A stretch of DNA of 64,000 nucleotides from Lysobacterales bacterium. GTDB lineage: Bacteria; Pseudomonadota; Gammaproteobacteria; Xanthomonadales; SZUA-5. Made by a program: the position numbers and the translations under genes. This document shows positions 1-64,000 of this stretch, one piece after another (positions within the stretch are counted from its first letter, which is position 1; each line of letters begins with the position of its first letter). The notes beneath the pieces were generated by a model. It was given only the letters and a program-made list of their open reading frames with translations, was not told the origin of the DNA and did no database searches. Where the stretch lies: the NCBI GenBank assembly GCA_022844165.1, contig JALHMH010000006.1, forward strand, positions 20,167-84,166. Direction: 5' to 3'.

Positions 1-654
1 GGCACGGCGCTGGTGGCGCCCGAGGGCATCAACCTGTTTCTCGCCGGCGCGCCGGGCCTGCTGCGGGCAGCCATCGAAACGCTGCAATGCGACGCTCGTT
101 TCGCCGCGATGGACTGCAAGTGGAGCCAGAGCGCTTCGTTGCCGTTTCGCAAGCTGCTGGTCAAGAGCAAGCGCGAAATCATCCGCTTCGATCGACCGGA
201 AATCGACGCAACCGCACAGCGTGCGCCGGCCGTCGATCCGACCACACTCGCCCGGTGGATCGCGCAAGGCGCCGATGACGAAGGACGCGATATCGTGTTG
301 CTCGATACACGCAACCAGCAGGAGATCGAACACGGCACCTTCGCAGGTGCGATGACGCTGCCGATTTCCCGTTTCACCGAATTGCCGGCAGCGATCGAAG
401 ACCAACGCGCGGCGCTGCAGAATCGCACCATCGTCAGTTTTTGCACCGGCGGCATCCGCTGCGAAAAAGCCGCTTTGTGGATGCGCAACGCGGGTTTCGA
501 CCGGGTGCTGCAGTTGGACGGTGGAATTCTCGGCTACTTTGAGAAGGTCGGCGGGTTCGGTTACGACCGGCGCTGTTTCGTATTCGATGAGCGCGTCTCG
601 CTGGACGCGCAACTGCGGGCGATGGACGATGGTGCGCATGAGCCACCCGGTTGA
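1..654 (+). CDS. trhO: rhodanese-domain protein, TrhO/YceA (UPF0176) family; 5-prime end cut by window edge
   Basis: The frame is open from base 1. PEGIN motif near the start and the rhodanese active-site loop CTGGIRCEKA are present. Stop at 652-654. Confidence 0.75.
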   Translation, partial: GTALVAPEGINLFLAGAPGLLRAAIETLQCDARFAAMDCKWSQSASLPFRKLLVKSKREIIRFDRPEIDATAQRAPAVDPTTLARWIAQGADDEGRDIVLLDTRNQQEIEHGTFAGAMTLPISRFTELPAAIEDQRAALQNRTIVSFCTGGIRCEKAALWMRNAGFDRVLQLDGGILGYFEKVGGFGYDRRCFVFDERVSLDAQLRAMDDGAHEPPG

Positions 655-807
655 GCGCAATCCGCTGCGCGTTTGCCTTTGGCGTCGCCGCAGGTGAGTG
701 GTTAGCGTGTTGCACAGAAAAAATGCAAATTCTGTGTTGCGGCTGTCATCCAATCGTGATGGACTGCGTTTAGCCTTAAGGTTGGCCTGCAGCATAGGGT
801 TCTTGTC

Positions 808-1572
808 ATGCGCCTCGTTCTATTCGCTCTGATGTTCCTGTGTGTCGATGTCTGGGCCGCCAACTTCACCGTGGCGGTGGGCGGTAATGCAGGCCTGGTT
901 TTTACGCCACGCGATCTCGATATCCGCACTGGCGATACCGTCACCTTCACGAACGCCGGTGGTTTCCATAACGTGGTGTCGCAAGCCGCCGGTTTTCGCT
1001 GCGCGAACGGCTGCGATGGCCAGGGTGGCAACGGCGCACCATCGACGGCGCCGTGGAGCGTCACGATCACATTCAACAACCCCGGGACCTTCGATATCTT
1101 CTGCGAGCCTCACGGCTCTCCCGGCGTTGGCATGGCCGGCACCATTCGCGTGACGCAGGCAGCCACGACAACGATCGATGCCAGCTATACCGGCGCCTGG
1201 TTCGACCCGGCGCAATCCGGCCATGGCCTGCTGCTGGAAGTGCTCCCCAACAATCAGCTGTTGGCGTGGTGGTTCACCTTCTCGCCAACCGGCCAACAAG
1301 CGTGGTTCGGCGGCGTGGGACCAATCACCGGCAACACGGCAACCATCGCTGTGGCGCAAACCCAGGGCGGTCGTTTCATTCCGAACTTCAACCCGTCGCA
1401 GGTGACCAATCCACCCTGGGGCACGCTCAACTTCACCTTCACCAGCTGCAGCAGCGGACGCGTGGACTTTACGTCGACCGCCGGGTTCGGCAGCGGCACC
1501 ATGCAGTTGACTCGCCTGACGGTACCGGCCGGTATCACTTGCCCGCCACCTGCGACGACCGTGCTGCCGTGA
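808..1572 (+). CDS. secreted type-1 copper (cupredoxin/plastocyanin-like) protein with a C-terminal ~125-aa domain of unknown function
   Basis: Signal peptide MRLVLFALMFLCVDVWA. Cu-ligand pattern FHNV ... FCEPHGSPGVGM (His, Cys, His, Met). The C-terminal half, from YTGAWFDPAQSGHGLLLE, is paralogous to two domains of the FG-GAP protein at 45591-47564. Confidence 0.8.
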   Translation: MRLVLFALMFLCVDVWAANFTVAVGGNAGLVFTPRDLDIRTGDTVTFTNAGGFHNVVSQAAGFRCANGCDGQGGNGAPSTAPWSVTITFNNPGTFDIFCEPHGSPGVGMAGTIRVTQAATTTIDASYTGAWFDPAQSGHGLLLEVLPNNQLLAWWFTFSPTGQQAWFGGVGPITGNTATIAVAQTQGGRFIPNFNPSQVTNPPWGTLNFTFTSCSSGRVDFTSTAGFGSGTMQLTRLTVPAGITCPPPATTVLP

Positions 1573-2072
1573 GCGGCTGGCGCTGCGGACTGGCGTTGGC
1601 GCTGCTGGTCAGCGCCGCGCCATTGCGGGCGCTGGAGGTCGGCAGCGCGGCGCCAGCGGTCGTGGTTGCCGCGCTGAGTGGCGATAGCGAACATCGGCTG
1701 GAAGCGCTTCGCGGCAAGGTTGTGCTCGTGGACTTTTGGGCGTCGTGGTGCGCGCCCTGTTTGCATGCCTTGCCGGCATATGCCGAACTGGAAACGCAAC
1801 TGGCGTCACGCGGTTTTGTGGTGTTGGCGATCAGCGTCGATGAACAACGCGTCGACGCTGAACGTTTTTTGCAGCGGCGCCCGGTCGCCATCCGTCTGGC
1901 CCACGATCCGACGGGTACCTGGGCAAAAGCCTTCGACGTCAAAGCCATGCCATCTTCGTACTTGATCGATCGCGAAGGCGTTGTTCGCGAAGTGCATCGC
2001 GGCTACCGAGCAGCGGAACTCAGCGCATTGCGCAGCAGTATCGAAGGTCTATTGGGGAGCGCGAATGACTAG
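1569..2072 (+). CDS. TlpA-like thiol:disulfide oxidoreductase (thioredoxin fold)
   Basis: VDFWASWCAPC thioredoxin motif. The GTG at 1569 overlaps the upstream stop (GTGA). The track ORF from 1053 is an implausible N-terminal extension across the cupredoxin gene. Confidence 0.8.
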   Translation: MSGWRCGLALALLVSAAPLRALEVGSAAPAVVVAALSGDSEHRLEALRGKVVLVDFWASWCAPCLHALPAYAELETQLASRGFVVLAISVDEQRVDAERFLQRRPVAIRLAHDPTGTWAKAFDVKAMPSSYLIDREGVVREVHRGYRAAELSALRSSIEGLLGSAND

Positions 2073-2228
2073 CACATTGTTGAGAAACGCACTTCCTGCG
2101 CGTCTCTCAAGTCGCGAGTCCGGCGCATGTCCGGACTCGCTCTCCATGGATCAACCGCTTGCGTGCTCGATCCATGAGCGAACCATCCCTGGTTCGCCCC
2201 AGCAGGCCGTTTCTCAACAGCCTGCTGG
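2073..2228 (+). repeat. MITE/REP-like element, family A, copy 1 (~155 bp)
   Basis: About 90 percent identical by eye to 30924-31079. Terminal inverted repeats ttgagaaacg / cgtttctcaa. Internal hairpins gagtccgg-N7-ccggactc (2116-2138) and gaacca-N4-tggttc. Confidence 0.85.
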
Positions 2229-2439
2229 TCGCCTCGGACTTCTGCTGATCGCCGCTTTGTGCCTGAGTGCTTGCGCATCGACTCCCGTGCAATCCTGGGA
2301 ACGCGGCCGTCTGGCGAGCGTCGAAATGCAATGGGAGCCGGATCCCCTCAAATCCGCGATGCGCGAGCACACGCGCTTCAGCAAAGAAGGCAGTAGTGGC
2401 CGGCTTGGCAATGCCGGCGGTGGTTGCGGGTGTAATTAA
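2146..2439 (+). CDS. DUF4266-like small lipoprotein
   Basis: Lipobox LSAC and a C-terminal GGGCGCN tail as I recall for DUF4266. The only in-frame ATG (2146) lies inside the family A repeat, so the start is uncertain. Confidence 0.6.
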   Translation: MDQPLACSIHERTIPGSPQQAVSQQPAGRLGLLLIAALCLSACASTPVQSWERGRLASVEMQWEPDPLKSAMREHTRFSKEGSSGRLGNAGGGCGCN

Positions 2440-3611
2440 TGGCGGAGAGCGAACAACTCGGCAGCAGCGCGCGACTGTTGCGACTGATGGCCGCCGCCGC
2501 AGCGCTGCATGCGGCTGCACCCGCGGTCGCCGAAACCCGCGTCAGTGTTCGTGGCAGTGAGTATGACGAGCGGCCACTGCGCGAGGCGCCGGTCGATGGC
2601 AGCGATGAGCGCTATACCGTGCGCAAGCAGCAATTCGAGTTGAGCCACGAGCGCGACGAACGCGACGCCGTTTCGCTGCGGTTGACGCGCGAATGGATGA
2701 GCGGTTCTTCGCCATGGTTCAACGTGCCAGGCGAAAACGGCGCCGTGCAACAGGTCATGAGCGGGGCGACGATCGATGATCGGCGCGCGGAGCTGGTCGC
2801 CAGCTGGACGCGGCGCACCGACGGCCGCTCCCGCACGTTGCAGGTCAGCACATCCGACGAGAACGACTACCGCTCGCTGGCGCTGGGCTTGAGCTATGAG
2901 CGGCCCATCGACGATCGATTTACCGTCGGCTACGGCGCCGGCGTTTCCAGCGACACGATCGAACCCACCGACGCAGCATTGTTCGGCCGCGTCGAGCGCG
3001 AACGCAAACGCAGCTATTCGGCGCATGCCAGCCTGGCGCAAATTCTCGACAGCAACCGCGTCGTGCAGTGGGGGCTGAGCCTTAATCACGGCAACGGCTA
3101 TTTGTCCGATCCTTACAAGCTGTTTTTTGCCGGTGGGCGGACTCTGCCGGACACCCGTCCCGAACAGCGCACCCAGCTTTCCGCTCACACGCGTTACCGG
3201 CACAGCGTGGTGTCGCACTCGGCTGTGCTGCATGCCGACGCGCGTCTCTCGAACGACAGCTGGGGCTTGCAGTCCCTCGCGATCGAAGGCGCGTGGTATC
3301 AAAGCCTGGGCGACGATTGGCGCATCGTTCCGCAACTGCGCTACTACGAACAATCGGCCGCGAGTTTCTACGCACCGTTCAGCGCCAATATCGCCAGCGC
3401 CGGGCGCGTCCATTCGAGCGACTTCCGGCTCGGCGCCTTCGGCGCAATTTCGGGCGCCATCGACTTGCGTTGGCAGTCGCGCGATTTTGCGGTGGTATTT
3501 GGCTACGAGTACTACCGCGGCGACGAGCCGCTGTTTTTCAGCTCCGATAACGACGACCCGGCGTGGCTGACCTTCGGCCAGTGGCATGCCGGGATCGACT
3601 ATCGCTTCTGA
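2439..3611 (+). CDS. DUF3570-like putative outer-membrane beta-barrel protein
   Basis: Ala-rich signal-like N-terminus and a C-terminal aromatic end (DYRF). TAATG overlap with the upstream gene and ATGA overlap with the downstream ApbE gene. Family assigned from the remembered TlpA/DUF4266/DUF3570/ApbE synteny, not from an HMM. Confidence 0.6.
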   Translation: MAESEQLGSSARLLRLMAAAAALHAAAPAVAETRVSVRGSEYDERPLREAPVDGSDERYTVRKQQFELSHERDERDAVSLRLTREWMSGSSPWFNVPGENGAVQQVMSGATIDDRRAELVASWTRRTDGRSRTLQVSTSDENDYRSLALGLSYERPIDDRFTVGYGAGVSSDTIEPTDAALFGRVERERKRSYSAHASLAQILDSNRVVQWGLSLNHGNGYLSDPYKLFFAGGRTLPDTRPEQRTQLSAHTRYRHSVVSHSAVLHADARLSNDSWGLQSLAIEGAWYQSLGDDWRIVPQLRYYEQSAASFYAPFSANIASAGRVHSSDFRLGAFGAISGAIDLRWQSRDFAVVFGYEYYRGDEPLFFSSDNDDPAWLTFGQWHAGIDYRF

Positions 3612-4543
3612 TGCCGCTGTTGGCCTCGGCCGACTACCAGCGGGAGTTCGCGGCGATGGGTTGTCCGTGCGTTGTCGCCATCGAAGGCCTCGATGCGCGT
3701 CGCGCATCGATCGTGGCAAACATCGCGCAGCGCGAAGTCGACCGCCTCGATCGAAAGTACTCGCACTATCGTGACGACAGCGAGCTCGCACGTTGGCACG
3801 CTGCGTGGCCAAACGCTGTGTTGATCGACGACGAGTCGCAGGCGTTGCTGCAGCTGGCGGCCGTGTTGCACGCCGACAGCGGCGGCCGCTTCGATATCAC
3901 CGCCGCGCCGCTGACGCGACTCTGGGATGGCAAATGCGGCCGCATGCCGACGCCGGAGGAAATCGAAGCAGCGCGACGGCACGTTGGTTTTACGCGGCTG
4001 ATCATCGACGGCGCACGCCTGAGCCTGCCCAGCGCCGAGGCGCGCATCGAGTTCGGCGGACTGGTCAAAGAATACGCTGCCGATCGCGCCGCCGAACTCT
4101 GTCGCCAAGCCGGCGCACATCACGGCATTGTCGATCTGGGCGGCGATATTGCCGTCATCGGTCCGCACGCCGATGGCGCTCCCTGGCGAATCGGCATTCG
4201 CAATCCCAACGCGCCTGCGGCGGCCATCGCCGATATCGAACTCGCCAGCGGTGGCCTCGCCACCAGCGGCGATTACGAGCGCTGCTTAGTCGTTGACGGC
4301 AAACGCTATTCGCACATCGTCGACCCCACCAGCGGCTGGCCCGTCGCCGGTTTCAGCTCCGTCAGCGTCAGCGCCCCCAGCACCCTCATCGCCGGCGCCG
4401 CCTGCACCACCGCCATGCTGCTCGGCCTGAAAGCCGGCAGCGCATACCTCAACGAACTCGCGCTACCGTGGGTCGCGGTGGGTGTGGATGGTGAGGTGTC
4501 GCGGACGGCCTGGGGCGATCGGATATCGTCGCGAACGAAGTAG
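3611..4543 (+). CDS. apbE: FAD:protein FMN transferase (ApbE family)
   Basis: ApbE-like segments FDITAAPL, DLGGDIAVIG, ATSGDYER and YSHIVDPTSGWP. The ATG at 3611 overlaps the upstream stop. Confidence 0.85.
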   Translation: MPLLASADYQREFAAMGCPCVVAIEGLDARRASIVANIAQREVDRLDRKYSHYRDDSELARWHAAWPNAVLIDDESQALLQLAAVLHADSGGRFDITAAPLTRLWDGKCGRMPTPEEIEAARRHVGFTRLIIDGARLSLPSAEARIEFGGLVKEYAADRAAELCRQAGAHHGIVDLGGDIAVIGPHADGAPWRIGIRNPNAPAAAIADIELASGGLATSGDYERCLVVDGKRYSHIVDPTSGWPVAGFSSVSVSAPSTLIAGAACTTAMLLGLKAGSAYLNELALPWVAVGVDGEVSRTAWGDRISSRTK

Positions 4544-5010
4544 TCTGCACACCTGATAGGCAAGGACGTCGGCAAGGACTTTGTCTTCTACGACGAGTGG
4601 CACCCCTCAATCAAGGGCGTTGGATCCGTGGAGCGGTTACGGAGCGTCTACCTCAACTCACCGCTGGTTGTCGTTTGCCTTTCACGCGACTACGCCGTCA
4701 AGCTTTTCCTGCAACGAAAAAGGCAAGTGATCTTGGATCGACGCACGAGATTTCAGAGCGCGAACGGCGGCACCCTTGTCGACTATCACCACGAGTATCA
4801 ACTGCGATTCGACGACTGTGATGTAGATGGATATTCGCTCGACGATATCTACGTCAGCCCAAATGAGCACAGTGCTTCTGCTATTGCCGACGAGATTCTT
4901 GAGAAGCTCAAGAGAGCCGAGCAGTCCAGGTGCGACACCGTCTGCATTTCAACCACACTAAGCGCAGCTGCAGGTCGCGAAATGACGCATCGACCAAGTT
5001 GCTTTCTTTC
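4544..5010 (+). pseudogene. orphan ORF fragment in a locally lower-GC patch, with no canonical start and no stop before it runs into the vapBC genes
   Basis: The frame is open from the stop at 4541-4543 (..IGKDVGKDFVFYDEWHPSIKG..) with only a GTG at 4628. It continues antisense through vapC/antitoxin to 5548. Composition is visibly more AT-rich than the flanks. Confidence 0.25.
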
Positions 5011-5013
5011 GCC

Positions 5014-5403
5014 CTACCAGCAGATCGACATCCCGTACTCTCTGAAGATCGGGTCGCAAGTGACGATCTGCGCTTTTTCCAGCTCGGCTTGTGCCATCAA
5101 CATCCGATCGAAGGGGTCGCGATGCGGGCCGGGTAATCGGCCTGCGGCCAATGCGTGTTCGAGTTTCATTGGCAGCGGCTCGAAGCGCTCGGCGCGTAAG
5201 AGACGTGGCAGTTCGCGAACCAGATACTCGGCTTCGGGCAGTTTTCCAAGGCGGTGTTTAGTGGCGATCTCCCATGCCGATGCGGCGCTGACGAGGATGC
5301 GATGCGTGCCCTCGCCAATGGCCTCGCGCGCCGTTTTGCTGAGTTCGGCGCCATCGAGCAACCACCAGAGGAGAGCATGCGTGTCGAGGAGCAGCGTTTT
5401 CAT
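5014..5403 (-). CDS. vapC: type II toxin, PIN-domain ribonuclease (VapC family)
   Basis: 129 aa. LLDTHALLWW N-terminal PIN signature with later acidic residues (DPFDR). 4-nt overlap with the upstream antitoxin gene. Confidence 0.85.
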   Translation of the reverse strand: MKTLLLDTHALLWWLLDGAELSKTAREAIGEGTHRILVSAASAWEIATKHRLGKLPEAEYLVRELPRLLRAERFEPLPMKLEHALAAGRLPGPHRDPFDRMLMAQAELEKAQIVTCDPIFREYGMSICW

Positions 5404-5624
5404 TGCCCGAACGCATCCAACTCGGTATCAGGCAATGGCTCAAAGAACGCCGGGCCGATTTTGGCCTTGCCTTTCGCTGCGCCTGGCACACGCGCAGGAA
5501 GTGCCACGGGTACCAGTCGCACAACGGGCTTTCCGGCTTTGGCAATAAGAACCTCTTCTCCCAAAAGCGCGGCGTCCAGCAGTCGGGACAGTTGCGCCTT
5601 TGCATCTTGAACGTTGACTTGCAT
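5400..5624 (-). CDS. type II antitoxin (Phd/YefM, prevent-host-death-like)
   Basis: 74 aa. MQVNVQDAKAQLSRLLD..GEEVLIAKAGKPVVRLVP is the typical antitoxin N-terminal fold pattern. Translationally coupled to vapC. Confidence 0.8.
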   Translation of the reverse strand: MQVNVQDAKAQLSRLLDAALLGEEVLIAKAGKPVVRLVPVALPARVPGAAKGKAKIGPAFFEPLPDTELDAFGQ

Positions 5625-5695
5625 GACCTTGAACCATTCTGATTGGACCAGACCATTCTAGCAGACCAAGCATCGAAACTCGCGCGGCAGCTGCG

Positions 5696-6379
5696 TCAAT
5701 CTGCGGATCTTCGCCCCTGCTCTCGCGCAAACACATACGGCATCGTCGGCGGTACGCGGAACGCGTAGGCGCCAGATTCCAGGCGGCCGGATTCCTGATA
5801 GTTGAGCGCTGCGCCGACGCGTTCGACGCGGGCGTCGATGCCCATTTTGCGCCCGGACGCGGCGATGAGGGTGCAGTCGCTGGCGCTGATCTCGCCACGC
5901 CAACCGGAGTCGGTGGGCACAAAGCGCAGGGCGCACGCGGGGCCGTAGCCGCGCAGGTGGGTAGGGTCCAAACTGGCGAAAGCGGCGGGATCGTGGCTCT
6001 TGCCGGCGTAGGGCGCGCCGTCGATGAAGGCGTAGAAATCCATGCGCAGCTCGCCTTCGCGCTCGTGGAAGCTCCAGATGCGCTGGCGGCTGATGTCGCC
6101 GCTGGCGTCGGCTTTGCGCCACTCCAGGTACAGCACCGTATCGCCAAGCGCGGGTGCCCTGACGCGGGTAAAACGCGCGTGCTGGTGATCGAGCCATTCG
6201 CCATCAATCGCGGGTGGCACTTTGAGCGTCGGGTCAGCCGCGGCGTATTGCGCGCGGTTGCTCCACACATCGGCGAGATCGTTGGCGACGAGTTCCGCGC
6301 TCAGCGTCGAGGACTCCGGCGGCGCGTTGGCGCAGGCGGAGAGGGTGGCGATCAACGAAGCGAGCAGGACCAGGCGCAT
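5696..6379 (-). CDS. lipoprotein with CpcT/CpeT-like (DUF1001) domain
   Basis: Lipobox LSAC. WSNRAQY motif resembling the FSNxxQ motif of CpcT/CpeT-family proteins. Family call is from memory. Confidence 0.55.
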   Translation of the reverse strand: MRLVLLASLIATLSACANAPPESSTLSAELVANDLADVWSNRAQYAAADPTLKVPPAIDGEWLDHQHARFTRVRAPALGDTVLYLEWRKADASGDISRQRIWSFHEREGELRMDFYAFIDGAPYAGKSHDPAAFASLDPTHLRGYGPACALRFVPTDSGWRGEISASDCTLIAASGRKMGIDARVERVGAALNYQESGRLESGAYAFRVPPTMPYVFAREQGRRSAD

Positions 6380-6462
6380 GGGTGACCGTCTATGAGCGAC
6401 TGAACAGTATCGCTTTCCACTTCCCGAGTAAACTCGACCGCGGCGTTGTTGCCCCAGATTCG

Positions 6463-6573
6463 CGCGTGCGCGCCGGTTTCGAGGCGCCCGGTTTCTTGGT
6501 AGTAGAGCGCTGCGCCGATGCGCTCGACGCGGGCGTCGATGCCCATTTTGCGGCCGGACGCGGCGCTAAGGGT
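6463..6573 (-). pseudogene. duplicated C-terminal fragment of the neighbouring CpcT-like gene
   Basis: TLSAASGRKMGIDARVERIGAALYYQETGRLETGAHA compares with TLIAASGRKMGIDARVERVGAALNYQESGRLESGAYA in the gene at 5696-6379. Nucleotide similarity is evident (6520-6590 vs 5810-5880). No start and no N-terminal part. Confidence 0.75.
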
Positions 6574-6620
6574 GCGCCTGAGCGCGCCGAGAGCGAACAG
6601 GCTTCGGCGGCGAGGCGTGG

Positions 6621-7391
6621 CTACATCTGCCGGAACAGGTGCAGGTAGCTGCGGCTGACCGGCAACACATCGTTGCGGTCCTTCAGGTGGATGTCTGCGG
6701 TCTCGTGATCGCCACGAACAACATGCCGGATGGAACGCAAATTCACGACGACCGAACGATGCACCTGCACGAAGACGTTGGCATCGAGTTGTTGCAGCAG
6801 TTCTTTGAGCGGCGTCCGAATGAGCGCCGCGCCGGGTTGACCGGCGTCGCCGCGCCACGCGATGCGTGTGTACTTTTCGTCTGAGCGCAGGTAGTCGATG
6901 TCCTCCACCGCAATCAAGCGCACCGTTTGTCCAAGCGAGGCGCGTATCCAGCGCAGCGCCGACTTTTGCCCAAGGCGTGCGGCGATTTGCTCGATCAGCG
7001 CCTCGGTATCGGCCGCCGGCTGCTGGGCGCGCAATCGCTCCTGCAGCCGGGTGATGGTATCGGTCAGCCGTTCGAGTTCGACGGGCTTGACCAGATAGTC
7101 GATTGCTCCCTGTTCGAATGCCTGCAGCGCATATTGGTTGTAGGCCGTGACAAACACCAGATGCGCGCGCCGACCGATGTAGCGTGCCGCCTCAACGCCG
7201 GACACGCCAGGCATATGCACATCGAGAAAGCAGATAGCAGGATGTTTCGCCTCGAACTGCTCCACCGCTTCGCGGCCGTTGCGTGCCTGCGCGACGATCT
7301 CGAGTTCCGGCCACACCTGCGTCAGCTGCCGCACCAGCGATTTGCGCAACAGCGGTTCATCATCGGCGATGAGCGCGGTCGGTCGTTTCAT
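6621..7391 (-). CDS. LytR/AlgR-family response regulator (receiver + LytTR DNA-binding domain)
   Basis: Receiver motifs (ALIADDEPLL, FLDVHMPG) and a C-terminal LytTR-like segment (FVQVHRSVVVNL). 4-nt overlap with the kinase gene. Confidence 0.9.
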   Translation of the reverse strand: MKRPTALIADDEPLLRKSLVRQLTQVWPELEIVAQARNGREAVEQFEAKHPAICFLDVHMPGVSGVEAARYIGRRAHLVFVTAYNQYALQAFEQGAIDYLVKPVELERLTDTITRLQERLRAQQPAADTEALIEQIAARLGQKSALRWIRASLGQTVRLIAVEDIDYLRSDEKYTRIAWRGDAGQPGAALIRTPLKELLQQLDANVFVQVHRSVVVNLRSIRHVVRGDHETADIHLKDRNDVLPVSRSYLHLFRQM

Positions 7392-8464
7392 GACACCACC
7401 CGCTGAGCCGGGAATTCGGCCTGTGCGCAGACACCGTGCGGGCGCACCGGGAGCAGGTGCAGGCGTGCGTTTCCGGCGAAGGCCAGCGACAATCGCTCGC
7501 GCAGATTCGTCAGACCTGTTCCGAGGGTATCGCCATCCGGCGCGATCCCAACGCCCGTATCGAGGACTCGCACGCGGCAGTCAGCATCGTTCAGGTCGAC
7601 GTGGACGTCAATGCGTCCGCCCTCTTCGCTTGGGTCGATGCCGTGGCGGACGGCGTTTTCGACCAACGTCAGCAAGGTCGTTGAAGGGCACCGCAGGTCC
7701 AGCGTTGCGGGCTGCACGTGGAGCTCGTACTGCAATCGATCTGGCATACGCATGTGCATGACCTCAAGATAAGCGCGCACCAAATCGACCTCCTGACGCA
7801 CCGTGGTGCCGGGATCGTTCAACCGTGGAACCGCTGCACGCAGATAGGCGATCAAACTGCCGAGCACGGCGGAGGCCTGCGGCGAACCAGAGTCCACAAG
7901 CTCGCGCACGTTGGCTAAGGTGTTGAACAGAAAGTGTGGTTCGACTTGCGCCTGCAACAGTCGTATGCGGGCATCGAGCGCCTTGCGCTGGTACTCGCTG
8001 CGCTCAAGTTCGAAGGCCAGTGCCTGCTTCTCCGCCTCGCCTCTGATCTGGCGGATCAGTGCGCTGACCGTGATCCAGGGCGCAACCAACAGCGTGAAAA
8101 ACGTGAATACCCCAAAGCCTTCCAATCGGTCGGAATCGCGATACCACGGGGGGTCCAGGCCGATGGTCGTCAGCGCATAGGCACTCATGGTGGCGATCGG
8201 GATCGTCGCGACCACCGCAACCACTTGCAGCGCCCAGCGGGCGAACCATCGCGGCAGGCGCCGCGGCCAACGTTCGAACAGGGTAAACACGCTGAGCAAC
8301 AGCATGCCGATATAGATCCAGCGGGTCACCAAGACCCAGTACGGCGATTCCCAGCCGGCTGCCAACAACGCTGTCGGTACGGCCGCGGCAACCAAGACCA
8401 CGCGCAATCGTTGCCAGCGCAACAAGCGGGCGAAGAATCCGTCACTGATTTTGGCTGCGTCCAT
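7388..8464 (-). CDS. LytS/YehU-type sensor histidine kinase
   Basis: Multi-pass membrane N-terminus, the PHFLFNTLANV histidine-kinase motif, and a C-terminal HATPase segment (LVENAVRHG, DTGVG). Confidence 0.85.
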   Translation of the reverse strand: MDAAKISDGFFARLLRWQRLRVVLVAAAVPTALLAAGWESPYWVLVTRWIYIGMLLLSVFTLFERWPRRLPRWFARWALQVVAVVATIPIATMSAYALTTIGLDPPWYRDSDRLEGFGVFTFFTLLVAPWITVSALIRQIRGEAEKQALAFELERSEYQRKALDARIRLLQAQVEPHFLFNTLANVRELVDSGSPQASAVLGSLIAYLRAAVPRLNDPGTTVRQEVDLVRAYLEVMHMRMPDRLQYELHVQPATLDLRCPSTTLLTLVENAVRHGIDPSEEGGRIDVHVDLNDADCRVRVLDTGVGIAPDGDTLGTGLTNLRERLSLAFAGNARLHLLPVRPHGVCAQAEFPAQRVVS

Positions 8465-8778
8465 AGTCCTGAGCTTTCACCAACGTCGATGACTATCCAG
8501 CAACCCGGTCGTACCGTAAACCGCCGTGCGACGAGACACCGCTGGCGGCGACCGGGCGGCGATCGGCGTCGTGTCAAGGTGCAAAGAACAACGCGGTGAG
8601 AAGGAGCGCAACCGATACCTCGCTCACGCACGACCTCTGAGGTAGTGTTCGGCACGCGGCCTGCGGCGTGCCGTTCCCCATCCCCCGACTCACAAGGGCT
8701 TCAAAAGCCCACTGTGCCTGGAACAGAAATTTGACTCGAATCGCCAAATCGCGCTCTGTCAAGAACGCCAAGAACTCT

Positions 8779-9990
8779 GTGTCGTGGCTTGCCTATCCGT
8801 TGCAATCGGAGGCATTGCTGACGATCGGTGTCCTGGCGGTTCTGCGCCTGGTGCTCTACATCCCGCTGGGATTCCTGCTGAACGTGCTGGTGACCGTGGC
8901 CATGCTGCGTTACGCCGCGGCCGTGTTGGTCAGTAGTGCCGATGGCGAGACCGAAGCCCCGAACGGAATCGTCACAACACCGTCATTGGGCTGGGTTGTG
9001 CTGCGTGTGCAGATCGCGCTGACCATCCTGGGTGGCGGCGGCACATTTGTGCTGCACTATTTTTTCGACGCGGGCTGGTTGGCGTTGTTGCCGCTGTTGC
9101 TGATCTCAATGGCGACGCCAGCGGCTTTGATGATCGCCGCCATCGACGAATCGACGATGGGCGCACTGAATCCGACCCGGTGGATTGAGCTGATTGCGCG
9201 TATCGGACCGCGCTATTTCCAAGCGAGTTTTTTGTGCCTGGCGATTCTCGTGGTTGAAGTCGGAGCGCAGTGGTTTTTGGCGCCGTGGTTGCCGCCTGTG
9301 ATTGGCCTGGTGATGGTGTACTTCATCGCGCACTATTGCACTGTGCTGATGTTTCACCTGCTGGGACGACTGGTATACGACCGGCGCGATGCGCTCGGAT
9401 ATCAGCCGGATCCCGTGGTGCGCAAAGTGGAGCGACCCAAAGACAAGGATCAGGCAATTCTCGATGCCAGCGAAGCGCCCGCCAAACGGGGCGATTTCGT
9501 GGCAGCGGCCGGACTGTTGGCGGCGCACATTGAACAGCGTGGCGGCACCGATGCCGTTCACTCGCGCTATCGCCAATATCTGCAGCGCCTGAACGATACG
9601 TCGGCGCTCAATGACCATTCGCGATCCTGGCTCAACGTCATGATTGCTAACGAACGCTGGGCACAGGCGCTGACGTTCTGGAACGATGTGCGAACAGCGA
9701 ATCCGGGAGTTTGGCCGATCAGCGGCGAACTGCTGGTGCAACTGCTCGAAAAGGCGCACGAACTGGGTCGGCCTGAGCTCTGTCCGCTGTTTGCATCGGG
9801 TTTTGCGCAAGCGCATCCTGGCGATGCGTATATTGGCCGAGTGCATAGCCTGACGGCGATGGCGATGCTCGCCTTGGGCCAAACGCACGAGGCGCTGGCG
9901 CTCGTTGAATCGACTCTGGCCGCCTATCCGAAATCCAAGGCGAGATCTGAGTTGGAGGCGCTCCGGCACAAAGCGCAATCGCGGACTTGA
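8779..9990 (+). CDS. hypothetical multi-pass membrane protein with helical (TPR-like) C-terminal region
   Basis: Several hydrophobic helices followed by a soluble alpha-helical tail. GTG 8779 is chosen over the track start 8668, which adds a basic non-membrane leader. The start is uncertain. Confidence 0.5.
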   Translation: MSWLAYPLQSEALLTIGVLAVLRLVLYIPLGFLLNVLVTVAMLRYAAAVLVSSADGETEAPNGIVTTPSLGWVVLRVQIALTILGGGGTFVLHYFFDAGWLALLPLLLISMATPAALMIAAIDESTMGALNPTRWIELIARIGPRYFQASFLCLAILVVEVGAQWFLAPWLPPVIGLVMVYFIAHYCTVLMFHLLGRLVYDRRDALGYQPDPVVRKVERPKDKDQAILDASEAPAKRGDFVAAAGLLAAHIEQRGGTDAVHSRYRQYLQRLNDTSALNDHSRSWLNVMIANERWAQALTFWNDVRTANPGVWPISGELLVQLLEKAHELGRPELCPLFASGFAQAHPGDAYIGRVHSLTAMAMLALGQTHEALALVESTLAAYPKSKARSELEALRHKAQSRT

Positions 9991-10054
9991 CTCCCGACCT
10001 CGCTGAAGGCCTGCCGGGACAACCTAAGGGAAGACAGATGATCGCGAAGCGCCA

Positions 10055-10741
10055 ATGAGCACTTTGACCATGATTCGCCACGGCCAGGCCGGCGCGACAG
10101 CGAACAACTACGACGAGTTGTCGCGTCTGGGTTTCGAACAGGCGCAACGCGCCGGGCGCTGGCTGCGTGCACACGACCGTCGTTTCGCGGCGACATACAG
10201 CGGCACGATGCGCCGCCAACGCGATACGTTGGCAACGATCGTGCAGGTCCTGGTCAGTGCGCCGCCCAGCCAGGAGCACCTGGGGCTGAACGAATATGTC
10301 TTCGCCGATCTGGTACGCGCTTATGCCAAGGGCGCGCCGAACGATCCGGATCTGCAGCACGCCATGGCCGATCGCTTCGACAAACGGCGCTGGTTCGCAT
10401 TGCTCAAGACCACACTGACCGCCTGGTCGGAAGACCGTATCGCTGCGCCGCCGGAATCGTATGCTGCATTTCGGGCGCGTATTGCCGTTGCCGAATCGGT
10501 GTTGCGTGAAGCACTGGTGCATGGCGACGTTTTGGCGGTCAGCTCTGGTGGCGTGATGAGCCATTTGATCGCCGCGACGCTTGGCGCGTCGTCGGCGGCT
10601 GCGATCGATTTGAATCTGACGATCGCCAACACCGGCATCTGCGAGTTCAAACTCGCCCGATCCGGCCTCAAGTTGGTGTCGGTCAACAGTCTGCCGCACC
10701 TGTCGGCGCCTGAAGACGCCGGCCTGGTGACCTTGGCGTAG
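10055..10741 (+). CDS. histidine phosphatase (phosphoglycerate mutase) family protein
   Basis: N-terminal RHGQ catalytic motif (LTMIRHGQAG). Confidence 0.8.
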   Translation: MSTLTMIRHGQAGATANNYDELSRLGFEQAQRAGRWLRAHDRRFAATYSGTMRRQRDTLATIVQVLVSAPPSQEHLGLNEYVFADLVRAYAKGAPNDPDLQHAMADRFDKRRWFALLKTTLTAWSEDRIAAPPESYAAFRARIAVAESVLREALVHGDVLAVSSGGVMSHLIAATLGASSAAAIDLNLTIANTGICEFKLARSGLKLVSVNSLPHLSAPEDAGLVTLA

Positions 10742-10832
10742 ATCGCCGCCTGCGATCGCGCATGTTCATGATGCAGCAGTCTGCTCGACTGGCTTGCCGC
10801 GGTGCCATCGGCCGTTGCGCACCGGCGAGGCG

Positions 10833-11750
10833 TCAGGCCAGCACGTAATCGAGGCCCGCACGAACCGCGGCCACTTGCGCGGCCACACATTCGGCAGGCG
10901 TGGTCCTGGCGCTATCTGGATACACTTCAGTGGTGGTCGTAAAGCGTGCGTCGCTGGCGCCGGCACACAGGCCCAGCGCTTTGAACGGATAGCGGATGAC
11001 ACCTGGCGCCACCAACGGCGTGCCGATGAGGTTGCCGGCCGCATCGGCCGGCGCTATGTGCGTCACTTTCGATACGGCATCAATGATCGCCTGCTGGAAT
11101 TGCGGTTGCGGATTGTCCTGATCGTCCACCAGGTAAAAACCGTCGGGAATTTCGCCCGGCTCATACGGCTTGCCGTCCCGTGCGGCCAACGCCGGCCGAA
11201 ACTCGGACTCGTCGCTATCGGTGGTTTCGTGCAGGTCGATATGGACCATGAAACGCCCGAACCACGGCGCAATCAACCGCATCAGTGCCAAGGCCTCTTG
11301 TGCTTCGCCGCCCGCGCGGAACGAACGATTCGGATCGATCGCGTGAGCATTCCAGCGGTGGATGCGCTCATACGCCCATGGGCTGACGCACGGCGCAATC
11401 AGTACATTGAGGCGTCCGGCATAGTCGGTCAGATGCGCCCGCGCAAATGCCAAAGCGCCGTGTACGCCGCTGGTCTCATAACCGTGAACGCCGCCGGTGA
11501 TCAGTGCGCACGGCAAGTGGTCGCGCCAATCGGTACTGCGGATCGCACGTAGCGCAAACTGCTCATCGCCGTACGCAACTTGCCCATAGTCGACGATCGG
11601 CGCATGCCTGCCGATGTCGGCCAACGCTGTGAGCACATCATCGGCATAACTGCGATGTTTGATCTGTCGATCAAGCCAGGCGCGGCGCTCGACATCGCCC
11701 CACGGCGTGCCAGGGGTGCCGATCGGGTAAACGCTGGTCTGCGAAGTCAT
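10833..11750 (-). CDS. M14-family zinc carboxypeptidase-like protein
   Basis: HxxE zinc motif in GGVHGYETSG and a second His in VHIDLHETT. Confidence 0.7.
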   Translation of the reverse strand: MTSQTSVYPIGTPGTPWGDVERRAWLDRQIKHRSYADDVLTALADIGRHAPIVDYGQVAYGDEQFALRAIRSTDWRDHLPCALITGGVHGYETSGVHGALAFARAHLTDYAGRLNVLIAPCVSPWAYERIHRWNAHAIDPNRSFRAGGEAQEALALMRLIAPWFGRFMVHIDLHETTDSDESEFRPALAARDGKPYEPGEIPDGFYLVDDQDNPQPQFQQAIIDAVSKVTHIAPADAAGNLIGTPLVAPGVIRYPFKALGLCAGASDARFTTTTEVYPDSARTTPAECVAAQVAAVRAGLDYVLA

Positions 11751-11876
11751 GGCGTGAGGGGCGCTATTTCGGTCCGGCGACTATGCCATGTCCATGCGCA
11801 ATCGTGACGGCTGCACCTTGATTCGGAGTGTGGCGCAGCCTATGTTGGATGTTCGATATTTTCACCGGCACAGGCC

Positions 11877-12197
11877 ATGGCACAAGGCTTCGAAAAGCGG
11901 CGCCATCCGCGCACCGAGATTTCGGCGGTTGCGGTGTTGATCGCCACGGCAAAGGGTGCGTATTTGAGCCATCTGGCCGATGTGTCCCGCGGCGGTTGCC
12001 GAGTGGTTAGACCGTTGCCGTGGAGCAACGAGTCGCGCCCTCCGTTTCGCCTTTATTTCATCGTCGACCAGGACACGGTGATCGACATCGAAGCTCTGAT
12101 GGTGCGCGCGGGCGATGAGCACATCGCCTTCCAATTCGCGGCAGGACAGAACGACGAAGTCGAACAGCTGTTATACGAGGCACGCTTCATTGCCTGA
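11877..12197 (+). CDS. PilZ domain protein (putative c-di-GMP receptor)
   Basis: RRHPR (RxxxR) followed by DVSRGG (DxSxxG). Confidence 0.75.
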   Translation: MAQGFEKRRHPRTEISAVAVLIATAKGAYLSHLADVSRGGCRVVRPLPWSNESRPPFRLYFIVDQDTVIDIEALMVRAGDEHIAFQFAAGQNDEVEQLLYEARFIA

Positions 12198-12213
12198 TGT
12201 GCTGGCCTACCCT

Positions 12214-12690
12214 ATGCCATCCGGCCCGCAACTCGCTTTGATCGCAGCAGTCGACCGTAACCTCGCGATTGGCGCGAGCGGCCAGTTGCCCTGGCACTAT
12301 CCGGCAGACTTGAAACGCTTCAAGGCGCTGACCCTTGGGCACGCCATTCTGATGGGCCGCAAGACCTTCGATTCGATCGGCAAACCCTTGCCCGGACGGC
12401 GCAACCTCGTGCTGACGCGCGCGGCGATTGCGCACAGTGGCATCGAAAGTTTCGATTCACTGGACGCTGCCTTGGGTGCCGTCGATGGACCCATCTGGGT
12501 GATCGGCGGCGGCGAAATCTACGCGCTGTGCCTGCCACTCGCGCAGCGCCTGGAATTGACACGAATTCCACTCGCCATCGAAAACGCCGACGCGTGGTTT
12601 CCAGCCTTTTCCAGCGACAGTTTTGAGTGCGTTTCGCGCCAGGCCGATCAGGATTTGGTCTTTGAGCGCTGGGAGCGATGCGTCGAGTGA
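12214..12690 (+). CDS. folA: dihydrofolate reductase
   Basis: LIAAVDRNLAIGASGQLPW, LMGRKTFDSIGKPLPGRRNLVLTR and VIGGGEIY. An alternative GTG start lies at 12199. Confidence 0.9.
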   Translation: MPSGPQLALIAAVDRNLAIGASGQLPWHYPADLKRFKALTLGHAILMGRKTFDSIGKPLPGRRNLVLTRAAIAHSGIESFDSLDAALGAVDGPIWVIGGGEIYALCLPLAQRLELTRIPLAIENADAWFPAFSSDSFECVSRQADQDLVFERWERCVE

Positions 12691-12769
12691 CGGGCCGAAT
12701 CGCTCACTGCGGAGCATGTGCGCGGCGGCCGCAACGCCATGGAGCGCACGGGCCATAGCCGTTCCGCTG

Positions 12770-13663
12770 TTACTGCACCACAATCTCAACCCGTCGATTC
12801 CGCGCTCGCCCGGGTTCCTGTGCGTTTGCTGCGGCCGGTGCCAGCGGGCCGACGCCGTGTGCAGACATTCGGCCAGCGGCGATGCCAAAGCGCTGCGTGA
12901 GCGCAGCAACAACGCTCGCTGCGCGATTGGCGGACAGGCTTTGATTGTGCGCCAGGCTGCCCTGGTTATCGGTGTGACCAACGACGTACAACTTCAGCGC
13001 TGGCCGTTCTTTCAGTAGCAACGCGACCTGTTCAAGGGCCGTGTCCGACGTTGGCTGAAGTTTGGCGCTGTCGGTGTCGAAGAAAATGCCGTCGACGGCC
13101 ACCCGGCCGTCGCGGTCCAGGGCTGAGCCCAGCGCGGCGGCGTCAGCCACGACGAGCCCCTGCTGCATTTGTGTCACTTCGATGATGTGGACATGGTGCA
13201 CACTGGGATTGACCGCCACCGACACGTATGCGCGTTGCGACTGATACGCCAATTGCCCCGTGAAGTAGCGCACATCCTTGACGGCACCCATGTTCATACC
13301 GTTGATGGCGTTCCAGCTCGGGATTTCGCGCCAGCCGATGCCGCTGCTGGCGCAGCTGTCGCGGCCCACGCATTCATAGTCGATGCGCATGCCCGCCGCG
13401 ACCAGCGCCTGGCGATAGTTCGCCGCGATTTCCAGTGGCGAACGGCCGGCGGGGTTGCGGTAGGTCAACCGGGTCAGCTTGCCCGACAAGGCCTCGGTTT
13501 GACTCGCATCCTCGCGCATGCCGACGATGCGCTGATATTCGCTAAAGGCCAGCGCTTCTTTCTTGGTCAACACCGATCCTGGGTAAGCCGTCAACAGCGG
13601 GTGTTCGGCAAAGGCAGTGGCGGCGAGCGACAGCGCGCCAATCAAGCAGAACAAGCGTGGCAT
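12770..13663 (-). CDS. OmpA-family protein (N-terminal unknown domain + OmpA/MotB peptidoglycan-binding domain)
   Basis: Signal peptide MPRLFCLIGALSLAATAFA. C-terminal VVGHTDNQGSLAHNQSLSANRA..NRRVEIV. The track ORF up to 14377 is an unsupported extension. Confidence 0.85.
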   Translation of the reverse strand: MPRLFCLIGALSLAATAFAEHPLLTAYPGSVLTKKEALAFSEYQRIVGMREDASQTEALSGKLTRLTYRNPAGRSPLEIAANYRQALVAAGMRIDYECVGRDSCASSGIGWREIPSWNAINGMNMGAVKDVRYFTGQLAYQSQRAYVSVAVNPSVHHVHIIEVTQMQQGLVVADAAALGSALDRDGRVAVDGIFFDTDSAKLQPTSDTALEQVALLLKERPALKLYVVGHTDNQGSLAHNQSLSANRAASVVAALTQRFGIAAGRMSAHGVGPLAPAAANAQEPGRARNRRVEIVVQ

Positions 13664-13841
13664 GGTCGATTCCAGGACAGATGCTGGCGCCAACCATAGC
13701 GCGCGTCCAGGGAAGACGCGAGCCGGTACGGCCAAGCGTTTCGTGCGCCAGCCAGCCATTTCACCTGGCAAGCTGCACGGATCGAGATTGCGACTTCGTT
13801 TGTACGGCTGCGGCCCCTTTGGCCGGACCTGGAGATGCGCA

Positions 13842-15914
13842 ATGCGTTGTGTTGTTGGGTTGTGGTTATTGTGGTGTTCGGTCGCCGATGCGGGCATTGT
13901 GCCGGTGCGCTGGCCTGATGCCTCGGGCCTGTGCGCAGGAATGACGTTGCAGCAGTGCATCGAAGCCACGCCCGGAGGCGCGGAGCTGCGGGTGGTGCGC
14001 GGCGCCGGCGCCAACCCGCTGTACCACGCCATTCCAGGTACCTTGACCATCACTCGACCGTTGGTCCTGAGCGTCGAACCCGGTGTCGATGCGGTACTTG
14101 CCGATGGCGCCGATATCGAATGCGACCTGTCGGCAGGCGTGGGCAACTGCCACATTGAGGGCTTCGTTTTACGCCGCGGGAAAATTCGTCTCCTGGCGCC
14201 TGGAGCGTCGCCCGGCGATGTCCGCATTCTCCGCAATCGTATCGGCATCCCGTCGCGATCGAGCGCAACCGCAGCGATCGAGATCGACCTCCGGGGTGCG
14301 GTCTCAATGTCCAATTGGGAAGTACAGATCGCCAACAACGTCTTGCATTCGACCGGGCCGTCCGGCGCCAACGGCATCTACGTCGTCAACGGTGTCCGGG
14401 CGCGTGCGCAAATTGCCGACAACCTGATCGAATCGAATCACGCGCAAGGGATGCGCAACGGCATTTTTGTGATCTATCAGAATGATGGCGAATTGCGCAT
14501 CGAGCGCAACATCGTACGCGGCAGCACCGATGTCACGGCGACTTCGAGTCCGATCACGATCACCCTGAATGGCCCGATGTCGGCGCCCATTCGCGTGGCC
14601 GACAATTGGATTCGTTCAGTGCCCGACGCCACCGGCGCTGGCATTGGCATGGTCCTGGGATTCCCAGGGGTCTCGACGGCACGCATCGTCAACAACTCGG
14701 TGATCGAAGGGCGATTCGGCATATCGCTGGCGAGCACCGCGCGCGCCGACACTTACGAGCTGCATAACAACCTCGTGGTTGGCCAATCGAACACCGCCGT
14801 CATCTTCTCTGGGGCGCCAATGGCGGCGCTCAACAACACGTTCAACGCCTTGTTCGGAAATGCTGCGAGTGCCGTGGGTTTCGTACCGTCCAGCACCAAC
14901 ATCTTCGCCGACCCGCGGATCGAGAACCGCGACTTCCCGCGCCCGATCGCCGGCTCGCCACTGATCCAGGCTGGGAGCTTCTCACAGTGGTCCGCCCGGG
15001 CGGGAGAGCCGCCGTTTGTGGACGTAGGTGGCGATCCCCGTCGAGGCAATGCGCTTGCAATCGACATTGGTGCGTTCCAGTGGCACCGCGACACCATCTT
15101 CGTTCATGAGGCGAACACCGAAAACTCCGACGGCAACTACACAGTCTTGCCCGCATCGATCGATGCGTCCAACCATCCGGTTGCCGTGCCTTTGGTGCAA
15201 GGGAGTATGCCAATGCAGCACGACCAGGCGGTCGGCGTCTGGCGCCCAACGCCGGCTCGCCTCGCGCTCTATCACGAAGATGCGGCAACGCCGATCAGTG
15301 GCCGTCGCTTCATTGTGGCCAGCTACGAGGCAGCGGCGTTCCCACACGATGCGGACTTGGGAAACACCGCAGGCGGCTGCACCCGCGTACCGGGGATCGG
15401 TTTCAACCAGCGCGATCCCAACTCTGTTGCCATCGCCATGCACCGATTTGAGGGTCCATTCGGCAATCTCTATTTTCCGGAGCCGTTCAGCATGGTTTTC
15501 GACGCCGACTGGTTTATTTGCACCGATACGCCTTCGGTGATTCCGCCTGGCCTGCGTTTTCATGTGCTGGATGCACCGCTGCGGTCGCCGAACGGATTCA
15601 CGACCAGGGCGCTGCCGCAGTCTGCCGCCGAGGTGCCCTTGGCGCATCGATTGTTGGACGGCGCTGCCTGCGCTCTGCCCGTTGTCGGGCGCGGCCACGA
15701 TACGACCGCGCTTTCGCAAGTGAATCCGCGCTCTCTGGCGGTACAGCACGAACCGCCGCGTGGCCCTGGTGCGCCGTCGCGATGGGTCGTGCATCGCGTC
15801 GGCACGTCATCCGAGCCCTTTCCGATGAATGCCGCATTCAACACCGTTTTAAGCGGTGCACAAGCGTTGCGTTGCCGGGTCGACGCGGATTTATTGCGCA
15901 ACGGTTTCGAATAG
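13842..15914 (+). CDS. secreted right-handed parallel beta-helix repeat protein
   Basis: Signal peptide MRCVVGLWLLWCSVADA. Serial PbH1-like repeats (IANNVLHS, IADNLIESN, IERNIVRGS, VADNWIRS, IVNNSVIEG, LHNNLVVGQ). Confidence 0.7.
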   Translation: MRCVVGLWLLWCSVADAGIVPVRWPDASGLCAGMTLQQCIEATPGGAELRVVRGAGANPLYHAIPGTLTITRPLVLSVEPGVDAVLADGADIECDLSAGVGNCHIEGFVLRRGKIRLLAPGASPGDVRILRNRIGIPSRSSATAAIEIDLRGAVSMSNWEVQIANNVLHSTGPSGANGIYVVNGVRARAQIADNLIESNHAQGMRNGIFVIYQNDGELRIERNIVRGSTDVTATSSPITITLNGPMSAPIRVADNWIRSVPDATGAGIGMVLGFPGVSTARIVNNSVIEGRFGISLASTARADTYELHNNLVVGQSNTAVIFSGAPMAALNNTFNALFGNAASAVGFVPSSTNIFADPRIENRDFPRPIAGSPLIQAGSFSQWSARAGEPPFVDVGGDPRRGNALAIDIGAFQWHRDTIFVHEANTENSDGNYTVLPASIDASNHPVAVPLVQGSMPMQHDQAVGVWRPTPARLALYHEDAATPISGRRFIVASYEAAAFPHDADLGNTAGGCTRVPGIGFNQRDPNSVAIAMHRFEGPFGNLYFPEPFSMVFDADWFICTDTPSVIPPGLRFHVLDAPLRSPNGFTTRALPQSAAEVPLAHRLLDGAACALPVVGRGHDTTALSQVNPRSLAVQHEPPRGPGAPSRWVVHRVGTSSEPFPMNAAFNTVLSGAQALRCRVDADLLRNGFE

Positions 15915-15972
15915 GAGCTGGGTGGGCCAGCGGTCTTGTCCGCCGGGCAGGAGATTCGCCTAGACTTGAGCG

Positions 15973-17697
15973 ATGTCCGCCCAACAACGCCGCGCCGATG
16001 TGCTTGCCCGAGTAGCGCACTTGCCGCTGTTCGCGGGATTGGAGCGGCGTTCGTTGGTGCGGGTCGCAGATGAGCTGCAGTGGATCGCTTTGCCAGGCGG
16101 CGCCGAGCTCTTTGCCGAAAACGATGTGCCTGACGCGGTGTATGTGCTGGTTGCCGGTTCACTCGGTGCGTTTCGCCTGGTCGACGGCCGCCTGAAGTTG
16201 CTCGGCCGTGTGCAGCCGGGCGAAACGGTCGGCGAAATGGCGCTGTTGAGCGGACATGTGCGCACCGCGACAGTACGTGCATTGCGCGATTCGGAGGTCG
16301 TACGCTTTTCTCTTGAGGGCTTCGAGCGGCTGGCAAAACAGCATCCGGATGCGATGTTGGCGATCGCGCGCGTCGCGGTCGAGCGCCTGGAACGCACGCT
16401 GGAGGCCAAACGCCAGGATCCGCCGCCGCGCACGCTGGCGTTGCTGCCGGCGCATCCGGGCCTGGATCTCGAACCGCTGGTCGAGCGACTGGCGTACGCC
16501 ATGGCGCGGTTTGGCACGGTCGCGGTTGTCGGTGCGGACGAAGGACGGGATGCGACGATTTCCGAATTGCACGATATCGAAGCCGATCATGCAAAGGTGA
16601 TTTACGTCGGCAGCAGCGACCCGGCCTGGAACGAACGCTGTCGCCGCCAGGCCGACACTTTGGTTCTGGTGGCCGACGCACGTGAACCCGCCGTCGCGAT
16701 CGACGCCGCGTCAGCAACCGATGCCTATCAGGCCATTTTGCTCGTTTTGATGCACCCAGGACGTATCGTCCCCGGCGCAGCGCGCGCCTGGCGCACGCGC
16801 CTTGGTATTGAGCAACATCTGCATGTGCGCGATCACAACGATATCGATCGGCTGGCGCGCCACCTGGCGCATCGTGCCGTGGGTGTTGTGTTTTCGGGTG
16901 GCGGTGCGCGCGGGTTTGCGCACATCGGTGCGATTCGCGCCATGCGCGAGGCAGGCCTGGCGATCGATTCGGTCGGCGGTACGTCGATCGGTTCGTTGAT
17001 GGCGGCCGCGATCGCGCTCGAATGGGAAGACGATCTCATCCAGAGCTGCTTTCAGCGCTCGTTTGTGGCGACCAATCCACTGTCGGATTACACCATTCCG
17101 CTGGTGGCGCTGGTCGCGGGGCGTAAGGCTTCGCGTCTGCTGCGGCGGGAGTTTACGGAGATCGATATCGAAGACCTGCCGTTGCCGTTTTACGCGGTCT
17201 CGGCCGATCTTGCGGACGGTCGCAGTGTGGTGCATCGCAGCGGCCCCTTGTGGCGCGCATTGCGCGCGTCTATCGCGATTCCCGGCGTGTTGCCGCCGGT
17301 CTGCCAGGGCGGCAAAGTGCTCGTCGACGGCGGTGTGATCGACAATCTGCCGATCGCGGCGATGCGCAAACGCCACCACGGGCCGGTCATCGGCATCGAT
17401 ATTGCCGGCAACCACGCGCTGGCAACGGATCTGGATGAAACCGATCTGCCCTCTGCATGGGCGCTGCTGATGGCGCGCTGGCGCGGCCACCCCAAACGTC
17501 CCGGTATCTTGCGCATTTTGTTGCGTGCCGGCATGGTCAACTCCGCCAGTACCGCCGAAGCGAACGCTGCGATGAGCGATCTCATCGTCAAGCCACCCGT
17601 CGACAACATCGATCTGTTGGCCTGGCAACGCTTCGAAGATGCGATCGCAAGCGGCTATGCGCACACTCGCGCGGCGTTGGCGAAGGCGACGCTGTGA
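15973..17697 (+). CDS. cyclic-nucleotide-binding domain + patatin-like phospholipase
   Basis: cNMP-binding segment (GETVGEMALLSGHVRTATVRA). Patatin motifs GGGARG and GTSIGS (GxSxG), plus DGG near the catalytic Asp. Confidence 0.85.
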   Translation: MSAQQRRADVLARVAHLPLFAGLERRSLVRVADELQWIALPGGAELFAENDVPDAVYVLVAGSLGAFRLVDGRLKLLGRVQPGETVGEMALLSGHVRTATVRALRDSEVVRFSLEGFERLAKQHPDAMLAIARVAVERLERTLEAKRQDPPPRTLALLPAHPGLDLEPLVERLAYAMARFGTVAVVGADEGRDATISELHDIEADHAKVIYVGSSDPAWNERCRRQADTLVLVADAREPAVAIDAASATDAYQAILLVLMHPGRIVPGAARAWRTRLGIEQHLHVRDHNDIDRLARHLAHRAVGVVFSGGGARGFAHIGAIRAMREAGLAIDSVGGTSIGSLMAAAIALEWEDDLIQSCFQRSFVATNPLSDYTIPLVALVAGRKASRLLRREFTEIDIEDLPLPFYAVSADLADGRSVVHRSGPLWRALRASIAIPGVLPPVCQGGKVLVDGGVIDNLPIAAMRKRHHGPVIGIDIAGNHALATDLDETDLPSAWALLMARWRGHPKRPGILRILLRAGMVNSASTAEANAAMSDLIVKPPVDNIDLLAWQRFEDAIASGYAHTRAALAKATL

Positions 17698-17831
17698 CCC
17701 GACTTGCGCACAACCGGTCGCGAGGCCGTTGTGCAGCAACGCCGATATACGAAGCGAATTGGGCATGGCATCGCGCCAAGAGCGGCCTTTTTGCGTAGCA
17801 TCCGCAATGGTCGCACTCGACGGGGATCGAA

Positions 17832-18284
17832 ATGGCTGAGACCGGAGCGTTGGGCTGGATAAGTGGCGCCTTGGGTGGTTTGTTCAAACAGGAACAACTG
17901 GATCCAAAAGAGGAAATTTTCATCGCCGTGCTGTTCGCATTGCTCGGCTCGCTGGCCCGCGCTGACGGTGTGGTGTCCGCCGAAGAGGCGGCGCATGGCG
18001 AAGAACTCATCGATCGCATGCAGTTATCCAAAGCTGGCCGCAAGCTGGCGTTTACGCACTTCGAACGTGGTCGCGCTGGCGGGCTCAATGTTGAAGCGGA
18101 GTTGAACCGTTTTCTGGCCGTGTTTCGGCAGAGTTCAACCCACTCTGAGCAATTGATGGAAGCGTTGTTGACCTTGGCGCGTGCCGATGGTCGCATGCGC
18201 ATTCCTGAAAAATCGTGGTTGACGCGCGTCGGCACACGACTCGGGATCGATTCGGAGACACTGAAGGAGCGCATCGGCTCCTGA
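17832..18284 (+). CDS. TerB-family (DjlA N-domain-like) protein
   Basis: Two repeats of LARADG..(V/M) with helical spacing typical of TerB domains. No J domain. Confidence 0.55.
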
Positions 18285-18358
18285 GGTTAGCGACGCGGGG
18301 TCAACTTCTTCGCAGCGAACGGCGCTATCGTTCGCTGCTACGATTGCCGCAGGAACAT

Positions 18359-19444
18359 ATGCGCATTTTCCCGCAACATCGCACGTGGGTGCACAGCGCC
18401 ATTGCTGAGATCGACGCCGACTTTCAGCGTTCGGCGGATACACATCTGTTTCGCCTCCCGTGGCCGGCGGCGCCAGCGATTCGCATCTACTTTAAAGACG
18501 AATCCACGCACCCGACAGGCAGTTTGAAGCATCGGCTTGCGCGCTCGCTGTTTTTGTTCGGGCTGTGCAACGGCTGGATCGGACCGAAGACGCCGATCAT
18601 CGAGGCCTCCAGCGGTAGCACCGCGATCAGTGAAGCCTACTTTGCGCGACTGCTGGGCCTGCCGTTCATCGCGGTGATGCCGCGCCACGTGTCGCCGGAG
18701 AAAATCGCGCAGATCGAGTTTTATGGCGGGCGCTGCCACCTGGTCGATGGTCCAAGTGTCTACGCCGAATCCGAGCGGCTCGCGCGAGAGCTGGGTGGCC
18801 ACTACATGGACCAGTTCACGTTCGCCGAGCGGGCCACCGATTGGCGCGGCAATAACAACATCGCCGAAGCGATTTACGCACAGATGCAGCGCGAGCCCGA
18901 TCCGATTCCGCGCTGGATTGTCGTCTCTGCCGGTACCGGTGGCACGTCCGCGACCATCGGGCGTTACATGCGTTACTGCGCGAAACGCGACTGCAGCAGC
19001 CAGCTGTGTGTCGTAGATCCCGAACGCAGTGTGTTCTACGACTATTTCCAGAGCCTGGATGCGACGCTGACACTCGATTGCAGTTCGCGCATCGAAGGCA
19101 TCGGTCGGCCGCGCGTCGAACCCTCGTTCGTACCAAGCGCGATCGATCGCATGCTGCAAATACCGGACGCCGCGTCGTTGGCGGCGATGCGTTTTCTCGA
19201 ATCCCTGCTCGGTCGGCGCTGCGGTGGTTCCACCGGCACCAACTTCTACGGCGTTTGCACACTGCTCGCGGAAATGCGTGAGCGCAGCGAAACCGGTTCA
19301 GTGGTGACGCTGATTTGCGACGGCGGCGAACGATATCGCTGCACCTATTACAACGACGAATGGGTGCGCGCCCAGGGTCTGGACCTCGCACCATATCGCG
19401 CGCAATTGGAACGCTTCTGGCAAGGCGGTGCCTGGTCGTTGTGA
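18359..19444 (+). CDS. PLP-dependent cysteine synthase/cystathionine beta-synthase-family protein
   Basis: [14 protein letters not shown] (PLP-lysine region) and [13 protein letters not shown] 18359 is chosen over the track start 18215. Confidence 0.75.
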
Positions 19445-20085
19445 GACCATCCATCGGCAAACGTGGGCGTTTGATTTTTGCCGGTATCGATGCGCTGCTG
19501 CCGTTGCTGGGAATACTCTGCTTCGGCTGGTCGGCCGTGGCTTATGTGATCTGGTTCCTGGCCGACTGTGTGCTCGTGCCAGCGGGTGCAGTCGCCCGCC
19601 GCGTGCAGTTCCAACTCCATGGCTTCGATCCTGGCCCAGAGGCGAATTGGGTGGATCACGCTTCGTTGTGGCTGGCGCCAGTGCTGACGCTGGGTTTGTT
19701 CGCACTGGTCATGGGCGCAGGGCTGGCGGCATTCCTGGTGCCGTTGATTTTGTTTTCCAACTGGTGGCCAGCCATCGTTGCCGCTTGGCACAGCGAGCTG
19801 TTTTTCGCGATCGTTTCCAGCCTGGTGCTCCAAACTTTCGCCACGTTGCGACCCAGCCAGCCGCTGAAATCGATTGAGGCGGCGTTTGCCCAGGAACACC
19901 AAAGCGCATTGCCGTTGGCCTTGGCCTTGATCGTGATGCCAGGCGCCATTGCCGCTGGCGCGGCGCTCGGACAGAGTGGCTTGATGATCGTCGCTACGGT
20001 CGCTTCGGCGCTGCGCCTGGTGTTGGCCTGGTATCAGGAATCGCGCGCGCCCAGCGATGAGTCAGCGCCGCCACGGCGGCGGTGA
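19441..20085 (+). CDS. hypothetical multi-pass membrane protein
   Basis: Five to six hydrophobic helices. The GTG at 19441 overlaps the upstream stop (GTGA). The 3-prime end overlaps the aceE 3-prime end convergently by 24 nt. Confidence 0.5.
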
Positions 20086-22959
20086 AGAAGCGCGGGCGTG
20101 GGTCACAATGGCGTGGCCCTCCAAGCGCAATGCATGCCGCGCAGCATTCGCGATCGAATCGGCATCGACTTCGAAAAAGCGCCGCAGCGCCGCGCGCGTG
20201 TCGCTGCGGCCGAAGCCGTCGGTGCCGAGCGTGACGTAGCGGCGTGGCACGAAGGCGCGGATCAGCTCGGGCAGTGCGCGGATGTAATCGCTCGCCGCGA
20301 TCACGGGTCCTGGCAGGTGCTGCAGTTGCTGCGTGACCCACGGTGTGCGCGGCTCGTCGTCGGGCGCGAGGCGCGCGAGGCGTTCGCATTCGATGCCATC
20401 GCGGTGCAGCTCGGTCCAACTGGTCACGCTGAAGACGTAGACGTCGATGCCTTCGGCGCGCAGCGTATCGGCCGCGCGCAGGGCTTGCCCAAGAATCGGG
20501 CCGGAGGCGAGCAGGCTCACGGTGGGTGGCGGTGGCGGATCGTTCGCCGGTTTGGGGCCACGGCGTTTGAGTTTGGCGAGTGCACGCGTTTCGATTTCGC
20601 GGATGCGTTCGCGCGTGACGTCAAACTGCGCAGCGACCTCTTCCAACGTCGTGTCCCCCACGTTGCCGATGTCTATTCCAAGTTTCTCCTTGAGGACGCG
20701 TCGTTCGCGCTCGGATAAGTTGAAGCTCGGCGACAGCCGGTACATACCGCGCAGAACACCATCTCGGACGGACGCGTCTGTTGTTGGCGAGAGCGCGGCA
20801 AGCCAAGCCGCGGGCAGCGACGGCTGCGCCGCATTCTCGTTGCACACCGTCAAGTAATAGAACACATCGTTTTGCTCAACCAACATCTCCTCAATTCCGC
20901 GCTCCACGATCAGCGCCACCTCATACGCAAAAGCCGGATCGTAGGCGCGGCAATTGGGCACGCCAGCAAATCCCAGATGGCTCGATCCATCCTGATGCTG
21001 CAGTCCCTCGCCGCCCAACGTGGTACGTCCGCTGGTCGCGCCGAGCAAGAATCCCCGCGCGCGCTGATCGGCGGCGGCCCAGATCAAATCGCCGACGCGT
21101 TGCCAGCCGAACATCGAGTAGTAGATGTAGAACGGCAGCATCGGCAAATCGTGCGTCGAATAACTGGTCGCCGCTGCGATCCAGGAACTGATCGCGCCGG
21201 CCTCGGAGATGCCTTCTTCCAGGATCTGGCCGCTCTGCGTTTCGCGGTAATAGAGCATCGAGCCCATATCCTCGGGCTCGTACTTCTGGCCGTGCGGCGC
21301 GTAGATGCCGACCTGACGAAACAGACTGGCCATGCCGAAAGTGCGCGCCTCGTCGGCGACAATCGGCACCACGCGCGGGCCGATATGCTCGTCTTTCAGA
21401 AGGTTGCCGAGCATGCGTACGACCGCCATCGTCGTCGACATTTCCTTGCCGTTGGCTTCCAACGCAAATGTCGCAAAGCTCGCCGCGCTGGGCGCCGGCA
21501 ATCTCTCGCTGCTGCGCTGGCGCCGCCGCGGCAGATAGCCGCCGAGCGCCTCGCGGCGCGCGTGCAGATAGCGCAGCTCCGGGCTGTCCGGCGGCGGCGC
21601 GTAAAACTTGACCGCATCGACATCGCTATCGGAGAGCGGCAGCGCGAAACGGTCGCGAAATCCGCGCAGCTCCTCGCTATCGAGCTTTTTCTGCTGATGC
21701 GTGGTCATGCGACCTTGCCCGGCTTTGCCCATGCCGAAACCCTTCATCGTTTTTGCCAGCACCACGGTCGGCTGGCCGCGATGCGCAATTGCTGCCGCAT
21801 AGGCCGCATGCAGCTTGCGCGCATCGTGCCCGCCGCGGCGCAGGCGATCGATATCGGCGTCCGACAAACCATCGATCAGTCGCGTCAACTCCGAGCTTTG
21901 GCCAAAGAAGCGCTCGCGGTTGTAGGCGCCATCGTTCGCCGAAAACGTCTGGAACTGGCCATCGACCGTTTGTGCGAACGCGCGCAGCAATTCGCCGCTG
22001 CTATCGCGCGCGAACAGCGCGTCCCAATCCGATCCCCACAACACTTTGATCACATGCCAGCCGGCGCCGGTGAACAGCGCCTCCAACTCGTCGATCACGC
22101 GCGAATTGCCGCGCACCGGACCATCGAGCCGCTGCAGATTGCAGTTGATCACGAAAGTCAGATTGTCGAGGCCTTCGCGCGCAGCGAGCGACAGAGCGCC
22201 GATCGACTCGGGTTCGTCCATCTCGCCATCGCCAAAAAAACCCCAGACGCGACGCCCTCCGCCGGCGTGCAATCCACGGTGCTCCAGATAACGCAGAAAT
22301 CGCGCCTGATAAATCGCGTTGATCGGGCCCAGGCCCATGGAGCCGGTCGGGAACTGCCAGAAGTCCGGCATCAGCCATGGGTGCGGATAGGAGCACAGTC
22401 CGGGTTGATCAATCTCGCGTCGATAGTGATGCAAGCGCGATTCCGGCAAGTAGCCTTCCAAATAAGCCCGCGCATACACACCGGGCGCCGAATGCGGCTG
22501 CAGGAACACCAGATCGCTGCCGTCGGGATGTTCGGGGCCTTTGAAGAAGTGATGAAAGCCGACCTCGAACAAATCCGCCGCCGACGCGTAGGAGGCGATA
22601 TGACCACCCAACTCGCCAGCTTCGGTATTGGCGCGCACCACCATGGCCAGCGCGTTCCAACGCATCGCCGCATTGAGCCGTGCTTCCAGATCCAGATCTC
22701 CCGGATACGGCGGTTCCGCGCTGCGAGGAATGGTGTTGCAATAAGGCGTGATACGCGCCCGCGCCGAGTTCACACCGCGCGTCAAAGCGTGATCGGCGAG
22801 CCGGTCGAACAAGTACTGCGCGCGTGCCTTGCCGCCGCGCGCGACGACGCTATCGAGCGCCTCTAACCACTCCTGCGTCTCCGCCGGATCGTCGTCCATC
22901 GCGCTCGATGCGATCGCCAGTGCGCGTATCGCTGCGGGTGGGAAATCGGCTGGTTGCAT
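20062..22959 (-). CDS. aceE: pyruvate dehydrogenase E1 component (homodimeric type) carrying an in-frame ~60-aa insertion
   Basis: [15 protein letters not shown] N-terminus, ThDP motif [12 protein letters not shown], C-terminal [14 protein letters not shown]. Start is either ATG 22959 or ATG 22899; the track start 23094 is unlikely. Confidence 0.9.
   Translation of the reverse strand: [965 protein letters not shown]
20521..20730 (-). other. sigma-70 region 4 (4.2 HTH)-like segment plus Pro-rich linker embedded in aceE
   Basis: [54 protein letters not shown] matches the RpoD C-terminal pattern (L..RE..VL...G.......TLEEV...F.[12 protein letters not shown].KL). It is followed by [12 protein letters not shown]. 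It sits where E. coli AceE has only a ~10-aa loop (YKL-ETIEGSKGK-VQLLGSG). Confidence 0.8.
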
Positions 22960-23051
22960 GGCGATGCTCTGCGGTGAACTGGCGCGAAGCATAGTGTGGC
23001 GGAGACTCGATGCGACTGGCCGCTTGTGCGATGGGCGTGCGCACGTCAAAC

Positions 23052-23555
23052 TCAGCTTAACCAGCGACGAGCGTCCTTTAACAACAACAGCCACTGCTGT
23101 GGCCGCAGTGGCGAAACGACGAACCCAAAGCGCGAGTAGAACTTTTCCGCACCTTCATCGATAGGGTGCGTCAGAATCGCGCGGATACCTGCCTGTTCGG
23201 CAACTTTCATTGTGCGGCGGATTGCATCTTGCAGCAATCCGATTCCGATTCCACGCCCGTGCCGGTGCTGCGACACCGCCAATCGCGCCAGAATCACGAC
23301 AGGAATCGGATATTGCCCCAGCCCTTTGCGGATGCGTTCGGGTACCTCCAGCACATCGACCTGGCCGACAGTCAAGCTGTAGTAGCCGACCACACGAGCA
23401 TCGTCAGAAACGACGAAGGTCTTGGCCGACCCGCTGGCTTGCGCTTGTCTGGCGTGGCGCGTCAACCAATCGTTGAGCGAGTGTTTGCCGCAGTCAAATC
23501 CTTCGAGAGTGTGGCCCGCATTCAGCGGCTCGGGTTCGCGCAAAATCACGCCCAA
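23052..23555 (-). CDS. GNAT-family acetyltransferase toxin (TacT/KacT-like)
   Basis: 167 aa. LEGFDCGKHSLNDWL followed by the GNAT core (RHGRGIGIGLL). Overlaps the upstream DUF1778-type gene by 10 nt. Confidence 0.85.
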   Translation of the reverse strand: MGVILREPEPLNAGHTLEGFDCGKHSLNDWLTRHARQAQASGSAKTFVVSDDARVVGYYSLTVGQVDVLEVPERIRKGLGQYPIPVVILARLAVSQHRHGRGIGIGLLQDAIRRTMKVAEQAGIRAILTHPIDEGAEKFYSRFGFVVSPLRPQQWLLLLKDARRWLS

Positions 23556-23833
23556 GGCGCCTTGCGCGAAAACAAATCGCGCAAGCCCTCATTAACCTGT
23601 TCGGGTTGCTCCAGCAGCGTCAACAGCGCTTGGTACTCGCTGCCAGTGACCATAAATATCCGCTGGTCCAGCAAAGTTTGCTCGGCCGCCAAACAAGCAC
23701 TGTCGAGAATGAAGTCCGTTAGCGACTTGTGCGCCAACTCAGCTGCACGGCGCAGTACAAGCTCTTGTTGTTGAGTAGCGCGTAGCCCCAAACGAGCAGT
23801 TCGAGCCGAAGGTGAAGGAGCGACTACGTTCAT
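23546..23833 (-). CDS. DUF1778-family antitoxin (TacA/KacA-like)
   Basis: About 95 aa ribbon-helix-helix-type partner (RLGLRATQQQELVLRRAAELAHKSLTDFILDSA). ATG 23833 is preferred over track start 23887. Confidence 0.8.
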   Translation of the reverse strand: MNVVAPSPSARTARLGLRATQQQELVLRRAAELAHKSLTDFILDSACLAAEQTLLDQRIFMVTGSEYQALLTLLEQPEQVNEGLRDLFSRKAPWA

Positions 23834-23960
23834 GACTATTCTGATCGTTAATGCAGTCGCTATGTTAGTACAAATGACAAACATCATCCAGCGTGTACTT
23901 CAACGACGAACAACTGGGTATCGTCGCAATCACTAGAGCATCGCTCAAGGAGCAGATCGT

Positions 23961-25349
23961 ATGGCCACCATCCAATTCTTCGGCGCCGCTGGCGAAGTCA
24001 CCGGCTCCAGCCATTTGCTGCGCGCAGCGGGCAAGAAGATCCTGCTCGACTGCGGGATGATTCAGGGCGGGCGCGAGGAGGACGAGCGCAACCGCGAGCG
24101 CTTCGGCTTCGCGCCGGACGATCTCGATGCGATGATTCTCAGCCACGCGCATATCGATCACTGCGGGCGTTTGCCGCTGCTGGTCAAACGCGGTTTCACC
24201 GGACGCATCTTTACGCACCGCGCGACTGCAGACTTGTGCCAGATCATGCTCGAAGATGCGGCACGTCTGGCGGCGGCAGACGTCGAGTACGAAAACGAGC
24301 ATCGAGCGCGGCGAGGCCTCGCTCCTATCGAACCGCTCTATGATTTGAGCGATGTGTCGGCGGTGCTTGCACAGTTGACGCCCGTCGATTACCGGCAGCG
24401 CTTCGAGGTGTTCCCCGGTATTGAGGCGCGCCTGTCGGATGCCGGGCACATCCTCGGCGCGGCGATTGTCGAGGTCTTTATTCGAGAGGGCGACTCCGAG
24501 CGGACGCTGGTATTCAGCGGCGACATCGGCCCAGATCACACGCCGATCATTGCCGATCCGACGCCCATCGAACATGCCGACATGGTGCTCATGGAATCCA
24601 CCTACGGCGACCGATTGCATCGCAATCGCGGCGACACGGTGCGTGAGATCGGTGAGGTACTCGACGCCGCCGAACGCACCGGCGGTAACGTCATCATTCC
24701 GGCATTTGCTGTGGGCCGCAGCCAGGAGCTACTTTACTGGTTCACGAAAATGTATGAGGAGTGGAACCTCAAGCGCTGGCGCATTTATCTCGACAGCCCG
24801 ATGGCGACAAAGGTCACCGGCGTTTACAAACGCCACCGCTATCTGTTCGACGAGCAAGCACGCGAAATGCTCGGCAATCGCGACCCGTTCAATCTGCCGA
24901 ACTTGCACTTCGTTGAATCTCTGGATGCTTCGCGCGCGATCAACAAACAAACGCACGGTGCAATCATCATCGCCGGCAGCGGCATGGCCAACGGCGGGCG
25001 CGTGCGCCATCACTTGAAACACAATTTATGGCGCAAAGGTGCGCACGTGATGATCGTCGGTTATCAGGCACACAACACGCTCGGCAGGCAACTTGTCGAC
25101 GGTCGTAAGACCGTGCGGATATTCAACGAAGTGATCAAGGTCAATGCCGAGATCCACACCGTCGGCGGCCTCTCGGCCCACGCCGATCAAGCCGGGCTGA
25201 TGAAGTGGTACGGGCATTTCAAATCGCGCCCACCGGTGTATCTGGTGCACGGCGAAGATCCGGCGCGACAAGTACTGGCTGAAAAACTGCGCAGCACTTA
25301 CGGCTGCGATGCCTGGGGTGCGGCACCGGGTTTACAGCGCGAGATTTAG
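23961..25349 (+). CDS. MBL-fold beta-CASP RNA-metabolising hydrolase (RNase J/CPSF-like)
   Basis: FGAAGEVTGSSHLL, HAHIDHCGRLP (HxHxDH), and C-terminal beta-CASP motifs (SAHAD). Confidence 0.85.
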   Translation: MATIQFFGAAGEVTGSSHLLRAAGKKILLDCGMIQGGREEDERNRERFGFAPDDLDAMILSHAHIDHCGRLPLLVKRGFTGRIFTHRATADLCQIMLEDAARLAAADVEYENEHRARRGLAPIEPLYDLSDVSAVLAQLTPVDYRQRFEVFPGIEARLSDAGHILGAAIVEVFIREGDSERTLVFSGDIGPDHTPIIADPTPIEHADMVLMESTYGDRLHRNRGDTVREIGEVLDAAERTGGNVIIPAFAVGRSQELLYWFTKMYEEWNLKRWRIYLDSPMATKVTGVYKRHRYLFDEQAREMLGNRDPFNLPNLHFVESLDASRAINKQTHGAIIIAGSGMANGGRVRHHLKHNLWRKGAHVMIVGYQAHNTLGRQLVDGRKTVRIFNEVIKVNAEIHTVGGLSAHADQAGLMKWYGHFKSRPPVYLVHGEDPARQVLAEKLRSTYGCDAWGAAPGLQREI

Positions 25350-25404
25350 CAGGTTTTGAGAAACAGCCTGCTGGTGCGAACCATGGAGGGTTCGCACATG
25401 GATC
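25349..25404 (-). repeat. family A repeat, partial copy (3-prime third), inverted orientation
   Basis: The reverse complement matches gatccatg.gcgaacc.tcc.tggttcgc.cc.gcaggc.gtttctcaa of copies at 2169-2225 and 31020-31076. Confidence 0.75.
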
Positions 25405-25650
25405 TTGAGTCCTTGACGGAGCCGGATCTGTACATTTGAGTCAAATTTTCTGCGCAACGGCTTTGGCAGTTGAAGCCCCCTTGAGTACAAGGGGGGTGAG
25501 GATCGGCGCTTACACGCCGCAAGGCGTGTGCCGAGACGAACGACCGGCGGCTGTGCCGCCGGGCCGGAAATGCGGAGCGCGGGGCTGTGGCGAGCACGCT
25601 GTCGGACGAAGCCAGCAATGCTCGGCGGTCCGAGGCGAAGCCTCGCTAGC
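25405..25650 (+). repeat. MITE/REP-like element, family B, long copy
   Basis: The 5-prime module (agtccttga..gccggatct.t.catttgagtcaaattttc..ggctttggc.gttgaagcccccttgagtacaaggggg) and the 3-prime module (gaagcca.caatgctcggcggtc.gaggcgaagcctcgctag) are shared with 39137-39317. Contains the perfect hairpin cccccttg-agta-caaggggg. Confidence 0.85.
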
Positions 25651-25775
25651 AAGTCAGTGCGTTGCTCAACATAGGGCTGGGGCCGACTGTGGTGATCCGG
25701 CCCCAATGTTCGCGCGTTGCGAAGTGCCGGTGCGGACTTTGTGCATTCGCCACCGCGTTCGAGGCAGGGTCGAGA

Positions 25776-26681
25776 TCACCGGTCGACCTCGGCCTGCGTA
25801 AATCGTTCAGCCAAGAAGTCCAGTAGCGCTCGTACGGCAGGCAGCAAGTTTCGGGTGCTTGGCAGCACGGCGTGCACGAGGTGCGTTGGCAGTTTCCATT
25901 CGGGCAAAACGACAATCAGTTGGCCGTTTGCGAGCGCATCGCGAACCAGGACGCGCGGCAATTGCGCGACACCGACACCGGCGATCGCTGCGTCGAACAG
26001 CGTGCGCATATCATCGGTAATCAGTCGCGGCTGGTGGCGTATCGCGGCGTTTGCGCCGTTGGTATCGGCGAGCTCGAAACGATAGTCGTGTCGCAAGGGG
26101 CCGTTGTCGAGCGTCGGTGCGTGTCCCAGATCGGCCGGCACCGAAATGGCGTAACGCTCAAGCAAGGCCCCACTGGCGACCAGACACTGCTCGCGCCGGG
26201 CCAATACTCTGAGCACCAGATCGCTGTCTTTGAGCGGTGGCGTGCGCACGCGCAGGGCCACATCGAAGCCTTCGCCGATCACATCCACGGCACGATTGGT
26301 CGCCTGCAAGTGCACCGTCACGCGTGGGCACTGCGCGAGGAACTCGGACAGCATCGGCCCAACATCAGCATGCAGCAGCGCAATCGGGCAGCTCATGCGC
26401 ACCAGGCCGCGCGGCTCGGCGCGCATCGCATCAATGGATTCCTGAGCGGCTTCGGCTTCTACCAGCATCGCTTTGCAATGCGCATAGAAGCGCTGTCCAG
26501 CGTCTGTTGTGGAGAATCTACGCGTCGAACGTTGAACCAGCCGCAGCCCAAGTCGCTCCTCCAAAAATGCCAGGCGGCGGCTGAGCTTGGATTTCGGGAT
26601 GCCCAACGCGCGGGACGCGGGGGCAAAGCCACCGTGGTCCACGGCCATTGCAAAGTAGTACAGATCGTTGAGATCGAGCAT
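25776..26681 (-). CDS. LysR-family transcriptional regulator
   Basis: N-terminal HTH (MLDLNDLYYFAMAVDHGGFAPASRALGIPKSKLSRRL) plus a LysR substrate-binding domain. Divergent from the pirin gene. Confidence 0.9.
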   Translation of the reverse strand: MLDLNDLYYFAMAVDHGGFAPASRALGIPKSKLSRRLAFLEERLGLRLVQRSTRRFSTTDAGQRFYAHCKAMLVEAEAAQESIDAMRAEPRGLVRMSCPIALLHADVGPMLSEFLAQCPRVTVHLQATNRAVDVIGEGFDVALRVRTPPLKDSDLVLRVLARREQCLVASGALLERYAISVPADLGHAPTLDNGPLRHDYRFELADTNGANAAIRHQPRLITDDMRTLFDAAIAGVGVAQLPRVLVRDALANGQLIVVLPEWKLPTHLVHAVLPSTRNLLPAVRALLDFLAERFTQAEVDR

Positions 26682-26806
26682 GTAGTCGTCCCATAGATGG
26701 AACAATGAGTGTACTTTTTGACGACTACTCGCACCATTGGCCTGGCGATAGATTTCTCACGACGCGAAACGGCACCAATGGGTGCCCGCGCAACAGGAGT
26801 TCGATC

Positions 26807-27664
26807 ATGAAGAAAGTCGTCGCTGTCTACAGCGCGCCTCGTCCGCATTGGGTGGGCGATGGTTTCCAGGTGCGCTCGTTGATTTCGTACAACGCGCACG
26901 GTCAGCACGTCAGCCCGTTTCTGCTGCTCGATCACGCCGCGCCCACGCAGTTCGCCCCGGCTGCTCGAAAGCGCGGCGTTGGCGTGCATCCGCACCGGGG
27001 TTTCGAGACGGTCACGATCGTCTATCAGGGTGAAGTCGACCATCGCGACTCCACCGGCGCTGGCGGACACATTGGGCCGGGCGATGTGCAGTGGATGACC
27101 GCGGGATCGGGCATCCTGCACGAGGAGTTTCACTCCGAGACGTTTACCCGACAAGGCGGCACCCTGGAGATGGTGCAGTTGTGGGTGAACCTTCCAGCAA
27201 AAGACAAAATGACGCAACCTGGCTATCAGACGCTGCGTGACGCGGCGATTCCCGACGTCGCGCTGGACGATGTCGGGCGAGTGCGCGTCATCGCCGGCCA
27301 ATTCCAGAGTCACCAGGGACCGGCGCGTACATTCACGCCGATCGACCTTTGGGATGTGCGGCTCAACGCGGGCAAGCGCAGCGAGTTTTGCCTGCCGAAA
27401 GGCCGCACGCTGGCGCTCGTTGCATTGTCTGGCACGGTGCAAATGAACGATAGCGAGTTGCTGCGCGAAGGCCAGTTCGCGCAGTTCACCAAGAATGGCG
27501 AAACTTTCAGCGTTGAGGCAAACAACGACGCCAGGCTTTTGGTACTGAGTGGCGCGCCTATCGAAGAACCCATCGTCGGCTACGGGCCGTTCGTGATGAA
27601 CACGCATGCAGAAATCGCACAGGCCATCGACGATTTCAACGCAGGCAAATTCGGGCAGATGTAG
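26807..27664 (+). CDS. pirin-family protein
   Basis: HPHRGFETVT cupin metal motif. ATG 26807 is preceded by caggag. Confidence 0.9.
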   Translation: MKKVVAVYSAPRPHWVGDGFQVRSLISYNAHGQHVSPFLLLDHAAPTQFAPAARKRGVGVHPHRGFETVTIVYQGEVDHRDSTGAGGHIGPGDVQWMTAGSGILHEEFHSETFTRQGGTLEMVQLWVNLPAKDKMTQPGYQTLRDAAIPDVALDDVGRVRVIAGQFQSHQGPARTFTPIDLWDVRLNAGKRSEFCLPKGRTLALVALSGTVQMNDSELLREGQFAQFTKNGETFSVEANNDARLLVLSGAPIEEPIVGYGPFVMNTHAEIAQAIDDFNAGKFGQM

Positions 27665-28046
27665 GCAGCCTACGGCGCCGCACTGGCGGCGCCCGCGGCG
27701 GTTGATACTCGCTGGAGCGGATACTCTCGCGAACATGCCTCCGTTGCGCGCTCGCCGTGCCCATCGTTCGTGTCCGCGACCTTGCGGACGCGAGGATTGC
27801 GCGACATCGCCGCGCTCGGCTGCGCTGTACCAACAACGCTCTCTTTGAGGGGCAGTCGATGCTTTCAGTACCTTGCGCACACGTATGCAAACCGCTGTGC
27901 CGTCATGAATACGATTACAGCTAGACCAACTACTCTAGCGTCGCAGCTACCATCCCGGCCTCGTTAGCACTTCGTTAACGCGGTTTCATTTTTGGCCTGA
28001 ATGCTCGGTCGTGAGCGCATCGGCCAGCATCGAGAAGGGAGGAGTG

Positions 28047-30836
28047 ATGATGCAACTTAGACGCAATCTATTGACCGTGGCGATCGCATCGGCAGTACTC
28101 ATGGCGACCGGCAACGCGCACGCGCAGGACAATGCAGCCGGCGCCGACGCGGTCAACGAAACGCCTGCCCAGCGCCGCCAGCGCGAGGCAGAAGAACGCC
28201 GCGCAGCGCAGGAACTTGACGTCGTGCAAGTCACTGGTATTCGCGGTGCGATCGAGAATTCCACGGCCATCAAGAGAGATCAAACATCGATTGTTGAGTC
28301 GATCTCCGCCGAAGATATCGGAAAACTGCCGGACCAATCGATCGCCGAATCTATTGCTCGTTTGCCTGGGCTCTCCGCACAACGCGTGGCCGGTCGCGCG
28401 CAGGTGATCAGCGTTCGCGGGTTATCGCCGGATTTTGCGACCACCTTGTTAAATGGTCGGGAGCTGGTCAGCACCGGCGACAATCGCAGTGTCGAATTCG
28501 ACCAATACCCGTCTGAGCTCTTTAGTGGCGTGACCATCTATAAGACGCCGGATGCCGGCATAGTGGGCCAGGGATTGTCGGGCACCATTGACATGCGTAC
28601 CGTCAGGCCCCTGGATTACAAGGATCCGGTGTTTGTGGTTGGTGTCCGTGGCCAGCGCAATTCCTTGGGCAGCGCGGCCGATGCCAGTGGCACGGGAAGT
28701 CGCGTCAACCTGAGCTACATCGGCCAATCGGAAAATGGCAACTTCGGTTATGCATTAGGCATTTCGTATGCCGATACGCCAATTCAGGAAAACCAGGTGG
28801 GGTTGTATGAGCCGTGGCAGGCGATTGGTGCCGGTTGGCGCCCGGGCGTTCCAGCTGGCACGTTCTACTCGGACGGCATCAAAGCGTTGCGTCGTACTGG
28901 TTACACCGAACGTACGGGCCTGCTGGGAACGTTCCAATTGAATGCCACTGATACATGGACGAGCACGCTGGATGTTTTTTATTCGACAGCTGAACAAGAA
29001 GATACTGCCAATCAATTTGAAGTCAATCTCGGCGATTACAATGGCGGTTTTGATCGCCTGAGCGTGACTAACCCGGTCATCAATCCCAACGGCACTTTTG
29101 TCGGTGGTACTGCGAACAACGTCTATCCGCTGGTTCGCGGCATGTACAACAAGCGCGACGACACCATCAAAGCGTTCGGCTGGACCAACGAGTTTACGCT
29201 CGACGATATTTTGCTGACGGCCGATATCAATTGGTCGAAAGCCGATCGAGATGAATTAAGTCTGGAGAGTAATACCCAAAGACGCGTTCCAACCCCGAGT
29301 CTCGACTCAATCGACCTGGTGTTTCGCAGCAACGGCTTTTCACAATTGACTCCGCGCCGAACGTACTCGAACCCGGCGGATTTATTTTTGGACAACACGA
29401 TTTATGGTTCCGGTTACGGCAAGGTGCCGAGCGTGGAGGATGAGCTGACAGGCATTAAGCTGGCCGCCAATATGCCGGCCCCAGAATATTTCTCCATGCT
29501 GGCATCGCTTGATATCGGCGTTAATCGGGCTGAGCGCGACAAATCCAAGCGCCAGCCGGAGGGCCCTATCAACCTGGGCGCGCAAGGCCCGACGGCGATC
29601 GGCAGCGAGTTCCAGTTTCGGCCGGTTGATCTCGGTTTCGCGGGCTTGGGTACGATCCCGGCCTGGAACGTACCCGGTGCCGTCGCGCGCTATATGCGCT
29701 TCGAGCCGCGCGACGATCTGGACTTCCTGATTCCCAAAGCCTGGGACGTCAACGAGGTCATCACCTCGACTTGGCTGCGAGCAAATATCGACACGGTCTG
29801 GGGCGACATTCCGGTCCGCGGCAATGTGGGCGTTCAGGCGCAGCACGTCGACCAATCCTCTGAGGCCAATTACTTCGACCGAACGCGGCCGGTTGGACAG
29901 CAGATTCGACCCATTGGCGGCGGCAAGTCGTACACCGACTTTTTGCCGAGTTTGAATTTGTCCTTCGAGATCGCCGAGAACCAGCAACTTCGCGTTGGGC
30001 TTGCACGCCAGGTCGCGCGTCCTCGGGTTGATCAGTTGCGCGCCTCACTGGAGTTTGGCGTCAATACGGCAACCGGCGAACCGGGCGGGGCTGGCGGCAA
30101 TCCGCTGCTCGATCCGTGGTTGGCGAATGCGATCGACGTTTCGTGGGAGCGCTATTTCGAAGGCAATAAGGGCTATGTCGCGGCTGCCATCTTCCACAAG
30201 GACTTGCGCTCGTACATCTACACGCAAACTCTGGACGGATATGACTTCCAGGATTTGCTGGTCGGATTTGTTCCGCAGCCCGGCACGCCGCCGGTGCGGC
30301 GCTTTGGCAATTTCACAGCGCCGGCCAATGGCGAAGGTGGCGGGCTAACCGGCCTTGAGCTGACAGCATCGATACCGCTGGAGATGATGAGCGCATCGCT
30401 GGAAGGCTTTGGCGTACTGGCGAACGCGAGCTTTTATAACAGCAGTATCACGGTCCGCGACCCCGAAAGTGCCTCCAGCGTTGGCGGTGGCGACATTGAC
30501 CTGCCAGGGCTGTCGGATCGCGTGTTCAACCTGACGGCCTATTATGAACGCGATGGCTTCGAGGCGCGCATCAGCCAACGTTACCGATCTGACTTCATTG
30601 GCGAGATCGGCAACTTCAATGGCAATCGAACCTTGCGCTACGTTGTCGGCGAGAGCATCACTGATGCGCAGGTGAGCTACGCGTTCAAGGGCGGGCTGGA
30701 AGGCCTGAGCGTATTGCTGCAAGCCAGCAATCTGACGGACGAAGCGTATCGGACCTACGCCGGTTCGAAGGATCGGCCGCTCGAGTACATTGAGTGGGGC
30801 CGCACGTACTTGCTCGGCTTTAGCTATAAGCTCTAA
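28047..30836 (+). CDS. TonB-dependent outer-membrane receptor
   Basis: Signal peptide MMQLRRNLLTVAIASAVLMATGNAHA, plug domain (LDVVQVTGIRGA, VISVRGLSP), and a C-terminal barrel ending in FSYKL. SD gggagg upstream. Confidence 0.9.
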   Translation: MMQLRRNLLTVAIASAVLMATGNAHAQDNAAGADAVNETPAQRRQREAEERRAAQELDVVQVTGIRGAIENSTAIKRDQTSIVESISAEDIGKLPDQSIAESIARLPGLSAQRVAGRAQVISVRGLSPDFATTLLNGRELVSTGDNRSVEFDQYPSELFSGVTIYKTPDAGIVGQGLSGTIDMRTVRPLDYKDPVFVVGVRGQRNSLGSAADASGTGSRVNLSYIGQSENGNFGYALGISYADTPIQENQVGLYEPWQAIGAGWRPGVPAGTFYSDGIKALRRTGYTERTGLLGTFQLNATDTWTSTLDVFYSTAEQEDTANQFEVNLGDYNGGFDRLSVTNPVINPNGTFVGGTANNVYPLVRGMYNKRDDTIKAFGWTNEFTLDDILLTADINWSKADRDELSLESNTQRRVPTPSLDSIDLVFRSNGFSQLTPRRTYSNPADLFLDNTIYGSGYGKVPSVEDELTGIKLAANMPAPEYFSMLASLDIGVNRAERDKSKRQPEGPINLGAQGPTAIGSEFQFRPVDLGFAGLGTIPAWNVPGAVARYMRFEPRDDLDFLIPKAWDVNEVITSTWLRANIDTVWGDIPVRGNVGVQAQHVDQSSEANYFDRTRPVGQQIRPIGGGKSYTDFLPSLNLSFEIAENQQLRVGLARQVARPRVDQLRASLEFGVNTATGEPGGAGGNPLLDPWLANAIDVSWERYFEGNKGYVAAAIFHKDLRSYIYTQTLDGYDFQDLLVGFVPQPGTPPVRRFGNFTAPANGEGGGLTGLELTASIPLEMMSASLEGFGVLANASFYNSSITVRDPESASSVGGGDIDLPGLSDRVFNLTAYYERDGFEARISQRYRSDFIGEIGNFNGNRTLRYVVGESITDAQVSYAFKGGLEGLSVLLQASNLTDEAYRTYAGSKDRPLEYIEWGRTYLLGFSYKL

Positions 30837-30908
30837 CGAGGCATCGCCTTAGACCGACGAGCATTGCTGGCTTCGTCCGACAGCGTGCTCGCCACAGCCC
30901 CGCGCTTG
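30835..30908 (-). repeat. family B repeat, 3-prime module only, inverted
   Basis: The reverse complement matches gcggggctgtggcgagcacgctgtcggacgaagccagcaatgctcg..gaggc..gcctcg of 25575-25650. Confidence 0.8.
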
Positions 30909-30923
30909 GAGTCTCGGTCAAGG

Positions 30924-31079
30924 CACGTTGTTGAGAAACGCACTTCCTGTGCGTTTCTCAAGTCGCGAGTCCGGCACATGTCCGGACTCGCTCTCCATGG
31001 ATCAAACACTTACGTGCTCGATCCATGTGCGAACCATCCATGGTTCGCGCCCGCAGGCTGTTTCTCAACAACCTGCCAG
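30924..31079 (+). repeat. MITE/REP-like element, family A, copy 2
   Basis: See copy 1 at 2073-2228: same termini and internal hairpins. Confidence 0.85.
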
Positions 31080-31190
31080 CAAGGCTTCGCCGCAACCCTG
31101 TCGAGTGTCGTGCGCTCGGATGCCGTCCCAGCGGCCCAGCCGCAGGTGGTTAGGCAGCTGGCAGCGCGTCAGCGCCTGCGCTCGCCTCGA

Positions 31191-31272
31191 TTGACTCAAG
31201 GGGGCCGCAAAAGCCAAAGTCGCTCCGAAGACACAGGCTCAAAGGCCAAGATCCGGCTGCATCAAGGCCTCT
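31191..31272 (-). repeat. family B repeat, 5-prime module only, inverted and diverged
   Basis: The reverse complement (aggccttgatgcagccggatctt..tttgag...ctttggc.tttgcggcccccttgagtcaa) parallels the 5-prime module of 25405-25500. Confidence 0.6.
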
Positions 31273-31508
31273 GGCCATCTGAAGCTGCCGATCGATAGGA
31301 TTCACTTCTCGGGTTTGAGATCTCGTGCGCGCTATGCTCTTCTTGATCGTGCAGACTTGCGACGGGTCAGGCTTCCCCGACTATTGTTAAACGTCCACAA
31401 CGCGTGCCGCCATACCAGCACGTATGGCGATGTTCGCCGAACTTCGCGCCTTTACTTGAGCGACGGCAATGCGCAGACTACGGCGCCTTCACGGTGCGAT
31501 GGGTCGTC

Positions 31509-31943
31509 ATGGCCAGGCTGCTGCTACTGAACGGCCCGAATCTGAATCTGCTCGGTACGCGCGAACCGGAGATCTATGGTCGCGCTTCTTTGGCGGAGAT
31601 CGAAGCGGAATTGCGCGCGATGGCTCAAGTTGCAGGCCATCAGCTCGATTGCCTGCAATCGAATGCCGAACATGTGTTGATCGATCGTCTGCATTTGGCT
31701 CGCGGCGACGGAACGCGTTTCGTATTGATCAATCCCGGTGCATTGACCCACACCAGTATTGCGCTGCGTGACGCGTTCGCCGCAGTCGCCTTGCCGTTCA
31801 TCGAGTTGCACTTGAGTAATGTGCACGCGCGCGAAGCGTTTCGCCACCGCTCCTTTCTCTCGGATCTCGCCGTCGGCGTGATCACTGGATTGGGCATCGA
31901 TAGTTATCGTCTTGCGCTGCGTGCAGCGCTTGCGCGTCTTTGA
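31509..31943 (+). CDS. aroQ: type II 3-dehydroquinate dehydratase
   Basis: [24 protein letters not shown] and the [13 protein letters not shown] motif. Confidence 0.92.
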
Positions 31944-31956
31944 CAAGGAAACACCC

Positions 31957-32433
31957 ATGGCTATGGACATCCGCAAGATCAAGAAACTGATCGAGCTGTT
32001 AGAAGAATCGAATCTCGCTGAACTCGAGATTCGTGAGGGCGAAGAAACCGTACGCTTATCGCGCTGGCCGAAAAACATCCCCATGCCGAGCGCGGCGCCA
32101 ACGCTGATTCCCGTGGGTACGCCGACGGTGGCGCCGGCGGCAATGACCGCGCCCGCCTCGCCGCATGCGCCAGTTGCCCCAGCTGACCTGGCGCACGATG
32201 GCACCGTGGTTCGTTCGCCCATGGTGGGTACGTACTACGCCGCGTCAGCACCGAACGCGCCACCATTCATCAAAGTGGGTCAGCAAATCAAGGTGGGCGA
32301 TACCCTCGGCATCATCGAGGCGATGAAGATGTTCAATCCGATCGAAAGCGACGTCGCAGGCACCATCGTCAAGATCCTGGTTCAGAACGGACAACCCGTC
32401 GAATTCGACGAACCTCTGCTCGTGGTGCAATGA
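31957..32433 (+). CDS. accB: acetyl-CoA carboxylase biotin carboxyl carrier protein
   Basis: [16 protein letters not shown], an Ala/Pro linker, and the biotinylation motif EAMKM. Start is 31957 (SD aagga) or 31963. Confidence 0.92.
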
Positions 32434-33785
32434 TGATCGAAAAAATCGTCATCGCGAACCGCGGCGAAATTGCGCTGCGTGTGTTGCGGGCCTGTCAGGC
32501 GCTTGGTATTCGCACGGTCGCTGTGCATTCCACTGTCGATCGCAATCTTAAGCACGTGGCGATGGCGGACGAGTCGGTTTGCATTGGACCGGCGGCGCCA
32601 AAGGACAGTTATCTCAATGTGCCGGCGCTGATCGCGGCGGCGGAGGTCACCGATGCGCAGGCGATCCATCCAGGGTATGGGTTTTTGAGCGAAAACGCAG
32701 ACTTCGCCGAGCGCGTGGAAGAGTCCGGGTTCATCTTCATCGGCCCGAAACCGGAGACGATTCGCCTCATGGGCGACAAAGTGTCGGCGATCACTGCGAT
32801 GCGTGAAGCCGGCGTGCCATGCGTGCCCGGATCGGGCGCTCCGCTGGGCGACGATGCGATCGAGAACGCCCGTATCGCCAAAGACATCGGCTATCCGGTC
32901 ATTATCAAAGCGGCGGGCGGCGGCGGTGGTCGCGGCATGCGCGTGGTGCACACCGAAATGGCGCTGATGAATGCAGTGGCGATGACGCGCGCCGAAGCGG
33001 CCAGTGCTTTTGGCAACGATCAGGTGTATTTGGAAAAGTACCTGGAAAATCCGCGCCATATCGAAATTCAGGTGCTCGCCGATACGCACGGCAACGCCAT
33101 CCACCTGGGCGAGCGCGATTGTTCGATGCAACGCCGCCATCAGAAGGTCATCGAAGAATCGCCGGCGCCTGGGCTGACCCCCAAACAGCGCGCCGAGATC
33201 GGCGAAGTTTGTGTCGCCGCTTGTCAACGGATCGGTTATCGAGGCGCAGGCACATTCGAGTTCTTGTATGAACGCGGGCGTTTCTACTTCATCGAAATGA
33301 ACACCCGCATCCAGGTCGAACATCCGGTGACCGAACTGGTGACGGGTGTGGATCTGGTGACGGAACAAATCCGCATCGCTTCGGGGGAGAAGTTGCGCTA
33401 CGAACAATCCGATATCGTGATGCGCGGCCATTCCATCGAATGCCGCATCAACGCCGAAGACCCGAATACCTTTACGCCTTCGCCCGGTACCGTGACGCGC
33501 TACCACCCGCCGGGCGGCCCGGGCATTCGAATGGACACGCACCTTTACGATGGCTACAAAGTGCCGCCGAACTACGATGCGATGATCGCCAAACTCATCA
33601 GCCACGGTCCGGACCGTGCCACTGCGATTGCGCGCATGCGCGTGGCGCTGAGCGAGCTGGTCATCGACGGGGTCAAGACCAACATCCCGTTGCAACAGCA
33701 GAACATGCTCGACCAGATGTTCCAGGTCGGCGGCTTCAACATTCACTACCTGGAACGTCGACTCGCAGAAGCGCGCAAGGGGTGA
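32430..33785 (+). CDS. accC: acetyl-CoA carboxylase biotin carboxylase subunit
   Basis: [20 protein letters not shown] and an ATP-grasp core ([10 protein letters not shown]). Overlaps the accB stop. Confidence 0.95.
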
Positions 33786-33868
33786 GAGCCGGCGGCTTGC
33801 GCGGCATGCGGCGCGCCGGCTCGAACGCCCGCAACTTGTTGCGGGCCGGGGCGGCGTCTGCGCGGCTG

Positions 33869-35491
33869 TCAATTCGGCGCGTGCACCGTGCCTCCGCCAT
33901 CTGGGTGGACGCGCTGCGCGACCCGTGGATCGATCGACTGACCACCAATCAGCTGGCTGTAGTCGATGTTCTTGGCGCTGAAGCGCTGCGGCAGCGCGCC
34001 TGGAAAGGGTGTGGCCGAAGCGCCGACGCCGTAGGGGTTGGTGTACCACACCGGCGGTCCACCCGCATTGCGCAACACGCCGGGCTGGAAGTACATGCCG
34101 CGGTTGAGCCCGCGAAAACCCGAGCGCGGATCGTTCCAATCGATGCCGGCGATCTGCCCAAAGTTCGTGGACCAGTCGCAAGGTCCCCCACGGCTCCGAC
34201 GGTTCTGCGCCGATAACGAGAGGTCGTAACACAGATCCATCGAATAGCCCAAGTTGGTTCCGGCCAGTTCTGGGCGCACCGTGTCATAACCGCGCAGCGC
34301 TTTGAGCGCCTCGGGATAGAAATAACGCGCTGCATCTTGCACATCAAACAGGAGATTGATGCCCTCGACCAGCGCCTGCGGCGCGTTGCCGCGAACGCTC
34401 AAGCTTGCCGGCCACGCTTCGTAGAAATTGCCCGACCATTGCCCAGGCGGAACCAGAAAGCCGATCTCCACGCATTGCCGCGTGATGATCTCGCGATCAC
34501 CGGCCCCATCCGGGTAGTGCGGCGAAAACGCACTGTGCCCGACTTGGACAAAATCCTGTGGATCGCCGCGACGCGGCACGTTGCACATTGGCATGAAACT
34601 GGTGAACCCGGCAGCGCGGCCAAACGGTTGTAGCTGAGTCGTTGCGATCTTGCTGTTCTGCGGGTGGCTGTCGGGGCAGGTCGACAGGTCGTTGGGATTC
34701 GTGCATGCCGCCAGATCGCTGACGTGGCGGCAGTCGCTCAGATACATCACTTCATGCAAGTTGTGGCGGAACGCATCGGGCGTGCTGGTGCCCTGATGCG
34801 CTTTAGCCAGGAAAAAACAGCGCATGCCGGTATCGGCCGCAACTACGCCATTGCCGAGCCGACCGATCCACACGCCGCCGTTGGGCGCCGTGCTCATGTT
34901 GTGCGTGGCGATATCGGGCTCGCCGTTCGCCCACTCGACCTTGTGGCCGACGTGATCCTCGTGGCGCATCGTCGGAATCTGGTTGGCCGCAAACCAAACG
35001 TCTGCCTGTTCGTTGGCGTATGCAAAGGGCAGCCCAGCGAGCGCTTCTTCGGCGGGATCCATCTGGTCATTGCCATTCGCATCCCAGAAATAGGCCCGTT
35101 GAATCTGTTTGGTTTTCCACAACTGCGACAGCTTCGGATCGCGACCGTGTTCGTGGCCAAAGGTACAGCTCTGCCCCGTGGCCGGATCGATCACCACCGG
35201 TGGATGCCAGGTGGGGTAGCGTTTGCCATCCGGAGCGACCACGAAAAAACTGTCGTGCAATTCGCGTGAGCAGGTGTCGTGAACCGGATGGGGGTTCCAC
35301 AGCCCCATCGCATGGCTGTCCGGGGCGCCTTCGACCAACTCGAAGCCGGCGCCGAATAGCCGGTCGCTGTTAGCGATTGCCTTGCGTTGCGACGGCGTAC
35401 AACTGGCCGCTTCGATCGCCGCGATCTGTGGCGATCGACCTGACCACGCGCCGATCGCAGCAGCACAAACGACAAGGGCGACACGCAACAT
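33869..35491 (-). CDS. hypothetical secreted protein (540 aa)
   Basis: Signal peptide MLRVALVVCAAAIGAWS and coding-like composition. No family recognised. The track ORF to 35800 is an extension. Confidence 0.5.
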   Translation of the reverse strand: MLRVALVVCAAAIGAWSGRSPQIAAIEAASCTPSQRKAIANSDRLFGAGFELVEGAPDSHAMGLWNPHPVHDTCSRELHDSFFVVAPDGKRYPTWHPPVVIDPATGQSCTFGHEHGRDPKLSQLWKTKQIQRAYFWDANGNDQMDPAEEALAGLPFAYANEQADVWFAANQIPTMRHEDHVGHKVEWANGEPDIATHNMSTAPNGGVWIGRLGNGVVAADTGMRCFFLAKAHQGTSTPDAFRHNLHEVMYLSDCRHVSDLAACTNPNDLSTCPDSHPQNSKIATTQLQPFGRAAGFTSFMPMCNVPRRGDPQDFVQVGHSAFSPHYPDGAGDREIITRQCVEIGFLVPPGQWSGNFYEAWPASLSVRGNAPQALVEGINLLFDVQDAARYFYPEALKALRGYDTVRPELAGTNLGYSMDLCYDLSLSAQNRRSRGGPCDWSTNFGQIAGIDWNDPRSGFRGLNRGMYFQPGVLRNAGGPPVWYTNPYGVGASATPFPGALPQRFSAKNIDYSQLIGGQSIDPRVAQRVHPDGGGTVHAPN

Positions 35492-35538
35492 GGCAAACTC
35501 CAGAGTCTTCGCCGCATCCAGTTTAGACGACGAGAGCC

Positions 35539-36177
35539 TTAACTTTCGTGGCGGTCGTCGCGCATTCCGGCCAAGACCAGATAGCGGCGGTGCGCAAGCG
35601 CTACGGCGGTTTGCAGGGCGTCCAACCCGGCGCGGTTGACGATCACGTCGTCGGCAGCCGTCAGCCGCTGCGCGCGGGTGACCTGCGCTGCGATCATCGC
35701 GCGCGCCAGCGTCGCATCGATCCCGTCGCGTGCGGTCAGCCGCTGCATTTGGCGATCGACATCGACATCGACATCGACGACGAGCACGCGCTCTACCCAA
35801 TCGAACTGGCCGGATTCGACGAGAAGTGGCACGACCAAGACCGCATACGGGCCAGCCGCTTTTGCTAGTCGCGCCACGGCCAGTCCACGAATTCGCGGGT
35901 GCAGAATGGCATTCAGGCGTTCGCGTTCGGCGGGTGCATCGAACACCCGCTGCCGCAGCGCTCGGCGATCGAGTGCGCCAGCGTCATCCAACACCCCTGG
36001 CCCGAACGCAGCTACCACGGCCGCCAGCCCATCGCTACCCGGCAACACCACTTCGCGCGCCAGCACGTCGGTGTCGACAATCGCCGCGCCAAGCTTGCCG
36101 AGCGCGTCGGACACGGCGGACTTGCCAGATGCGATTCCGCCGGTGAGCGCTACGGTAAAGGGAAGCGTCTGGCGCAT
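35539..36177 (-). CDS. coaE: dephospho-CoA kinase
   Basis: P-loop TGGIASGKS five residues after the start. ATG 36177 is preferred over 36312. Confidence 0.88.
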   Translation of the reverse strand: MRQTLPFTVALTGGIASGKSAVSDALGKLGAAIVDTDVLAREVVLPGSDGLAAVVAAFGPGVLDDAGALDRRALRQRVFDAPAERERLNAILHPRIRGLAVARLAKAAGPYAVLVVPLLVESGQFDWVERVLVVDVDVDVDRQMQRLTARDGIDATLARAMIAAQVTRAQRLTAADDVIVNRAGLDALQTAVALAHRRYLVLAGMRDDRHES

Positions 36178-36323
36178 GACGGCTCCGCAATCGAGTGTGA
36201 GGCCCACATGATCGAGCGCCGGTGCAAGAGACGCAACGCCGGCACTCCAATCTCCAGAGCCATCGTCAGGTGACCCAGCTACAATTGGCCCCACCCGCAG
36301 CTGCGAGAACACTTGCCGTGTCC

Positions 36324-36851
36324 ATGCGAAACCCGCTCCAGGAACAGTTGCTCAAGGCCGGGCTCGCGAAGAAGCAACAGGTCGATGCAGCCGCACGTGC
36401 GCAAGAGCGCCAACGCGACGGCAAGGCACCGGCCGCCGACAAAATCGATGCCGATAAGCTGCTTGCCGAACGCGCCGAGCGCGATCGGGCACTGGCCGCG
36501 GAGCGCAACGCCAAAGCACGCGAGCAGGAATTGCGCGCACAGATATTACAGATCATCGAAACGCACAAAGTCGCAATCAAAGGCGACTTGCCGTACCGCT
36601 TCCCCCATGGCGGCAAGATTCGCGAAATTCTGGTCGACGAACGCCTGCGCAAACAACTGGCCAGCGGTGCGCTGGTCGTCGTGGAACACGACTCGGGTTA
36701 TGCACTGCTGCCACGCAACGCCGCCGATATGATCTACGAGCGCGGCGGCATCGCGGTACTCGACCACGGCAGGTCGCCTTCGAACACCCAGAATGCCGAG
36801 GACGACGAGTACTACAAGCGGTTCGTCGTGCCTGACGACTTGATCTGGTAG
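36324..36851 (+). CDS. DUF2058 (YaiL-like) protein
   Basis: MRNPLQEQLLKAGLAKKQQV and a charged coiled region resemble the E. coli YaiL N-terminus. Confidence 0.7.
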   Translation: MRNPLQEQLLKAGLAKKQQVDAAARAQERQRDGKAPAADKIDADKLLAERAERDRALAAERNAKAREQELRAQILQIIETHKVAIKGDLPYRFPHGGKIREILVDERLRKQLASGALVVVEHDSGYALLPRNAADMIYERGGIAVLDHGRSPSNTQNAEDDEYYKRFVVPDDLIW

Positions 36852-36905
36852 CGTGCGGTTGCCGTGCGAGCCAGGGGACGACGCGCAGCAAATTGGCGGA
36901 CGGGC

Positions 36906-37925
36906 TCACATCACTTTGGCACGGTATTTTTTGTAGATCGGCAGTTCGTCGCCGAAGTACCCCCAGGGGACCCCCGCAACATACCCCTCGGTCAACGAAA
37001 AAGCCTGTTCTGCCCGTTTGACGTTCTTCGCCAGCACGAATTGAAAGGCGAAGACGTTTGCGCCCTGGCGTAACGCTGTACGATCAGTACCTTCGCAAAA
37101 TTTCGCGAAAGCCTCTTCGACTTCTACTCGGACCTGCGGTCGATTCGCATAGTTGACCCGATCGTGCGCTTTATCCATGAAAATCGTCGCCTCGATATGA
37201 GCGAGCGGAATGAGAACCTGCAGCGCTGGCGAGCGTGGCGCGGATTGGCGAGCAAACGCGAACATCGCCTCGTCGCTTCCACCCCACTTCGCACAAAGAG
37301 AGTTCAACATCAATCGGTGTGCGCTGATGAGAGTAGGGGCCAAAGCGATGGCGTGCTCGAAAGTCGCACGTTTGTGGTCTTCTTTGGCTTGTTGACCCAT
37401 CAAGACCCGTATCGACAAGGCCGAAGGCAAGGCGCTACCCGGATCCAGACGCTGAGCCTCGTCGAGGTCGGTTTCAGCAAGCGCCAGACGCCGAAAAAAC
37501 TCCCGGAATTTTGCGGCGCCCACCTGATCAGCGCAGCCGCTGCCCCTCGCTTGCCAGGCCCAATGCGTGGAGTGAGCGCCCCGCACCAAACGCGCCAGCG
37601 CGGAACGGGGCCTTTGCAAAACCCAATGGTCGAGCCATTCGGGACGACCCTCCCAGTCGCTGCAGGCCTGGATCCAGTGGTCGAGTGTCTGCATATCGGG
37701 CGCCTGGGCCAACTGACGCTCGGCCGTTTCGAAGTCGCTCGCCGAGAGCGCAGCGCGAATCGAGGCCGCTTTGGAATCTCCCCATGTGATGTCGATCCTC
37801 GCCAATGGAAGTCGCTTCTTCAGCAGGATGGAAAAAAGCCACTCAACGAGTCCCAGCATCGTGCGCTCCGATTCGATCTGCTGCCTGATCCGCAGAATAC
37901 CGGTGCCGCGTTGGGTGCGGCCCAT
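36906..37925 (-). CDS. hypothetical protein
   Basis: Long ORF with coding-like composition and a helical-repeat-like sequence. An alternative start is at 37859 (MLGLVEWLF). No family recognised. Confidence 0.45.
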   Translation of the reverse strand: MGRTQRGTGILRIRQQIESERTMLGLVEWLFSILLKKRLPLARIDITWGDSKAASIRAALSASDFETAERQLAQAPDMQTLDHWIQACSDWEGRPEWLDHWVLQRPRSALARLVRGAHSTHWAWQARGSGCADQVGAAKFREFFRRLALAETDLDEAQRLDPGSALPSALSIRVLMGQQAKEDHKRATFEHAIALAPTLISAHRLMLNSLCAKWGGSDEAMFAFARQSAPRSPALQVLIPLAHIEATIFMDKAHDRVNYANRPQVRVEVEEAFAKFCEGTDRTALRQGANVFAFQFVLAKNVKRAEQAFSLTEGYVAGVPWGYFGDELPIYKKYRAKVM

Positions 37926-37955
37926 TGCGAAAGCTGGATTGAGTTCTGCGCAGGG

Positions 37956-39134
37956 TCATTGCCGGCCCGATGTATCGCTGGCATTGAGGCGGTGCCTGAG
38001 CAATTCGAGTTCTTCATCGAGCATCGCGCGACTGGCGGCGTCGAAGGTGTGTCTGCGCAAATGATCGGCAACATTCCACTCGGTGCGCGCCGTTGCGGCA
38101 TCACCGCGGTCCAAAGCAATCGCGGCGCGTAAGGTTGCGCATTGCGCAGTCATGTCGACCAAACCGCCCTGGCACTGCTGCAACCAGGCGGTAGCCAGGT
38201 CGAGCTCGCCCAACGCTTCGTGTGCCCAGCATGCGATCAATTGCGCACTGAACTGGCGCACGCCATCGGGGTTGGTCCAAAAGGCGGTTGCCAGGCGTGC
38301 CGCCGCATCGTGGGCTGCGGTATTGGCGTAGTCCTTGCGATCGAGCGCCTGGGCCAGTTGGCAGCGCGCAAATGCATCGCCGAGATGGGCGGGGAGTGTG
38401 GTTAGATCCAGATCCAATTCACGGGCCATGGGCCAATCCCGCGGGCGGACGCCGAGCATCGCCAGGCCCGCCATTCGGTTGAGTTGCATGATGGCTTTGG
38501 TTTCATCGCTGTTGTGCCATAACTTGAGCAGCTGGCGGCCGTCGGTACTCCATCCGCCGGAGACGAACGGTACAAGGTTGACCAGACCTAGGAACACGCC
38601 CGAGCCAAACACGGCGATGCCGATTGCAGCGGTACTCCCGCTTGCATTGAACGCAAATGGCGCGGCAATTGCCGCAATCGCCAGATTCATCAGCGGACCA
38701 CCGAACAGATAAATCGCGCTCTGTCGCACGGATTGTTCGCCATTGGGCGGCAACAAAATGGCGAACCCCCCGATACCCTGTATCGCCCGCGTCCAACGGA
38801 AGTGCCAGCGATCCGCACCGCGCTGCAATCGGATCGGGCCCACACCAAGCGCAATTGGACGTAGACCCACGGCGATGCCAGCCAGCGCATGCCCCGCCTC
38901 GTGCAGAACAACCTGCAACCAGAACACCACGAGAAATCCAACAACAATCGATACCGCGACCAGCAGTCCATGGCCTTGCAGCGAGTGCACGGCAAAGTAG
39001 CCGACAGCCCCGCCGACCAGGCAACTGATCAAGGTCAGCACCACGCCAGGCAGGCGTTGATGGGGAGATTCGGCAGGCTTGGCCGGAATTGCCAGAGTGG
39101 CGGCGCCGATTCTGCGCTGATCTTCGTCGGACAT
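37956..39134 (-). CDS. M50-like membrane zinc metallopeptidase
   Basis: HEAGHAL (HExxH) inside a transmembrane segment, further TM helices, and a helical C-terminal domain. Codons upstream of ATG 39134 belong to a family B repeat, so 39134 is preferred to 39173. Confidence 0.6.
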   Translation of the reverse strand: MSDEDQRRIGAATLAIPAKPAESPHQRLPGVVLTLISCLVGGAVGYFAVHSLQGHGLLVAVSIVVGFLVVFWLQVVLHEAGHALAGIAVGLRPIALGVGPIRLQRGADRWHFRWTRAIQGIGGFAILLPPNGEQSVRQSAIYLFGGPLMNLAIAAIAAPFAFNASGSTAAIGIAVFGSGVFLGLVNLVPFVSGGWSTDGRQLLKLWHNSDETKAIMQLNRMAGLAMLGVRPRDWPMARELDLDLTTLPAHLGDAFARCQLAQALDRKDYANTAAHDAAARLATAFWTNPDGVRQFSAQLIACWAHEALGELDLATAWLQQCQGGLVDMTAQCATLRAAIALDRGDAATARTEWNVADHLRRHTFDAASRAMLDEELELLRHRLNASDTSGRQ

Positions 39135-39136
39135 AG

Positions 39137-39317
39137 AGTCCTTGATGAAGCTGGATCTTGTCATTTGAGTCAAATTTTCGTCGGTGCGGCTTTGGCTGTT
39201 GAAGCCCCCTTGAGTACAAGGGGGCGATTGAGCGCGCAGCGCTCAATGGGGGTTTTGGCAAGTACGGTGTCTGGCGAAGCCAACAATGCTCGGCGGTCTG
39301 AGGCGAAGCCTCGCTAG
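39137..39317 (+). repeat. MITE/REP-like element, family B, short copy
   Basis: Shares both terminal modules with 25405-25650 but has a shorter, different middle. Confidence 0.85.
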
Positions 39318-39532
39318 GGTGTTTACGGCCAGTCAGTCCATCCGATGAGCCAGATCGAGTGTCGTATCAAAGGTCTCGCCGCTGTGCATCGCCAATCGCA
39401 GCAACATCATCAGCGCCTCGCTATCGAGCAAGGCGCGAACACAAAACCCACGCGACGGGCACCGTCGATGCGCACAAAAACGCGTTTTCTCATCCTGGAA
39501 GCCTCATTAGGCGGCCGGCAGTCGACGAGGGC

Positions 39533-40480
39533 TCAACCACGACGAGCCGCTCGCTTTCTGGTGCCGTTCGGCCTCGCTGCCGCCGTGGTCTTGGTCGGTG
39601 CAGCCCTGGCCTTTGCGCTTGCCTTTTTTGCGGGCTTGGTTTTGGCCTTGCCCTCGACTTTGGCCTTCGTTTTGGTTTTTGCCGCTTTGGGTGGCGGCGG
39701 ATCGTCGGCCTTGGGCGCCAGCTTGCCGAAGTCGGGCAGACTCGGGAGCAAACCAGAGACGCGCCCAACCCACGACTTTGCCGATTCTTGAACTTGATCG
39801 ATCGCGGTGCGCGCGGCGCTCGTTGCCCATTCGACCAGCGTGCTCTCGTCGATATTGGTGACCTGTTTCATCAGCTTTGGCCACTCTTCCAATTCGGCAT
39901 CGCGGAACTTGGCGACCGCTTGCGCGCGCATGCCGACGGCGTGCGTCAGCGCTATGTTCTTGGTCGCAGCGGTGGCGATGTTGGTGATCGGCAACGCGCG
40001 CTTGAGGACGAAGCCGCCGATGACGGCGCCCGCGTAACGCTTCAGCAATTTGGTGACGATGCTGGACGCGTGCGTCGCGCCGACGTTTGTCGCTGCGATC
40101 GCGAGGATCGAAAAGCGCTCTCCCGCTTCACCCAGATCGACCTCATAAACGGCAAAGGTCTCGAGAACCAATTCCGCTTGCAATGCAACAACGGTTGCGG
40201 TGTCGATCACCGGGCCCAAAAACATGCCGGCAATTTTTCCAGCACCCGGCAACAGTTCCATCGTCGCAGACAGCGCGCCGATCGCACCTGCCTGCAAACA
40301 CTTGCTTTGCACCAACAATCGGTGCAGCTCCTCGGGTTCCGCGTCGGGCATACGTTTGCGCAGCGCGGCGACACGTGCCTTGATCGCGGCACGATCCGCC
40401 TTGCGTAGGCTCTTCCACAGCGCTTGGGCGGCGTCGGGCAACATGCGCGTGTCCTGATCGAGGATGACGGTTGCCATCAT
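39533..40480 (-). CDS. hypothetical protein with Lys/Ala/Pro-rich histone-H1-like C-terminal tail
   Basis: Starts MMATVILDQ. The globular part has glycine-rich hydrophobic stretches. The tail is PPPPKAAKTKTKAKVEGKAKTKPAKKASAKARAAPTK. The competing plus-strand ORF 39359-40408 looks non-coding (Arg-rich shadow). Confidence 0.55.
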   Translation of the reverse strand: MMATVILDQDTRMLPDAAQALWKSLRKADRAAIKARVAALRKRMPDAEPEELHRLLVQSKCLQAGAIGALSATMELLPGAGKIAGMFLGPVIDTATVVALQAELVLETFAVYEVDLGEAGERFSILAIAATNVGATHASSIVTKLLKRYAGAVIGGFVLKRALPITNIATAATKNIALTHAVGMRAQAVAKFRDAELEEWPKLMKQVTNIDESTLVEWATSAARTAIDQVQESAKSWVGRVSGLLPSLPDFGKLAPKADDPPPPKAAKTKTKAKVEGKAKTKPAKKASAKARAAPTKTTAAARPNGTRKRAARRG

Positions 40481-40551
40481 CGGTCGAACGGGCGACCGGG
40501 GCAATGGGCAATCGTTGCTCCTTTGCGCCGACGCGCGACTGCCAGTTGCGC

Positions 40552-41808
40552 TCAGACTCGATCGAGAATCGCATAGAAAAACCCGTCCTCGTCGTGTTCG
40601 CCCGGCAGATTCTGTTGCCCGGCACCGGCGTCGAAGCCCCATGCAGCAAACGGTACCGGTGCCAACCGCGCCTCGGGTGTACGCGCCAGAAATGCGGCGA
40701 TCTGATCGCCGTTTTCGGCGCGCAGTATCGAGCAGGTCGCATACACCAGACGACCGCCGGGTTTCAGCTTTCGCCACAGCGCATCGAGCAACCGCCGTTG
40801 CTCCTCGACCAGCGCGCCGACGTCGCTGGCACGGCGCAGCAGCTTGATATCCGGATGGCGGCGAATCACCCCGGTGCCGGTGCAAGGTGCATCGATCACG
40901 ATGCGATCGAAGTCCGTATCGAAGAGGGTGGTCGCGGCATCGCCAACCAACACTTGGGCGTCGACGCGGCAGCGCTCGAAGGTATCGCGCAGGCGTCCGA
41001 TGCGTGCAGCATCGCGATCGATGGCGGTCAACAACAAGCCGGGAACGGCTTCAACCAGTGCGGCGGCTTTGCCACCGGGCGCCGCGCACGCATCGAGCAC
41101 GCGCTGGCCGGCGCGCGCAGCGACGGCGGCGACGATGCGCTGCGCGGCGGCGTCTTGCACTGATACCGCGCCGAGCGCAAAGTCTGGGAGACGCTCGATC
41201 GCAACGGGCGTCACTAATTTCAACGCGTGCGGCGGATCGTCTGGCATCTCAGCGGCGATGCCGCTCTGCGCCAGGCGCTCGCGATAAAGCTCGCGCCCTG
41301 GTCCGCGTGCGTCGATGCGCAACCACATCGGCGGCGCCTGGTTGGCGGCGGCACAAATCGCCTCCAGGTGCCCTGGCCAATCGCGCGCGATGGCTTCCAG
41401 CAACCACGTCGGGTGCTCGTAGCGAGCCTCTGCGGCTTCCATGGCATGCGCCTCAAGCGCGCTGCGCTCACGCTGAAAACGGCGCAGTACCGCGTTAACG
41501 AAACCGGCTGCGCTGGCCTGGATCGATCGCGCGCCTGCGACGCTCTCGTTCACCGCCGCGTGTGCGGGTGTCGCCAGGAATCGCAACTCGGTCAACGCAA
41601 CATGCAACAGCGCCAGGATCAGCGGCTTGGGCCGGCGCTCGCAGAGTTCTTCAATGATCGCCGCGGTGGAAAAATGCTGGCGGCAGGCAGCGTACAGCAG
41701 CGCCTGCGCGAATGGCCGGTCGTCAGCTGCGAATGTCGCCAGGGCTTGATCGAGGTTGGCGCCATCGAAAATCCGTTTCAGGGCGCGTGCGAGGTTGGCG
41801 CGAAGCAT
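40552..41808 (-). CDS. rsmB: 16S rRNA (cytosine967-C5)-methyltransferase
   Basis: PAHAAVNESV, PPMWLRI, DAPCTGTGVIRRHPDIK, YATCS and a DGFFYA end, collinear with E. coli RsmB. Confidence 0.9.
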   Translation of the reverse strand: MLRANLARALKRIFDGANLDQALATFAADDRPFAQALLYAACRQHFSTAAIIEELCERRPKPLILALLHVALTELRFLATPAHAAVNESVAGARSIQASAAGFVNAVLRRFQRERSALEAHAMEAAEARYEHPTWLLEAIARDWPGHLEAICAAANQAPPMWLRIDARGPGRELYRERLAQSGIAAEMPDDPPHALKLVTPVAIERLPDFALGAVSVQDAAAQRIVAAVAARAGQRVLDACAAPGGKAAALVEAVPGLLLTAIDRDAARIGRLRDTFERCRVDAQVLVGDAATTLFDTDFDRIVIDAPCTGTGVIRRHPDIKLLRRASDVGALVEEQRRLLDALWRKLKPGGRLVYATCSILRAENGDQIAAFLARTPEARLAPVPFAAWGFDAGAGQQNLPGEHDEDGFFYAILDRV

Positions 41809-41821
41809 GATGGAGTGCGGG

Positions 41822-42727
41822 CTAACGCGAGCCGCGCGCGTTGACGAAGTCCGCAGCGTCGATCACGCGCCCACCGGCACGCTGCAATTTCAGAATCGCC
41901 AGAGCGCCTTGACCGCACGCGATCACCAATCGGCTGCGCGAATGGCGCACGATTTCGCCCGGTGTGCCGCTGGCTTCGACGGGTTCCGCCGCGTGGATAC
42001 GCACGCGCTCGCCGTCGATGACGGCTTCGGCGATCGGCCAGGGGTTGAATGCGCGAATCTTGCGATCGATCGCCACTGCGCTCGCTGTCCAGTCGATCGA
42101 TGCTTCGGCTTTGTCGATTTTGTGCGCGTATTCGATGCCCTCGCTCGATTGCGTGCGCGGTATCAGTTCAATGCCGGATTGCACATCGAGCAGTGCTTGA
42201 CGCAGCACTCCGGCGCCGAGTTGCGCCAGACGATCGTGCAGGCTCGCCGAAGTGTCGTCCGCGGCGATAGGCGTGCGCACTTCGCGCAGCACTGGCCCGG
42301 TGTCGAGGCCCGCTTCCATCTGCATCAAATCCACGCCCGTTTCCGCGTCGCCCGCCAAAATCGCGCGCTGAATGGGCGCCGCACCGCGCCAGCGCGGCAA
42401 CAGGCTCGCATGCAAATTCCAGGCGCCGCGGGTTGGCATCGCCAGCACCGCTTTGGGCAAGATCAAACCGTAGGCCACCACGACCATCAGATCTGCACGG
42501 TACGCCGCGAGCGATTCCTGGACTTCAGCAGGTTTCAGTGATTCAGGCTGTTCGACGACAATGCCCGCGTCGATGGCGCGTTGTTTGACGGCGCTTGGCG
42601 TCAGCTGCCGACCGCGGCCCGCCGGGCGATCCGGCTGGGTGTACGCCGCAACACATTCGCAGGTGTCGAGTACCGCTTCGAACGCAGGCACTGAAAACGC
42701 CGGCGTGCCGGCGAAAATCACCCTCAT
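41822..42727 (-). CDS. fmt: methionyl-tRNA formyltransferase
   Basis: [34 protein letters not shown]. Confidence 0.93.
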
Positions 42728-43227
42728 GCGGCTTGCCGACGGCGCTTGTCGAGCTTGCGCTGCACCATTTGCCGTTTCAGTGGCGACAAATAGTCGACGA
42801 ACACCTTACCGGCCAGATGGTCCATTTCGTGTTGGATACAAACCGCGAGCAAACCCGATGCTGCGATGCGCTGCGGCTGGCCGTGGCGATCCAGGCATTC
42901 GACGACGATGTGATCGGCGCGATCGACGTCGGCAAAAATGCCGGGCACCGACAGGCAGCCCTCCTGATAGGTTTGCACGCCCTCGCGTTCGACGATTTTC
43001 GGGTTGATGACCACCAGCGGCTGGTCTTTGTTCTCGCTGACGTCCATGACGATCAGCTGGCGATGATCATCGACTTGTGTGGCTGCCAGGCCAATGCCTG
43101 GCGCGGCGTACATGGTTTCGAACATGTCGTCGATGCGCGTTTGCAGGGCGGCATCGAATTCCGCGATGGGTTTGGCGACCGTACGCAAACGTTCGTCGGG
43201 AAACTCGAGAATCGTTAGAAGGGCCAT
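42724..43227 (-). CDS. def: peptide deformylase
   Basis: [27 protein letters not shown] 43227 gives [15 protein letters not shown]. Confidence 0.93.
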
Positions 43228-43334
43228 AGCGTTGGACTCCAGTTGCTGCCGCACAGCTTGGGGCGATTGGGTAGAAGTTTCAAGGCCCGGCCGAGTTCGT
43301 GGTCGGATTTGCGTCGGGTACAGAGAGATCTGCC

Positions 43335-44717
43335 TTAGCCTCGGAATCCGGGCATTCCACCAAAACCACCGCCGCCACCCAGGCCCTTGAGGGCGCGCAG
43401 CATGCCGCGCATGCCGCCGCCGGAGAGCTTTTTCATCATCTTTTCCATCGTCATGTACTGCTTCATCAGCTTGTTCACATCCGATGGGTGCGTGCCCGAA
43501 CCCTTGGCGATGCGCGCGCGCCGCGAGCCATTCAAGAGATCAGGAAAGCGCCGTTCCTTCTTGGTCATCGAGTTGATGATCGCGATCATCTTGCGCACTT
43601 CTTTGTCGCCCATGGCACCAACCGCGGATGGATCGTCGATTTTCGGCAACATCGGCATCTTGTCCATCAACTGCGCCATGCCGCCCATGCCCTGCATCTG
43701 CTGCAGCTGATCGCGCATATCCGATAGATCGAACTTCTTGCCGCTGACCACTTTTTTGGCCAGCTTCTCCATCGTGTCCTGATCGGCCTTGCGCGTCACA
43801 TCCTCGATCAGCGACATCACGTCGCCCATGCCCAGGATGCGCGAGGCCACGCGGTCCGGATGGAACGGCTCGAGGGCATCGAGCTTCTCGCCCGCGCCCA
43901 TGAACTTGATCGGTCGGCCGGTCAGATAGCGCACCGACAACGCCGCACCGCCGCGAGCGTCGCCGTCGGTTTTGGTCAGAATCACGCCGGTCAATGGCAA
44001 GGCTTCGGCAAAGGCCTTGGCGGTGTTCGCCGCGTCCTGGCCGGTCATGCTATCGACCACGAACAGTGTCTCGATCGGTTGCAGCGCCCGGTGCAACTCA
44101 GCAACCTCGGTCATCATCGCTTGATCGATGGCCAGCCGCCCGGCCGTGTCGACAATCAGCACGTCTGCCAGCGAGCGTTTGGCGGCTTCGAGCGCGGCAC
44201 GCGCAATGTCCAACGGGCGTTGCTCAGGCGTGCTCTCGAAAAACGTCGCTTCCACTTGCCCGGCCACGGTTTTCAACTGCTCGATGGCCGCGGGCCGATA
44301 GACATCGCAGCTCACGACCATGACGCGTTTCTTCTTGCGCTCACGCAACAGTCGCGCCAATTTGCCGGTGGTTGTGGTTTTCCCGGAGCCCTGCAGGCCG
44401 GCCATCAAAATCACCGCCGGCGCCGGACAATTCAGATTCAGATCCTCGTTGCGCGCGCCCATCACCGCAACCAGTTCGTCGTTGACGATCTTGATCAGCG
44501 TCTGGCCCGGCGACAGGCTTTGCAAAACCTCCTGGCCGATCGCGCGCGCTTTGACGCGTTCGATCAACGCCTGTACCACAGGCAGTGCCACGTCCGCTTC
44601 CAACAGCGCAATGCGAACTTCGCGCAGTGCCTCGCGAATGTTCTCTTCGCTCAAGCGCCCGCGCCCGCGCAGCTTATTGATCGTATCGGAGAGGCGTTTG
44701 CTTAAGTTTTCGAACAT
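43335..44717 (-). CDS. ffh: signal recognition particle protein
   Basis: [11 protein letters not shown]-loop [15 protein letters not shown], and a Met-rich M domain with a GGGFGGMPG tail. The track ORF to 45212 is an extension. Confidence 0.93.
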
Positions 44718-45063
44718 GAGTCCAGGCCGGAGCGCTTCGAGGGGCGCGATTCTAATGGGAACGCGCTGCTTCCTGCTCGGCGATCGAGCATCCGCCTGGC
44801 TCGCCCACTTCATGGCATCGCGAGGATATGGCCTGAGTTCATAGTAGCGGTGCGTCGTTTCTCGACTGACCGGACTTCGCGACGAACGCGATGAACGCGC
44901 GGGCAAGGCGTTCCGAGGGAAGCGCATTGAGGAGGGCGCTGCTCCTGCGGCGCTCGCATGTTCCATATGCTGCCAGCGGCGGCGCAGGAGCGGCGCCCTC
45001 CCGCGGATGGTCTCCAATACGTCGATGTTTCTCCGGGCTGGCCGTCGCTCGAGACCGCGAGGG

Positions 45064-45555
45064 CTAATCCGGCAGATACAGGCCCAAAAAGCTGATGGAC
45101 CACTGCTGGCCATCGTCCGAAACCTCCCATTTCTGCTGCACCTTCCCCTCCGCCTGCGGCGTCCAGGTGATCCGTTGTCGCTGCACACCGCCGTTTGCTG
45201 CGGCCAACTCACCTTCCATCAACATCACGCCATCGATCAGTTTGCCTTCCAGGCTCAACACCACGCCGTCGCCGCCCACCCAGAACTGTCGCCAAACCCG
45301 GTGATTAGCGTCCCAGGCGTTGAGACTCATACCGTTCATTCCGCCTGCGCCGGACCAATACTCGACGACTCGGCAACCGTCTTTGCTGCGTTCGATTCGA
45401 TTCTTGCCCTGGAACTGATCGCCGTTGCGCCCGCCCATCACGCGCCAGTTGCCCAGCCAGAAGTCGAACTGTCGATGCTCTGCGCCAGAGCAGGGTGTCG
45501 CAGCGGCTGCTTCAGATGCAGCCAGGATCAAGAGAACAAATAACAATAAGTGCAT
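45064..45555 (-). CDS. hypothetical secreted protein (163 aa)
   Basis: Signal peptide MHLLLFVLLILAASEAAAA. No family recognised. Confidence 0.5.
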   Translation of the reverse strand: MHLLLFVLLILAASEAAAATPCSGAEHRQFDFWLGNWRVMGGRNGDQFQGKNRIERSKDGCRVVEYWSGAGGMNGMSLNAWDANHRVWRQFWVGGDGVVLSLEGKLIDGVMLMEGELAAANGGVQRQRITWTPQAEGKVQQKWEVSDDGQQWSISFLGLYLPD

Positions 45556-45590
45556 TGCGAATACTCCATTGTGCAACTGCAGTAAGGAAA

Positions 45591-47564
45591 TCAACGGCAG
45601 CCCAGTCCTCTGGGCTGGGTTAGGCGGGTCAGTGTCATCGACCCGGTTCCAAACGCTGTGCCGAGCGTGTAGTCCACACGGCCCCGGCTGCAGGATGTCA
45701 TCGACAAACGCAACTCGCCGATGGTGCTGCGCTGCACCGTCGTGGGATTGAATCCGTCGACAAAACGTCCTCCTTGTGTGCGCTCGGCGCGTAACACAGC
45801 GACGCCATTTTCGATGCGGCCCGTGCCTAGAATCCACGCCGGCTGACCGTTCTGGTCGAAGGTGTACCAGGTGGCGAGCACGTTGCCATCCGCCAGATTT
45901 TCGACCAGCAGGCCATGGCCGCTTTGTGCCGGATCGAACCAGGCACCCGTCATGCCGTGTATTGCGCCGCTGGCGATCGCAGCGCTGCCGCAAGCAACAC
46001 CATTGGGCGTACTCAAGCGTTGCATCGGGAAGCTGCCGGTACCGTAGGGTGCATTGAGCTCGTAATCGATGCGCGCGCCGGAACAAGACGCGAATTGGAT
46101 GCGCAGTTGCCCGAGTGGGCGCTGTGTGGTTGCACCACTTTGCCAGTTCGGGATGAAACGCGCCCCGATGCCGGTGATGTCAAATACGTTGATTTGGGCG
46201 ATTCCATTGGCGATCGCTCCAGTTCCGAAGAACCAGCGTTGCGCGCCGCTACCGGCCGGGTCGTAGGTGAACCACGAGGCCAAAACGGTGTTGTCCGGCA
46301 ACTGCTCCAGTAACAATCCATGGCCATCCTGCGCAGGGTTGAACCACGCGCCGGTCACGTCCAACGAATTGACCACAATGCTGCCGGCATAAACGTCGGC
46401 GAAATTTCCCGGCGGGCTACTGATCAGAAAGTCCAGCGCACCATCGCCCGTGACGTCGCCAATCCCGACCGCGTCGAAGCCGAATTGTGCGCCTGGACGG
46501 GCGCCGTTGATCGTGACCAGCACGCTCTGATCGGCGCCACTGAACACGCGAACGCGACCGCCTTGACCCAGACCAGCGCCGCTGAAGGTGTACGAACCAA
46601 TGATCAAGTCAGCATGGCCATCGCCATTCACGTCACCTGCTGAGCGCCCGGGGCCCATGCCTTCGCTTTGCGTGCCGGCAAGCCGGAACAGGCGATTACC
46701 GGTCCGCCCGGAGAACACGTAGGCCGCGCCACCAGCACCTTCCGTGTAGGCGCCGACGTACACATCGCTGCGTCCGTCGGCATTCACATCGCCGGCATTG
46801 GCCACGAAAAACTCGCCGAAGCGACCCAGCGCATCGGCCGTCAAGGTGTACAGCAACTGCCCAGATGCGCCGGAGTACACAAATGCGCGCCCGGGTGCAT
46901 CACTCGGAGCGCCGATCACGTACTCGCCGACGCCATCGCCGTTGAGATCGCCCAAACGCGCAGCCCCAGCGCCAAATTCGGTGCCGGGCGCGCTGTCATG
47001 CGTGCGCAGAATCGCGCCGTTCGCGCCCGAAAACACCAAGGCGACGGCGCTCGACGAAGCGCCTGCCAGCAGTTCCGGCACGCCGTCGCCATCCAGATCA
47101 TCGAGTCCGCTGACGGCCGAACCGAAGCCGAACGTCCCAGGCGATGGCACCAGGCTGGCCAGTTGTGCGCCGTCGCGTCCCGATAACAACATCACCGCGC
47201 CGCCCGATGGTGCGTTGCGCCCCCCGGCGATCACATCCGAAACGCCGTCGCGATTGATATCACCGGCAGCCGCCACCGACCAGCCCAGGCTCGCAAGGCC
47301 CGGCGACGCGCTCCACAACGCCGCGTCGCGGGTTGTGGACCAGGCGGCGACGGTACCGGTCCGCTGAGCGCCGGTAATGAAGTCGCGCCGACCATCGCCA
47401 TCGAGGTCCGGCATGTCGGCCACCGCAAAGCCGATGCCCGGCGCCGAATAACTGCGCAGCAACTGCGGTGGCTGCTGAGCCGACGCGATGAAAGGCAGTC
47501 CCGCGAGCAAAGCTGCGCCGAACCAGAGCCTGTGAATTGAAAAAACTTGTAGTGTATTGCGCAT
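45591..47564 (-). CDS. secreted FG-GAP (integrin-alpha/VCBS-type) repeat protein with two C-terminal copies of the GAWF(D/N)PAQxGHG domain
   Basis: Signal peptide. About seven repeats of the DxNGDGxxD / FG..xGD type (DLDGDGRRD, DINRDGVSD, DLDGDGVPE, DLNGDGVGE, DVNADGRSD, DVNGDGHAD, DVTGDGALD). Two tandem ~120-aa domains follow at about 45990-46359 and 45594-45953. Confidence 0.85.
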   Translation of the reverse strand: MRNTLQVFSIHRLWFGAALLAGLPFIASAQQPPQLLRSYSAPGIGFAVADMPDLDGDGRRDFITGAQRTGTVAAWSTTRDAALWSASPGLASLGWSVAAAGDINRDGVSDVIAGGRNAPSGGAVMLLSGRDGAQLASLVPSPGTFGFGSAVSGLDDLDGDGVPELLAGASSSAVALVFSGANGAILRTHDSAPGTEFGAGAARLGDLNGDGVGEYVIGAPSDAPGRAFVYSGASGQLLYTLTADALGRFGEFFVANAGDVNADGRSDVYVGAYTEGAGGAAYVFSGRTGNRLFRLAGTQSEGMGPGRSAGDVNGDGHADLIIGSYTFSGAGLGQGGRVRVFSGADQSVLVTINGARPGAQFGFDAVGIGDVTGDGALDFLISSPPGNFADVYAGSIVVNSLDVTGAWFNPAQDGHGLLLEQLPDNTVLASWFTYDPAGSGAQRWFFGTGAIANGIAQINVFDITGIGARFIPNWQSGATTQRPLGQLRIQFASCSGARIDYELNAPYGTGSFPMQRLSTPNGVACGSAAIASGAIHGMTGAWFDPAQSGHGLLVENLADGNVLATWYTFDQNGQPAWILGTGRIENGVAVLRAERTQGGRFVDGFNPTTVQRSTIGELRLSMTSCSRGRVDYTLGTAFGTGSMTLTRLTQPRGLGCR

Positions 47565-47696
47565 TGTTGCACTCCTGGTGTTAGGAGTTCTTAGTCAAAG
47601 CGCACGCAATGCTGTCCGTCAGGATGTTGTTCCGAAGTTTCGACGAAGCTTTGACGAAAACGCGATGAATCAAGCCGCAGCAGCGTACAAGAGAGG

Positions 47697-49868
47697 TTGA
47701 AAGTGCAATTGGTGGAGCAGCGCTTTGCGATTGGCGAGCAGATCTTCGATGGAGGAACACTGACGCTTAGCTCAGCCGACGCCCACACCCGCCTGCCACT
47801 GAAGGCCGCCCAGGTTTTGATCGTGTTGGCCGAACACGTCGGGCATACGGTGACGCGCGACACGCTACTCGATCGCGTCTGGCCCGATCAATTTCGCACG
47901 CCGGATGTGCTCACACAGGTGATCGTCGAACTGCGACGCGCTTTGCACGGCGGCGCGTCGGTGCTGGTCACGGTGCCGAAAGTCGGCTATCGGCTGCAGG
48001 CGGAGGTCACTCGACTCGGGACGGAAATGACTTCCGCCGACGCCGCGCCCGTCGCAGACACGCTCGACCTCAAACCGCAGTTAGCACCGGTTGAGGCGGC
48101 GGAGCTCATCGCGCCCGCACCTGGCCAGGAACACCCGCCGCCAGCGACCGGGCCGAAATCGTCGTGGGCAAGTGTTTTTTGGGTCGCTGTTGTCTCGCTC
48201 GCGATGATTGGTCTCTGGCATTGGTCGCGACTCCCGTCCACAAAGACGAATACGGAGAGCTCGTCGATCTTGCCCGCGCCAGCCATCGAAATTCTCAGCG
48301 CCGATCCGGCATCGGAGCGCTGGCCAGCATTGTCGCCGGATGGCAGTCGCGTCGCCTATTCGGTTCTGCGCAGCAACGGCCATCGCGAAGTGGTGGTGCA
48401 AATTCCTGGCAGCAGCGCCCAAACGCCGCTGCTCAGCGATGCGACGGCCGACCAGGCACATCCGGTTTGGGCGCCGGACGGACGAGAAGTTGCGTTCTTG
48501 AGTTTTTCCGGTCAGGACTGTGTTGTGCGCGCGGTGGCGGCCATGGGCGGCGCCTCTCGTGTGTTGCGCAACTGCATTCCGAGCGTCATCAGCTGGTTCC
48601 AATGGCCAACGCCGGATACGCTCTATACCACCTACATGACGCCGGACTCGCCAGGGCTGCGAATTCACCGTCAATGGCTGAACTCAGACCGGGATGAAGT
48701 CCTCCAATATCCGCGGCGCGAAAACGATCACGATTCCGAGCCGAAGCTCTCGCCCACTGGTCGCTACTTGGCGTTCCGCCGTGGCCGCAGGTTTAGCAAC
48801 CTGATGTTGCTCGATCAGCAAAGCGGCCAGTTGCAGGAGGTTACGGCAGCAGCATCCTGGTTGACCGGTCACACCTGGCTTGGCGACGAAGGTCTGTTGA
48901 TTTATGCCACCGATGCCTACGGACCTTCCGAGCTGGTCGCCTTCGATCCCGCAACGTCCCGGCGCCAGCGTCTGAGCGTCGCACCGGCCCGACATCCGAG
49001 CGCCGCAACTGGTACGCGAATGTTGGCCTACGAATGGCCGCGGCAGCAGACACAACTCTGGTCTTTTCAGCTGCACGGCGAGGATGACGGGCTTCCGGTG
49101 TTGCCGCCGTCCACCGGTAGCGATCGTGCGGCCCAGTTTTCGCCTGACGGTGCAAGCCTGGCTTTTGTTTCGAATCGCAGCGGTGCAGATCAGCTCTGGA
49201 TCGTACGCGGCCAGACGGCGGCGCAGCAGCTGAGTCAATTGCAAGGCCAGCGCGTCCGCGAGGTCGCCTGGCACCCGGACGGCAAGTCGCTGTTGATCGT
49301 GACGTCTTCGGCAGAACGCTGGGATGCACTCGCGCTGGATGTCGCCACGCGTCGCGAGCAGCCGGTCCAGGGCATCCCGGGTTCGATTCGCTCCCTGCAC
49401 GGCTCGCGAACGGCAGGGCGATTGTTAGCCATCACCGAGATCGATGGCGCGCTGCATCTGCTGGTGTTGGACCGAGACCAGGACCGATGGACCACGACGA
49501 GGCAACTCCTGGGCGGCAATCGCGTTGCAGAGGCCGCCGATGGACGGCTGCTGCTGACCTTGGAAGGTCTGCCTGGGCTTTATCAACTGCGGCCAGAGGA
49601 TGCCGAACCGGTGTTGTTGAGCGACCGAATCAATCTCGTGAATCAGACGTCCTGGACCATCGCCGACGACCGCGTCTGGTTTATCCAATGGACCAGCCCG
49701 CCGACGCTCCGGACGCTCGATGAGAACGGCGAAACCAGCATCGTCCGCGAACTCCGCCGCGGCGCGCAGGCCGCGCCACTGGTGCCGGAAATCGCCATCG
49801 CTAACGGGCGCCTCGTTATGACCGCCATGAACCAGGATCAAACTGACATCGCACTGCTGCGCTGGTGA
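47697..49868 (+). CDS. CadC/OmpR-type winged-helix DNA-binding domain + TM + TolB-like beta-propeller protein
   Basis: N-terminal trans_reg_C pattern (LPLKAAQVLIVLAEHVGHTVTRDTLLDRVWPD...VPKVGYRL), one TM helix (VFWVAVVSLAMIGLW), and C-terminal repeats of the SPDG..(V/L)AF type. Start is TTG 47697 or GTG 47703 (SD gagagg). Confidence 0.75.
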   Translation: MKVQLVEQRFAIGEQIFDGGTLTLSSADAHTRLPLKAAQVLIVLAEHVGHTVTRDTLLDRVWPDQFRTPDVLTQVIVELRRALHGGASVLVTVPKVGYRLQAEVTRLGTEMTSADAAPVADTLDLKPQLAPVEAAELIAPAPGQEHPPPATGPKSSWASVFWVAVVSLAMIGLWHWSRLPSTKTNTESSSILPAPAIEILSADPASERWPALSPDGSRVAYSVLRSNGHREVVVQIPGSSAQTPLLSDATADQAHPVWAPDGREVAFLSFSGQDCVVRAVAAMGGASRVLRNCIPSVISWFQWPTPDTLYTTYMTPDSPGLRIHRQWLNSDRDEVLQYPRRENDHDSEPKLSPTGRYLAFRRGRRFSNLMLLDQQSGQLQEVTAAASWLTGHTWLGDEGLLIYATDAYGPSELVAFDPATSRRQRLSVAPARHPSAATGTRMLAYEWPRQQTQLWSFQLHGEDDGLPVLPPSTGSDRAAQFSPDGASLAFVSNRSGADQLWIVRGQTAAQQLSQLQGQRVREVAWHPDGKSLLIVTSSAERWDALALDVATRREQPVQGIPGSIRSLHGSRTAGRLLAITEIDGALHLLVLDRDQDRWTTTRQLLGGNRVAEAADGRLLLTLEGLPGLYQLRPEDAEPVLLSDRINLVNQTSWTIADDRVWFIQWTSPPTLRTLDENGETSIVRELRRGAQAAPLVPEIAIANGRLVMTAMNQDQTDIALLRW

Positions 49869-49886
49869 ATTTGTCTCGTGCTTCGG

Positions 49887-51410
49887 CTAACCAACCCGCA
49901 AGCGCAGCCGCAAGCCGAGTTCGTCGAAGGTGTTTTTTTCCTGCCGAAGGTCGGTCCAGGTCAACGGATGCTTGGTCAGCCAGCCGCGCGGGAATTTGAG
50001 GTCGAAGTCGCGGCCGAGGATGTTGACGGTCAGCGGTGGCAGGGCTTCTTCGCTGCGTGCACGGTGCAGGACCACGGCGAGTCGGAAAATCGCCAAGGTC
50101 TTTTGAAAACGGTCGAGATCACGTTCGGCGATGTCTTCGAAGGTGTGATCGGGAATTCCGCGGCGATGGCCGAGCACCAGCGCCGCGACGGTTGCTTGTT
50201 CTTGCCGGGAGAAGCCCGGCAAATCCGAATGTTCGATAATGTACGCGCCATGTTTGTGGTGTTGCGTATGCGAGATCGACAGGCCGATCTCATGCACCAG
50301 CGTGGCGTACAACAAGGTGTCGCGCTCTTCCTGCATCAGACCCCAGCCGGCGGCCGCCTGGTCGAACAGATTGAGCGCCGTGGCCTGCACGCGCAGCGCC
50401 TGCGCCTGATCCACGGCATAGCGTTTTGCCAGCGTGCGGATGCTGCGTTCGCGCGGATCCTGCTGTTGCTGGCGGCCGAGCGAATCGTACAACAAACCCT
50501 CGCGCATTGCGTAGTCGCTGACGCGTAACAGATCCAGATCGAGCGCCTCATAACACGCCCAAAGCGCCGCCAGACCGCCGAGGAAAATCGGTCGGCGGTC
50601 TTCGCTCAGCGACGGCAAACGTGCGCGCTGCACAACGCCCACTTCGATGACGCGATCAATCAAATCCAGCAATCCGGCGCGCGTCACTTCGCGCTCGCGG
50701 CCACCCATCGCATGCAGAATGCTGCTCAGCGACTTGACGGTTCCAGAGCTGCCGATGACACGTTTCCAGCCGCGCGCTTTGTACGCGGCCAGTATCGGCT
50801 GAAATTCGATGGACAGCCGCAACTGCGCATCTTGCCAACGTTTGCGCGTGACTTTGCCGTCGGCAAAAAAGCGCTGCGAGGTGGCTACGCAGCCGAGCTG
50901 CAGACTCTCGGTTTCCAGTGTGTCGAAGCCGCGGCCGATGATCAGTTCGGTACTGCCGCCGCCGACATCGATCACCAACTGCTGTTGGCGCGGATCGTTC
51001 AGTCCGTGCGCGACGCCCAGGTAAATCAGCCGCGCCTCTTCGCGACCGGAGACCACCTCGATGGGTGCGCCCAGCGCGGTTTCCGCGGTCATCAGGAAGG
51101 CGCGCGGCGATTTCAGCTGGCGCACCGAGTTGGTCGCCACAGCGCGAATGCGCTCCCGCGGCACATTGCTCAGGCGTTGCCCAAAGCGCGATAAACAGGC
51201 GATCGCCCGCTCGCGGACGTCCGGGTTCAGTTGCCCATCTGCGGTGAGCCCAGCGGCCATGCGGACCGAATCGCGCAGGCGGTCGACGACCTGCAGCTCA
51301 CCTTCGGAAAAACGGGCGACGATCATATGGAAACTGTTCGACCCAAGATCGACCGCGGCCAGCGGCGTACTATCGACGATGTCTTTAGGGTCGAACGGCA
51401 TTTCTATCAT
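49887..51410 (-). CDS. ppx: exopolyphosphatase (Ppx/GppA family)
   Basis: AAVDLGSNSFHM, DVGGGSTE. The ATG overlaps the ppk stop (ATGA). Confidence 0.9.
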   Translation of the reverse strand: MIEMPFDPKDIVDSTPLAAVDLGSNSFHMIVARFSEGELQVVDRLRDSVRMAAGLTADGQLNPDVRERAIACLSRFGQRLSNVPRERIRAVATNSVRQLKSPRAFLMTAETALGAPIEVVSGREEARLIYLGVAHGLNDPRQQQLVIDVGGGSTELIIGRGFDTLETESLQLGCVATSQRFFADGKVTRKRWQDAQLRLSIEFQPILAAYKARGWKRVIGSSGTVKSLSSILHAMGGREREVTRAGLLDLIDRVIEVGVVQRARLPSLSEDRRPIFLGGLAALWACYEALDLDLLRVSDYAMREGLLYDSLGRQQQQDPRERSIRTLAKRYAVDQAQALRVQATALNLFDQAAAGWGLMQEERDTLLYATLVHEIGLSISHTQHHKHGAYIIEHSDLPGFSRQEQATVAALVLGHRRGIPDHTFEDIAERDLDRFQKTLAIFRLAVVLHRARSEEALPPLTVNILGRDFDLKFPRGWLTKHPLTWTDLRQEKNTFDELGLRLRLRVG

Positions 51411-53458
51411 CCTGCAATGCGCGCCAGCAGCGCGCTCTGCGCCGCGTGCGGCATGTCGTCGCCCGCTTCGACGCGCACGTAACTGCCGTCGCTCTGCAGG
51501 CGCCACGCCTGCGTGTTGTCGGCCAGGTAGTTCTCCAGAGTCTCGTTGAAGACACGCTGTCGCAGGCTCGAATCGAGAATCGGAAAGCAGGTCTCGACGC
51601 GGTTCAACAGATTGCGTTCCATCCAATCGGCGCTGGACGCATACAGCTCTTCGCGACCGTTGTTGTAGAAATAACAGACGCGGGAATGTTCGAGAAAACG
51701 GCCGACGATGGAATACACGCGGATGTTGTCGCTGACACCCGGCACGCCCGGCCGCAGCACACAAATCCCGCGTACGAACAACACCACTTCGACGCCAGCT
51801 TCGCTGGCACGATAGAGCGCGTCGATGACCTGCGGTTCGCTCAACGCGTTCATGCGCGCCAGGATTTTTCCGCCCTTACCGGCGCGCGCGTTCTTGGCCT
51901 CGCGGTCGATCTTGTGGATCAGCTGTTTGTGCAGCGTAAACGGCGAATGCAGCACTTGTTTGAGCTTGATCGCCTGACTCAAGCCTGACAACTGCTGGAA
52001 CAGCTTGTGCACATCTTCGCCGATGTCGGTATCGGCCGTGATCAGACCGATATCGGTGTAAACGCTGCTGGTGCCCTGGTGATAGTTGCCGGTTCCCAAA
52101 TGCACGTAGCGCCTGAGCTTGCCGTTTTCGCGGCGCACGATGAGCAGCATCTTGGCGTGCGTCTTGTAACCGACCACGCCATAGACCACCTGCACGCCGG
52201 CCTCCTGCAGCCGATTGGCCAGATCGATGTTCGCCTCTTCATCGAAGCGAGCGCGCAGCTCAACGATGACGGTGACATCCTTGCCGGCGCGGGCGGCTTC
52301 TATCAAGTAGTCGACCAGCACCGATTTGCGACCGGTGCGATACAGTGTTTGTTTGATCGCCAACACATCGGGATCGTGCGCGGCGGTTTTCAGCAAATCG
52401 ACGACGGTCGAAAAACTGTCGAAAGGATGGTGCAACAACACATCCTGCTCGCGCACCATATCGAACACATTGCCGACCTTCGGCGCCTGAATCCGCGGCT
52501 TGAACGCCTGGTACTTCAAATCCGGTCGGTCGACCAGGTCGTACACCGCGCCGACGCGGTTCAAATTGACAGGCCCATTGACGCGGAACATATCGTCTTC
52601 GCTGAGTTCGAAGTGTTCCAACAGATACTGGCCCAGCGCGCGCGGGCAACTGTCGGTAATTTCCAGGCGCACCGCGCGTGCGAAGCCGCGATCGAGTAGC
52701 TCGTCGCGCAGCGCGTGCGCCAGATTTTCCACATCGAATTCGTCGACCCACAACTCACTGTTGCGCGTGACCCGAAACGGGTAGACCCCTTTGACCTTCA
52801 TGCCAGGGAACAGATCGTCGACGAAGTCCTGCAAGATGGTGCTCAGCAGCACGACATCGTGCGTGCCGTTGGAAATTTCTTTCGGCAGCCGCACCAGGCG
52901 CGGCAACGAGCGCGGCGCACGCACCAGCGCCAGATCCGCTTCGCGACCGAAGGCGTCTTTGCCCTTCAGCGCCACCGCCACATTCAAACTCTTGTTCAAG
53001 ATCCGTGGGAACGGGTGCGCAGGGTCCAGACCCAGCGGGCTCAACACTGGCATCAGCTCGTCGTTGAAATAACCCTGCAACCAGCGCCGCTGCTTCGCAT
53101 TCCACTCGTCGCGCATCAAAAAATTGATGCCCTGCGCGGAGAGTTTGGGTTTGAGTTCCTGATTCCAGGTTTGGTACTGCTCGCGCACCAGGCTCAACGC
53201 TTCGGTGCGAATCGCCGCCAACACATCAGCAGCAGTGCGTCCGTCCGGCCACGGTTTGCTCGCCAGAAAGTTCACCTGGTGGCGAATCGATGCCACCCGG
53301 ACCTCGTAGAACTCATCGAGATTGGTGCACGAAATGCACATGAAGCGCAGGCGCTCAAGCAGCGGCACACGATCATCCTGTGCCTGGGCAAGCACGCGCC
53401 GATGGAATGCGAGCAAACTGGTTTCGCGGTTGAGAAATAGGCTGGGATCGCGACTCAC
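51407..53458 (-). CDS. ppk: polyphosphate kinase 1
   Basis: 683 aa. LNRETSLLAFHRRVL N-terminus and two PLD-like HKD-type segments (KTHAKMLLIVR). Confidence 0.93.
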   Translation of the reverse strand: MSRDPSLFLNRETSLLAFHRRVLAQAQDDRVPLLERLRFMCISCTNLDEFYEVRVASIRHQVNFLASKPWPDGRTAADVLAAIRTEALSLVREQYQTWNQELKPKLSAQGINFLMRDEWNAKQRRWLQGYFNDELMPVLSPLGLDPAHPFPRILNKSLNVAVALKGKDAFGREADLALVRAPRSLPRLVRLPKEISNGTHDVVLLSTILQDFVDDLFPGMKVKGVYPFRVTRNSELWVDEFDVENLAHALRDELLDRGFARAVRLEITDSCPRALGQYLLEHFELSEDDMFRVNGPVNLNRVGAVYDLVDRPDLKYQAFKPRIQAPKVGNVFDMVREQDVLLHHPFDSFSTVVDLLKTAAHDPDVLAIKQTLYRTGRKSVLVDYLIEAARAGKDVTVIVELRARFDEEANIDLANRLQEAGVQVVYGVVGYKTHAKMLLIVRRENGKLRRYVHLGTGNYHQGTSSVYTDIGLITADTDIGEDVHKLFQQLSGLSQAIKLKQVLHSPFTLHKQLIHKIDREAKNARAGKGGKILARMNALSEPQVIDALYRASEAGVEVVLFVRGICVLRPGVPGVSDNIRVYSIVGRFLEHSRVCYFYNNGREELYASSADWMERNLLNRVETCFPILDSSLRQRVFNETLENYLADNTQAWRLQSDGSYVRVEAGDDMPHAAQSALLARIAG

Positions 53459-53561
53459 GGCTCAATCAGGCAAGCGAAAACGCTAAAGGTAGCAGAAGCG
53501 TGTGACCAGCGGGCGTCAATCGGAGATTCCAAAGGACTGTTGCGGCGCCTGGCATTGGCCG

Positions 53562-54959
53562 CTACTGATTGCCTCCCACCGCCCGCGCCAACGCTGCATA
53601 CCATTCTTGTGCGCGTTCCGGCTCCACCATCGACGCGTAGGCGACCCAGCCGCGCAGGTAAGACTGAAAATTGGGGTGTCCAGCGCGATTTTGTGCATCG
53701 AGGCCGGTTCGGGCGGCGTTATGCAGCATGGCGCGCAGGCGGCGTTTGTCGTCGCGCTTCAGGCCAACGGCGGTGTTGACCACGAGCCCGGTGACCTCCT
53801 GGCGTTGCGCCTGACCCATCACGTGGGTTTTGTCGGGATGTTCGGTGAATCCTTCGGCGTGCAATATCCGTCGCACCGCGCCCAGTAGCGGCCCCAGCAG
53901 GCTGCGATCGGGGCCGGAGAAACTGAGATCGTCGGCATACCGTGTGTAAACGAATCCAGCGCGACGGGCGAGGCCCGCGAGCCGCGCATCGAGGCGTTTG
54001 CAGATCAGATTGGTCAGCAACGGACTGGTGCACGCGCCTTGTGGCAACTGGCGCTCGCCGATGGCGATATGGAACCGGCGCTTGAGTGGATCGCCGGCGA
54101 TGGCGCCCGCAATCCGCGGCGGTTCCGTGGTCAGCAGCGCCAACAATGTGGCCACCGCTCCGGAATAACCGAACGCGCGAAACAAGCCGCGCACCCGGGT
54201 GAAGCGCACGCTGGGGAAAAAATCCTTCAGATCGAGATTCACGAGCAGCGCGCGCCCCACGTGGTTCTGCGCGTTGCTCAGGGTCGATCGGCCAGCGACA
54301 AAACCATGCGCCTGGGCGCTGGTCCCCAGCGGTGCGAGCATCGCCAGAATCCAGCGTTGGCAGGCATCGAGTGCCGGCTTCGGCGCTGAGATGGCGCGAA
54401 CACCGCCGGTCTTCTTCGGAACCTCATAGCGGTGGTAATGCACCAGCGTGGCGCCGCGTCGGTGGTAGGTCAACCAGCGCAGTTTGCCGATGCTGATGCC
54501 GAGCGCAGCAGCGAGATCGCTGGCGCTGTGCAATACCGGCAGACCGGCACGCGTGAGTTTCTGCGCATCGCTCTGCGCATCGTTCAGCTGATCGCTGACG
54601 CCGCTTCCGGCGTGCACAATGGTAGCGAGCTTGTGGGCTTGCCAGGCATCGCGCCTGGCGCGGCGATCGGCGTCGGCTTGCGCCTTGCGTAACGCGCGGC
54701 GCTTCTTGCTCTCTTCCCAGCGTCGCGCGCGTTCGGCTTTGAGCGCGGCCTGCACATCGTCGACAGTGAGCGCACTCCTGCCGATGCGCGCCAGCTCGGC
54801 TTCGATTTGTTTGCGTTCCGCGGCTTCGTCTGGCGGATCGGGCGGCAGGCCATCGGCGATCGGCCAATAACCGAGCGCCTTCATCCGCTGCAGCACGATT
54901 TGATCGTCGAGCCGCGCGAGGCGTTTGTACAAATACTGCAGGTGCTCCTGTTCGCTCAT
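53562..54959 (-). CDS. retron-type reverse transcriptase with ~140-aa charged N-terminal extension
   Basis: RT motifs PKKTGGVRAISAP, NLDLKDFFPS, LPQGACTSP, YADDLSFS. Retron-associated signatures NAQNH (NAxxH) and RQEVTGLVVN (VTG). A structured ncRNA lies immediately upstream. Confidence 0.85.
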   Translation of the reverse strand: MSEQEHLQYLYKRLARLDDQIVLQRMKALGYWPIADGLPPDPPDEAAERKQIEAELARIGRSALTVDDVQAALKAERARRWEESKKRRALRKAQADADRRARRDAWQAHKLATIVHAGSGVSDQLNDAQSDAQKLTRAGLPVLHSASDLAAALGISIGKLRWLTYHRRGATLVHYHRYEVPKKTGGVRAISAPKPALDACQRWILAMLAPLGTSAQAHGFVAGRSTLSNAQNHVGRALLVNLDLKDFFPSVRFTRVRGLFRAFGYSGAVATLLALLTTEPPRIAGAIAGDPLKRRFHIAIGERQLPQGACTSPLLTNLICKRLDARLAGLARRAGFVYTRYADDLSFSGPDRSLLGPLLGAVRRILHAEGFTEHPDKTHVMGQAQRQEVTGLVVNTAVGLKRDDKRRLRAMLHNAARTGLDAQNRAGHPNFQSYLRGWVAYASMVEPERAQEWYAALARAVGGNQ

Positions 54960-54979
54960 GGCGCACGCCCCAACCAGAG

Positions 54980-55214
54980 CGAGCGTGGCGCGGCAGCATC
55001 TTCCGACGAAGCTTGCGACGGGACCGGTCCACTAATGCGGATCGCACCCAGCCGACCAGCCCGCGGCGACCGCAGGTCGCATACCAGCAGCGGGCGCGGC
55101 TGGGTGCGATCCGAGAGTGCCGAACGGGCCCGTGAAGAAAAAGCCACAGACCAGCATGCGCGGCGTAACGCCGCACGGGTTGCGAAGACGAACAGCTCGT
55201 CCGCGCCACGCTCG
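54980..55214 (-). ncRNA. candidate retron msr-msd non-coding RNA
   Basis: A perfect 14-nt inverted repeat brackets the region (cgagcgtggcgcgg at 54980-54993, ccgcgccacgctcg at 55201-55214). An internal 74-nt hairpin (55039-55112) has a perfect 16-bp basal stem (ggatcgcacccagccg / cggctgggtgcgatcc) plus inner 6-bp and 5-bp stems. Two small hairpins lie in the 5-prime part on the minus strand (GACGA-GCTGT-TCGTC and GCGGCG-TTA-CGCCGC). The region ends 20 nt upstream of the RT ATG. Exact msr/msd ends are unknown. Confidence 0.7.
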
Positions 55215-55250
55215 ATTCTTTCTACGTCAGCCAATCTCAAGATGCAAGCC

Positions 55251-56954
55251 TCAGCCATGTTGCGCGTCCTCCTGGCCGAGCCGTTGCATATGCACCAAAC
55301 GCAAACCAAGCACATGCGGGCATGGCCCTTTGGTCAAGCCGTCGCGCAACATCTGTGCACAGGTACACGAGGCGCTCAAGATCTCGCCGCTATGGCTGAT
55401 ATGCAACTGCGGCCTGACGCGGCTGCTGCCATCGGCCGCATTGCCGGAGAGTTTGTAGCCGTCATCGACCGGACGCCGCGCGATGATCACCACGTCGCCG
55501 GCGGCGGCGATGGCTTGGGCCGCTTTGGCTTTGGGTTGGCTGGCTTCGTGTTTTTTCGCCGCCGTCAGCGCTTGTGCCGCATCGAAGGCCTGCAAGGTCA
55601 GGTCGCGGTGGCGCACGCACTCACTGCCAAGATCGATCATCGCGCGCCCGGCTTGCGCCAACAGGCTCAGCGCACTGCGGGTTTTTTCGATGCCGAATCC
55701 CAGACTCGACGCCAGTTCCGGCGTGCGCGCCCAGCGTTGCCCACGCAGCGTGGTGTACACCCGATCGAGTTCCGGCGCGGTGACTGCCAATCGCTGCGTC
55801 AACAGGTCGAATCGCCCTTCGCCCTCGACCCAGTCGTTGTCGGTCCACCCGGACAACGCCAGCGTGAACTCGATACCACATGGCAGCGCGCACACCCAGA
55901 CGCTCGGCAGACCGCTGGCCGACAGGTACACATCCACGTGTCGCGCAACGGGCAACACGCGCAACAGGCTGCGCAATCGCTCGCGCCCCCAGACGCGAAT
56001 CGTCGCGATTTTGTCGCCGCCGTACACACTGGATGGCGAGCACCAGATCGAGCGATTCCAAGGCTCCAGCACCAGCCGCACCGGTTCGCCGGGGCGCAGC
56101 TCGAAACGCAGCGCGCGTGGACTCTCGCGGGTTTTGTGTGTCAGCAAAAAGTTCAGCGCGTTGAGCACGTCGACCGGTTGCAAGCGCAGCCGGATCAAAC
56201 CCATCGACATCAATCCGTGTACCCGCAAAAAACCTTCGAGCCAACCTTCGGGCAGGTCGATACGTTTTTCCAGCGCGGTGGCATCACCGGCTTTGGGTTC
56301 GAGGCGTTCGGAAGCGAAACCGCCGGCGCCGATATCGAAGCGCGTCGCGCGATAACTGCGCAGGCGATCGAAGTGATCGGCGAGCCGCGCGCTGAAATCG
56401 ATGTTGGTAGTTCCATATTCGATCGCTTCGATGCGCTCGAACGCAGCCAGCGGCAGCGCGAGTCGACCATAACTCGACTGGTCGCGCGAAAACGCCTCGA
56501 ACGAGAGTTGATCCGGGTGCACAGTGATCACCGGGTCCAGCACCCGATTCAGTTCAACATCGCTGCTGACGGCGTATTGCATCCAGCGCTGGCGCGCAGC
56601 GTCGAAGGGTAGTCGGCGCGCCGCGCGGGCGGCGTCGAGTTCGATCAGACGCGCGTTCAATTCCGCCATCCGCGACTTCGCCGCGAGCGACTTGCTGCCC
56701 AGACTGGCGACGAATGCCTGGTCCTGGCGCTCCAGCCACGCGCGGTAAGCAAGACGCGCCTTGGGACGATATTTGTAGTCGCCAACCACCACCGAATACA
56801 GCGCAGCGAAGCTCTCGCGCGCCAGCAGCGGCTGCGCCAGCGTGCCGCGGAAAAAGGTCGCCTCGCGCAACTGGTTGGTCGCCAATGCCAGCCGCGCGTC
56901 AGCGCCGTGCATCTCGACGCCGCTGCGGCCCGAGTAGCGGTATTCGATGCTCAT
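55251..56954 (-). CDS. winged-helix + SWIM zinc-finger protein
   Basis: C-terminal SWIM signature CTCAQMLRDGLTKGPCPHVLGL (CxC..CxH) preceded by a WH-like segment (TPELASSLGFGIEKTRSALSLLAQAGRAMIDL). 4-nt overlap with the upstream ARM/HEAT gene. Confidence 0.8.
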   Translation of the reverse strand: MSIEYRYSGRSGVEMHGADARLALATNQLREATFFRGTLAQPLLARESFAALYSVVVGDYKYRPKARLAYRAWLERQDQAFVASLGSKSLAAKSRMAELNARLIELDAARAARRLPFDAARQRWMQYAVSSDVELNRVLDPVITVHPDQLSFEAFSRDQSSYGRLALPLAAFERIEAIEYGTTNIDFSARLADHFDRLRSYRATRFDIGAGGFASERLEPKAGDATALEKRIDLPEGWLEGFLRVHGLMSMGLIRLRLQPVDVLNALNFLLTHKTRESPRALRFELRPGEPVRLVLEPWNRSIWCSPSSVYGGDKIATIRVWGRERLRSLLRVLPVARHVDVYLSASGLPSVWVCALPCGIEFTLALSGWTDNDWVEGEGRFDLLTQRLAVTAPELDRVYTTLRGQRWARTPELASSLGFGIEKTRSALSLLAQAGRAMIDLGSECVRHRDLTLQAFDAAQALTAAKKHEASQPKAKAAQAIAAAGDVVIIARRPVDDGYKLSGNAADGSSRVRPQLHISHSGEILSASCTCAQMLRDGLTKGPCPHVLGLRLVHMQRLGQEDAQHG

Positions 56955-59431
56955 GCCACCGCCTCGAACGCACTGCTGAGCGTCGGAAACAGCAGTCTCA
57001 AGCGCGTCAAAGTGACGGCGATTGCCTCAAAGTCGCGTTGATTCGCGGTGCGCAATGCGGCATCCAGGATATCGATGGCGATGCGCGCCTGGCTTTCATC
57101 GCTGGCGCCGCGATCGGCGACGATGGCGAACAAACGGTCTTTGGCCGATCGCGCCAGGCGCGGCGTCAACAGGCTGGATCGCAAAAACGGCGCCAGGCGA
57201 CTGAACGCATCTGTGCCCTGCGGCCAGTGCGCGTCGAGGAGTCCGAGCGCCAGTTGGCGCATCGCCACGTGCGGGTGTTCGATGAGCCGCTGCAATAGCT
57301 GCGGTGCATCAAGATCGGACAGTCGTGCAATCACGATGCGCGTGGCGAAGGCTTGCACATCGCTGCGATTGGAATCGCACAAAGCGACCAGCGCATCGAG
57401 CGATAGCGCGGTCGCGTCGAGCCGTTGCAACAACGCAAAAGCGTGCGCGCCGTTGTCGCTGAATCGCGACTCGGCGAGTTGGATCAGCGGCCAGGGATCG
57501 ATCTGCAGCTGCGGTAAAGCGCGTTCGAGCAAAATCGCTGCCGCGCCGCGCACGCTTTGCACTTCATCTTCTGCAAGCATCGCCAGGCGCGCACTGCCGA
57601 GCAGCGTCAACGATTGTGGGTGGGCGGCGAGCAGCGCGCCACCCAGCGTGCGCTGGGTCAGCGTACCATCCTGCACCAGCGCCAGAACCTGCAGCAGCGG
57701 CAGCGTTGCCGCGGCTACGTCGGCGTAGGCGGTCAGTACCGTCAGCAGCGCCTCGTCGCGTTCACTCGGCGCCTCGCGCATGGCGTGCAGCAGGCGCTCA
57801 AGCACTGTGATGCGCGGCGCATCGTCGAGCACGGCAAGCACCGCCTGGGTGAGCTGCGCGATCGCCTGCCGACCGGCATCGGTGCGCCGACGCATCAGCC
57901 GCGGCAGTTGCGCGTGCACGATCCACACCGACGCGCTGCGGCTCAAGAACGCCTGCGCCAAAGCACGCGCCAGATCGCCACCATCGAGTAGTGCCGCGAG
58001 CAGTTTCAGATCCGGCACCGTCGCGTCGAAGCGGCGCTCGGCCTCGGCGCGCGCACTGGCGGCAATCCGCGGCGTATCGATCAGCGCCGCAAGATCGGTG
58101 GGGCTGGCGGTTGCAATCGCCTCCGGGTGGCGCATCAGTCCGTCGATACCGAACGCGCGGACCTCATCGAGCCCACCGGTGGCCAGGCTCACGAACGCTG
58201 CCGGCTTGGCATCGAAGCGATCGACGAAGGGCACGTCGGCGAGCAGCCAGGGTGTTTTGACCGCTGCCGTGTCGCGATAACACACGCGGCTCATCGCATC
58301 GACGCGTTGGCGTTTGCCTTTGCCGTGCAACAAGCGATGCAGCATCAACGCGTACACAAAAGGCGACTGCAAGGCACGCGGCGCGCGCGCATCGTCGGCG
58401 CCATAACGCCGCAGCACGGCCGCGGCGGCAAGTGGGTACAAATCGCGCCGCCAGTACGCCAGAAGGCGCAGCCAGCGCGCGCTGGCGCGACACACGTAGG
58501 CCTGCGTTTTGGCGCCGAACACCAGCGTCGATCGCGATTGCCCATCCAAGCCGCTCTTCAGCGACTGGCGCGCGCCGGCGGTGCGTGCGCGACGCCGCTC
58601 GAAGGCCAACGCCAACTCGGCAAACGTCTCAAGATCGGCGCGCAGCATCGCGCGTTTCCAAATGCTCTTGGTGTACCGCCAACGATGCGGCGCATCCCAA
58701 TCCGCCGTCGTGCGGCGCACCGCTGCGACGCACAGCGGCGTGCCGAATTCGTAGAGTTGATCGAGCACCAGGCCGCGCCGCGGCGCATCGATGCCATCGA
58801 TCGCAGCGCACAGCGCATCGACAGCGGCCTGCGCAGTCGATTGTTCGTCCAGGCCAATCAATGTTGCGCGCAACGTATCCGGCAAACGCTGCAATCCTTC
58901 GGCGCGTGCTGTCGCCAAACCCTCCGCATCGCCCAGCGCGCGCAATGCCTCGACACCCGAGCGGCGGCGCGACAGCAGCTTCTTCGCCGCCTGCTCGCGT
59001 AGTAGCGCTATGGCGCGTGTGTCGCCGATGCGTCCCAGAGCATCGACGATCACCCCGATCTCCGGCGGGTTCTTCGCCGCCAATCCGAGCAGCGCCGGAA
59101 CCGCATCCACGGCTTGCCGCCATCCCAGCGCCGTCGCCGCCAGCGCCCGTGGCTTTTGATGCAGCGATGAAAGTCGCTCGATCAGCGGCTCATGCCCACC
59201 GACTTCGGCGTAACCCGCGATCCGCAGGCGCTCGAGCACATGCTGCATCCGCGCTTGCGTTTCGGTCTGCGCGAAGGGCCCATACACGGTGCCGCCGGTC
59301 AACTGCTGCCGCGAAGGACCGGTCGCCAGGCGCAAAAGAATCTGCCCCGGCGCACTCGCGGCCTCGATCGACAGCAGCGTGTATCGCGAATGCGCTGCGG
59401 CATGCGGACTCTTGAGCAGGATCGGCGACAT
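56951..59431 (-). CDS. large alpha-helical ARM/HEAT-repeat protein with possible N-terminal WGR-like domain
   Basis: 826 aa, Leu/Ala-rich helical repeats. HEAT-like units (AVPALLGLAAKNPPEIGVIVDALGRIGDTRAIALLRE). The N-terminal ~70 aa has a beta-rich pattern ending in LERLRIAGY, reminiscent of WGR/MolR-type N-domains (tentative). Confidence 0.65.
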   Translation of the reverse strand: MSPILLKSPHAAAHSRYTLLSIEAASAPGQILLRLATGPSRQQLTGGTVYGPFAQTETQARMQHVLERLRIAGYAEVGGHEPLIERLSSLHQKPRALAATALGWRQAVDAVPALLGLAAKNPPEIGVIVDALGRIGDTRAIALLREQAAKKLLSRRRSGVEALRALGDAEGLATARAEGLQRLPDTLRATLIGLDEQSTAQAAVDALCAAIDGIDAPRRGLVLDQLYEFGTPLCVAAVRRTTADWDAPHRWRYTKSIWKRAMLRADLETFAELALAFERRRARTAGARQSLKSGLDGQSRSTLVFGAKTQAYVCRASARWLRLLAYWRRDLYPLAAAAVLRRYGADDARAPRALQSPFVYALMLHRLLHGKGKRQRVDAMSRVCYRDTAAVKTPWLLADVPFVDRFDAKPAAFVSLATGGLDEVRAFGIDGLMRHPEAIATASPTDLAALIDTPRIAASARAEAERRFDATVPDLKLLAALLDGGDLARALAQAFLSRSASVWIVHAQLPRLMRRRTDAGRQAIAQLTQAVLAVLDDAPRITVLERLLHAMREAPSERDEALLTVLTAYADVAAATLPLLQVLALVQDGTLTQRTLGGALLAAHPQSLTLLGSARLAMLAEDEVQSVRGAAAILLERALPQLQIDPWPLIQLAESRFSDNGAHAFALLQRLDATALSLDALVALCDSNRSDVQAFATRIVIARLSDLDAPQLLQRLIEHPHVAMRQLALGLLDAHWPQGTDAFSRLAPFLRSSLLTPRLARSAKDRLFAIVADRGASDESQARIAIDILDAALRTANQRDFEAIAVTLTRLRLLFPTLSSAFEAVA

Positions 59432-59441
59432 GTGCTGAGGT

Positions 59442-60152
59442 TTACTCGAACTCGCTGTCGTCGAAGTCCTCGAGGGCGCCCGCCAGAGTGGGTTTCGACG
59501 GCGTCACGCCCATGCTTTCCAGCGCTGGCGCAGCTTGCTTGCGAAAACCGCTGGCCGGTGTCAACGGGCCGAGAATGCCCTCAAGCGCCATGCGCATCTG
59601 CTGGAAGTCGCGAAACGCGTGTTCGCGGAACAGATCGTACGCCGTCCACATCAGATCGGCGCAGATTTCGGCAGGCACGCGACCCGTTTGCGCGCCCAGG
59701 CCGGGCAACGCCACGGAGCGAATCGAACCGGGTTCTTCGGTGTTCTGGATATGCACCGCCTGGAACGCTGCCGCGCACGCCAGCGCCACGTTCATGCTGG
59801 CACTGATGTCTTGATTGGACGACACCATCGTTGGCGTCGAAATCAGAAACCTGGGCTGCACGCGTTCCGTGGGCACGCACACGGCATGACCGACCGGCAT
59901 CGCACCTTGATGCTTGCGCTTGATTTCGCCTTTCACCTGATGCTCGATCTTCGCGCCCAGAAAATTCTTGATGACCAGATCGAGCCCGCCATCCATGCTG
60001 CCGGCCGAATTCGTCGGCGATACCCAGGCGCTGACCGGTTGATCGAGCATCGAACCATGCACGATCTCGACTTCTGGGTTGCCCTCAAAACTGGCGCGCC
60101 ACGCGGCGATGATCTTCGGATTAATGTCGACGAGGAGAACTTTGACGAGCAT
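59442..60152 (-). CDS. macro-domain protein (putative ADP-ribose binding/hydrolase)
   Basis: VSPTNSAGSMDGGLD (N..G.GGG-type diphosphate loop variant) and SVALPGLGAQTG (second macro loop). Only 10 nt from the ARM/HEAT gene start. Confidence 0.75.
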   Translation of the reverse strand: MLVKVLLVDINPKIIAAWRASFEGNPEVEIVHGSMLDQPVSAWVSPTNSAGSMDGGLDLVIKNFLGAKIEHQVKGEIKRKHQGAMPVGHAVCVPTERVQPRFLISTPTMVSSNQDISASMNVALACAAAFQAVHIQNTEEPGSIRSVALPGLGAQTGRVPAEICADLMWTAYDLFREHAFRDFQQMRMALEGILGPLTPASGFRKQAAPALESMGVTPSKPTLAGALEDFDDSEFE

Positions 60153-60222
60153 GGGTTTTCCAGTGATTGAACGAGCAGTCGATGTCGAGCGTTGGAAGGT
60201 CTTCGGCCGGACGCGGAGCTAC

Positions 60223-61653
60223 CTAAATCGTAAACTCAACCAAATACTCCAGGCGCTGTTGATTCGGCGAGTACACCACATACTCGTCGTCGGCGAATTG
60301 CGATGGCGAGAGCAGTTTGTGACGCACGCCGTGGCATGAATCGTAGCCCGGCGGTGGGCTTTCGAGCCCATACGTGATCTTCGTGTACGGCGCCATCTTG
60401 CCCAGCGCGACGCGCGCCAGCGCCATGAAACGCGTGCCTTTTTTGCCGGGCGTGGTGTAAAAGGCGCTGGTGCAGGCGGCGTCGCCGAAGTAGATGCCAT
60501 GGCCAAGCCATCCGGCGTCGGTGCGATTGACGCCCATACCGACCACAATCTTCGGCATCAAAATGCCGCGCGACAACAAGCCCACCCAGTTGCGAATCCG
60601 CGAGCCGTGGAACAACAACCGCTGGTTGTCGATATGCGTGGTGAACCCATCCCACTCGCCTTTGCGCTTGAGCGTGTAGATGGCTTTGACTTTGATGTTC
60701 TTGCTCTTGATCTGCGACTTCAGCACGTAGCGTTCGATTTCGTCGTAGGCACTGCCTTGACCCAAAGTGGCGACTTCGCAGTGAAGCGCCTGATATTTGG
60801 CATCGATCTCGTCCTCGAACAAGACACTGCCGGCCTCGCCGTTGACTTGCAGCATGTCTTTCATCAGCTGCAAGGTTTCTTGCTTCTGCTCGAATTCGGC
60901 GGGGGTGTCGATGACCGCTTCGGCGATCGCCTCGCGGGTGCGACCGATACGATGCGGAATGCAGGTGTAGAACTCGCCCGACAGTGCCTCGATTTTGTCT
61001 TGCAGTTTGCCGTTGGCCTTTTTGCTCGACTCGAAGATCTTGAACAGCTCGGCCAGGATCGCCTCGCCTTTTTCGATCTGCCCGAGCGTCAAAACGCCGA
61101 GCGGCGTTTCGATGCCGTTGGCCGTGATCTTGGCCGCAACGGTGTTGACCAGTGCGGTCGTGGCCTCATCGTAGATGTAGCGAATCAGCGCCTGGATATC
61201 ACCCGTCAGCGACGACGGTGGGCGCGCCGCGCGCTTCTCTTTTTCGCCCTCGATACGCTCCAGCGTCTTGGCGTCGATCTGCCCACTGGAGGCGCCGCGC
61301 GCCTTATGCGAACCGATTTTGCTCGAGGCCAGCGAAACTTCTTTGTAGCCTTTGCTGGCCCCGGTTTTTTCCCGGTAGATCTGCTGGTAACAGACTTCTC
61401 CCTCGGCGCGCGTCGCGAAGTGTCGCGTCTCACGAGCACCCGCACCGGGATTGGTTTCCAGATCATCGGTACGACCGTAATGCGTGAAGACGCGAAACTT
61501 GCCGCCGCCTTCATGCAATTCGATCGCGTAGTACTTGTTGTGATTGCTCTTGATATCGGTGACCTGCAGCACCGCCTTTTGCAGCACTTCGAAATCTTCC
61601 GGAAAGCTCGGCTCGTCGCTGGCGCCGAATTTGTAGGCTTTGGGTTTGGCCAT
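60223..61653 (-). CDS. WGR + helical regulatory domain + PARP catalytic domain protein (eukaryote-like PARP)
   Basis: WGR segment NHNKYYAIELHEGGGKFRVFTHYGRTD. HD segment LSGEFYTCIPHRIG (compare PARP1 LSNRFYTLIPHDFG). Catalytic H-Y-E residues lie in LFHGSR, GIYFGD and DDEYVVY. Confidence 0.88.
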   Translation of the reverse strand: MAKPKAYKFGASDEPSFPEDFEVLQKAVLQVTDIKSNHNKYYAIELHEGGGKFRVFTHYGRTDDLETNPGAGARETRHFATRAEGEVCYQQIYREKTGASKGYKEVSLASSKIGSHKARGASSGQIDAKTLERIEGEKEKRAARPPSSLTGDIQALIRYIYDEATTALVNTVAAKITANGIETPLGVLTLGQIEKGEAILAELFKIFESSKKANGKLQDKIEALSGEFYTCIPHRIGRTREAIAEAVIDTPAEFEQKQETLQLMKDMLQVNGEAGSVLFEDEIDAKYQALHCEVATLGQGSAYDEIERYVLKSQIKSKNIKVKAIYTLKRKGEWDGFTTHIDNQRLLFHGSRIRNWVGLLSRGILMPKIVVGMGVNRTDAGWLGHGIYFGDAACTSAFYTTPGKKGTRFMALARVALGKMAPYTKITYGLESPPPGYDSCHGVRHKLLSPSQFADDEYVVYSPNQQRLEYLVEFTI

Positions 61654-61693
61654 GTGCGTGAAAAAGCGGGCGAAGGCGGCAGACTACCTGTCT

Positions 61694-62710
61694 TCACACA
61701 CGCATTGCCAGCGCACGCAAGTCATCCGATCGTTCAACGTCGCGCACCCAGTGCGCGGGCAGGGCATCGATGCCCAAACGTGCCCCCACCAGGGCACCGG
61801 CCAGCGTCGCCAGCGAATCGCTGTCGCCGGGCGAATTGGCGCCCGCCAGGATCGCACCCGGCGCATCGTCTTTGTACCGCGCGAACAGGTACACCGCAGC
61901 AGCAATCGCCTCGTGCGCCGCCCAACCGCGCAGGCGATCGAGCGTCACCACCGGTTCCACGCCGTCGCGCGCTTCGTCGAAAGCGCGCTGCATCATGACA
62001 GCGGTTGGCGGCGAATAACGCGCCGCCGCCGAGATCATGGATTCAATCGCACGTTCCGCCGGCCAATCGTGCAACACCCGCGCAACGCCGACAGCCATCG
62101 CCGCGCTCGCTGCCAGCGCAATCGGATCGCGATGCGTCAGCTTCGAATGCGCCACCGCCCAGTCCTCGGCGCGCTGCACATCGTCCCGATACAACAGTCC
62201 GAACGGATAGGCGCGCATCACCGAACCGCAGCCACCCGCTGCCTCTCCGCCGGCCAGCTGCCAGGGCGTGCCACTGGCCAACGCGCGGCAACCGGCCATA
62301 CACGCGTTTCCTGGCGCACGATGACCGCCCTGCGGCGCCTGCGCCCAGGCCACAAATGCGCGGCTCATGCGGCGCATCGCGGCATCCAGATCTTCGTCGG
62401 CATTGCGGCTATCGAGCAGGCTCGCCAACACCGCTTCGGCCATTTGGGTGTCGTCGGTGTACGGCGCGAAACGCTGTCCACCACGCTCCCAATAAAGCTC
62501 GAAGCCGCGCACACCGTCCGATCCGTAACGCAACTCGATCTGACTCATCGACATAAACTCGGTGGGATGACCCATCGCATCGCCAATCGCCGCCCCAAGC
62601 ACGCATCCGACGACCGCTCGCTGCATCGGCCGAATCGGCGCCGCCGGCGGCGATCCGCTCACCACGGGCCACTGCAACTGCAATTGCGCGATCAGCTCAT
62701 CTGACGCCAT
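61694..62710 (-). CDS. ADP-ribosylglycohydrolase (ARH/DraG family)
   Basis: GAAIGDAMGHPTEF, YTDDTQM and GDSDSLATLAGALVGA metal-binding motifs. Confidence 0.88.
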   Translation of the reverse strand: MASDELIAQLQLQWPVVSGSPPAAPIRPMQRAVVGCVLGAAIGDAMGHPTEFMSMSQIELRYGSDGVRGFELYWERGGQRFAPYTDDTQMAEAVLASLLDSRNADEDLDAAMRRMSRAFVAWAQAPQGGHRAPGNACMAGCRALASGTPWQLAGGEAAGGCGSVMRAYPFGLLYRDDVQRAEDWAVAHSKLTHRDPIALAASAAMAVGVARVLHDWPAERAIESMISAAARYSPPTAVMMQRAFDEARDGVEPVVTLDRLRGWAAHEAIAAAVYLFARYKDDAPGAILAGANSPGDSDSLATLAGALVGARLGIDALPAHWVRDVERSDDLRALAMRV

Positions 62711-62775
62711 TTAGAAGGGCTCCGGTTCACTTCAAGAAAGTCTAGCTGACGACCAGACCGCAGCACATTGAACTT

Positions 62776-64000
62776 TCAGGCTGCGCCATGCAGCGACTCG
62801 CACATGGAATTGTCGAGATCCGCAAGAAATTCCGAAGCCGGTCGAACACTGGTCACCAACAAGCGCTCTCGGGCACGTGTGCTGGCGACATACAACAAGT
62901 GTCGCTCAGTGGCATAGACATTCGCCAAATCGGCCTCATCGCTGATGGCCTCGATGCGGGATTGCAGCGGAACGATCTCATCATCGCAAGCCATCACGGC
63001 AACAGCGCGGAACTCCAGACCCTTCGCCAGGTGCATCGCACCGATCGAGATAGCACCCACTGACGTATCGGCATGCTCGTCAAGTAGCTTGAATTGCAAC
63101 CCTGCCGTTGTGGCAGCGGCTTTAGCACGCTCAAGTTGCTCGAAGGAACGAACGAAAAGCGCTATTTCATGGAGCGAAATTAGCTCTCCAGCGCGTGCAC
63201 ATAGCCACTGCGCAACATGCGCTATCTCCTGGGCTTCGCTATCGAAGCACCGAATGATTGGCGCGGGCCCGTTAAACACCGAGATAGTGCCGCGGCGGCT
63301 ATCGGTATTGCCGTCGACATCGGAAATTTCCTCGTCAAGCAGACGATCGGCCTGGATTCGAATTTGGTGGGACGTGCGGTAATTCACCTTCAGCGTACGC
63401 GAGCGACCGCGCACATCGACACCCAGTGTGGCCCAAGAAAAAGGCGTCTGGAAGATCCGCTGCCCCAAATCGCCGGCGAAGAACAGCCCATTCGCGTGAT
63501 CGCCCGATAAGGCCGCAAGGAAGCGCAACTGCGCGACGCTAATGTCCTGCGCCTCGTCGATTACCGCATGCTGATAAGGTCGATTCGCTTGCTGCTGTTC
63601 GGCAAGCCGGTGGAACATTGCCGCCCGCGTCATCAACTGAGCCGTTTCAAGCGCTTGCCAGACGCGCTCGAACACCTGCCACAACGCGGCACGCTGCGCC
63701 TCGTTGAGCCGCGTCTTGCGTCCCAAACGCTTGACGTCGCGATAGGCTTCCCAAGTGCGCAACTGCCAGGCGTCGACGATCTCCTGCCACTCCTGGCGCA
63801 CGAACGCGACATTGAATCGAAGATTCTCGCCGCGCGTCGCGCCTGCGAGCATTTGCGCAACGTCTGCGTCGCTCGCCAAAGAGCCGCGCTTGCCGAAGAG
63901 CCGCTCGCCGAGAGCGTCCATAGCGTACACATCGATGCGCTCGCCGAGCCTGGGCTGAGCTTTGATGAGCTTGCGCAAACGATTGTGCAGCGCGTTGGCG
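62776..64000 (-). CDS. UvrD/Rep-like superfamily 1 helicase, N-terminus beyond window
   Basis: VIDEAQDIS (motif II), FFAGDLGQRIF, NYRTSHQI, HLAKGLEF and YVASTRARERL (motif VI). The reading frame stays open to the window edge. Confidence 0.8.
   Translation of the reverse strand, partial: ANALHNRLRKLIKAQPRLGERIDVYAMDALGERLFGKRGSLASDADVAQMLAGATRGENLRFNVAFVRQEWQEIVDAWQLRTWEAYRDVKRLGRKTRLNEAQRAALWQVFERVWQALETAQLMTRAAMFHRLAEQQQANRPYQHAVIDEAQDISVAQLRFLAALSGDHANGLFFAGDLGQRIFQTPFSWATLGVDVRGRSRTLKVNYRTSHQIRIQADRLLDEEISDVDGNTDSRRGTISVFNGPAPIIRCFDSEAQEIAHVAQWLCARAGELISLHEIALFVRSFEQLERAKAAATTAGLQFKLLDEHADTSVGAISIGAMHLAKGLEFRAVAVMACDDEIVPLQSRIEAISDEADLANVYATERHLLYVASTRARERLLVTSVRPASEFLADLDNSMCESLHGAA

Follow-up and report, generated by a model that had tools for sequence, protein, structure and literature searches.

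An in-frame sigma-70 region 4 module in an AceE-paralogue E1 component of uncultured Lysobacterales

INTRODUCTION

Bacteria rarely acquire, by natural insertion, a complete and recognizable domain of an essential housekeeping gene within a loop of an unrelated metabolic enzyme. In group 1 sigma factors, the residues of region 4 (sigma4) that read the -35 element are R584, E585, R586, R588, and Q589, and sigma70 residues such as Q589, E585, and R596 read this element and also contact activators. The canonical aceE gene, which encodes the E1 component, stands in an operon with the genes for E2 (and E3), aceEF-lpd. Two kinds of repeats are also close to the case described here. Heptamer simple sequence repeats (SSRs) are a described feature of xanthomonads, and ~40% of them occur in convergent pairs (Rehm et al. 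2015, PMC4692102). Rickettsia palindromic elements (RPEs) are reported to be inserted in frame in protein genes (PMC10969869).

Herein, we analyzed a 64,000-nucleotide stretch of DNA from a Lysobacterales bacterium (the window), in which an E1 gene carries an RpoD-like sigma4 segment in frame. A literature search returned no published description of a sigma4 domain within E1.

RESULTS

The host gene is an AceE paralogue without adjoining E2 or E3 genes

Homologues favored the ATG at 22959 over the GTG at 23094 as the start of the E1 gene (Table 1). The encoded protein matched E. coli E1 (1L8A, E=1.9e-295), all three E1 domains were found in it, and the ThDP-binding motif GDG...NCN (NCNLQRLDG) was present and invariant across the E1 alignments. 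The original prediction had taken the host for canonical aceE. The protein did score 1332.4 bits against TIGR00759 aceE (cutoff 859.9), but the best-scoring family was NCBIfam TIGR03186 'AKGDH_not_PDH' (1529.4 bits, cutoff 1408.3), indicating a paralogue of AceE instead. By this family match, we name the host a homodimeric ThDP-dependent 2-oxoacid dehydrogenase E1. No E2 or E3 gene adjoined it in the window or lay near E1 in the loci of relatives. Its neighbors in the window were TacA/TacT, a membrane ORF, and a PLP enzyme, and neither here nor at the relatives' loci was there a conserved neighbor gene hinting at a partner. A Pfam search of the 1010-aa ORF revealed solely E1 domains and Sigma70_r4, with no sigma-70 region 2.

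Table 1. Coordinates of the E1 gene and its extra segments in the window
Feature	Position	Strand	Description
E1 component gene	20062..22959	-	965 aa + stop; database protein P0001 is 100% identical
E1 ORF, upper limit	20062..23094	-	ORF reaches GTG at 23094; 1010 aa
Whole in-frame insert	20521..20733	-	residues 743-813, 71 aa; missing from outgroup E1 proteins
N-terminal junction peptide SPSFN	20719..20733	-	residues 743-747; relatives have a (GGGACTC)n array here
Sigma-70 region 4 core	20557..20718	-	residues 748-801 = E. coli sigma70 L551-S602, regions 4.1 + 4.2
Recognition helix start	20590..20625	-	12 aa = sigma70 F580-E591
Pro-rich C-terminal linker	20521..20556	-	residues 802-813; relatives have a (GAGTCCC)n array here
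Second lineage-specific extra segment	20770..20805	-	residues 719-730, 12 aa, just upstream of the insert

The insert corresponds to region 4 of RpoD

Collinearity with E. coli E1 was interrupted between E. coli residues 703 and 726, a position at which insert-free relatives have 5-12 residues. The proposal that a sigma-70 region 4-like HTH lies in this gap was confirmed far beyond chance: the core of the insert scored 48.8 bits against Pfam Sigma70_r4 (PF04545; cutoff 24.1, E=5e-13). The best NCBIfam match of the insert was RpoD PRK05658 (positions 568-618 of 631), and phmmer against the PDB returned the sigma70 region 4 chains 2P7V, 1TLH, and 3T72 (E=1e-11), with the insert aligned to E. coli sigma70 residues 551-600. 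Across regions 4.1 and 4.2, the core was 52-56% identical to beta- and gamma-proteobacterial RpoD. Together with its homologues in relatives (collectively, the cassette), it was 53-75% identical to Xanthomonadales RpoD, and in the relatives' inserts the similarity to RpoD ran further upstream, into the RpoD segment VRDVLAGLTPRE. Judged by sequence, the insert is an in-frame sigma-70 region 4 (4.1 plus the 4.2 HTH) from rpoD, inside E1.

Most of the predicted layout was borne out, namely the length of 71 aa, the uninterrupted reading frame running on into a Pro-rich linker, and the location in a linker before the E1 C-terminal domain. Only the end had been misplaced, at 20730 (Table 1). The window contained no second copy of the cassette, and the extra 12-aa segment upstream of it was common only to the window and the L020/L018 lineage.

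Two other explanations of the extra residues were rejected. Inteins have a Hint domain, Cys or Ser at the N-junction, His-Asn plus Cys, Ser, or Thr at the C-junction, and at least about 130 aa. The insert had no Hint or intein match in Pfam, is 71 aa long, and has the junctions RL/SPSFN and PPPPT/VS. Nor does a separate small gene account for the extra residues on either strand, the antisense ORFs at 20098-20718 and 20447-20857 being shadow ORFs of the ordinary high-GC kind.

Rare codons had been taken as a sign of a foreign or recent origin. This signal turned out to be weak: TTA, ATA, CTT, GGA, and CGA each occurred once in the insert (5/71, compared with 22/895 in the rest of the gene), and the insert had a GC content of 61.0% and a GC3 of 69%, where the remaining gene had 64.0% and 76%. 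So small a difference in composition leaves a recent transfer unsupported. Moreover, the E1 lineages that share the cassette are separated by a dS of about 0.7-1 or more, which does not fit a foreign or recent arrival.

The module shows derived residues and a low-confidence predicted fold

In the window, the recognition helix keeps R584, E585, R586, and R588, whereas Q589 is replaced by Glu. The same Q589E replacement was found in 8/9 cassette variants, most variants have an acidic residue at M561, and both Q589 and M561 were invariant among 21 RpoD fragments, suggesting a single origin of the cassette. E585 is replaced by Gln in most relatives, and R596 by Ala in the cassette. The hydrophobic core residues of sigma4 were retained in the cassette variants, and so was a basic surface composed of R584, K593, K597, and K599.

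The AF2 model of the whole protein had a mean pLDDT of 64.8, with 46-61 over the insert. In this range of confidence, helices were drawn at residues 750-760, 772-778, and 783-798, where sigma4 has helices. When the insert was modeled alone, the pLDDT rose to 73.9, but the HTH was drawn as one long fused helix. A Foldseek search with this fused-helix model gave 1TLH as the sole match (E=6e-3).

The cassette has a patchy distribution inside a single clade

Homologous or near-identical inserts were found at the same E1 site in many independent Rhodanobacteraceae/Lysobacterales MAG assemblies. Eight further variants exceeded the Sigma70_r4 cutoff (P0004, P0021, P0249, P0250, L016, the L020 allele, P0002, and P0008). 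Six relatives' variants scored 28.7-54.5 bits, and the calls for P0002 and P0008 are precomputed Pfam assignments. The bearers are uncultured bacteria of soil and water.

The E1 alignments confined the insert to one clade, and universality in the order, which the original prediction had named as a refutation, was not found. Within the clade, the cassette occurred in full, shortened, degenerate, and deleted states. In a neighbor-joining tree computed from E1 after masking of the insert, cassette bearers were interspersed with proteins holding only a 5-22 aa remnant, and this patchiness suggests repeated loss.

To survey other locations, we used a DNA signature for FDVTR[EQ]RI[RL]EIE. Among 185,579 species genomes it gave 3 matches, which all came from Rhodanobacteraceae/Lysobacterales MAGs and lay at this very position in E1. 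Although the motif in the window conforms to the signature, it was unmatched, placing its source genome outside the GTDB species representatives scanned. No match was found in viral contigs. A protein profile of the arms plus sigma4 showed no other host protein for the cassette, in a listing dominated by RpoD fragments. P0121, P0122, and P0178 were rejected as other hosts, being duplicated or chimeric short contigs with the RpoD-type RQIE motif. A scan of metagenome contigs for an arm followed by an FDVTR-coding motif gave 5 matches, all by chance and without a sigma4 reading frame; this collection also failed to return the known loci, making its negative result weak.

Inverted heptamer arrays flank the cassette in most relatives

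In L001, L002, L005, L007, L008, and L016, the cassette lies between the inverted arrays (GGGACTC)n and (GAGTCCC)n. Such arms were present in most relatives (L001, L002-L010, and L016) and consist of 3-4 units of GGGACTC, GGGAATC, or GGGACCC, with the complement on the other side. In L009, (GGGAATC)4 and (GATTCCC)4 enclose only a remnant tail, LKTRPARRT, the cassette having been deleted. In P0013, part of the cassette tail is still left between the arms, indicating that the cassette was deleted and that this is not an empty site. The arms are gone from the window copy: GGGAMTCGGGAMTC had 0 matches in the window even with 2 mismatches allowed, and no inverted repeat flanks the insert. An armless form was present in at least two lineages, which were 86.6% identical in nucleotides. 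P0241, a full-length armless allele, was found on 7 contigs from several samples.

No heptamer arrays were seen elsewhere in ~150 kb of flanking DNA, and no transposase or RAYT gene was adjacent. The 3' end of rpoD was tentatively set aside as a source of the arms, as no heptamer arrays followed rpoD in L019 (one Xanthomonadales MAG, n=1).

The cassette is old and selectively constrained

In a codon alignment of the window with L020, the sigma4 core had a pN of 0.118, a pS of 0.44, and an omega of 0.19 (Fisher p=1.6e-5). The omega of the E1 C-terminal domain was 0.156 and that of the N-terminal 716 aa was 0.025. Other cassette pairs had a pN of 0.15-0.30 against a pS of 0.55-0.86, and synonymous sites were near saturation between homologous inserts. 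This pattern indicates that the cassette, where kept, is under purifying selection similar to that on the E1 C-terminal domain and weaker than that on the N-terminal part.

The pS of the cassette was often higher than that of the host gene (0.71 versus 0.46 for P0002-P0021). Cassette alleles could predate the split of their hosts, through recombination or independent acquisitions instead of strictly vertical descent; alternatively, codon bias could simply be weaker in the cassette than in the host gene.

DISCUSSION

According to the above results, the best explanation, to which we give a probability of roughly 70%, is one old, lineage-restricted, repeat-associated capture of an rpoD fragment that has been kept as a folded surface domain. 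Among the three meanings originally offered for the insert, domain capture was the right one. An rpoD fragment for sigma region 4 (sigma70 residues about 540-602) would have been put in frame into a solitary AceE-paralogue E1, at a surface linker between its middle and C-terminal domains, in the ancestor from which a clade of uncultured Rhodanobacteraceae/Lysobacterales descends. The inverted GGGNNTC-type heptamer arrays can pair as a hairpin or cruciform, and, by inference, it was through them that the cassette both arrived and was later often deleted. In the window lineage, the arms may have eroded to SPSFN and the Pro-rich linker, an erosion that would have removed the deletion-prone repeats and fixed the module. 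The module would now be translated within E1, with two copies per homodimer, and be kept by purifying selection as a folded, solvent-exposed domain.

Most likely, the module is an auxiliary or passenger domain on the enzyme surface and is dispensable for catalysis. Purifying selection like that on an enzyme domain, together with the fixed derived surface residues, argues against pure passenger status, and the frequent deletion of the cassette argues against an indispensable function. The basic surface of R584, K593, K597, and K599, along with Q589E and the acidic residue at M561, would point to non-canonical docking on a sigma4 partner or nucleic acid for any role of the module, rather than to ordinary reading of the -35 element.

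A moonlighting role of the module is one alternative. Sigma4 might dock E1 on the RNAP beta-flap tip, an Rsd/AlgQ-type anti-sigma factor, a class II activator, or DNA, and would then link 2-oxoacid metabolism with transcription or work as a decoy of sigma4. An omega of about 0.19, on par with that of the E1 C-terminal domain, the preserved hydrophobic core, and the persistence of the armless form in at least two lineages are all compatible with such a role. So are the conserved basic residues and Q589E, which hold across synonymously saturated variants. Nevertheless, the cassette is deleted or degraded in many sister lineages, Q589E, E585Q, and the loss of R596 change residues that read the -35 element and contact activators, and no conserved neighbor gene points to a partner. 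We regard moonlighting as possible but on the unlikely side.

The arms and sigma4 might instead form a MITE- or RPE-like selfish element that moves in frame between genes or between E1 alleles, so that the patchiness would reflect gains and not losses. Terminal inverted repeats around a fixed cargo in the relatives, the scatter of the cassette on the E1 tree, and a pS above that of the host in several pairs would suit a mobile cassette, and the RPEs offer a reported in-frame precedent (PMC10969869). But the signature scan of 185,579 genomes led to one site in one gene family only, neither the viral contigs nor the profile search yielded another location, the tail remnant of P0013 indicates deletion, and no transposase or RAYT gene is adjacent. 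Such mobility is improbable. A chimeric assembly or an engineered join of rpoD to E1, which the original prediction had allowed for, has a negligible chance of being correct: the slightly atypical composition, the few rare codons, and the metagenome-derived sources would favor it, but the cassette recurs in independent assemblies that came from different projects and were built with different assemblers (P0241 on 7 contigs and the insert-bearing P0004 on 8), the inserts have diverged to synonymous saturation and hold derived residues of their own at 53-75% identity to Xanthomonadales RpoD, and the reading frame is conserved under purifying selection.

Returning to the capture of an rpoD fragment, the clade provides a natural, dated experiment in the insertion of a domain, in which the intact module coexists with trimmed, degenerate, and deleted forms. 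The association of translated heptamer inverted repeats with the gain and loss of the module suggests a DNA-level route for domain shuffling in prokaryotes. For annotation, Sigma70_r4 matches within E1 of Rhodanobacteraceae MAGs should be read as genuine and not as chimeras. Binding of sigma4 partners by the module, if it occurs, would connect metabolism and transcription in a new way. A bolder proposal, which we hold to be doubtful, is that sigma4 has become a domesticated docking domain of E1, and/or that heptamer pairs serve as a vehicle copying domain cassettes between genes. In the former case, there would be a direct physical link from central metabolism to the transcription machinery through the abundant E1; in the latter, xanthomonad-like bacteria would copy exon-like cassettes into the surface loops of other genes.

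Comparison with known systems

The window protein resembles TIGR03186/AceE-type E1 components in its full-length collinearity, its score over the curated cutoff, the ThDP motif, and the three domains. It differs in the 71 extra residues, plus 12 upstream, between the middle and C-terminal domains, and, unlike aceE in the aceEF-lpd operon, its gene has no adjacent E2 or E3 gene.

With the sigma4 of RpoD/SigA (PF04545; 2P7V, 1TLH, 3T72, and 1KU7), the module shares the hydrophobic core, T583, R584, R586, and R588, the FDVTRERIR motif, the predicted helix pattern, and the basic C-terminal helix. However, sigma4 of RpoD/SigA sits in a sigma factor, whereas the cassette lacks regions 1-3 and is embedded in an enzyme. 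It also has a 2-residue insertion in the loop between 4.1 and 4.2, and a Pro-rich linker in place of the RpoD C-terminal tail.

The inserts of relatives share the unit and the inverted arrangement of the xanthomonad GGGNATC heptamer SSRs, which are mostly intergenic and under-represented in ORFs (PMC4692102). In contrast, the arms in the relatives' E1 genes belong to the translated reading frame and have a protein domain between them, and the window copy is without any.

Like the RPEs and MITE-like elements, the cassette is palindromic-ended (in relatives), in frame, at a predicted surface position, tolerated, and translated. RPEs are multi-copy and dispersed and encode no pre-existing domain, whereas the E1 cassette was found at one site in one gene family only, and what it carries is a recognizable domain that stems from a housekeeping gene.

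A sigma region 4 domain within an E1 paralogue

The original prediction, an in-frame sigma-70 region 4-like segment inside the window's E1 gene, proved real, and its coordinates were practically unchanged. The profile check on the insert gave a Pfam Sigma70_r4 match of 48.8 bits (cutoff 24.1; E = 5e-13), and the insert passed whether scanned by itself or in the full-length protein. RpoD models led the NCBIfam results (PRK05658, for one, at positions 568-618 of 631), and phmmer against the PDB aligned the insert to residues 551-600 of E. coli sigma70 (E = 1e-11), the best chains being sigma4 with Rsd (2P7V), with AsiA (1TLH), and with PhoB/beta-flap (3T72). Judged by these profiles, the insert (hereafter the cassette) is a sigma region 4 domain, far past chance. 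Residues 743-813 contained no stop codon or frameshift, and no second copy of the cassette was found in the window. The database protein P0001, encoded on an NCBI contig of 161,675 bp, was 100% identical to the 965-aa E1.

Features of the E1 gene and its surroundings (window coordinates)
Feature	Position	Strand	Remark
E1 ORF	20062..23094	-	ORF call; start ATG at 22959 backed by homologues, giving 965 aa
Sigma4 insert	20521-20733 (residues 743-813)	-	[71 protein letters not shown]
Extra 12-aa segment in E1	20770-20805	-	[12 protein letters not shown]; just upstream of the insert
TacT-like GNAT toxin	23052-23555	-	immediately upstream of E1
TacA antitoxin	23546-23887	-	upstream of E1; pairs with the TacT-like toxin
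Antisense ORFs over E1	20098-20718, 20447-20857, 20872-22866	+	typical high-GC shadow ORFs, no sign of being genes
Cyclic-nucleotide-binding domain fused to patatin-like phospholipase (NTE-like)	15973-17697	+	
TerB-domain ORF	17832-18284		follows the patatin fusion

The host had been taken for canonical AceE, which it is not: E1 scored 1529 bits against TIGR03186 ("AKGDH_not_PDH"; curated cutoff 1408), exceeding its score against the aceE model TIGR00759, and no E2 or E3 gene lay beside E1 in the window or in the relatives' loci. E1 carries the Pfam domains PDH_E1_M, Transketolase_N, and Transketolase_C_1, and could be aligned collinearly with E. coli E1 (1L8A; E = 1.9e-295) except for a break from E. 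coli residue 703 to 726, where the middle domain joins the C-terminal domain.

Downstream of the window's E1 are a membrane ORF and a PLP enzyme. Other toxin-antitoxin pairs (PIN/MazE, PIN/PSK) adjoin the E1 genes of relatives, and the closely related locus L020 has different neighbours, with a Peptidase_S74-like protein preceding E1 and a class I tRNA synthetase following it. The nucleotide similarity of L020-L022 to window positions 20132-22994 (86.6% for L020) ends at the gene ends, indicating that E1 occupies different neighbourhoods in close relatives. The extra 12-aa segment is common only to the L020/L018 lineage and is absent in all other relatives.

Reality and age of the insert

An artefact had been among the suggested explanations. 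Homologous inserts were found at exactly the same site in independent assemblies, by which an assembly or other artefact is essentially excluded. The cluster mate P0241 (965 aa) was present on 7 contigs of various ENA and Logan samples; over the gene, its allele shares 86.6% nucleotide and 93.5% amino-acid identity with the window, and the flanks are unrelated. Further inserts came from P0002/L001/L017, P0008/L005-6, P0003-7/L002-4 (one identical protein on 8 contigs), P0021/L007, P0249, P0250, and L016, the named sources being MAGs of Rhodanobacteraceae, Lysobacterales, and Xanthomonadales.

A foreign or recent origin, proposed from codon usage, was not borne out. The insert differed only slightly from the rest of the gene in GC (61.0% vs 64.0%) and GC3 (69% vs 76%), and each of the five "rare" codons occurred once. 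Against the Xanthomonadales rpoD locus L019, the cassettes showed 39-75% protein identity (53-75% without the divergent P0021 copy; 59% for the window) and pS of 0.52-0.72, nothing in which points to recent copying at the DNA level.

The E1 of L018 (JALHMG010000075.1, Lysobacterales MAG Bin_30_3_3) lacks about 570 residues in frame around 2548-2583 ([18 protein letters not shown]) and keeps the N-terminus, cassette, and C-terminal domain; L020-L022 carry this allele at full length, and the gap is a true internal deletion or else an assembly error. P0178, a 637-bp ENA contig, joins some 45 GltX-like N-terminal residues to an RpoD C-terminus bearing the RpoD-type RQIE motif; in all likelihood it is a short chimera without relation to the E1 cassette.

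Distribution and origin of the cassette

When 66 E1 proteins were placed in a neighbour-joining tree built with the insert masked, those bearing the insert all fell within one clade, so that the insert is lineage-specific, though patchy inside the clade. Outside it (Burkholderiales, Nevskiales, Aquimonas, and others), the linker has 5-12 aa. Cassette states were intermixed within the clade: full (window, P0002, P0008, P0021), missing a small internal part (P0003/4), degenerate without a Pfam match (P0016), arms plus a short loop (P0013, P0017), or remnants of 5-22 aa (P0009-12, P0014, P0015, P0018-20). As an example, P0002 has an insert of 113 aa, and its sisters P0011 and P0014 have 22 aa each. 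The states are most simply read as a single gain in the ancestor with many deletions afterwards; recombination between E1 alleles is a possible source of the patchiness.

Besides the window copy, eight variants passed the Sigma70_r4 threshold, six scanned here and two (P0002 and P0008) from precomputed Pfam annotation. Q589 (E. coli sigma70 numbering) is replaced by Glu in eight of the nine variants and by Ser in one, and M561 by Glu or Asp in six of nine; both positions were invariant in 21 RpoD fragments. Derived states shared in this way point to one origin for the variants. The signature FDVTR[EQ]RI[RL]EIE, scanned as a degenerate DNA pattern across one genome per species (185,579 species), matched three times, always at the E1 insert site in Rhodanobacteraceae/Lysobacterales MAGs. 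IMG/VR viral contigs yielded no match to the pattern, and no additional host turned up among the listed matches of a protein profile search. On present evidence, a genuinely mobile cassette inserting in frame is unlikely.

Heptamer arms in relatives

At six loci (L001, L002, L005, L007, L008, and L016), the insert starts with 3-4 tandem GGGACTC (or GGGACCC) units, read PGLGTRDSGLG, and closes with (GAGTCCC)n, the reverse complement, translated as ESRVPSPESR, the sigma4-coding segment lying between the arrays. L009 has (GGGAATC)4 and (GATTCCC)4 around a loop of only 48 nt, and its peptide (...PPSL-LKTRPARRT) matches both ends of the P0021 cassette, the pattern expected from internal deletion. 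Within ~150 kb of flanking DNA, the arrays were confined to the E1 insert. The window had no such array (0 matches with 2 mismatches allowed) and no inverted repeat flanking its insert.

One-unit (7 nt) slippage in the translated arrays (L001, L002-L010, L016) would throw E1 out of frame and cut it short ahead of the C-terminal domain. The arrays of relatives might serve as a contingency (phase-variable) switch, which would not concern the armless window copy.

Constraint and predicted structure

In a codon alignment of the window with L020, omega was 0.19 for the sigma4 core (pN 0.118, pS 0.44; Fisher p = 1.6e-5), 0.16 for the Pro-rich linker, 0.156 for the E1 C-terminal domain, and 0.025 for the N-terminal 716 aa. 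More distant cassette pairs gave pN 0.15-0.30 vs pS 0.55-0.86, indicating that the module has long been maintained as protein under constraint like that of a genuine E1 domain; these estimates carry the caveat that cassette pS often exceeded host pS, a pattern that could stem from weaker codon bias or from cassette alleles that predate the host split. The hydrophobic core of sigma4 was conserved across variants, as were the surface residues T583, R584, E591, K593 (or R), K597, and K599. R596, an activator-contact residue of sigma70, was not.

AF2 modelled the whole protein (66-sequence MSA) at a mean pLDDT of 64.8 and the insert at only 46-61; at this low confidence, helices 750-760, 772-778, and 783-798 match sigma4 helices 4.1, HTH-1, and the recognition helix by the PDB phmmer alignment. 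Predicted alone (pLDDT 73.9), the insert had its HTH drawn as one long fused helix, and this model had a sole Foldseek match, 1TLH (E = 6e-3). From its inter-domain position, the Pro-rich linker, and the variable lengths tolerated at the site, we infer that the insert is solvent-exposed.

The omega of ~0.19, the surface residues fixed in a derived state (Q589E, acidic M561), and the retained basic surface argue for some constraint beyond "do not misfold". Such constraint would be compatible with non-canonical docking of the module onto a sigma4 partner or nucleic acid, a tentative and rather doubtful proposal. Frequent loss argues that the cassette is dispensable.

Interpretation and comparison with known systems

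The reading that we favour, with a probability of about 0.7, is that a fragment of rpoD was captured once, long ago, by a permissive surface linker of an E1 paralogue, in association with inverted heptamer arrays. The arrays plausibly promoted the capture as well as later deletions; in the window lineage, the arms would have eroded and the module become fixed under purifying selection.

Full-text literature searches returned no account of a sigma4 domain within E1 or a transketolase-like enzyme, and nothing on TIGR03186. Xanthomonad genomes are known to carry GGGNATC heptamer repeats, which lie mostly between genes, are under-represented in ORFs, and form convergent inverted pairs in ~40% of cases (Rehm et al. 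2015, PMC4692102). These heptamer SSR pairs and in-frame palindromic-repeat insertions such as the RPEs of Rickettsia (reviewed in PMC10969869) are the closest known kinds. The E1 cassette differs from them in its cargo, a complete domain of a housekeeping gene, and in its confinement to one site.

Follow-up and report, generated by a model that had tools for sequence, protein, structure and literature searches.

The region from 53562 to 62710 of the window (the whole stretch of 64,000 nucleotides that was analysed) would constitute a single system joining a type XIII retron to a NAD+-dependent ADP-ribosylation arm, and we give this reading, mechanism included, a probability of about 0.5. Taken by itself, the narrower claim that PARP-macro works with the retron as a single functional unit is highly probable. 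In the retron core are a reverse transcriptase (RT), a WGR-like ARM/HEAT protein, a msr-msd ncRNA of ~235 nt and a WH-SWIM protein whose fold is predicted to be clamp-like; the ADP-ribosylation arm has a PARP whose H-Y-E triad is intact and, after it, a macro gene directly 5' of ARM, plus an ARH nearby. ORF calls placed seven co-directional genes and one retron ncRNA on the minus strand, from the RT through a helicase:

53562..54959, minus strand: retron reverse transcriptase (RT), 465 aa, type XIII / clade 10
54980..55214, minus strand: retron ncRNA (msr-msd), ~235 nt, inverted repeat and covariation
55251..56954, minus strand: WH-SWIM accessory protein, 567 aa, PADLOC SWIM_XIII
56951..59431, minus strand: ARM/HEAT-repeat accessory protein, 826 aa, Pfam HEAT_2 and PADLOC
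59442..60152, minus strand: macro-domain protein, putative ADP-ribose eraser, 236 aa, Pfam Macro
60223..61653, minus strand: bacterial PARP, 476 aa, WGR + PARP_reg + PARP
61694..62710, minus strand: ADP-ribosylglycohydrolase (ARH/DraG family), 338 aa, Pfam ADP_ribosyl_GH
62776..64000, minus strand: SF1 UvrD-like helicase, C-terminal 407 aa, UvrD_C + UvrD-helicase, ORF truncated where the window stops

Junctions recomputed from the ORF coordinates were 65 nt for helicase-ARH, 40 nt for ARH-PARP, 70 nt for PARP-macro and 10 nt for macro-ARM, with a 4-nt overlap for ARM-SWIM, 36 nt from SWIM to the a1 arm of the ncRNA and 20 nt from its a2 arm to RT, which reproduced exactly the coordinates and junction lengths of the preliminary description. 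The block adjoins ppk1 (51407-53458) and ppx (49887-51764) on the left, both genes being confirmed. No terminator-like site was found at any minus-strand junction of the block, including the one between macro and ARM/HEAT, where a terminator had been named beforehand as evidence against a joint operon. The Pfam and PADLOC searches proposed at that stage returned matches for RT, macro, WGR/PARP_reg/PARP, ARH, UvrD and type XIII.

The RT matched Pfam RVT_1 (2e-19) and PADLOC RT_XIII (1.5e-150), displayed the motifs NAQNH229, RYADD340 and VTG389 together with an N-terminal extension of ~140 aa, and had the Ec86 RT as its nearest solved structure (1.3e-39). The ncRNA is bounded by a 14-bp terminal inverted repeat (a1, 55214-55201; a2, 54993-54980) and contains a conserved msr hairpin (55176-55158) and a long msd hairpin (55113-55037), with a minimum free energy of -136 kcal/mol (z = -5.2). 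Stems a1/a2 of 12-31 bp, differing in sequence, were present in 43 of 46 related SWIM-RT spacers. The consensus structure of 25 relatives was 90.8% paired, vs. 72% in shuffles and <=41% in slid controls, and compensatory changes occurred in 28 of 39 pairs, a covariation score reached by none of 500 shuffles; no Rfam family matched this ncRNA. In its published definition (Mestre 2020, PMC7736814), type XIII combines a clade 10 RT with two partners, one a WH-SWIM protein and the other a HEAT/ARM protein described as 'WGR-like'. Judged by its sequence (RT_XIII, SWIM_XIII, ARM/HEAT and the covarying ncRNA), the retron is a bona fide member of this type, and the type XIII assignment made earlier agrees with both that definition and the PADLOC matches.

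The SWIM protein (PADLOC SWIM_XIII, 5.3e-154) has acidic residues in invariant columns (D140, D148, E153, D186, and E229) and, at 530-547, a zinc finger of the form CxCx12CxH; both features were preserved in the PARP-linked clade. Its AF2 model (pLDDT 78.9) gave only PCNA among the top 50 Foldseek matches in the PDB (best E 2e-8, TM by target 0.55-0.72), and PCNA, beta-clamps and herpesvirus processivity factors in BFVD, so a DNA sliding-clamp fold is predicted for the central region (~140-370). The ARM/HEAT protein matched Pfam HEAT_2, PADLOC HEAT-ARM_XIII (1.5e-43) and PADLOC WGR_XIII (2e-69), the last covering profile positions 118-638 only. Its N-terminus is a discrete domain of ~80 aa with four strands and a helix (AF2 pLDDT 91), whose best TM-scores, to the PARP2 WGR, were 0.43-0.45 and not significant. 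Pfam WGR found no match in this protein, whereas 7 of 8 canonical type XIII ARM proteins carry an N-terminal Pfam WGR; WGR is ancestral to type XIII. The N-terminal domain aligned in register with the canonical ARM WGR (hhalign, E 4e-4) and is probably a degenerate WGR. The WGR of the PARP and that of ARM aligned in hhalign with E 1e-4.

The PARP matched Pfam WGR (2.5e-9), PARP_reg (8.9e-18) and PARP (8.2e-30), corresponding to a WGR domain at 26-106, a helical regulatory domain at 147-268 and a catalytic domain at 303-446. Its triad H349-Y388-E457 was intact and invariant in 30 homologues, and the closest PDB matches were the human PARP4 catalytic domain (1.8e-45) and PARP2 (2.4e-27). The macro protein matched Pfam Macro (4.4e-12) and an NCBIfam ADP-ribose-binding protein model below its cutoff (5e-17); its profile retrieved from the PDB macroH2A1.1 (4.5e-6), YMR087W (1.4e-5) and the DarG macro domain (2e-3), and a weak DarG likeness was also obtained with PADLOC (5.9e-4) and PDB entry 5m31 (7.6e-4). 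The macro gene adjoined PARP in all 48 retron-linked loci, and in P0159 and P0193 the two are fused into one chain.

The ARH matched Pfam ADP_ribosyl_GH (3.7e-60), with its acidic motifs present, and MJ1187 (1.2e-21) and DraG (2e-16) in the PDB. As a member of the block it was frequent, being found in 22 of the 30 retron+PARP loci for which flanks were available, but its position varied. The arrangement found here, with ARH 5' of PARP, recurred in L085, L018, and L028. Directly after the RT, ARH was fused or adjacent to a NAD-dependent DNA ligase in L023, L025, L027, L029, L090, L100, L101, and L165; fusion with this ligase (LigA) occurred in six loci, all limited to one PARP subclade. The helicase, matching Pfam UvrD_C (4.7e-16) and UvrD-helicase (1.4e-8) and far below cutoff with every NCBIfam helicase model, had also been counted in the block. 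A tblastn search of 165 related loci found no relative of it, and L085, the closest relative (PARP 88% identical), has a Ser/Thr protein kinase in its place; it was therefore rejected as a system member and is regarded as a neighbour only.

Conservation was analysed on a locus sample with many MAG contigs and some near-duplicates; of the 34 complete arrays compared, window included, only 29 were non-redundant. Of 26 informative genome loci anchored on SWIM, 22 kept the order PARP-macro-ARM-SWIM-ncRNA-RT on one strand, so that PARP and macro do accompany orthologous trios elsewhere. Among the 55 informative members of one PARP clade, which holds the retron-linked PARPs, 48 presented the same order, four had macro only and three stood alone; members of a second, basal clade were all stand-alone. 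Loci bearing the array span Myxococcota, Planctomycetota and Acidobacteriota and include an isolate, Tautonia sociabilis, with a patchy distribution across distant phyla and variable insertion sites. Sandaracinus amylolyticus and Pendulispora rubella contribute named proteins, which stand outside the adjacency evidence. Median gaps (n = 50) were 34 nt for PARP-macro and 16.5 nt for macro-ARM (<=50 nt in 35 of 50, with some overlapping stop and start codons), and ARM-SWIM spacing was -4 nt almost universally. The type XIII retron of L050, a distant one, precedes a different PARP (33% identical, classical WGR, HYE intact) and a convergent ARH-macro fusion, which we read as a second, independent acquisition of PARP and ARH-macro by this retron type. 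No other conserved neighbours of the array were found. The claim that both modules share one conserved array is borne out by these counts, by the tight gaps and by L050, and spacing and synteny suggest that PARP-macro and the retron form one operon.

In the mechanism that we propose, the RT would make msDNA, which the ARM and SWIM proteins would hold. The PARP would be DNA-dependent, as are PARP1-3 and the PARP of Herpetosiphon, which is active only with DNA (review PMC8120803). The PARP here would be switched on, via WGR and the autoinhibitory helical domain, when the retron complex supplies or exposes a DNA end or junction, candidate triggers being msDNA perturbed by phage or breaks from the firing of the retron's own effector. 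The active enzyme would then consume NAD+ and ADP-ribosylate proteins or DNA ends, arresting the infected cell or the phage, while macro and ARH, the latter fused to a NAD-dependent ligase in some lineages, would limit basal modification and reset the system. In other retrons msDNA is the switch, and Retron-Eco1 depletes NAD+ (PMC12640716, PMC12948488). The presence of N-terminal WGR in canonical ARM proteins makes it more plausible that WGR reads msDNA; even so, msDNA or a retron-generated end as the PARP ligand is a tentative proposal. A role of the system in phage defence has an even chance; no demonstration of type XIII anti-phage activity was found in the searchable literature. The separability of the modules, the vertical inheritance and possible domestication noted for type XIII (Mestre 2020), the housekeeping flanks, the absence from viral contigs and the moderate distance correlation weigh against a unified defence reading.

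Several of these observations bear on an unlikely alternative, namely that retron and PARP-macro-ARH (with LigA in some) form an inherited DNA-damage or nick-response module serving genome maintenance instead of immunity. PARP would mark breaks, erasers and ligase would restore the DNA, and the clamp-fold SWIM/WGR-ARM retron complex would participate or regulate. The ARH-ligase linkage after the RT in the eight loci listed, the clamp fold predicted for SWIM and the WGR domains in both ARM and PARP proteins are consistent with this, as are the flanks, which in this window as in relatives consist of housekeeping genes (ppk1/ppx; the ast operon and a TonB receptor) and not of defence islands, the failure to find copies on viral contigs, and the vertical, 16S-correlated inheritance signal of type XIII (Mestre 2020, PMC7736814). 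However, all retrons characterised so far are phage-triggered toxin-antitoxin-like systems (PMC12640716, PMC12948488), the array is patchy across distant phyla at variable sites, a writer paired with its eraser is what conflict systems like DarTG typically show, and ARH-LigA fusions occur in a single PARP subclade.

It is likewise improbable that the ADP-ribose module acts as a regulator, with PARP reversibly modifying msDNA ends, RT, ARM or SWIM, and SWIM, held or released by ADP-ribosylation, remaining the effector at a threshold set by macro and ARH. Canonical type XIII retrons occur without PARP in 47 tier-2 loci, implying an effector that already exists, SWIM proteins of the PARP-linked clade retain the acidic residues and the zinc finger, and both eraser families are kept. 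PARP1-3 reportedly ADP-ribosylate DNA termini, a modification said to be reversed by macro, ARH3 and PARG enzymes (Talhaoui 2016; Munnur and Ahel 2017). On the other hand, the predicted SWIM fold is clamp-like and not nuclease-like, and PARP was the most conserved protein of the array (mean distance 0.35 vs. 0.43-0.61 for the retron proteins), a pattern that an enzyme acting on a cellular target would explain no less readily than a regulator. Mere juxtaposition, in which PARP-macro(-ARH) is an autonomous toxin-antitoxin-like cassette riding beside type XIII retrons, is very improbable: the retron occurs alone in L003, L006, and L026, PARP-macro occurs without it in L104/L106, L114, and L131, the basal PARP clade lacks it entirely, and evolutionary distances of PARP/macro correlated only moderately with those of retron genes (r 0.60-0.70 vs. 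0.84-0.90 among retron genes), but order and strand are constant and the macro-ARM gap is short (median 16.5 nt) over 50 loci of several phyla, a single clade holds the retron-linked PARPs, an unrelated PARP lineage is attached to the retron of L050, and no further neighbours are conserved.

Compared with known systems, the unified retron-PARP reading departs from type XIII retrons (Mestre et al. 2020; Mx162, Mx65, Ne144, Sa163) mainly in its additions. Shared are the RT clade, an ncRNA placed between SWIM and RT, a WH-SWIM protein that has the CxCx12CxH finger as well as conserved acidics, the 5' ARM/HEAT gene and its 4-nt overlap with SWIM; here, in contrast, PARP-macro stands directly 5' of ARM with ARH nearby, and the ARM protein is ~200 aa shorter with a probably degenerate WGR. 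PARP, macro and ARH are unmentioned in the Mestre 2020 classification and not modelled in PADLOC. No retron-PARP link was found in the searchable literature, consistent with the earlier statement that no PARP-armed retron had been described. Retron-Eco1 (Ec86) resembles the proposed system in a retron output that consumes NAD+, as is predicted here, and in an msDNA switch perturbed by phage factors; its RT-msDNA-effector filaments hydrolyse NAD+ through an N-glycosidase/ribosyltransferase-like effector without erasers, whereas the predicted NAD+ user here is a PARP with its own WGR and autoinhibitory domain and two eraser families. Eukaryotic PARP1/2/3 signalling, with PARG, ARH3 and MacroD as erasers, shares the WGR-helical regulatory-catalytic architecture, the H-Y-E triad and macro and ARH erasers, and human PARP4 and PARP2 are the best solved matches; the lineage-specific BRCT-bearing NAD-dependent ligase and the predicted clamp-fold protein recall PARP-PCNA-ligase repair hubs. 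The host here is bacterial, the PARP has neither zinc fingers nor BRCT, its gene lies in a probable operon with a reverse transcriptase and an ncRNA, and the system may itself produce the DNA that this PARP binds. DarTG also couples an ADP-ribosyltransferase, acting on DNA, to a macro-domain hydrolase (the antitoxin), and the macro protein here is weakly DarG-like; the transferase here is a PARP and not DarT. Bacterial PARP-PARG pairs (Herpetosiphon aurantiacus, Clostridioides difficile CD160) likewise place PARP beside a hydrolase that reverses its product, and HaPARP depends on DNA in vitro (PMC8120803). For such pairs neither a biological role nor a partner is known, whereas the pair here is embedded in a retron and its eraser belongs to a distinct macro clade, not PARG-type, with remote PDB matches. 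With retron, PARP and reversing enzymes together in one conserved, probable operon in dozens of genomes from several phyla, bacterial PARPs would thereby gain a concrete partner and a testable role.

The block under study lies on the minus strand at 53562-62710, and a helicase fragment beside it reaches the end of the window. Its features are as follows.

Features of the block (from the ORF table, with the supporting model, unless stated otherwise)
53562-54959, minus strand: RT; Pfam RVT_1
Between RT and SWIM, minus strand: ncRNA of 235 nt, with a 14-bp inverted repeat (a1 55214-55201, a2 54993-54980)
55251-56954, minus strand: SWIM (WH-SWIM) protein; PADLOC SWIM_XIII
56951-59431, minus strand: ARM/HEAT protein; Pfam HEAT_2
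59442-60152, minus strand: macro protein; Pfam Macro
60223-61653, minus strand: PARP; Pfam WGR, PARP_reg and PARP
61694-62710, minus strand: ARH; Pfam ADP_ribosyl_GH
62776 to past 64000, cut by the window end, minus strand: helicase; Pfam UvrD domains

The ORF table reproduced the seven-gene minus-strand run of the preliminary description with its junctions of 65, 40, 70 and 10 nt and then a 4-nt overlap. To the left the block is bordered by ppk1 and ppx. No terminator-like hairpin was found on the coding strand at any junction, and the promoter scan of the block, which gave no sigma-70-like site, was uninformative. GC content was 0.57-0.62 over macro and PARP (window 59500-61500) vs. 0.63-0.68 over ARM, SWIM, and RT; this dip may reflect a stronger amino-acid constraint or a separate origin of the pair.

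All the retron RT motifs were found in the RT (NAQNH229, RYADD340, and VTG389), and both its best PADLOC matches and the solved structures nearest to it were retron RTs. Residues 1-140 (window 54540-54959, minus strand) are a highly charged N-terminal extension; this stretch of about 140 aa is matched by the RT_XIII model and lies outside RVT_1 and every solved retron RT. Type XIII retrons combine an RT of clade 10 with one protein of cluster 114 (DEDE/WH/SWIM) and another of cluster 216 ('WGR-like + HEAT/ARM'), count Mx162, Mx65, Ne144, and Sa163 among their members, and show a signal of vertical inheritance, their mechanism being not known (PMC7736814). The assignment of the window retron to this type, already made in the preliminary description, was confirmed with PADLOC (RT_XIII 1.5e-150, with RT_other as runner-up at 8.8e-106; SWIM_XIII 5.3e-154; WGR_XIII 2e-69; HEAT-ARM_XIII 1.5e-43), and these profile matches indicate that the retron is real and belongs to type XIII.

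The structured ncRNA expected beside a retron RT was present, with its a1/a2 repeat (14 bp, stopping 20 nt upstream of RT) and its msr and msd hairpins; its MFE was -136 kcal/mol (z = -5.2). Of the 46 SWIM-RT spacers of related loci, 43 had a terminal stem of 12-31 bp around 217-334 nt, the sequence of this a1/a2 stem varying between loci. The RNAalifold consensus of 25 relatives contained 39 pairs, and compensatory double changes were seen in 28; 90.8% of the consensus cells were paired, vs. 71.7% after shuffling and at most 41% with the partners slid, and the observed score was reached by none of 500 shuffles. The Rfam search returned no family for the ncRNA and matched no retron family. Two sub-threshold Rfam matches were judged to be chance: P10, a Pseudomonas sRNA, at 58162-58242 on the plus strand opposite the ARM gene (25 bits; gathering score, 37), and mir-1295, which coincided with the msd hairpin (55037-55113, minus strand).

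Conservation of the arrangement was analyzed in related genome and metagenome loci (L numbers; 165 in total). The SWIM-anchored census comprised 80 genome loci with 10-kb flanks, in which the seven window proteins were placed by tblastn. Tier 1 (33 loci, SWIM 44-54% identical) came from Myxococcota, Planctomycetota, Acidobacteriota, and two bins labelled Alcaligenaceae, and tier 2 (47 loci, SWIM 35-40% identical) included Archangium, cyanobacteria, Bacteroidota, Pleionea, and Phytobacter. PARP and macro were located immediately upstream of ARM and in its orientation in 22 of the 26 tier-1 loci with enough upstream DNA; the exceptions were L003, L006, and L026, with neither gene, and L014, with macro only (L014:5315-6106). 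Window-type PARP, macro, and ARH were found by tblastn in none of the 47 tier-2 loci. The reverse census was anchored on PARP, with metagenome contigs and a PARP tree. A basal split separated one clade that was entirely stand-alone, in miscellaneous metabolic contexts, from another with 48 retron-linked, 4 PARP-macro only, and 3 stand-alone loci, to which 18 further loci with macro belonged on contigs too short to judge; the non-retron exceptions in this second clade fell mostly near its base. Metabolic genes of various kinds surrounded the stand-alone PARPs of L106, L117, L128, L140, L147, and L159, and no hint of a function emerged from them.

The earlier claim that the retron and the ADP-ribose module form one unit was supported by both censuses, PARP and macro standing beside orthologous retrons in 22/26 SWIM-anchored and 48 PARP-anchored loci. 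Among 50 arrays the median gap was 34 nt from PARP to macro and 16.5 nt from macro to ARM (at most 50 nt in 35 of them, the stop codon of one gene overlapping the start codon of the next in several), and ARM and SWIM were separated by -4 nt almost everywhere, a spacing that points to operon-like organization. In close relatives the array occurred in differing contexts, as in L082 and in L083, L086, and L087 (the ast operon with a TonB receptor on one side, unrelated genes on the other). Pairwise distances, compared over 34 complete arrays including the window (only 29 of them non-redundant, since many loci are MAG contigs and several are near-duplicates of one another), correlated at r = 0.60-0.70 between PARP/macro and ARM/SWIM/RT and at r = 0.84-0.90 among ARM, SWIM, and RT; PARP and macro were the most conserved members of the array. 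All-vs-all clustering of the flanking ORFs gave no further conserved gene, the clusters being contaminated by high-GC shadow ORFs. Since PARP-macro pairs were also observed with no retron within 10 kb (L104, L106, L114, and L131), and L014 has macro without PARP, the two modules are separable. Tautonia sociabilis was confirmed as a cultured carrier of the array, and homologues of the components are encoded by Sandaracinus amylolyticus and Pendulispora rubella. In T. sociabilis GM2012 (L033:7467-10001) the ARM match ends at residue 469, and SWIM follows only after a gap of about 1.5 kb; the gene could be disrupted or carry an insertion, or the assembly could be at fault.

A second PARP association was found in L050 (L050:6936-17796), a distant type XIII retron of tier 2 that comes from a Pirellulaceae MAG and whose ARM protein is of the canonical kind with WGR. 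The first gene after its RT encodes a protein of 642 aa in which a Lys-rich N-terminus is combined with a classical W-G-R WGR and an H-Y-E-bearing PARP catalytic domain; next come a protein of 239 aa and unknown function and, in convergent orientation, ARH and macro fused in a single chain. This PARP is only 33% identical to that of the window, and its association is independent of the window-type one. Because bacterial PARPs are rare, chance is hard to accept for two unrelated PARP lineages on type XIII retrons.

In the PARP of the window, the WGR, helical regulatory, and ART catalytic domains all scored above the Pfam gathering cutoffs, an architecture like that of PARP1-3, and H349, Y388, and E457 were invariant among 30 homologues. 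Its best solved relatives were the catalytic domain of human PARP4 (1.8e-45) and PARP2 (2.4e-27), the latter matching from the WGR through most of the catalytic domain. The retron-linked clade holds hundreds of sequences with about 65% identity across phyla. A 2021 review had counted 72 bacterial PARP sequences, described these enzymes as active in vitro with target and role 'unknown', and noted that the Herpetosiphon PARP is active only with DNA (PMC8120803). The macro protein belongs to a distinct, very conserved clade whose only matches elsewhere were remote (macroH2A1.1, yeast YMR087W, and the DarG macro). An identity of the pair as DarTG was rejected: the transferase is a PARP without a PADLOC match, and macro reached only 5.9e-4 against DarG. 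Two homologous proteins, P0159 (729 aa) and P0193 (753 aa), are single-chain PARP-macro fusions with a PARP about 67% identical to that of the window. Viral contigs held no SWIM relatives, and the PARPs there were non-retron only, on very large contigs. Stand-alone PARPs of the basal clade were observed on contigs listed as viral in IMG/VR (L128/L169, 459 kb; L159/L167, 252 kb; and L140), with dense co-directional small genes around them; these may represent jumbo phages, or else bacterial contigs that were classified wrongly.

The ARM protein carries the HEAT/ARM part of the type XIII definition (Pfam HEAT_2 and PADLOC HEAT-ARM_XIII). In canonical (tier-2) ARM proteins, Pfam WGR was found at residues ~12-83 in seven of eight, four of them above the gathering score, and this WGR aligned with the PARP WGR (hhalign E 1e-4); by these comparisons WGR belongs to the ancestral make-up of type XIII. 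ARM proteins of the PARP-linked clade fall about 200 aa short of the canonical length and retain a discrete N-terminal domain, modelled by AF2 with pLDDT 91 as four strands and one helix. Pfam WGR did not match this N-terminus in the window protein or 29 homologues, hhalign did not match it to the WGR of the operon's PARP, and its profile retrieved from 1.84 billion proteins only ARMs of the same type and unrelated HEAT repeats, with no WGR proteins. Against the canonical ARM WGR, hhalign gave a weak match in register (E 4e-4, vs. 0.3 for the reversed control), and in Foldseek against the PDB the best TM was obtained with the PARP2 WGR (0.43-0.45, non-significant). We tentatively read the domain as a degenerate WGR. 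Some ARM/HEAT homologues of 753-771 aa (P0250, P0254, P0283, P0294, P0296, and P0297) show HEAT repeats from the start and lack the WGR-like domain of about 80 aa, which is therefore a separable module.

SWIM matched the model of its cluster-114 family over its full length. The CxCx12CxH motif from residue 530 (C530, C532, C545, and H547) and the acidic residues D140, D148, E153, D186, and E229 are conserved. When the structure predicted from 35 homologues (pLDDT 78.9, pTM 0.77; central region mostly with pLDDT >80) was compared with the PDB by Foldseek, the best 50 matches were all PCNA (E 2e-8 to 2e-6; TM by target 0.55-0.72), and among viral structures (BFVD) PCNA, DnaN beta-clamps, and herpesvirus processivity factors were retrieved. 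The two-domain PCNA/beta-clamp fold was seen in the predicted structure only, the sequence-level search for clamp likeness giving no match. A sliding-clamp fold is thus predicted for the WH-SWIM retron protein, which has been suggested to be a transposase-derived DEDE protein (Mestre 2020, PMC7736814); no literature linking retrons to sliding clamps was found.

The ARH HMM detected ARH in the flanks of 22 of the 30 retron and PARP loci with at least 1.5 kb on both sides. It was convergent just after RT (L001, L004, L019, L032, L082, L011, and L016), co-directional after RT (L012, L020, L021, and L029), upstream of PARP as in the window (L085, L018, and L028), or divergent upstream (L002 and L083). 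These varying positions make ARH a frequent but loosely placed member. In six loci a single ORF directly after RT joins ARH to an NAD-dependent DNA ligase (adenylation, OB, HhH, and BRCT).

ARH-LigA fusions (locus:positions)
L023:13364-16609, ARH-LigA fusion
L025:13484-16882, ARH-LigA fusion
L027:13377-16451, ARH-LigA fusion
L100:11678-14707, ARH-LigA fusion
L101:17937-21416, ARH-LigA fusion
L165:18290-21433, ARH-LigA fusion

ARH and LigA were adjacent and unfused in L029 and L090, and all the loci with the fused or adjacent genes fell in one PARP subclade. The helicase, by comparison, lost its proposed membership: tblastn with the 407-aa fragment found a relative in 0 of 165 loci, and the closest relative has another gene there. 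It scored far below every NCBIfam helicase cutoff, and the GajB (Gabija) model gave 2.2e-17 at best on the truncated protein, as any UvrD-like helicase would; the next gene upstream, where Gabija would have the OLD-type nuclease GajA, lies outside the window. Exact-sequence look-ups with the PARP and SWIM proteins gave no extension past 64000, and the one with ARH led only to a contig of 1.6 kb. The helicase was rejected as a system member and is, from these searches, a neighbour of the system. In the closest relative (L085:148-2364; PARP 88% identical) a Ser/Thr protein kinase was observed upstream of ARH at the helicase's place.

The established picture is that of a type XIII retron beside which PARP and macro form a conserved and closely spaced pair, usually with an ARH; the catalytic motifs are all intact and the ncRNA is conserved; judged from sequence, the array probably works as one functional system (probability of about 0.85). 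The type XIII retron itself was already known, and what is new is the PARP-macro(-ARH) on it. PARP, macro, and ADP-ribose are mentioned neither in Mestre 2020 (PMC7736814) nor in a 2026 retron survey, PADLOC retron XIII has no model for PARP, macro, or ARH, and reviews and surveys of bacterial PARPs and of NAD/ADPr conflict systems (including PMC8120803) mention no retrons or RTs. A full-text search for retron or msDNA with PARP, WGR, macrodomain, or ADP-ribosylation, with subscription-only papers outside its reach, gave nothing relevant, in agreement with the earlier statement that no PARP-armed retron has been described. Mx162, of type XIII, was the first retron ever found, and no mechanism or function for the type was found in the searchable literature. 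The function of type XIII and the role of bacterial PARPs, two old questions, can now be tested together, since a large and highly conserved clade of bacterial PARPs has the majority of its informative members in type XIII retron operons. The RT-msDNA-ARM-SWIM complex is nominated as partner of the PARP, with msDNA or DNA ends as candidate ligand through WGR, and retron biology would gain a new class of effector or regulator, a PARP with erasers. The origin of the eukaryotic WGR-HD-CAT PARP core is also touched by these findings.

PARPs with the WGR-HD-CAT core are turned on by DNA ends, and in DarTG the eraser beside the transferase restrains and resets it. In other retrons msDNA is a switch perturbed by phage factors, and Retron-Eco1 responds by NAD+ hydrolysis (PMC12640716, PMC12948488). 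In the array, the retron complex would supply or unmask the DNA ligand of the PARP, whose activity (NAD+ use and ADP-ribosylation of proteins or DNA ends) would be the output or an amplifier; this mechanism, the most economical one, is built on the known roles of each part elsewhere. A role in genome maintenance, unlikely in our judgment, would accord with the housekeeping flanks, the absence of copies on viral contigs, the vertical-inheritance signal of type XIII (PMC7736814), the ARH-ligase fusions, and the predicted clamp fold of SWIM. A purely regulatory ADP-ribose module appears equally doubtful. That retron and PARP-macro are merely juxtaposed is very improbable, being largely excluded by the synteny data.

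The proposal that the retron arms the PARP can be carried further, in a tentative form that we consider somewhat improbable: msDNA, or a DNA end exposed on it by phage tampering, would be the dedicated activating ligand of the operon's WGR-PARP. If so, this would be the first system with a PARP armed by DNA that the cell itself makes by reverse transcription; and together with the clamp-fold SWIM, the WGR-ARM protein, the macro and ARH erasers, and the ARH-ligase fusion of some lineages, the array would be a bacterial counterpart, possibly the evolutionary source, of the eukaryotic PARP-PCNA-ligase hub of break signalling.

What the first reader, a model, noticed from the sequence alone, without database searches (positions are those of the whole stretch)
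54980..55214. Intergenic RNA with textbook retron msr/msd geometry upstream of the RT
The track shows no believable coding ORF here; only a shadow ORF crosses it. The 291-nt SWIM-RT spacer contains a perfect 14-nt inverted repeat pair 207 nt apart (54980-54993 / 55201-55214), consistent with retron a1/a2 pairing. The 5-prime arm on the minus strand ends in GG, a candidate branching-G region. Two short hairpins follow it (msr-like). Then comes a 74-nt extended hairpin at 55039-55112 with a 16-bp perfect basal stem (msd-like). Palindromes ACGGGCCCGT (55124-55133) and GGACCGGTCC (55021-55030) are also present. The exact priming G and the msDNA ends cannot be read from sequence alone.
Basis: partly seen in the sequence, partly recalled or inferred. 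Interest (0 to 1): 0.75.

Follow-up and report, generated by a model that had tools for sequence, protein, structure and literature searches.

The report
Type XIII retron msr-msd RNA gene
The 291-base gap in front of the reverse transcriptase gene holds a genuine retron non-coding RNA, the template for a small satellite DNA; it belongs to the already described type XIII retron family, so it is real but ordinary.

Summary
The minus strand of 54980-55214 carries a perfect 14-nt inverted repeat, seen in 1 of 2000 shuffles, and a long central hairpin. It lies between a SWIM gene (PADLOC SWIM_XIII, 5e-154) and a retron RT (RT_XIII, 1.5e-150), with a HEAT/ARM gene upstream, which is a type XIII retron.

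A covariance model built from six related loci finds the same RNA in more than 50 of the 87 related loci searched, across many phyla. Almost all matches lie on the RT strand, upstream of the RT gene. In 45 sequences, 91.9% of cells pair, against 58.7% when shuffled and about 40% when slid. Compensatory changes occur in 74 of 78 pairs.

Two details change:
- **Priming G:** it is probably not the GG that ends the 14-nt arm. The better candidate is the family-invariant G at 55183, just after a conserved 5-bp helix (55188-55184 / 55003-54999) and opposite G 55004.
- **msr hairpins:** only one is conserved (55176-55158).

The predicted msDNA is the plus strand 55005 to about 55133, roughly 129 nt. 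It is a new member of a known kind.

Side observation: a PARP-Macro-ARH gene set is tightly linked to this retron subclade and is absent from PADLOC.

The parts
55201..55214 (-). a1, the 5' arm of the terminal stem (CGAGCGUGGCGCGG). The model extends it weakly outward to about 55224.
   Evidence: Perfect complement of 54980-54993. All 23 pairs of this helix show changes on both sides across 45 loci, with 90.8% of cells paired. In 37 of 41 loci, a locus's own flanks pair better than its 5' flank does with any other locus's 3' flank.
55189..55200 (-). Variable linker, or internal loop, between a1 and the inner helix.
   Evidence: Length and sequence differ among the six closest loci, and most of it is absent in L087 and L088.
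55184..55188 (-). Inner helix, 5' strand (UCUUC). It pairs with 54999-55003.
   Evidence: 91.7% of cells paired and all 5 pairs show changes on both sides in 45 loci (helix 2). RNAalifold recovered it de novo on a plain MAFFT alignment of 14 loci (columns 63-66 / 248-251).
55182..55183 (-). Predicted priming (branching) G at 55183, followed by C at 55182. This is the family-wide NGC motif, here UCGC.
   Evidence: G in 43 of 45 and C in 42 of 45 aligned loci. It sits immediately 3' of the inner helix and opposite G 55004. Relatives read UAGC, UUGC or UGGC at the same position. The review PMC6868368 places the priming G in TAGC, CAGC, GAGC or ACGC at the inner end of the stem.
55158..55176 (-). 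msr hairpin (GUGCGGC GUUAC GCCGCGC).
   Evidence: 99.4% of cells paired. Four of 7 pairs show changes on both sides. Frequent G-U pairs show that the RT strand is the one that folds (helix 3).
55134..55157 (-). Single-stranded 3' part of msr, ending in the conserved UC-A that leads into the msd stem.
   Evidence: Conserved ...CAUC-AC block. The distance from the G to the base of the msd stem is 50 nt in nearly all of the 45 loci.
55018..55133 (-). msd long interrupted stem-loop. It includes the 16-bp perfect stem 55039-55054 / 55097-55112 and both 'palindromes'.
   Evidence: Helices 4-9, most of them 92-99% paired (helix 4 85.6%; the 2-pair helix 5 only 60%), with nearly every pair showing compensatory changes. 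Recovered de novo. Mapped to window coordinates.
55004..55017 (-). 3' end of the msd template (55005-55017). It holds the predicted first templating C at 55005 and the unpaired G at 55004 opposite the priming G.
   Evidence: C in 37 of 45 and G in 38 of 45 loci; most of the exceptions are one-column alignment shifts of the same ACGAAG string. The geometry matches canonical retrons, but the assignment is an inference.
54999..55003 (-). Inner helix, 3' strand (GAAGA).
54980..54993 (-). a2, the 3' arm of the terminal stem. It ends 20 nt before the RT start codon.
55005..55133 (+). Predicted msDNA: about 129 nt of single-stranded DNA, with a 13-nt 5' tail and a 116-nt hairpin.
   Evidence: Inferred from the priming geometry. 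Folded as DNA it gives -49 kcal/mol, z = -7.5 against shuffles. The 3' end is assumed to lie at the base of the msd stem.
53562..54959 (-). Retron reverse transcriptase, 465 aa, with the N-terminal extension typical of this clade.
   Evidence: PADLOC RT_XIII 1.5e-150. Pfam RVT_1. NAQNH, VTG and YADD are present in the translation. All the significant PDB relatives are retron RTs; a group II intron RT is the only, marginal, exception (6.6e-06).
55251..56954 (-). Type XIII SWIM protein, 567 aa.
   Evidence: PADLOC SWIM_XIII 5.3e-154. The C-terminal CTCAQMLRDGLTKGPCPH matches CxCx12CxH. A homolog lies next to the RT in 73 of 89 loci.
56951..59431 (-). HEAT/ARM accessory protein, 826 aa. Its stop overlaps the SWIM start by 4 nt.
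   Evidence: PADLOC WGR_XIII 2e-69 and HEAT-ARM_XIII 1.5e-43. Pfam HEAT_2.

Best explanation
This is the msr-msd gene of a type XIII retron, read on the minus strand in the same direction as the RT.

Shown here: the RNA's two ends pair. That terminal stem has the 14-bp a1/a2 core, an internal loop, and then a conserved 5-bp helix, UCUUC/GAAGA.

Inferred by analogy with characterised retrons:
1. The RT binds the folded RNA.
2. It primes from the 2'-OH of the unpaired G at 55183.
3. It copies the msd template starting at C 55005, through the long stem, to about 55133.
4. Host RNase H removes the copied template.

The product would be a branched RNA-DNA molecule whose DNA part is a hairpin of about 129 nt.

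Also inferred: this msDNA-RT complex is the sensing or regulatory partner of the co-encoded SWIM and HEAT/ARM proteins. What those proteins do is not known.
For: - **Gene context:** PADLOC assigns RT_XIII, SWIM_XIII and WGR/HEAT-ARM_XIII to the three adjacent genes. The retron RT motifs and the SWIM CxCx12CxH motif are present. PDB relatives of the RT are retron RTs.
- **Sequence conservation:** the spacer is conserved in loci whose RTs are only 60-72% identical.
- **Small alignment:** RNAalifold on 6 loci gives 78 pairs, 26 of them with compensatory changes.
- **Family-wide search:** covariance model R1 matches more than 50 of the 87 related loci searched. Almost all matches are on the RT strand and upstream of the RT gene.
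- **Pair counts on 45 loci:** 91.9% of cells paired, against 58.7% shuffled and 37-43% slid. Changes on both sides occur in 74 of 78 pairs, and 0 of 500 shuffles reach the observed values.
- **Independent alignment:** a structure-blind MAFFT alignment of 14 loci gives the inner helix, the msr hairpin and the msd stem de novo.
- **Alignment-free test:** a1/a2 complementarity is locus-specific in 37 of 41 loci.
- **Priming site:** the G and C after the inner helix, and the CG opposite, are nearly invariant.
- **Spacing:** the G-to-msd-stem distance is 50 nt, and the msd template is 125-133 nt, in nearly all members.
- **Product:** the predicted msDNA folds as one long DNA hairpin, z = -7.5.
- **Literature:** type XIII includes the msDNA-producing retrons Mx162, Mx65, Sa163 and Ne144 (PMC7736814).
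Against: - No msDNA has been observed for this locus.
- The priming G rests on conservation and geometry only.
- The motif here is UCGC, not the common UAGC. The nearest published variant is ACGC in Vc81.
- The window's a1/a2 duplex is the weakest of its close relatives: a 14-bp core at -42.8 kcal/mol, against -50.8 to -70.2 for the other five.
- The single-sequence minimum-energy fold does not pair a1 with a2.
- No sigma-70-like promoter or terminator was found around the element, so its transcription start is unknown.
- The alignment used for the main pair count was fitted to the model structure.
- I could not align an experimentally mapped type XIII ncRNA such as Mx162 directly.
- No Rfam family matches.
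Confidence: 0.9

Rival explanations
1. A structurally intact but inactive relic: the RNA still folds, but this copy no longer makes msDNA.
For: The a1/a2 stem is the shortest and weakest among its close relatives. No promoter-like site was found.
Against: The RT is full length with all catalytic and retron-specific motifs. Every conserved position of the RNA is kept, including the G, the opposing CG and the 50-nt spacing. All three protein genes score end to end against their PADLOC models.
Confidence: 0.06
2. A template RNA for a non-retron defence RT (a DRT/UG-type ncRNA). It would be copied by a different mechanism, such as rolling or repeated cDNA synthesis without 2'-5' priming.
For: It is a structured ncRNA upstream of an RT inside what looks like a defence neighbourhood. 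There is a weak NCBIfam Drt2 hit (1e-05, 24.9 bits against a cut-off of 390).
Against: All the best RT matches are retron classes. NAXXH and VTG are present. The RNA has the retron-specific terminal stem with opposed G residues.
Confidence: 0.02
3. Chance GC-rich palindromes, a REP-like intergenic repeat or a transcription terminator between two genes.
For: The region is 66% G+C, and in the closest relatives one frame stays open across it.
Against: A perfect repeat of at least 14 nt arises in 1 of 2000 shuffles. No terminator-like site was found. Only one full-length copy exists in the 64-kb window. The element travels with the RT across phyla and shows compensatory changes.
Confidence: 0.01
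4. A small protein-coding gene: the 119-aa ORF 54956-55315 on the minus strand, or the 134-aa gene called across the spacer in L084.
For: An open frame spans the spacer in the six closest loci. A gene caller predicted one in L084.
Against: The homologous element has stops in all six frames in lower-GC relatives. Substitutions follow base-pair complementarity, not codon position.
Confidence: 0.01

Closest known systems
Type XIII retrons (Mestre et al. 2020, RT clade 10): Retron-Mxa1 (Mx162), Retron-Mxa2 (Mx65), Retron-Sau1 (Sa163), Retron-Nex2 (Ne144)
   Same: - RT with an N-terminal extension that scores best against PADLOC RT_XIII.
- SWIM protein with CxCx12CxH.
- HEAT/ARM protein with a WGR-like region.
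- msr-msd placed directly upstream of the RT.
- Long terminal inverted repeats, one msr hairpin and a long msd hairpin.
- The RNA model also matches upstream of the RT in cultured myxobacteria: Archangium (L016, L026) and Hyalangium (L030).
   Different: - The predicted msDNA is about 129 nt, against the published 162, 163, 144 and 65 nt.
- The priming-G motif is UCGC, against the published CAGC or GAGC.
- The RT is only about 42-45% identical to the cultured myxobacterial loci retrieved.
- The locus carries an extra PARP-Macro-ARH gene set.
- I could not retrieve the Mx162 sequence itself for a direct alignment.
Retron-Eco1 (Ec86), the best characterised retron, type II-A
   Same: It is the closest solved RT (1.3e-39). 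The general RNA plan is the same: an a1/a2 stem ending at an unpaired priming G that faces an unpaired G, with the first templating base just 5' of that second G. This comparison rests on established knowledge of Ec86.
   Different: - Ec86 has a different effector, an NDT-like protein.
- Its RT is shorter (320 aa) and has no N-terminal extension.
- Its msDNA is shorter (86 nt).
- There is no sequence similarity between the two ncRNAs.
Retron-Vch2 (Vc81) priming motif
   Same: Its priming G lies in ACGC rather than TAGC, which is the closest published motif to the UCGC found here.
   Different: It is a type II-A retron, and its RNA and effector are unrelated to those here.

Membership tests
Retron msr-msd ncRNA | Lies next to, and on the same strand as, a retron-clade RT with the NAXXH, VTG and YADD motifs. 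| tested here: met
   NAQNH, EVTG and YADD are present in the translation. Retron RT models give the best hits. The RNA ends 20 nt before the RT start.
Retron msr-msd ncRNA | Terminal inverted repeats a1/a2 that pair the two ends of the RNA. | tested here: met
   14-bp perfect core. All 23 pairs covary in 45 loci. Complementarity is locus-specific in 37 of 41 loci.
Retron msr-msd ncRNA | A conserved unpaired G at the inner end of the a1 strand, facing an unpaired G on the a2 side. | tested here: met
   G 55183 is conserved in 43 of 45 loci, and the opposing CG at 55005/55004 in 37-38 of 45. This shows position and conservation only, not chemistry.
Retron msr-msd ncRNA | One to three short hairpins in msr. 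| tested here: met
One hairpin, 55176-55158, with 99.4% of cells paired.
Retron msr-msd ncRNA | A long stable stem-loop in msd. | tested here: met
   The stem 55018-55133 is supported by compensatory changes. Its DNA fold has z = -7.5.
Retron msr-msd ncRNA | Production of msDNA joined to the RNA by a 2'-5' phosphodiester bond. | not testable with these tools
   Needs expression, gel analysis, debranching and RT-DNA sequencing.
Type XIII retron (Mestre 2020) | RT belongs to clade 10. | tested here: met
   PADLOC RT_XIII 1.5e-150 over residues 4-459; the next model, RT_other, scores 8.8e-106. No tree was built.
Type XIII retron (Mestre 2020) | [quoted passage not shown] | tested here: met
   SWIM_XIII 5.3e-154. 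The motif CTC-x12-CPH is present at the C-terminus.
Type XIII retron (Mestre 2020) | A HEAT/ARM repeat accessory protein, often with a WGR-like domain, encoded upstream of the SWIM gene. | tested here: met
   WGR_XIII 2e-69 and HEAT-ARM_XIII 1.5e-43. Pfam HEAT_2. Its stop overlaps the SWIM start by 4 nt.
Type XIII retron (Mestre 2020) | The ncRNA is homologous to that of an experimentally validated member (Mx162, Mx65, Sa163 or Ne144). | tested here: inconclusive
   Model R1 matches upstream of the RT in Myxococcaceae MAGs and in Archangium and Hyalangium genomes.
Any Rfam family | Reaches the family's gathering score. | tested here: not met
   The best match was mir-1295 at 25 bits against a gathering score of 100, which is only a generic hairpin match.
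DRT/UG defence RT with ncRNA | RT belongs to a UG/DRT class. | tested here: not met
   Drt2 scored only 24.9 bits against a cut-off of 390. All strong hits are retron models.

The most novel reading that the evidence does not exclude
The retron may be only the nucleic-acid-making half of a larger seven-gene system conserved in this subclade: ARH, WGR-PARP, Macro, HEAT/ARM (WGR-like), SWIM, msr-msd and RT.

In that reading, a PARP-type ADP-ribosyltransferase is controlled by, or acts on, the branched hairpin msDNA. Its WGR domain is the domain that reads DNA ends in eukaryotic PARPs. The Macro and ARH enzymes would reverse the modification. That would make it a retron-gated ADP-ribosylation immune or stress system.

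Support from gene order:
- The PARP-Macro genes sit in tight operon order with the retron in 12 of 13 loci of the subclade that have enough flank.
- ARH-RT fusion proteins exist.
- PARP and ARH are absent from the PADLOC models and from the main text of the 2020 classification.

Whether the link is functional, and whether it has been published elsewhere, was not established.
Probability: 0.3. Interest if true: 0.7.

Novelty: new member of a known kind. Interest (0 to 1): 0.3.

Why it matters
For the finding itself, little changes. It confirms that a reader working from raw sequence can recognise a retron ncRNA, and it adds one more type XIII retron to a family already in defence-system catalogues.

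Three things are useful beyond that.
- **Testable predictions:** the analysis gives a precise priming G (55183), template start (55005) and msDNA (about 129 nt) for a retron type that has no solved structure. I also found no reported function or phage-defence test for it in the papers I searched.
- **Fixed spacing:** the RNA has strikingly constant spacing across phyla, 50 nt from the G to the msd stem and 125-133 nt of template. This would help anyone annotating or engineering these retrons.
- **PARP-Macro-ARH linkage:** this gene set could point to what type XIII retrons actually do.

Tried and rejected
- **Single-sequence RNA fold of the spacer:** stable (z = -3.5), but it does not pair a1 with a2. 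It was set aside in favour of the comparative structure.
- **Small hairpin from RNAalifold on 6 loci:** a hairpin at alignment columns 236-249, within CUUCGUCGGAAGA. I replaced it with the UCUUC/GAAGA helix. That helix is 91.7% paired with covariation in 45 loci and appears de novo on an independent alignment.
- **Possible GC...GC pairing:** RNAalifold on the 45 loci also proposes that the conserved G and C (55183/55182) pair with the GC after the msr hairpin. Those columns never vary, so this cannot be tested. It is left open.
- **Rfam search:** only sub-threshold miRNA-like hairpin matches.
- **Promoter and terminator scan:** nothing found.
- **Getting the Mx162 locus for a direct alignment:** two further protein searches from myxobacterial RTs and one contig look-up did not reach Myxococcus xanthus. 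The supplements of PMC7736814 are not held. A text search for the conserved hairpin sequence found nothing relevant.
- **Identifying the source organism:** the proteins are singletons from one unnamed NCBI contig.
- **Literature on retron plus PARP:** nothing relevant. The library is incomplete, so this does not prove novelty.

Full report
**1. What is in the sequence**

All the genes around the finding lie on the minus strand. Read in the direction of transcription, they are:
- an 826-aa ORF (56951-59431);
- a 567-aa ORF (55251-56954);
- a 291-nt gap (54960-55250);
- a 465-aa ORF (53562-54959).

A perfect inverted repeat of at least 14 nt arose in only 1 of 2000 dinucleotide-preserving shuffles of the spacer.

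The central hairpin 55039-55112, with its perfect 16-bp base, is also real. It sits inside a longer imperfect stem spanning 55018-55133 (I1). Both 10-nt palindromes are present.

**2. The neighbouring genes identify the system**

| Gene | Evidence |
|---|---|
| 465-aa RT | Pfam RVT_1. Best match to PADLOC RT_XIII, 1.5e-150 over residues 4-459. |
| 567-aa protein | PADLOC SWIM_XIII, 5.3e-154. |
| 826-aa protein | PADLOC WGR_XIII (2e-69) and HEAT-ARM_XIII (1.5e-43). Pfam HEAT_2. |

The RT translation contains the retron-specific NAXXH (NAQNH) and VTG motifs and the YADD catalytic box. The SWIM protein ends in CTC-x12-CPH, which is the CxCx12CxH motif given for type XIII (PMC7736814). The RT's significant relatives among solved structures are all retron RTs: Ec86, Ec67, Kva2, Ec78, Ec83 and Eco8. 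A group II intron RT trails at 6.6e-06. None of these is type XIII, and the SWIM protein has no solved relative.

According to PMC7736814, type XIII (RT clade 10) contains the classical myxobacterial retrons Mx162, Mx65, Sa163 and Ne144. It has its own ncRNA structure class.

**3. Is the spacer a conserved RNA?**

I collected two sets of related loci:
- 80 from genomes, with RTs 36-59% identical;
- 9 from metagenomes through the closest RT homologs, 60-72% identical.

The spacers of the closest loci align over their whole length with the window's. Visible double substitutions keep both the terminal stem and the long hairpin. RNAalifold on these six sequences predicts 78 pairs, 26 of them with compensatory changes. 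A sequence-only profile already reaches the region upstream of the RT in Myxococcaceae, Sandaracinaceae, Polyangiales, Archangium, Hyalangium, Bradyrhizobium and Isosphaeraceae.

Covariance model R1, built from the six sequences, matched more than 50 of the 87 related loci searched (L004-type short contigs included, L082 and L084 left out). Apart from reverse-strand echoes of the palindromic msd hairpin and a few marginal hits, every match is on the RT strand and upstream of the RT gene.

**4. Tests of the structure**

*Pair counts.* These used the 45 best matches; the results are.

| Measure | Observed | Control |
|---|---|---|
| Cells forming a standard pair | 91.9% | 58.7% shuffled; 37-43% with partners slid 1-3 columns |
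| Pairs with a change on both sides | 74 of 78 | shuffled mean 61.3 |
| Shuffles reaching the observed values | 0 of 500 | |

That alignment was fitted to the model, so I ran two independent checks.
- A plain MAFFT alignment of 14 diverse loci, folded de novo, recovers the inner helix, the msr hairpin and the msd stem. Of its 50 pairs, 34 show compensatory changes. It misses the outer a1/a2 stem, as expected, because those arms share no sequence between loci.
- In an alignment-free test, each locus's 5' flank forms a more stable duplex with its own 3' flank than with the 3' flank of any other locus in 37 of 41 cases. The four exceptions are near-identical sister loci.

*Strand.* G-U pairs are common in the msr hairpin (helix 3). 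On the opposite strand they would be A-C mismatches, so the folding strand is the RT strand.

*Coding potential.* The element has stop codons in all six frames in its lower-GC relatives. The open frame seen in the GC-rich close relatives is therefore a shadow ORF.

**5. Anatomy in window coordinates**

| Feature | Coordinates (minus strand) |
|---|---|
| a1 | 55214-55201 |
| Variable linker | 55200-55189 |
| Inner helix | 55188-55184 (UCUUC) pairing with 55003-54999 (GAAGA) |
| Unpaired G, then C | 55183, 55182 |
| msr hairpin | 55176-55158 |
| Single-stranded msr tail | 55157-55134 |
| msd stem | 55133-55018 |
| msd template tail | 55017-55005 |
| Unpaired G | 55004 |
| a2 | 54993-54980 |

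The RT start codon follows at 54959.

**6.

Those bases are paired stem positions and they covary. The nearly invariant G of the family lies 18 nt further on, at 55183. It is G in 43 of 45 loci and is followed by C in 42 of 45. It sits directly after the inner helix and faces a conserved C-G at 55005/55004.

Relatives read UAGC, UUGC or UGGC at this position, and the window reads UCGC. The review PMC6868368 states that the priming G lies at the inner end of the stem, within TAGC or variants such as CAGC (Mx162, Sa163), GAGC (Mx65) and ACGC (Vc81). From established knowledge of Ec86, a G facing a G, with the first templating base just 5' of the second G, is the canonical retron arrangement. I therefore assign the priming G to 55183 and the first templated base to C 55005. 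This is an inference from conservation and geometry, not a demonstration.

The other falls in a linker that differs in length and sequence among even the closest loci.

*Palindromes.* The two palindromes are the opposite strands of the basal msd helix (helix 4).

**7. Predicted product**

Across the 45 loci, the distance from the conserved G to the base of the msd stem is 50 nt in almost every case. The stretch from the base of the stem to the templating C is 125-133 nt.

PMC6868368 reports an 8-base overlap between the msr and msd of Mx162. From memory of the older literature, the branching G of Mx162 is 57 nt from the 3' end of its RNA. If that holds here, the RNA would end at about 55126 and the DNA at about 55133, the base of the stem.

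The predicted msDNA is then the plus strand 55005-55133, 129 nt. Folded as DNA it forms a single long hairpin with a 13-nt 5' tail, at -49 kcal/mol and z = -7.5. The exact 3' end is uncertain.

**8. Mechanism**

*Shown:*
- an RNA structure conserved with covariation, carrying all the sequence-level retron hallmarks;
- its position directly upstream of an intact retron RT, next to the two accessory genes that define type XIII.

*Inferred by analogy with characterised retrons:*
- priming from the 2'-OH of G 55183 and copying of msd;
- removal of the template by RNase H;
- a branched RNA-DNA product that stays bound to the RT.

*Unknown:*
- what the SWIM and HEAT/ARM proteins do;
- what triggers the system. 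I found no functional test of a type XIII retron in the papers searched.

*Points against full activity of this copy:*
- it has the weakest a1/a2 duplex among its close relatives;
- no recognisable promoter was found.

**9. Novelty**

The kind is known. Type XIII retrons, their accessory proteins and their ncRNA class were described in 2020, and PADLOC recognises all three proteins. A 2026 survey lists type XIII as abundant and the most broadly distributed retron group. The element is not in Rfam. This locus is a new member of a known kind, and the interest score is modest.

**10. Side observation**

Three more genes lie immediately upstream, on the same strand and with short gaps:
- an ADP-ribosylglycohydrolase (61694-62710);
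- a WGR-PARP_reg-PARP protein (60223-61653);
- a Macro-domain protein (59442-60152, only 10 nt from the HEAT gene).

The order PARP-Macro-HEAT-SWIM-ncRNA-RT recurs in L083, L086, L087 and L088. It also recurs in myxobacterial and planctomycete loci of the same RT subclade. Among loci with at least 50% RT identity and enough upstream flank, 12 of 13 have it, against none of about 50 more distant type XIII loci.

An ARH gene flanks the RT in L082, L086 and L089, and two RT homologs are ARH-RT fusions. PARP and ARH have no PADLOC model, and the main text of PMC7736814 does not mention them. This suggests an ADP-ribosylation module attached to one type XIII subclade. I did not establish whether the link is functional or whether it is already published.

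Noticed in passing
window 59442-62710 (minus strand); also L083 1024-3377, L086 278-2563, L087 1216-3405, L088 1209-3400: An ADP-ribosylation gene set lies directly upstream of the retron genes, in the same operon-like order: ADP-ribosylglycohydrolase, WGR-PARP_reg-PARP and Macro. It is present in 12 of 13 loci of this RT subclade that have enough flank, and in none of the more distant type XIII loci. PARP and ARH have no PADLOC model, and the main text of the 2020 retron classification does not mention them.
   Followed up: partly
proteins P0087 (780 aa) and P0119 (779 aa); L082 1564-2640, L086 8608-9711, L089 1584-2627: Two RT homologs are fusions of an ADP-ribosylglycohydrolase domain with the retron RT. 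In three close loci an ARH gene sits right next to the RT. This strengthens the link between ARH and this retron subclade.
   Followed up: no
L029 2664-2902 and 4113-4353; L055 875-1130 and 1292-1551; L015 995-1260 and 1286-1557; L039 2915-3170 and 3185-3434; L021 5303-5563 and 5650-5911: Several distant type XIII loci carry two full-length copies of the msr-msd RNA in tandem upstream of a single RT. This implies two different msDNAs from one RT.
   Followed up: no
alignment A4 (45 loci): Spacing in the RNA is almost fixed across phyla even though the sequence diverges. The conserved G is 50 nt from the base of the msd stem, and the msd template is 125-133 nt. None of the published type XIII msDNA lengths (65, 144, 162, 163 nt) matches this.
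   Followed up: partly
L056 3762-4024 (ncRNA), 4052-5671 (SWIM), 6307 (RT); L075 3712-3974 (ncRNA) with the RT at 6001: Gene order varies. In L056 the ncRNA lies upstream of the SWIM gene rather than between SWIM and RT. In L075 about 2 kb separates the ncRNA from the RT.
   Followed up: no
L090 1-6721: A more distant type XIII locus from a 9.9-Mb assembly has a WGR plus beta-propeller protein and an ATP-dependent DNA ligase upstream of a 1042-aa protein, the SWIM gene and the RT. WGR domains therefore recur around type XIII retrons in different architectures.
   Followed up: no
window 62776-63978 (minus strand): A 400-aa UvrD-like helicase ORF whose best PADLOC matches are GajB of Gabija (2e-17). 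It sits next to the ARH gene. It seems to lack the N-terminal part of the helicase, so it may be a fragment or have a miscalled start. It hints at a defence island.
   Followed up: no
window 49887-53458 (minus strand): Polyphosphate kinase (51407-53458) and a Ppx/GppA exopolyphosphatase (49887-51764) lie directly downstream of the RT. These are housekeeping genes, so the retron operon ends at the RT.
   Followed up: no
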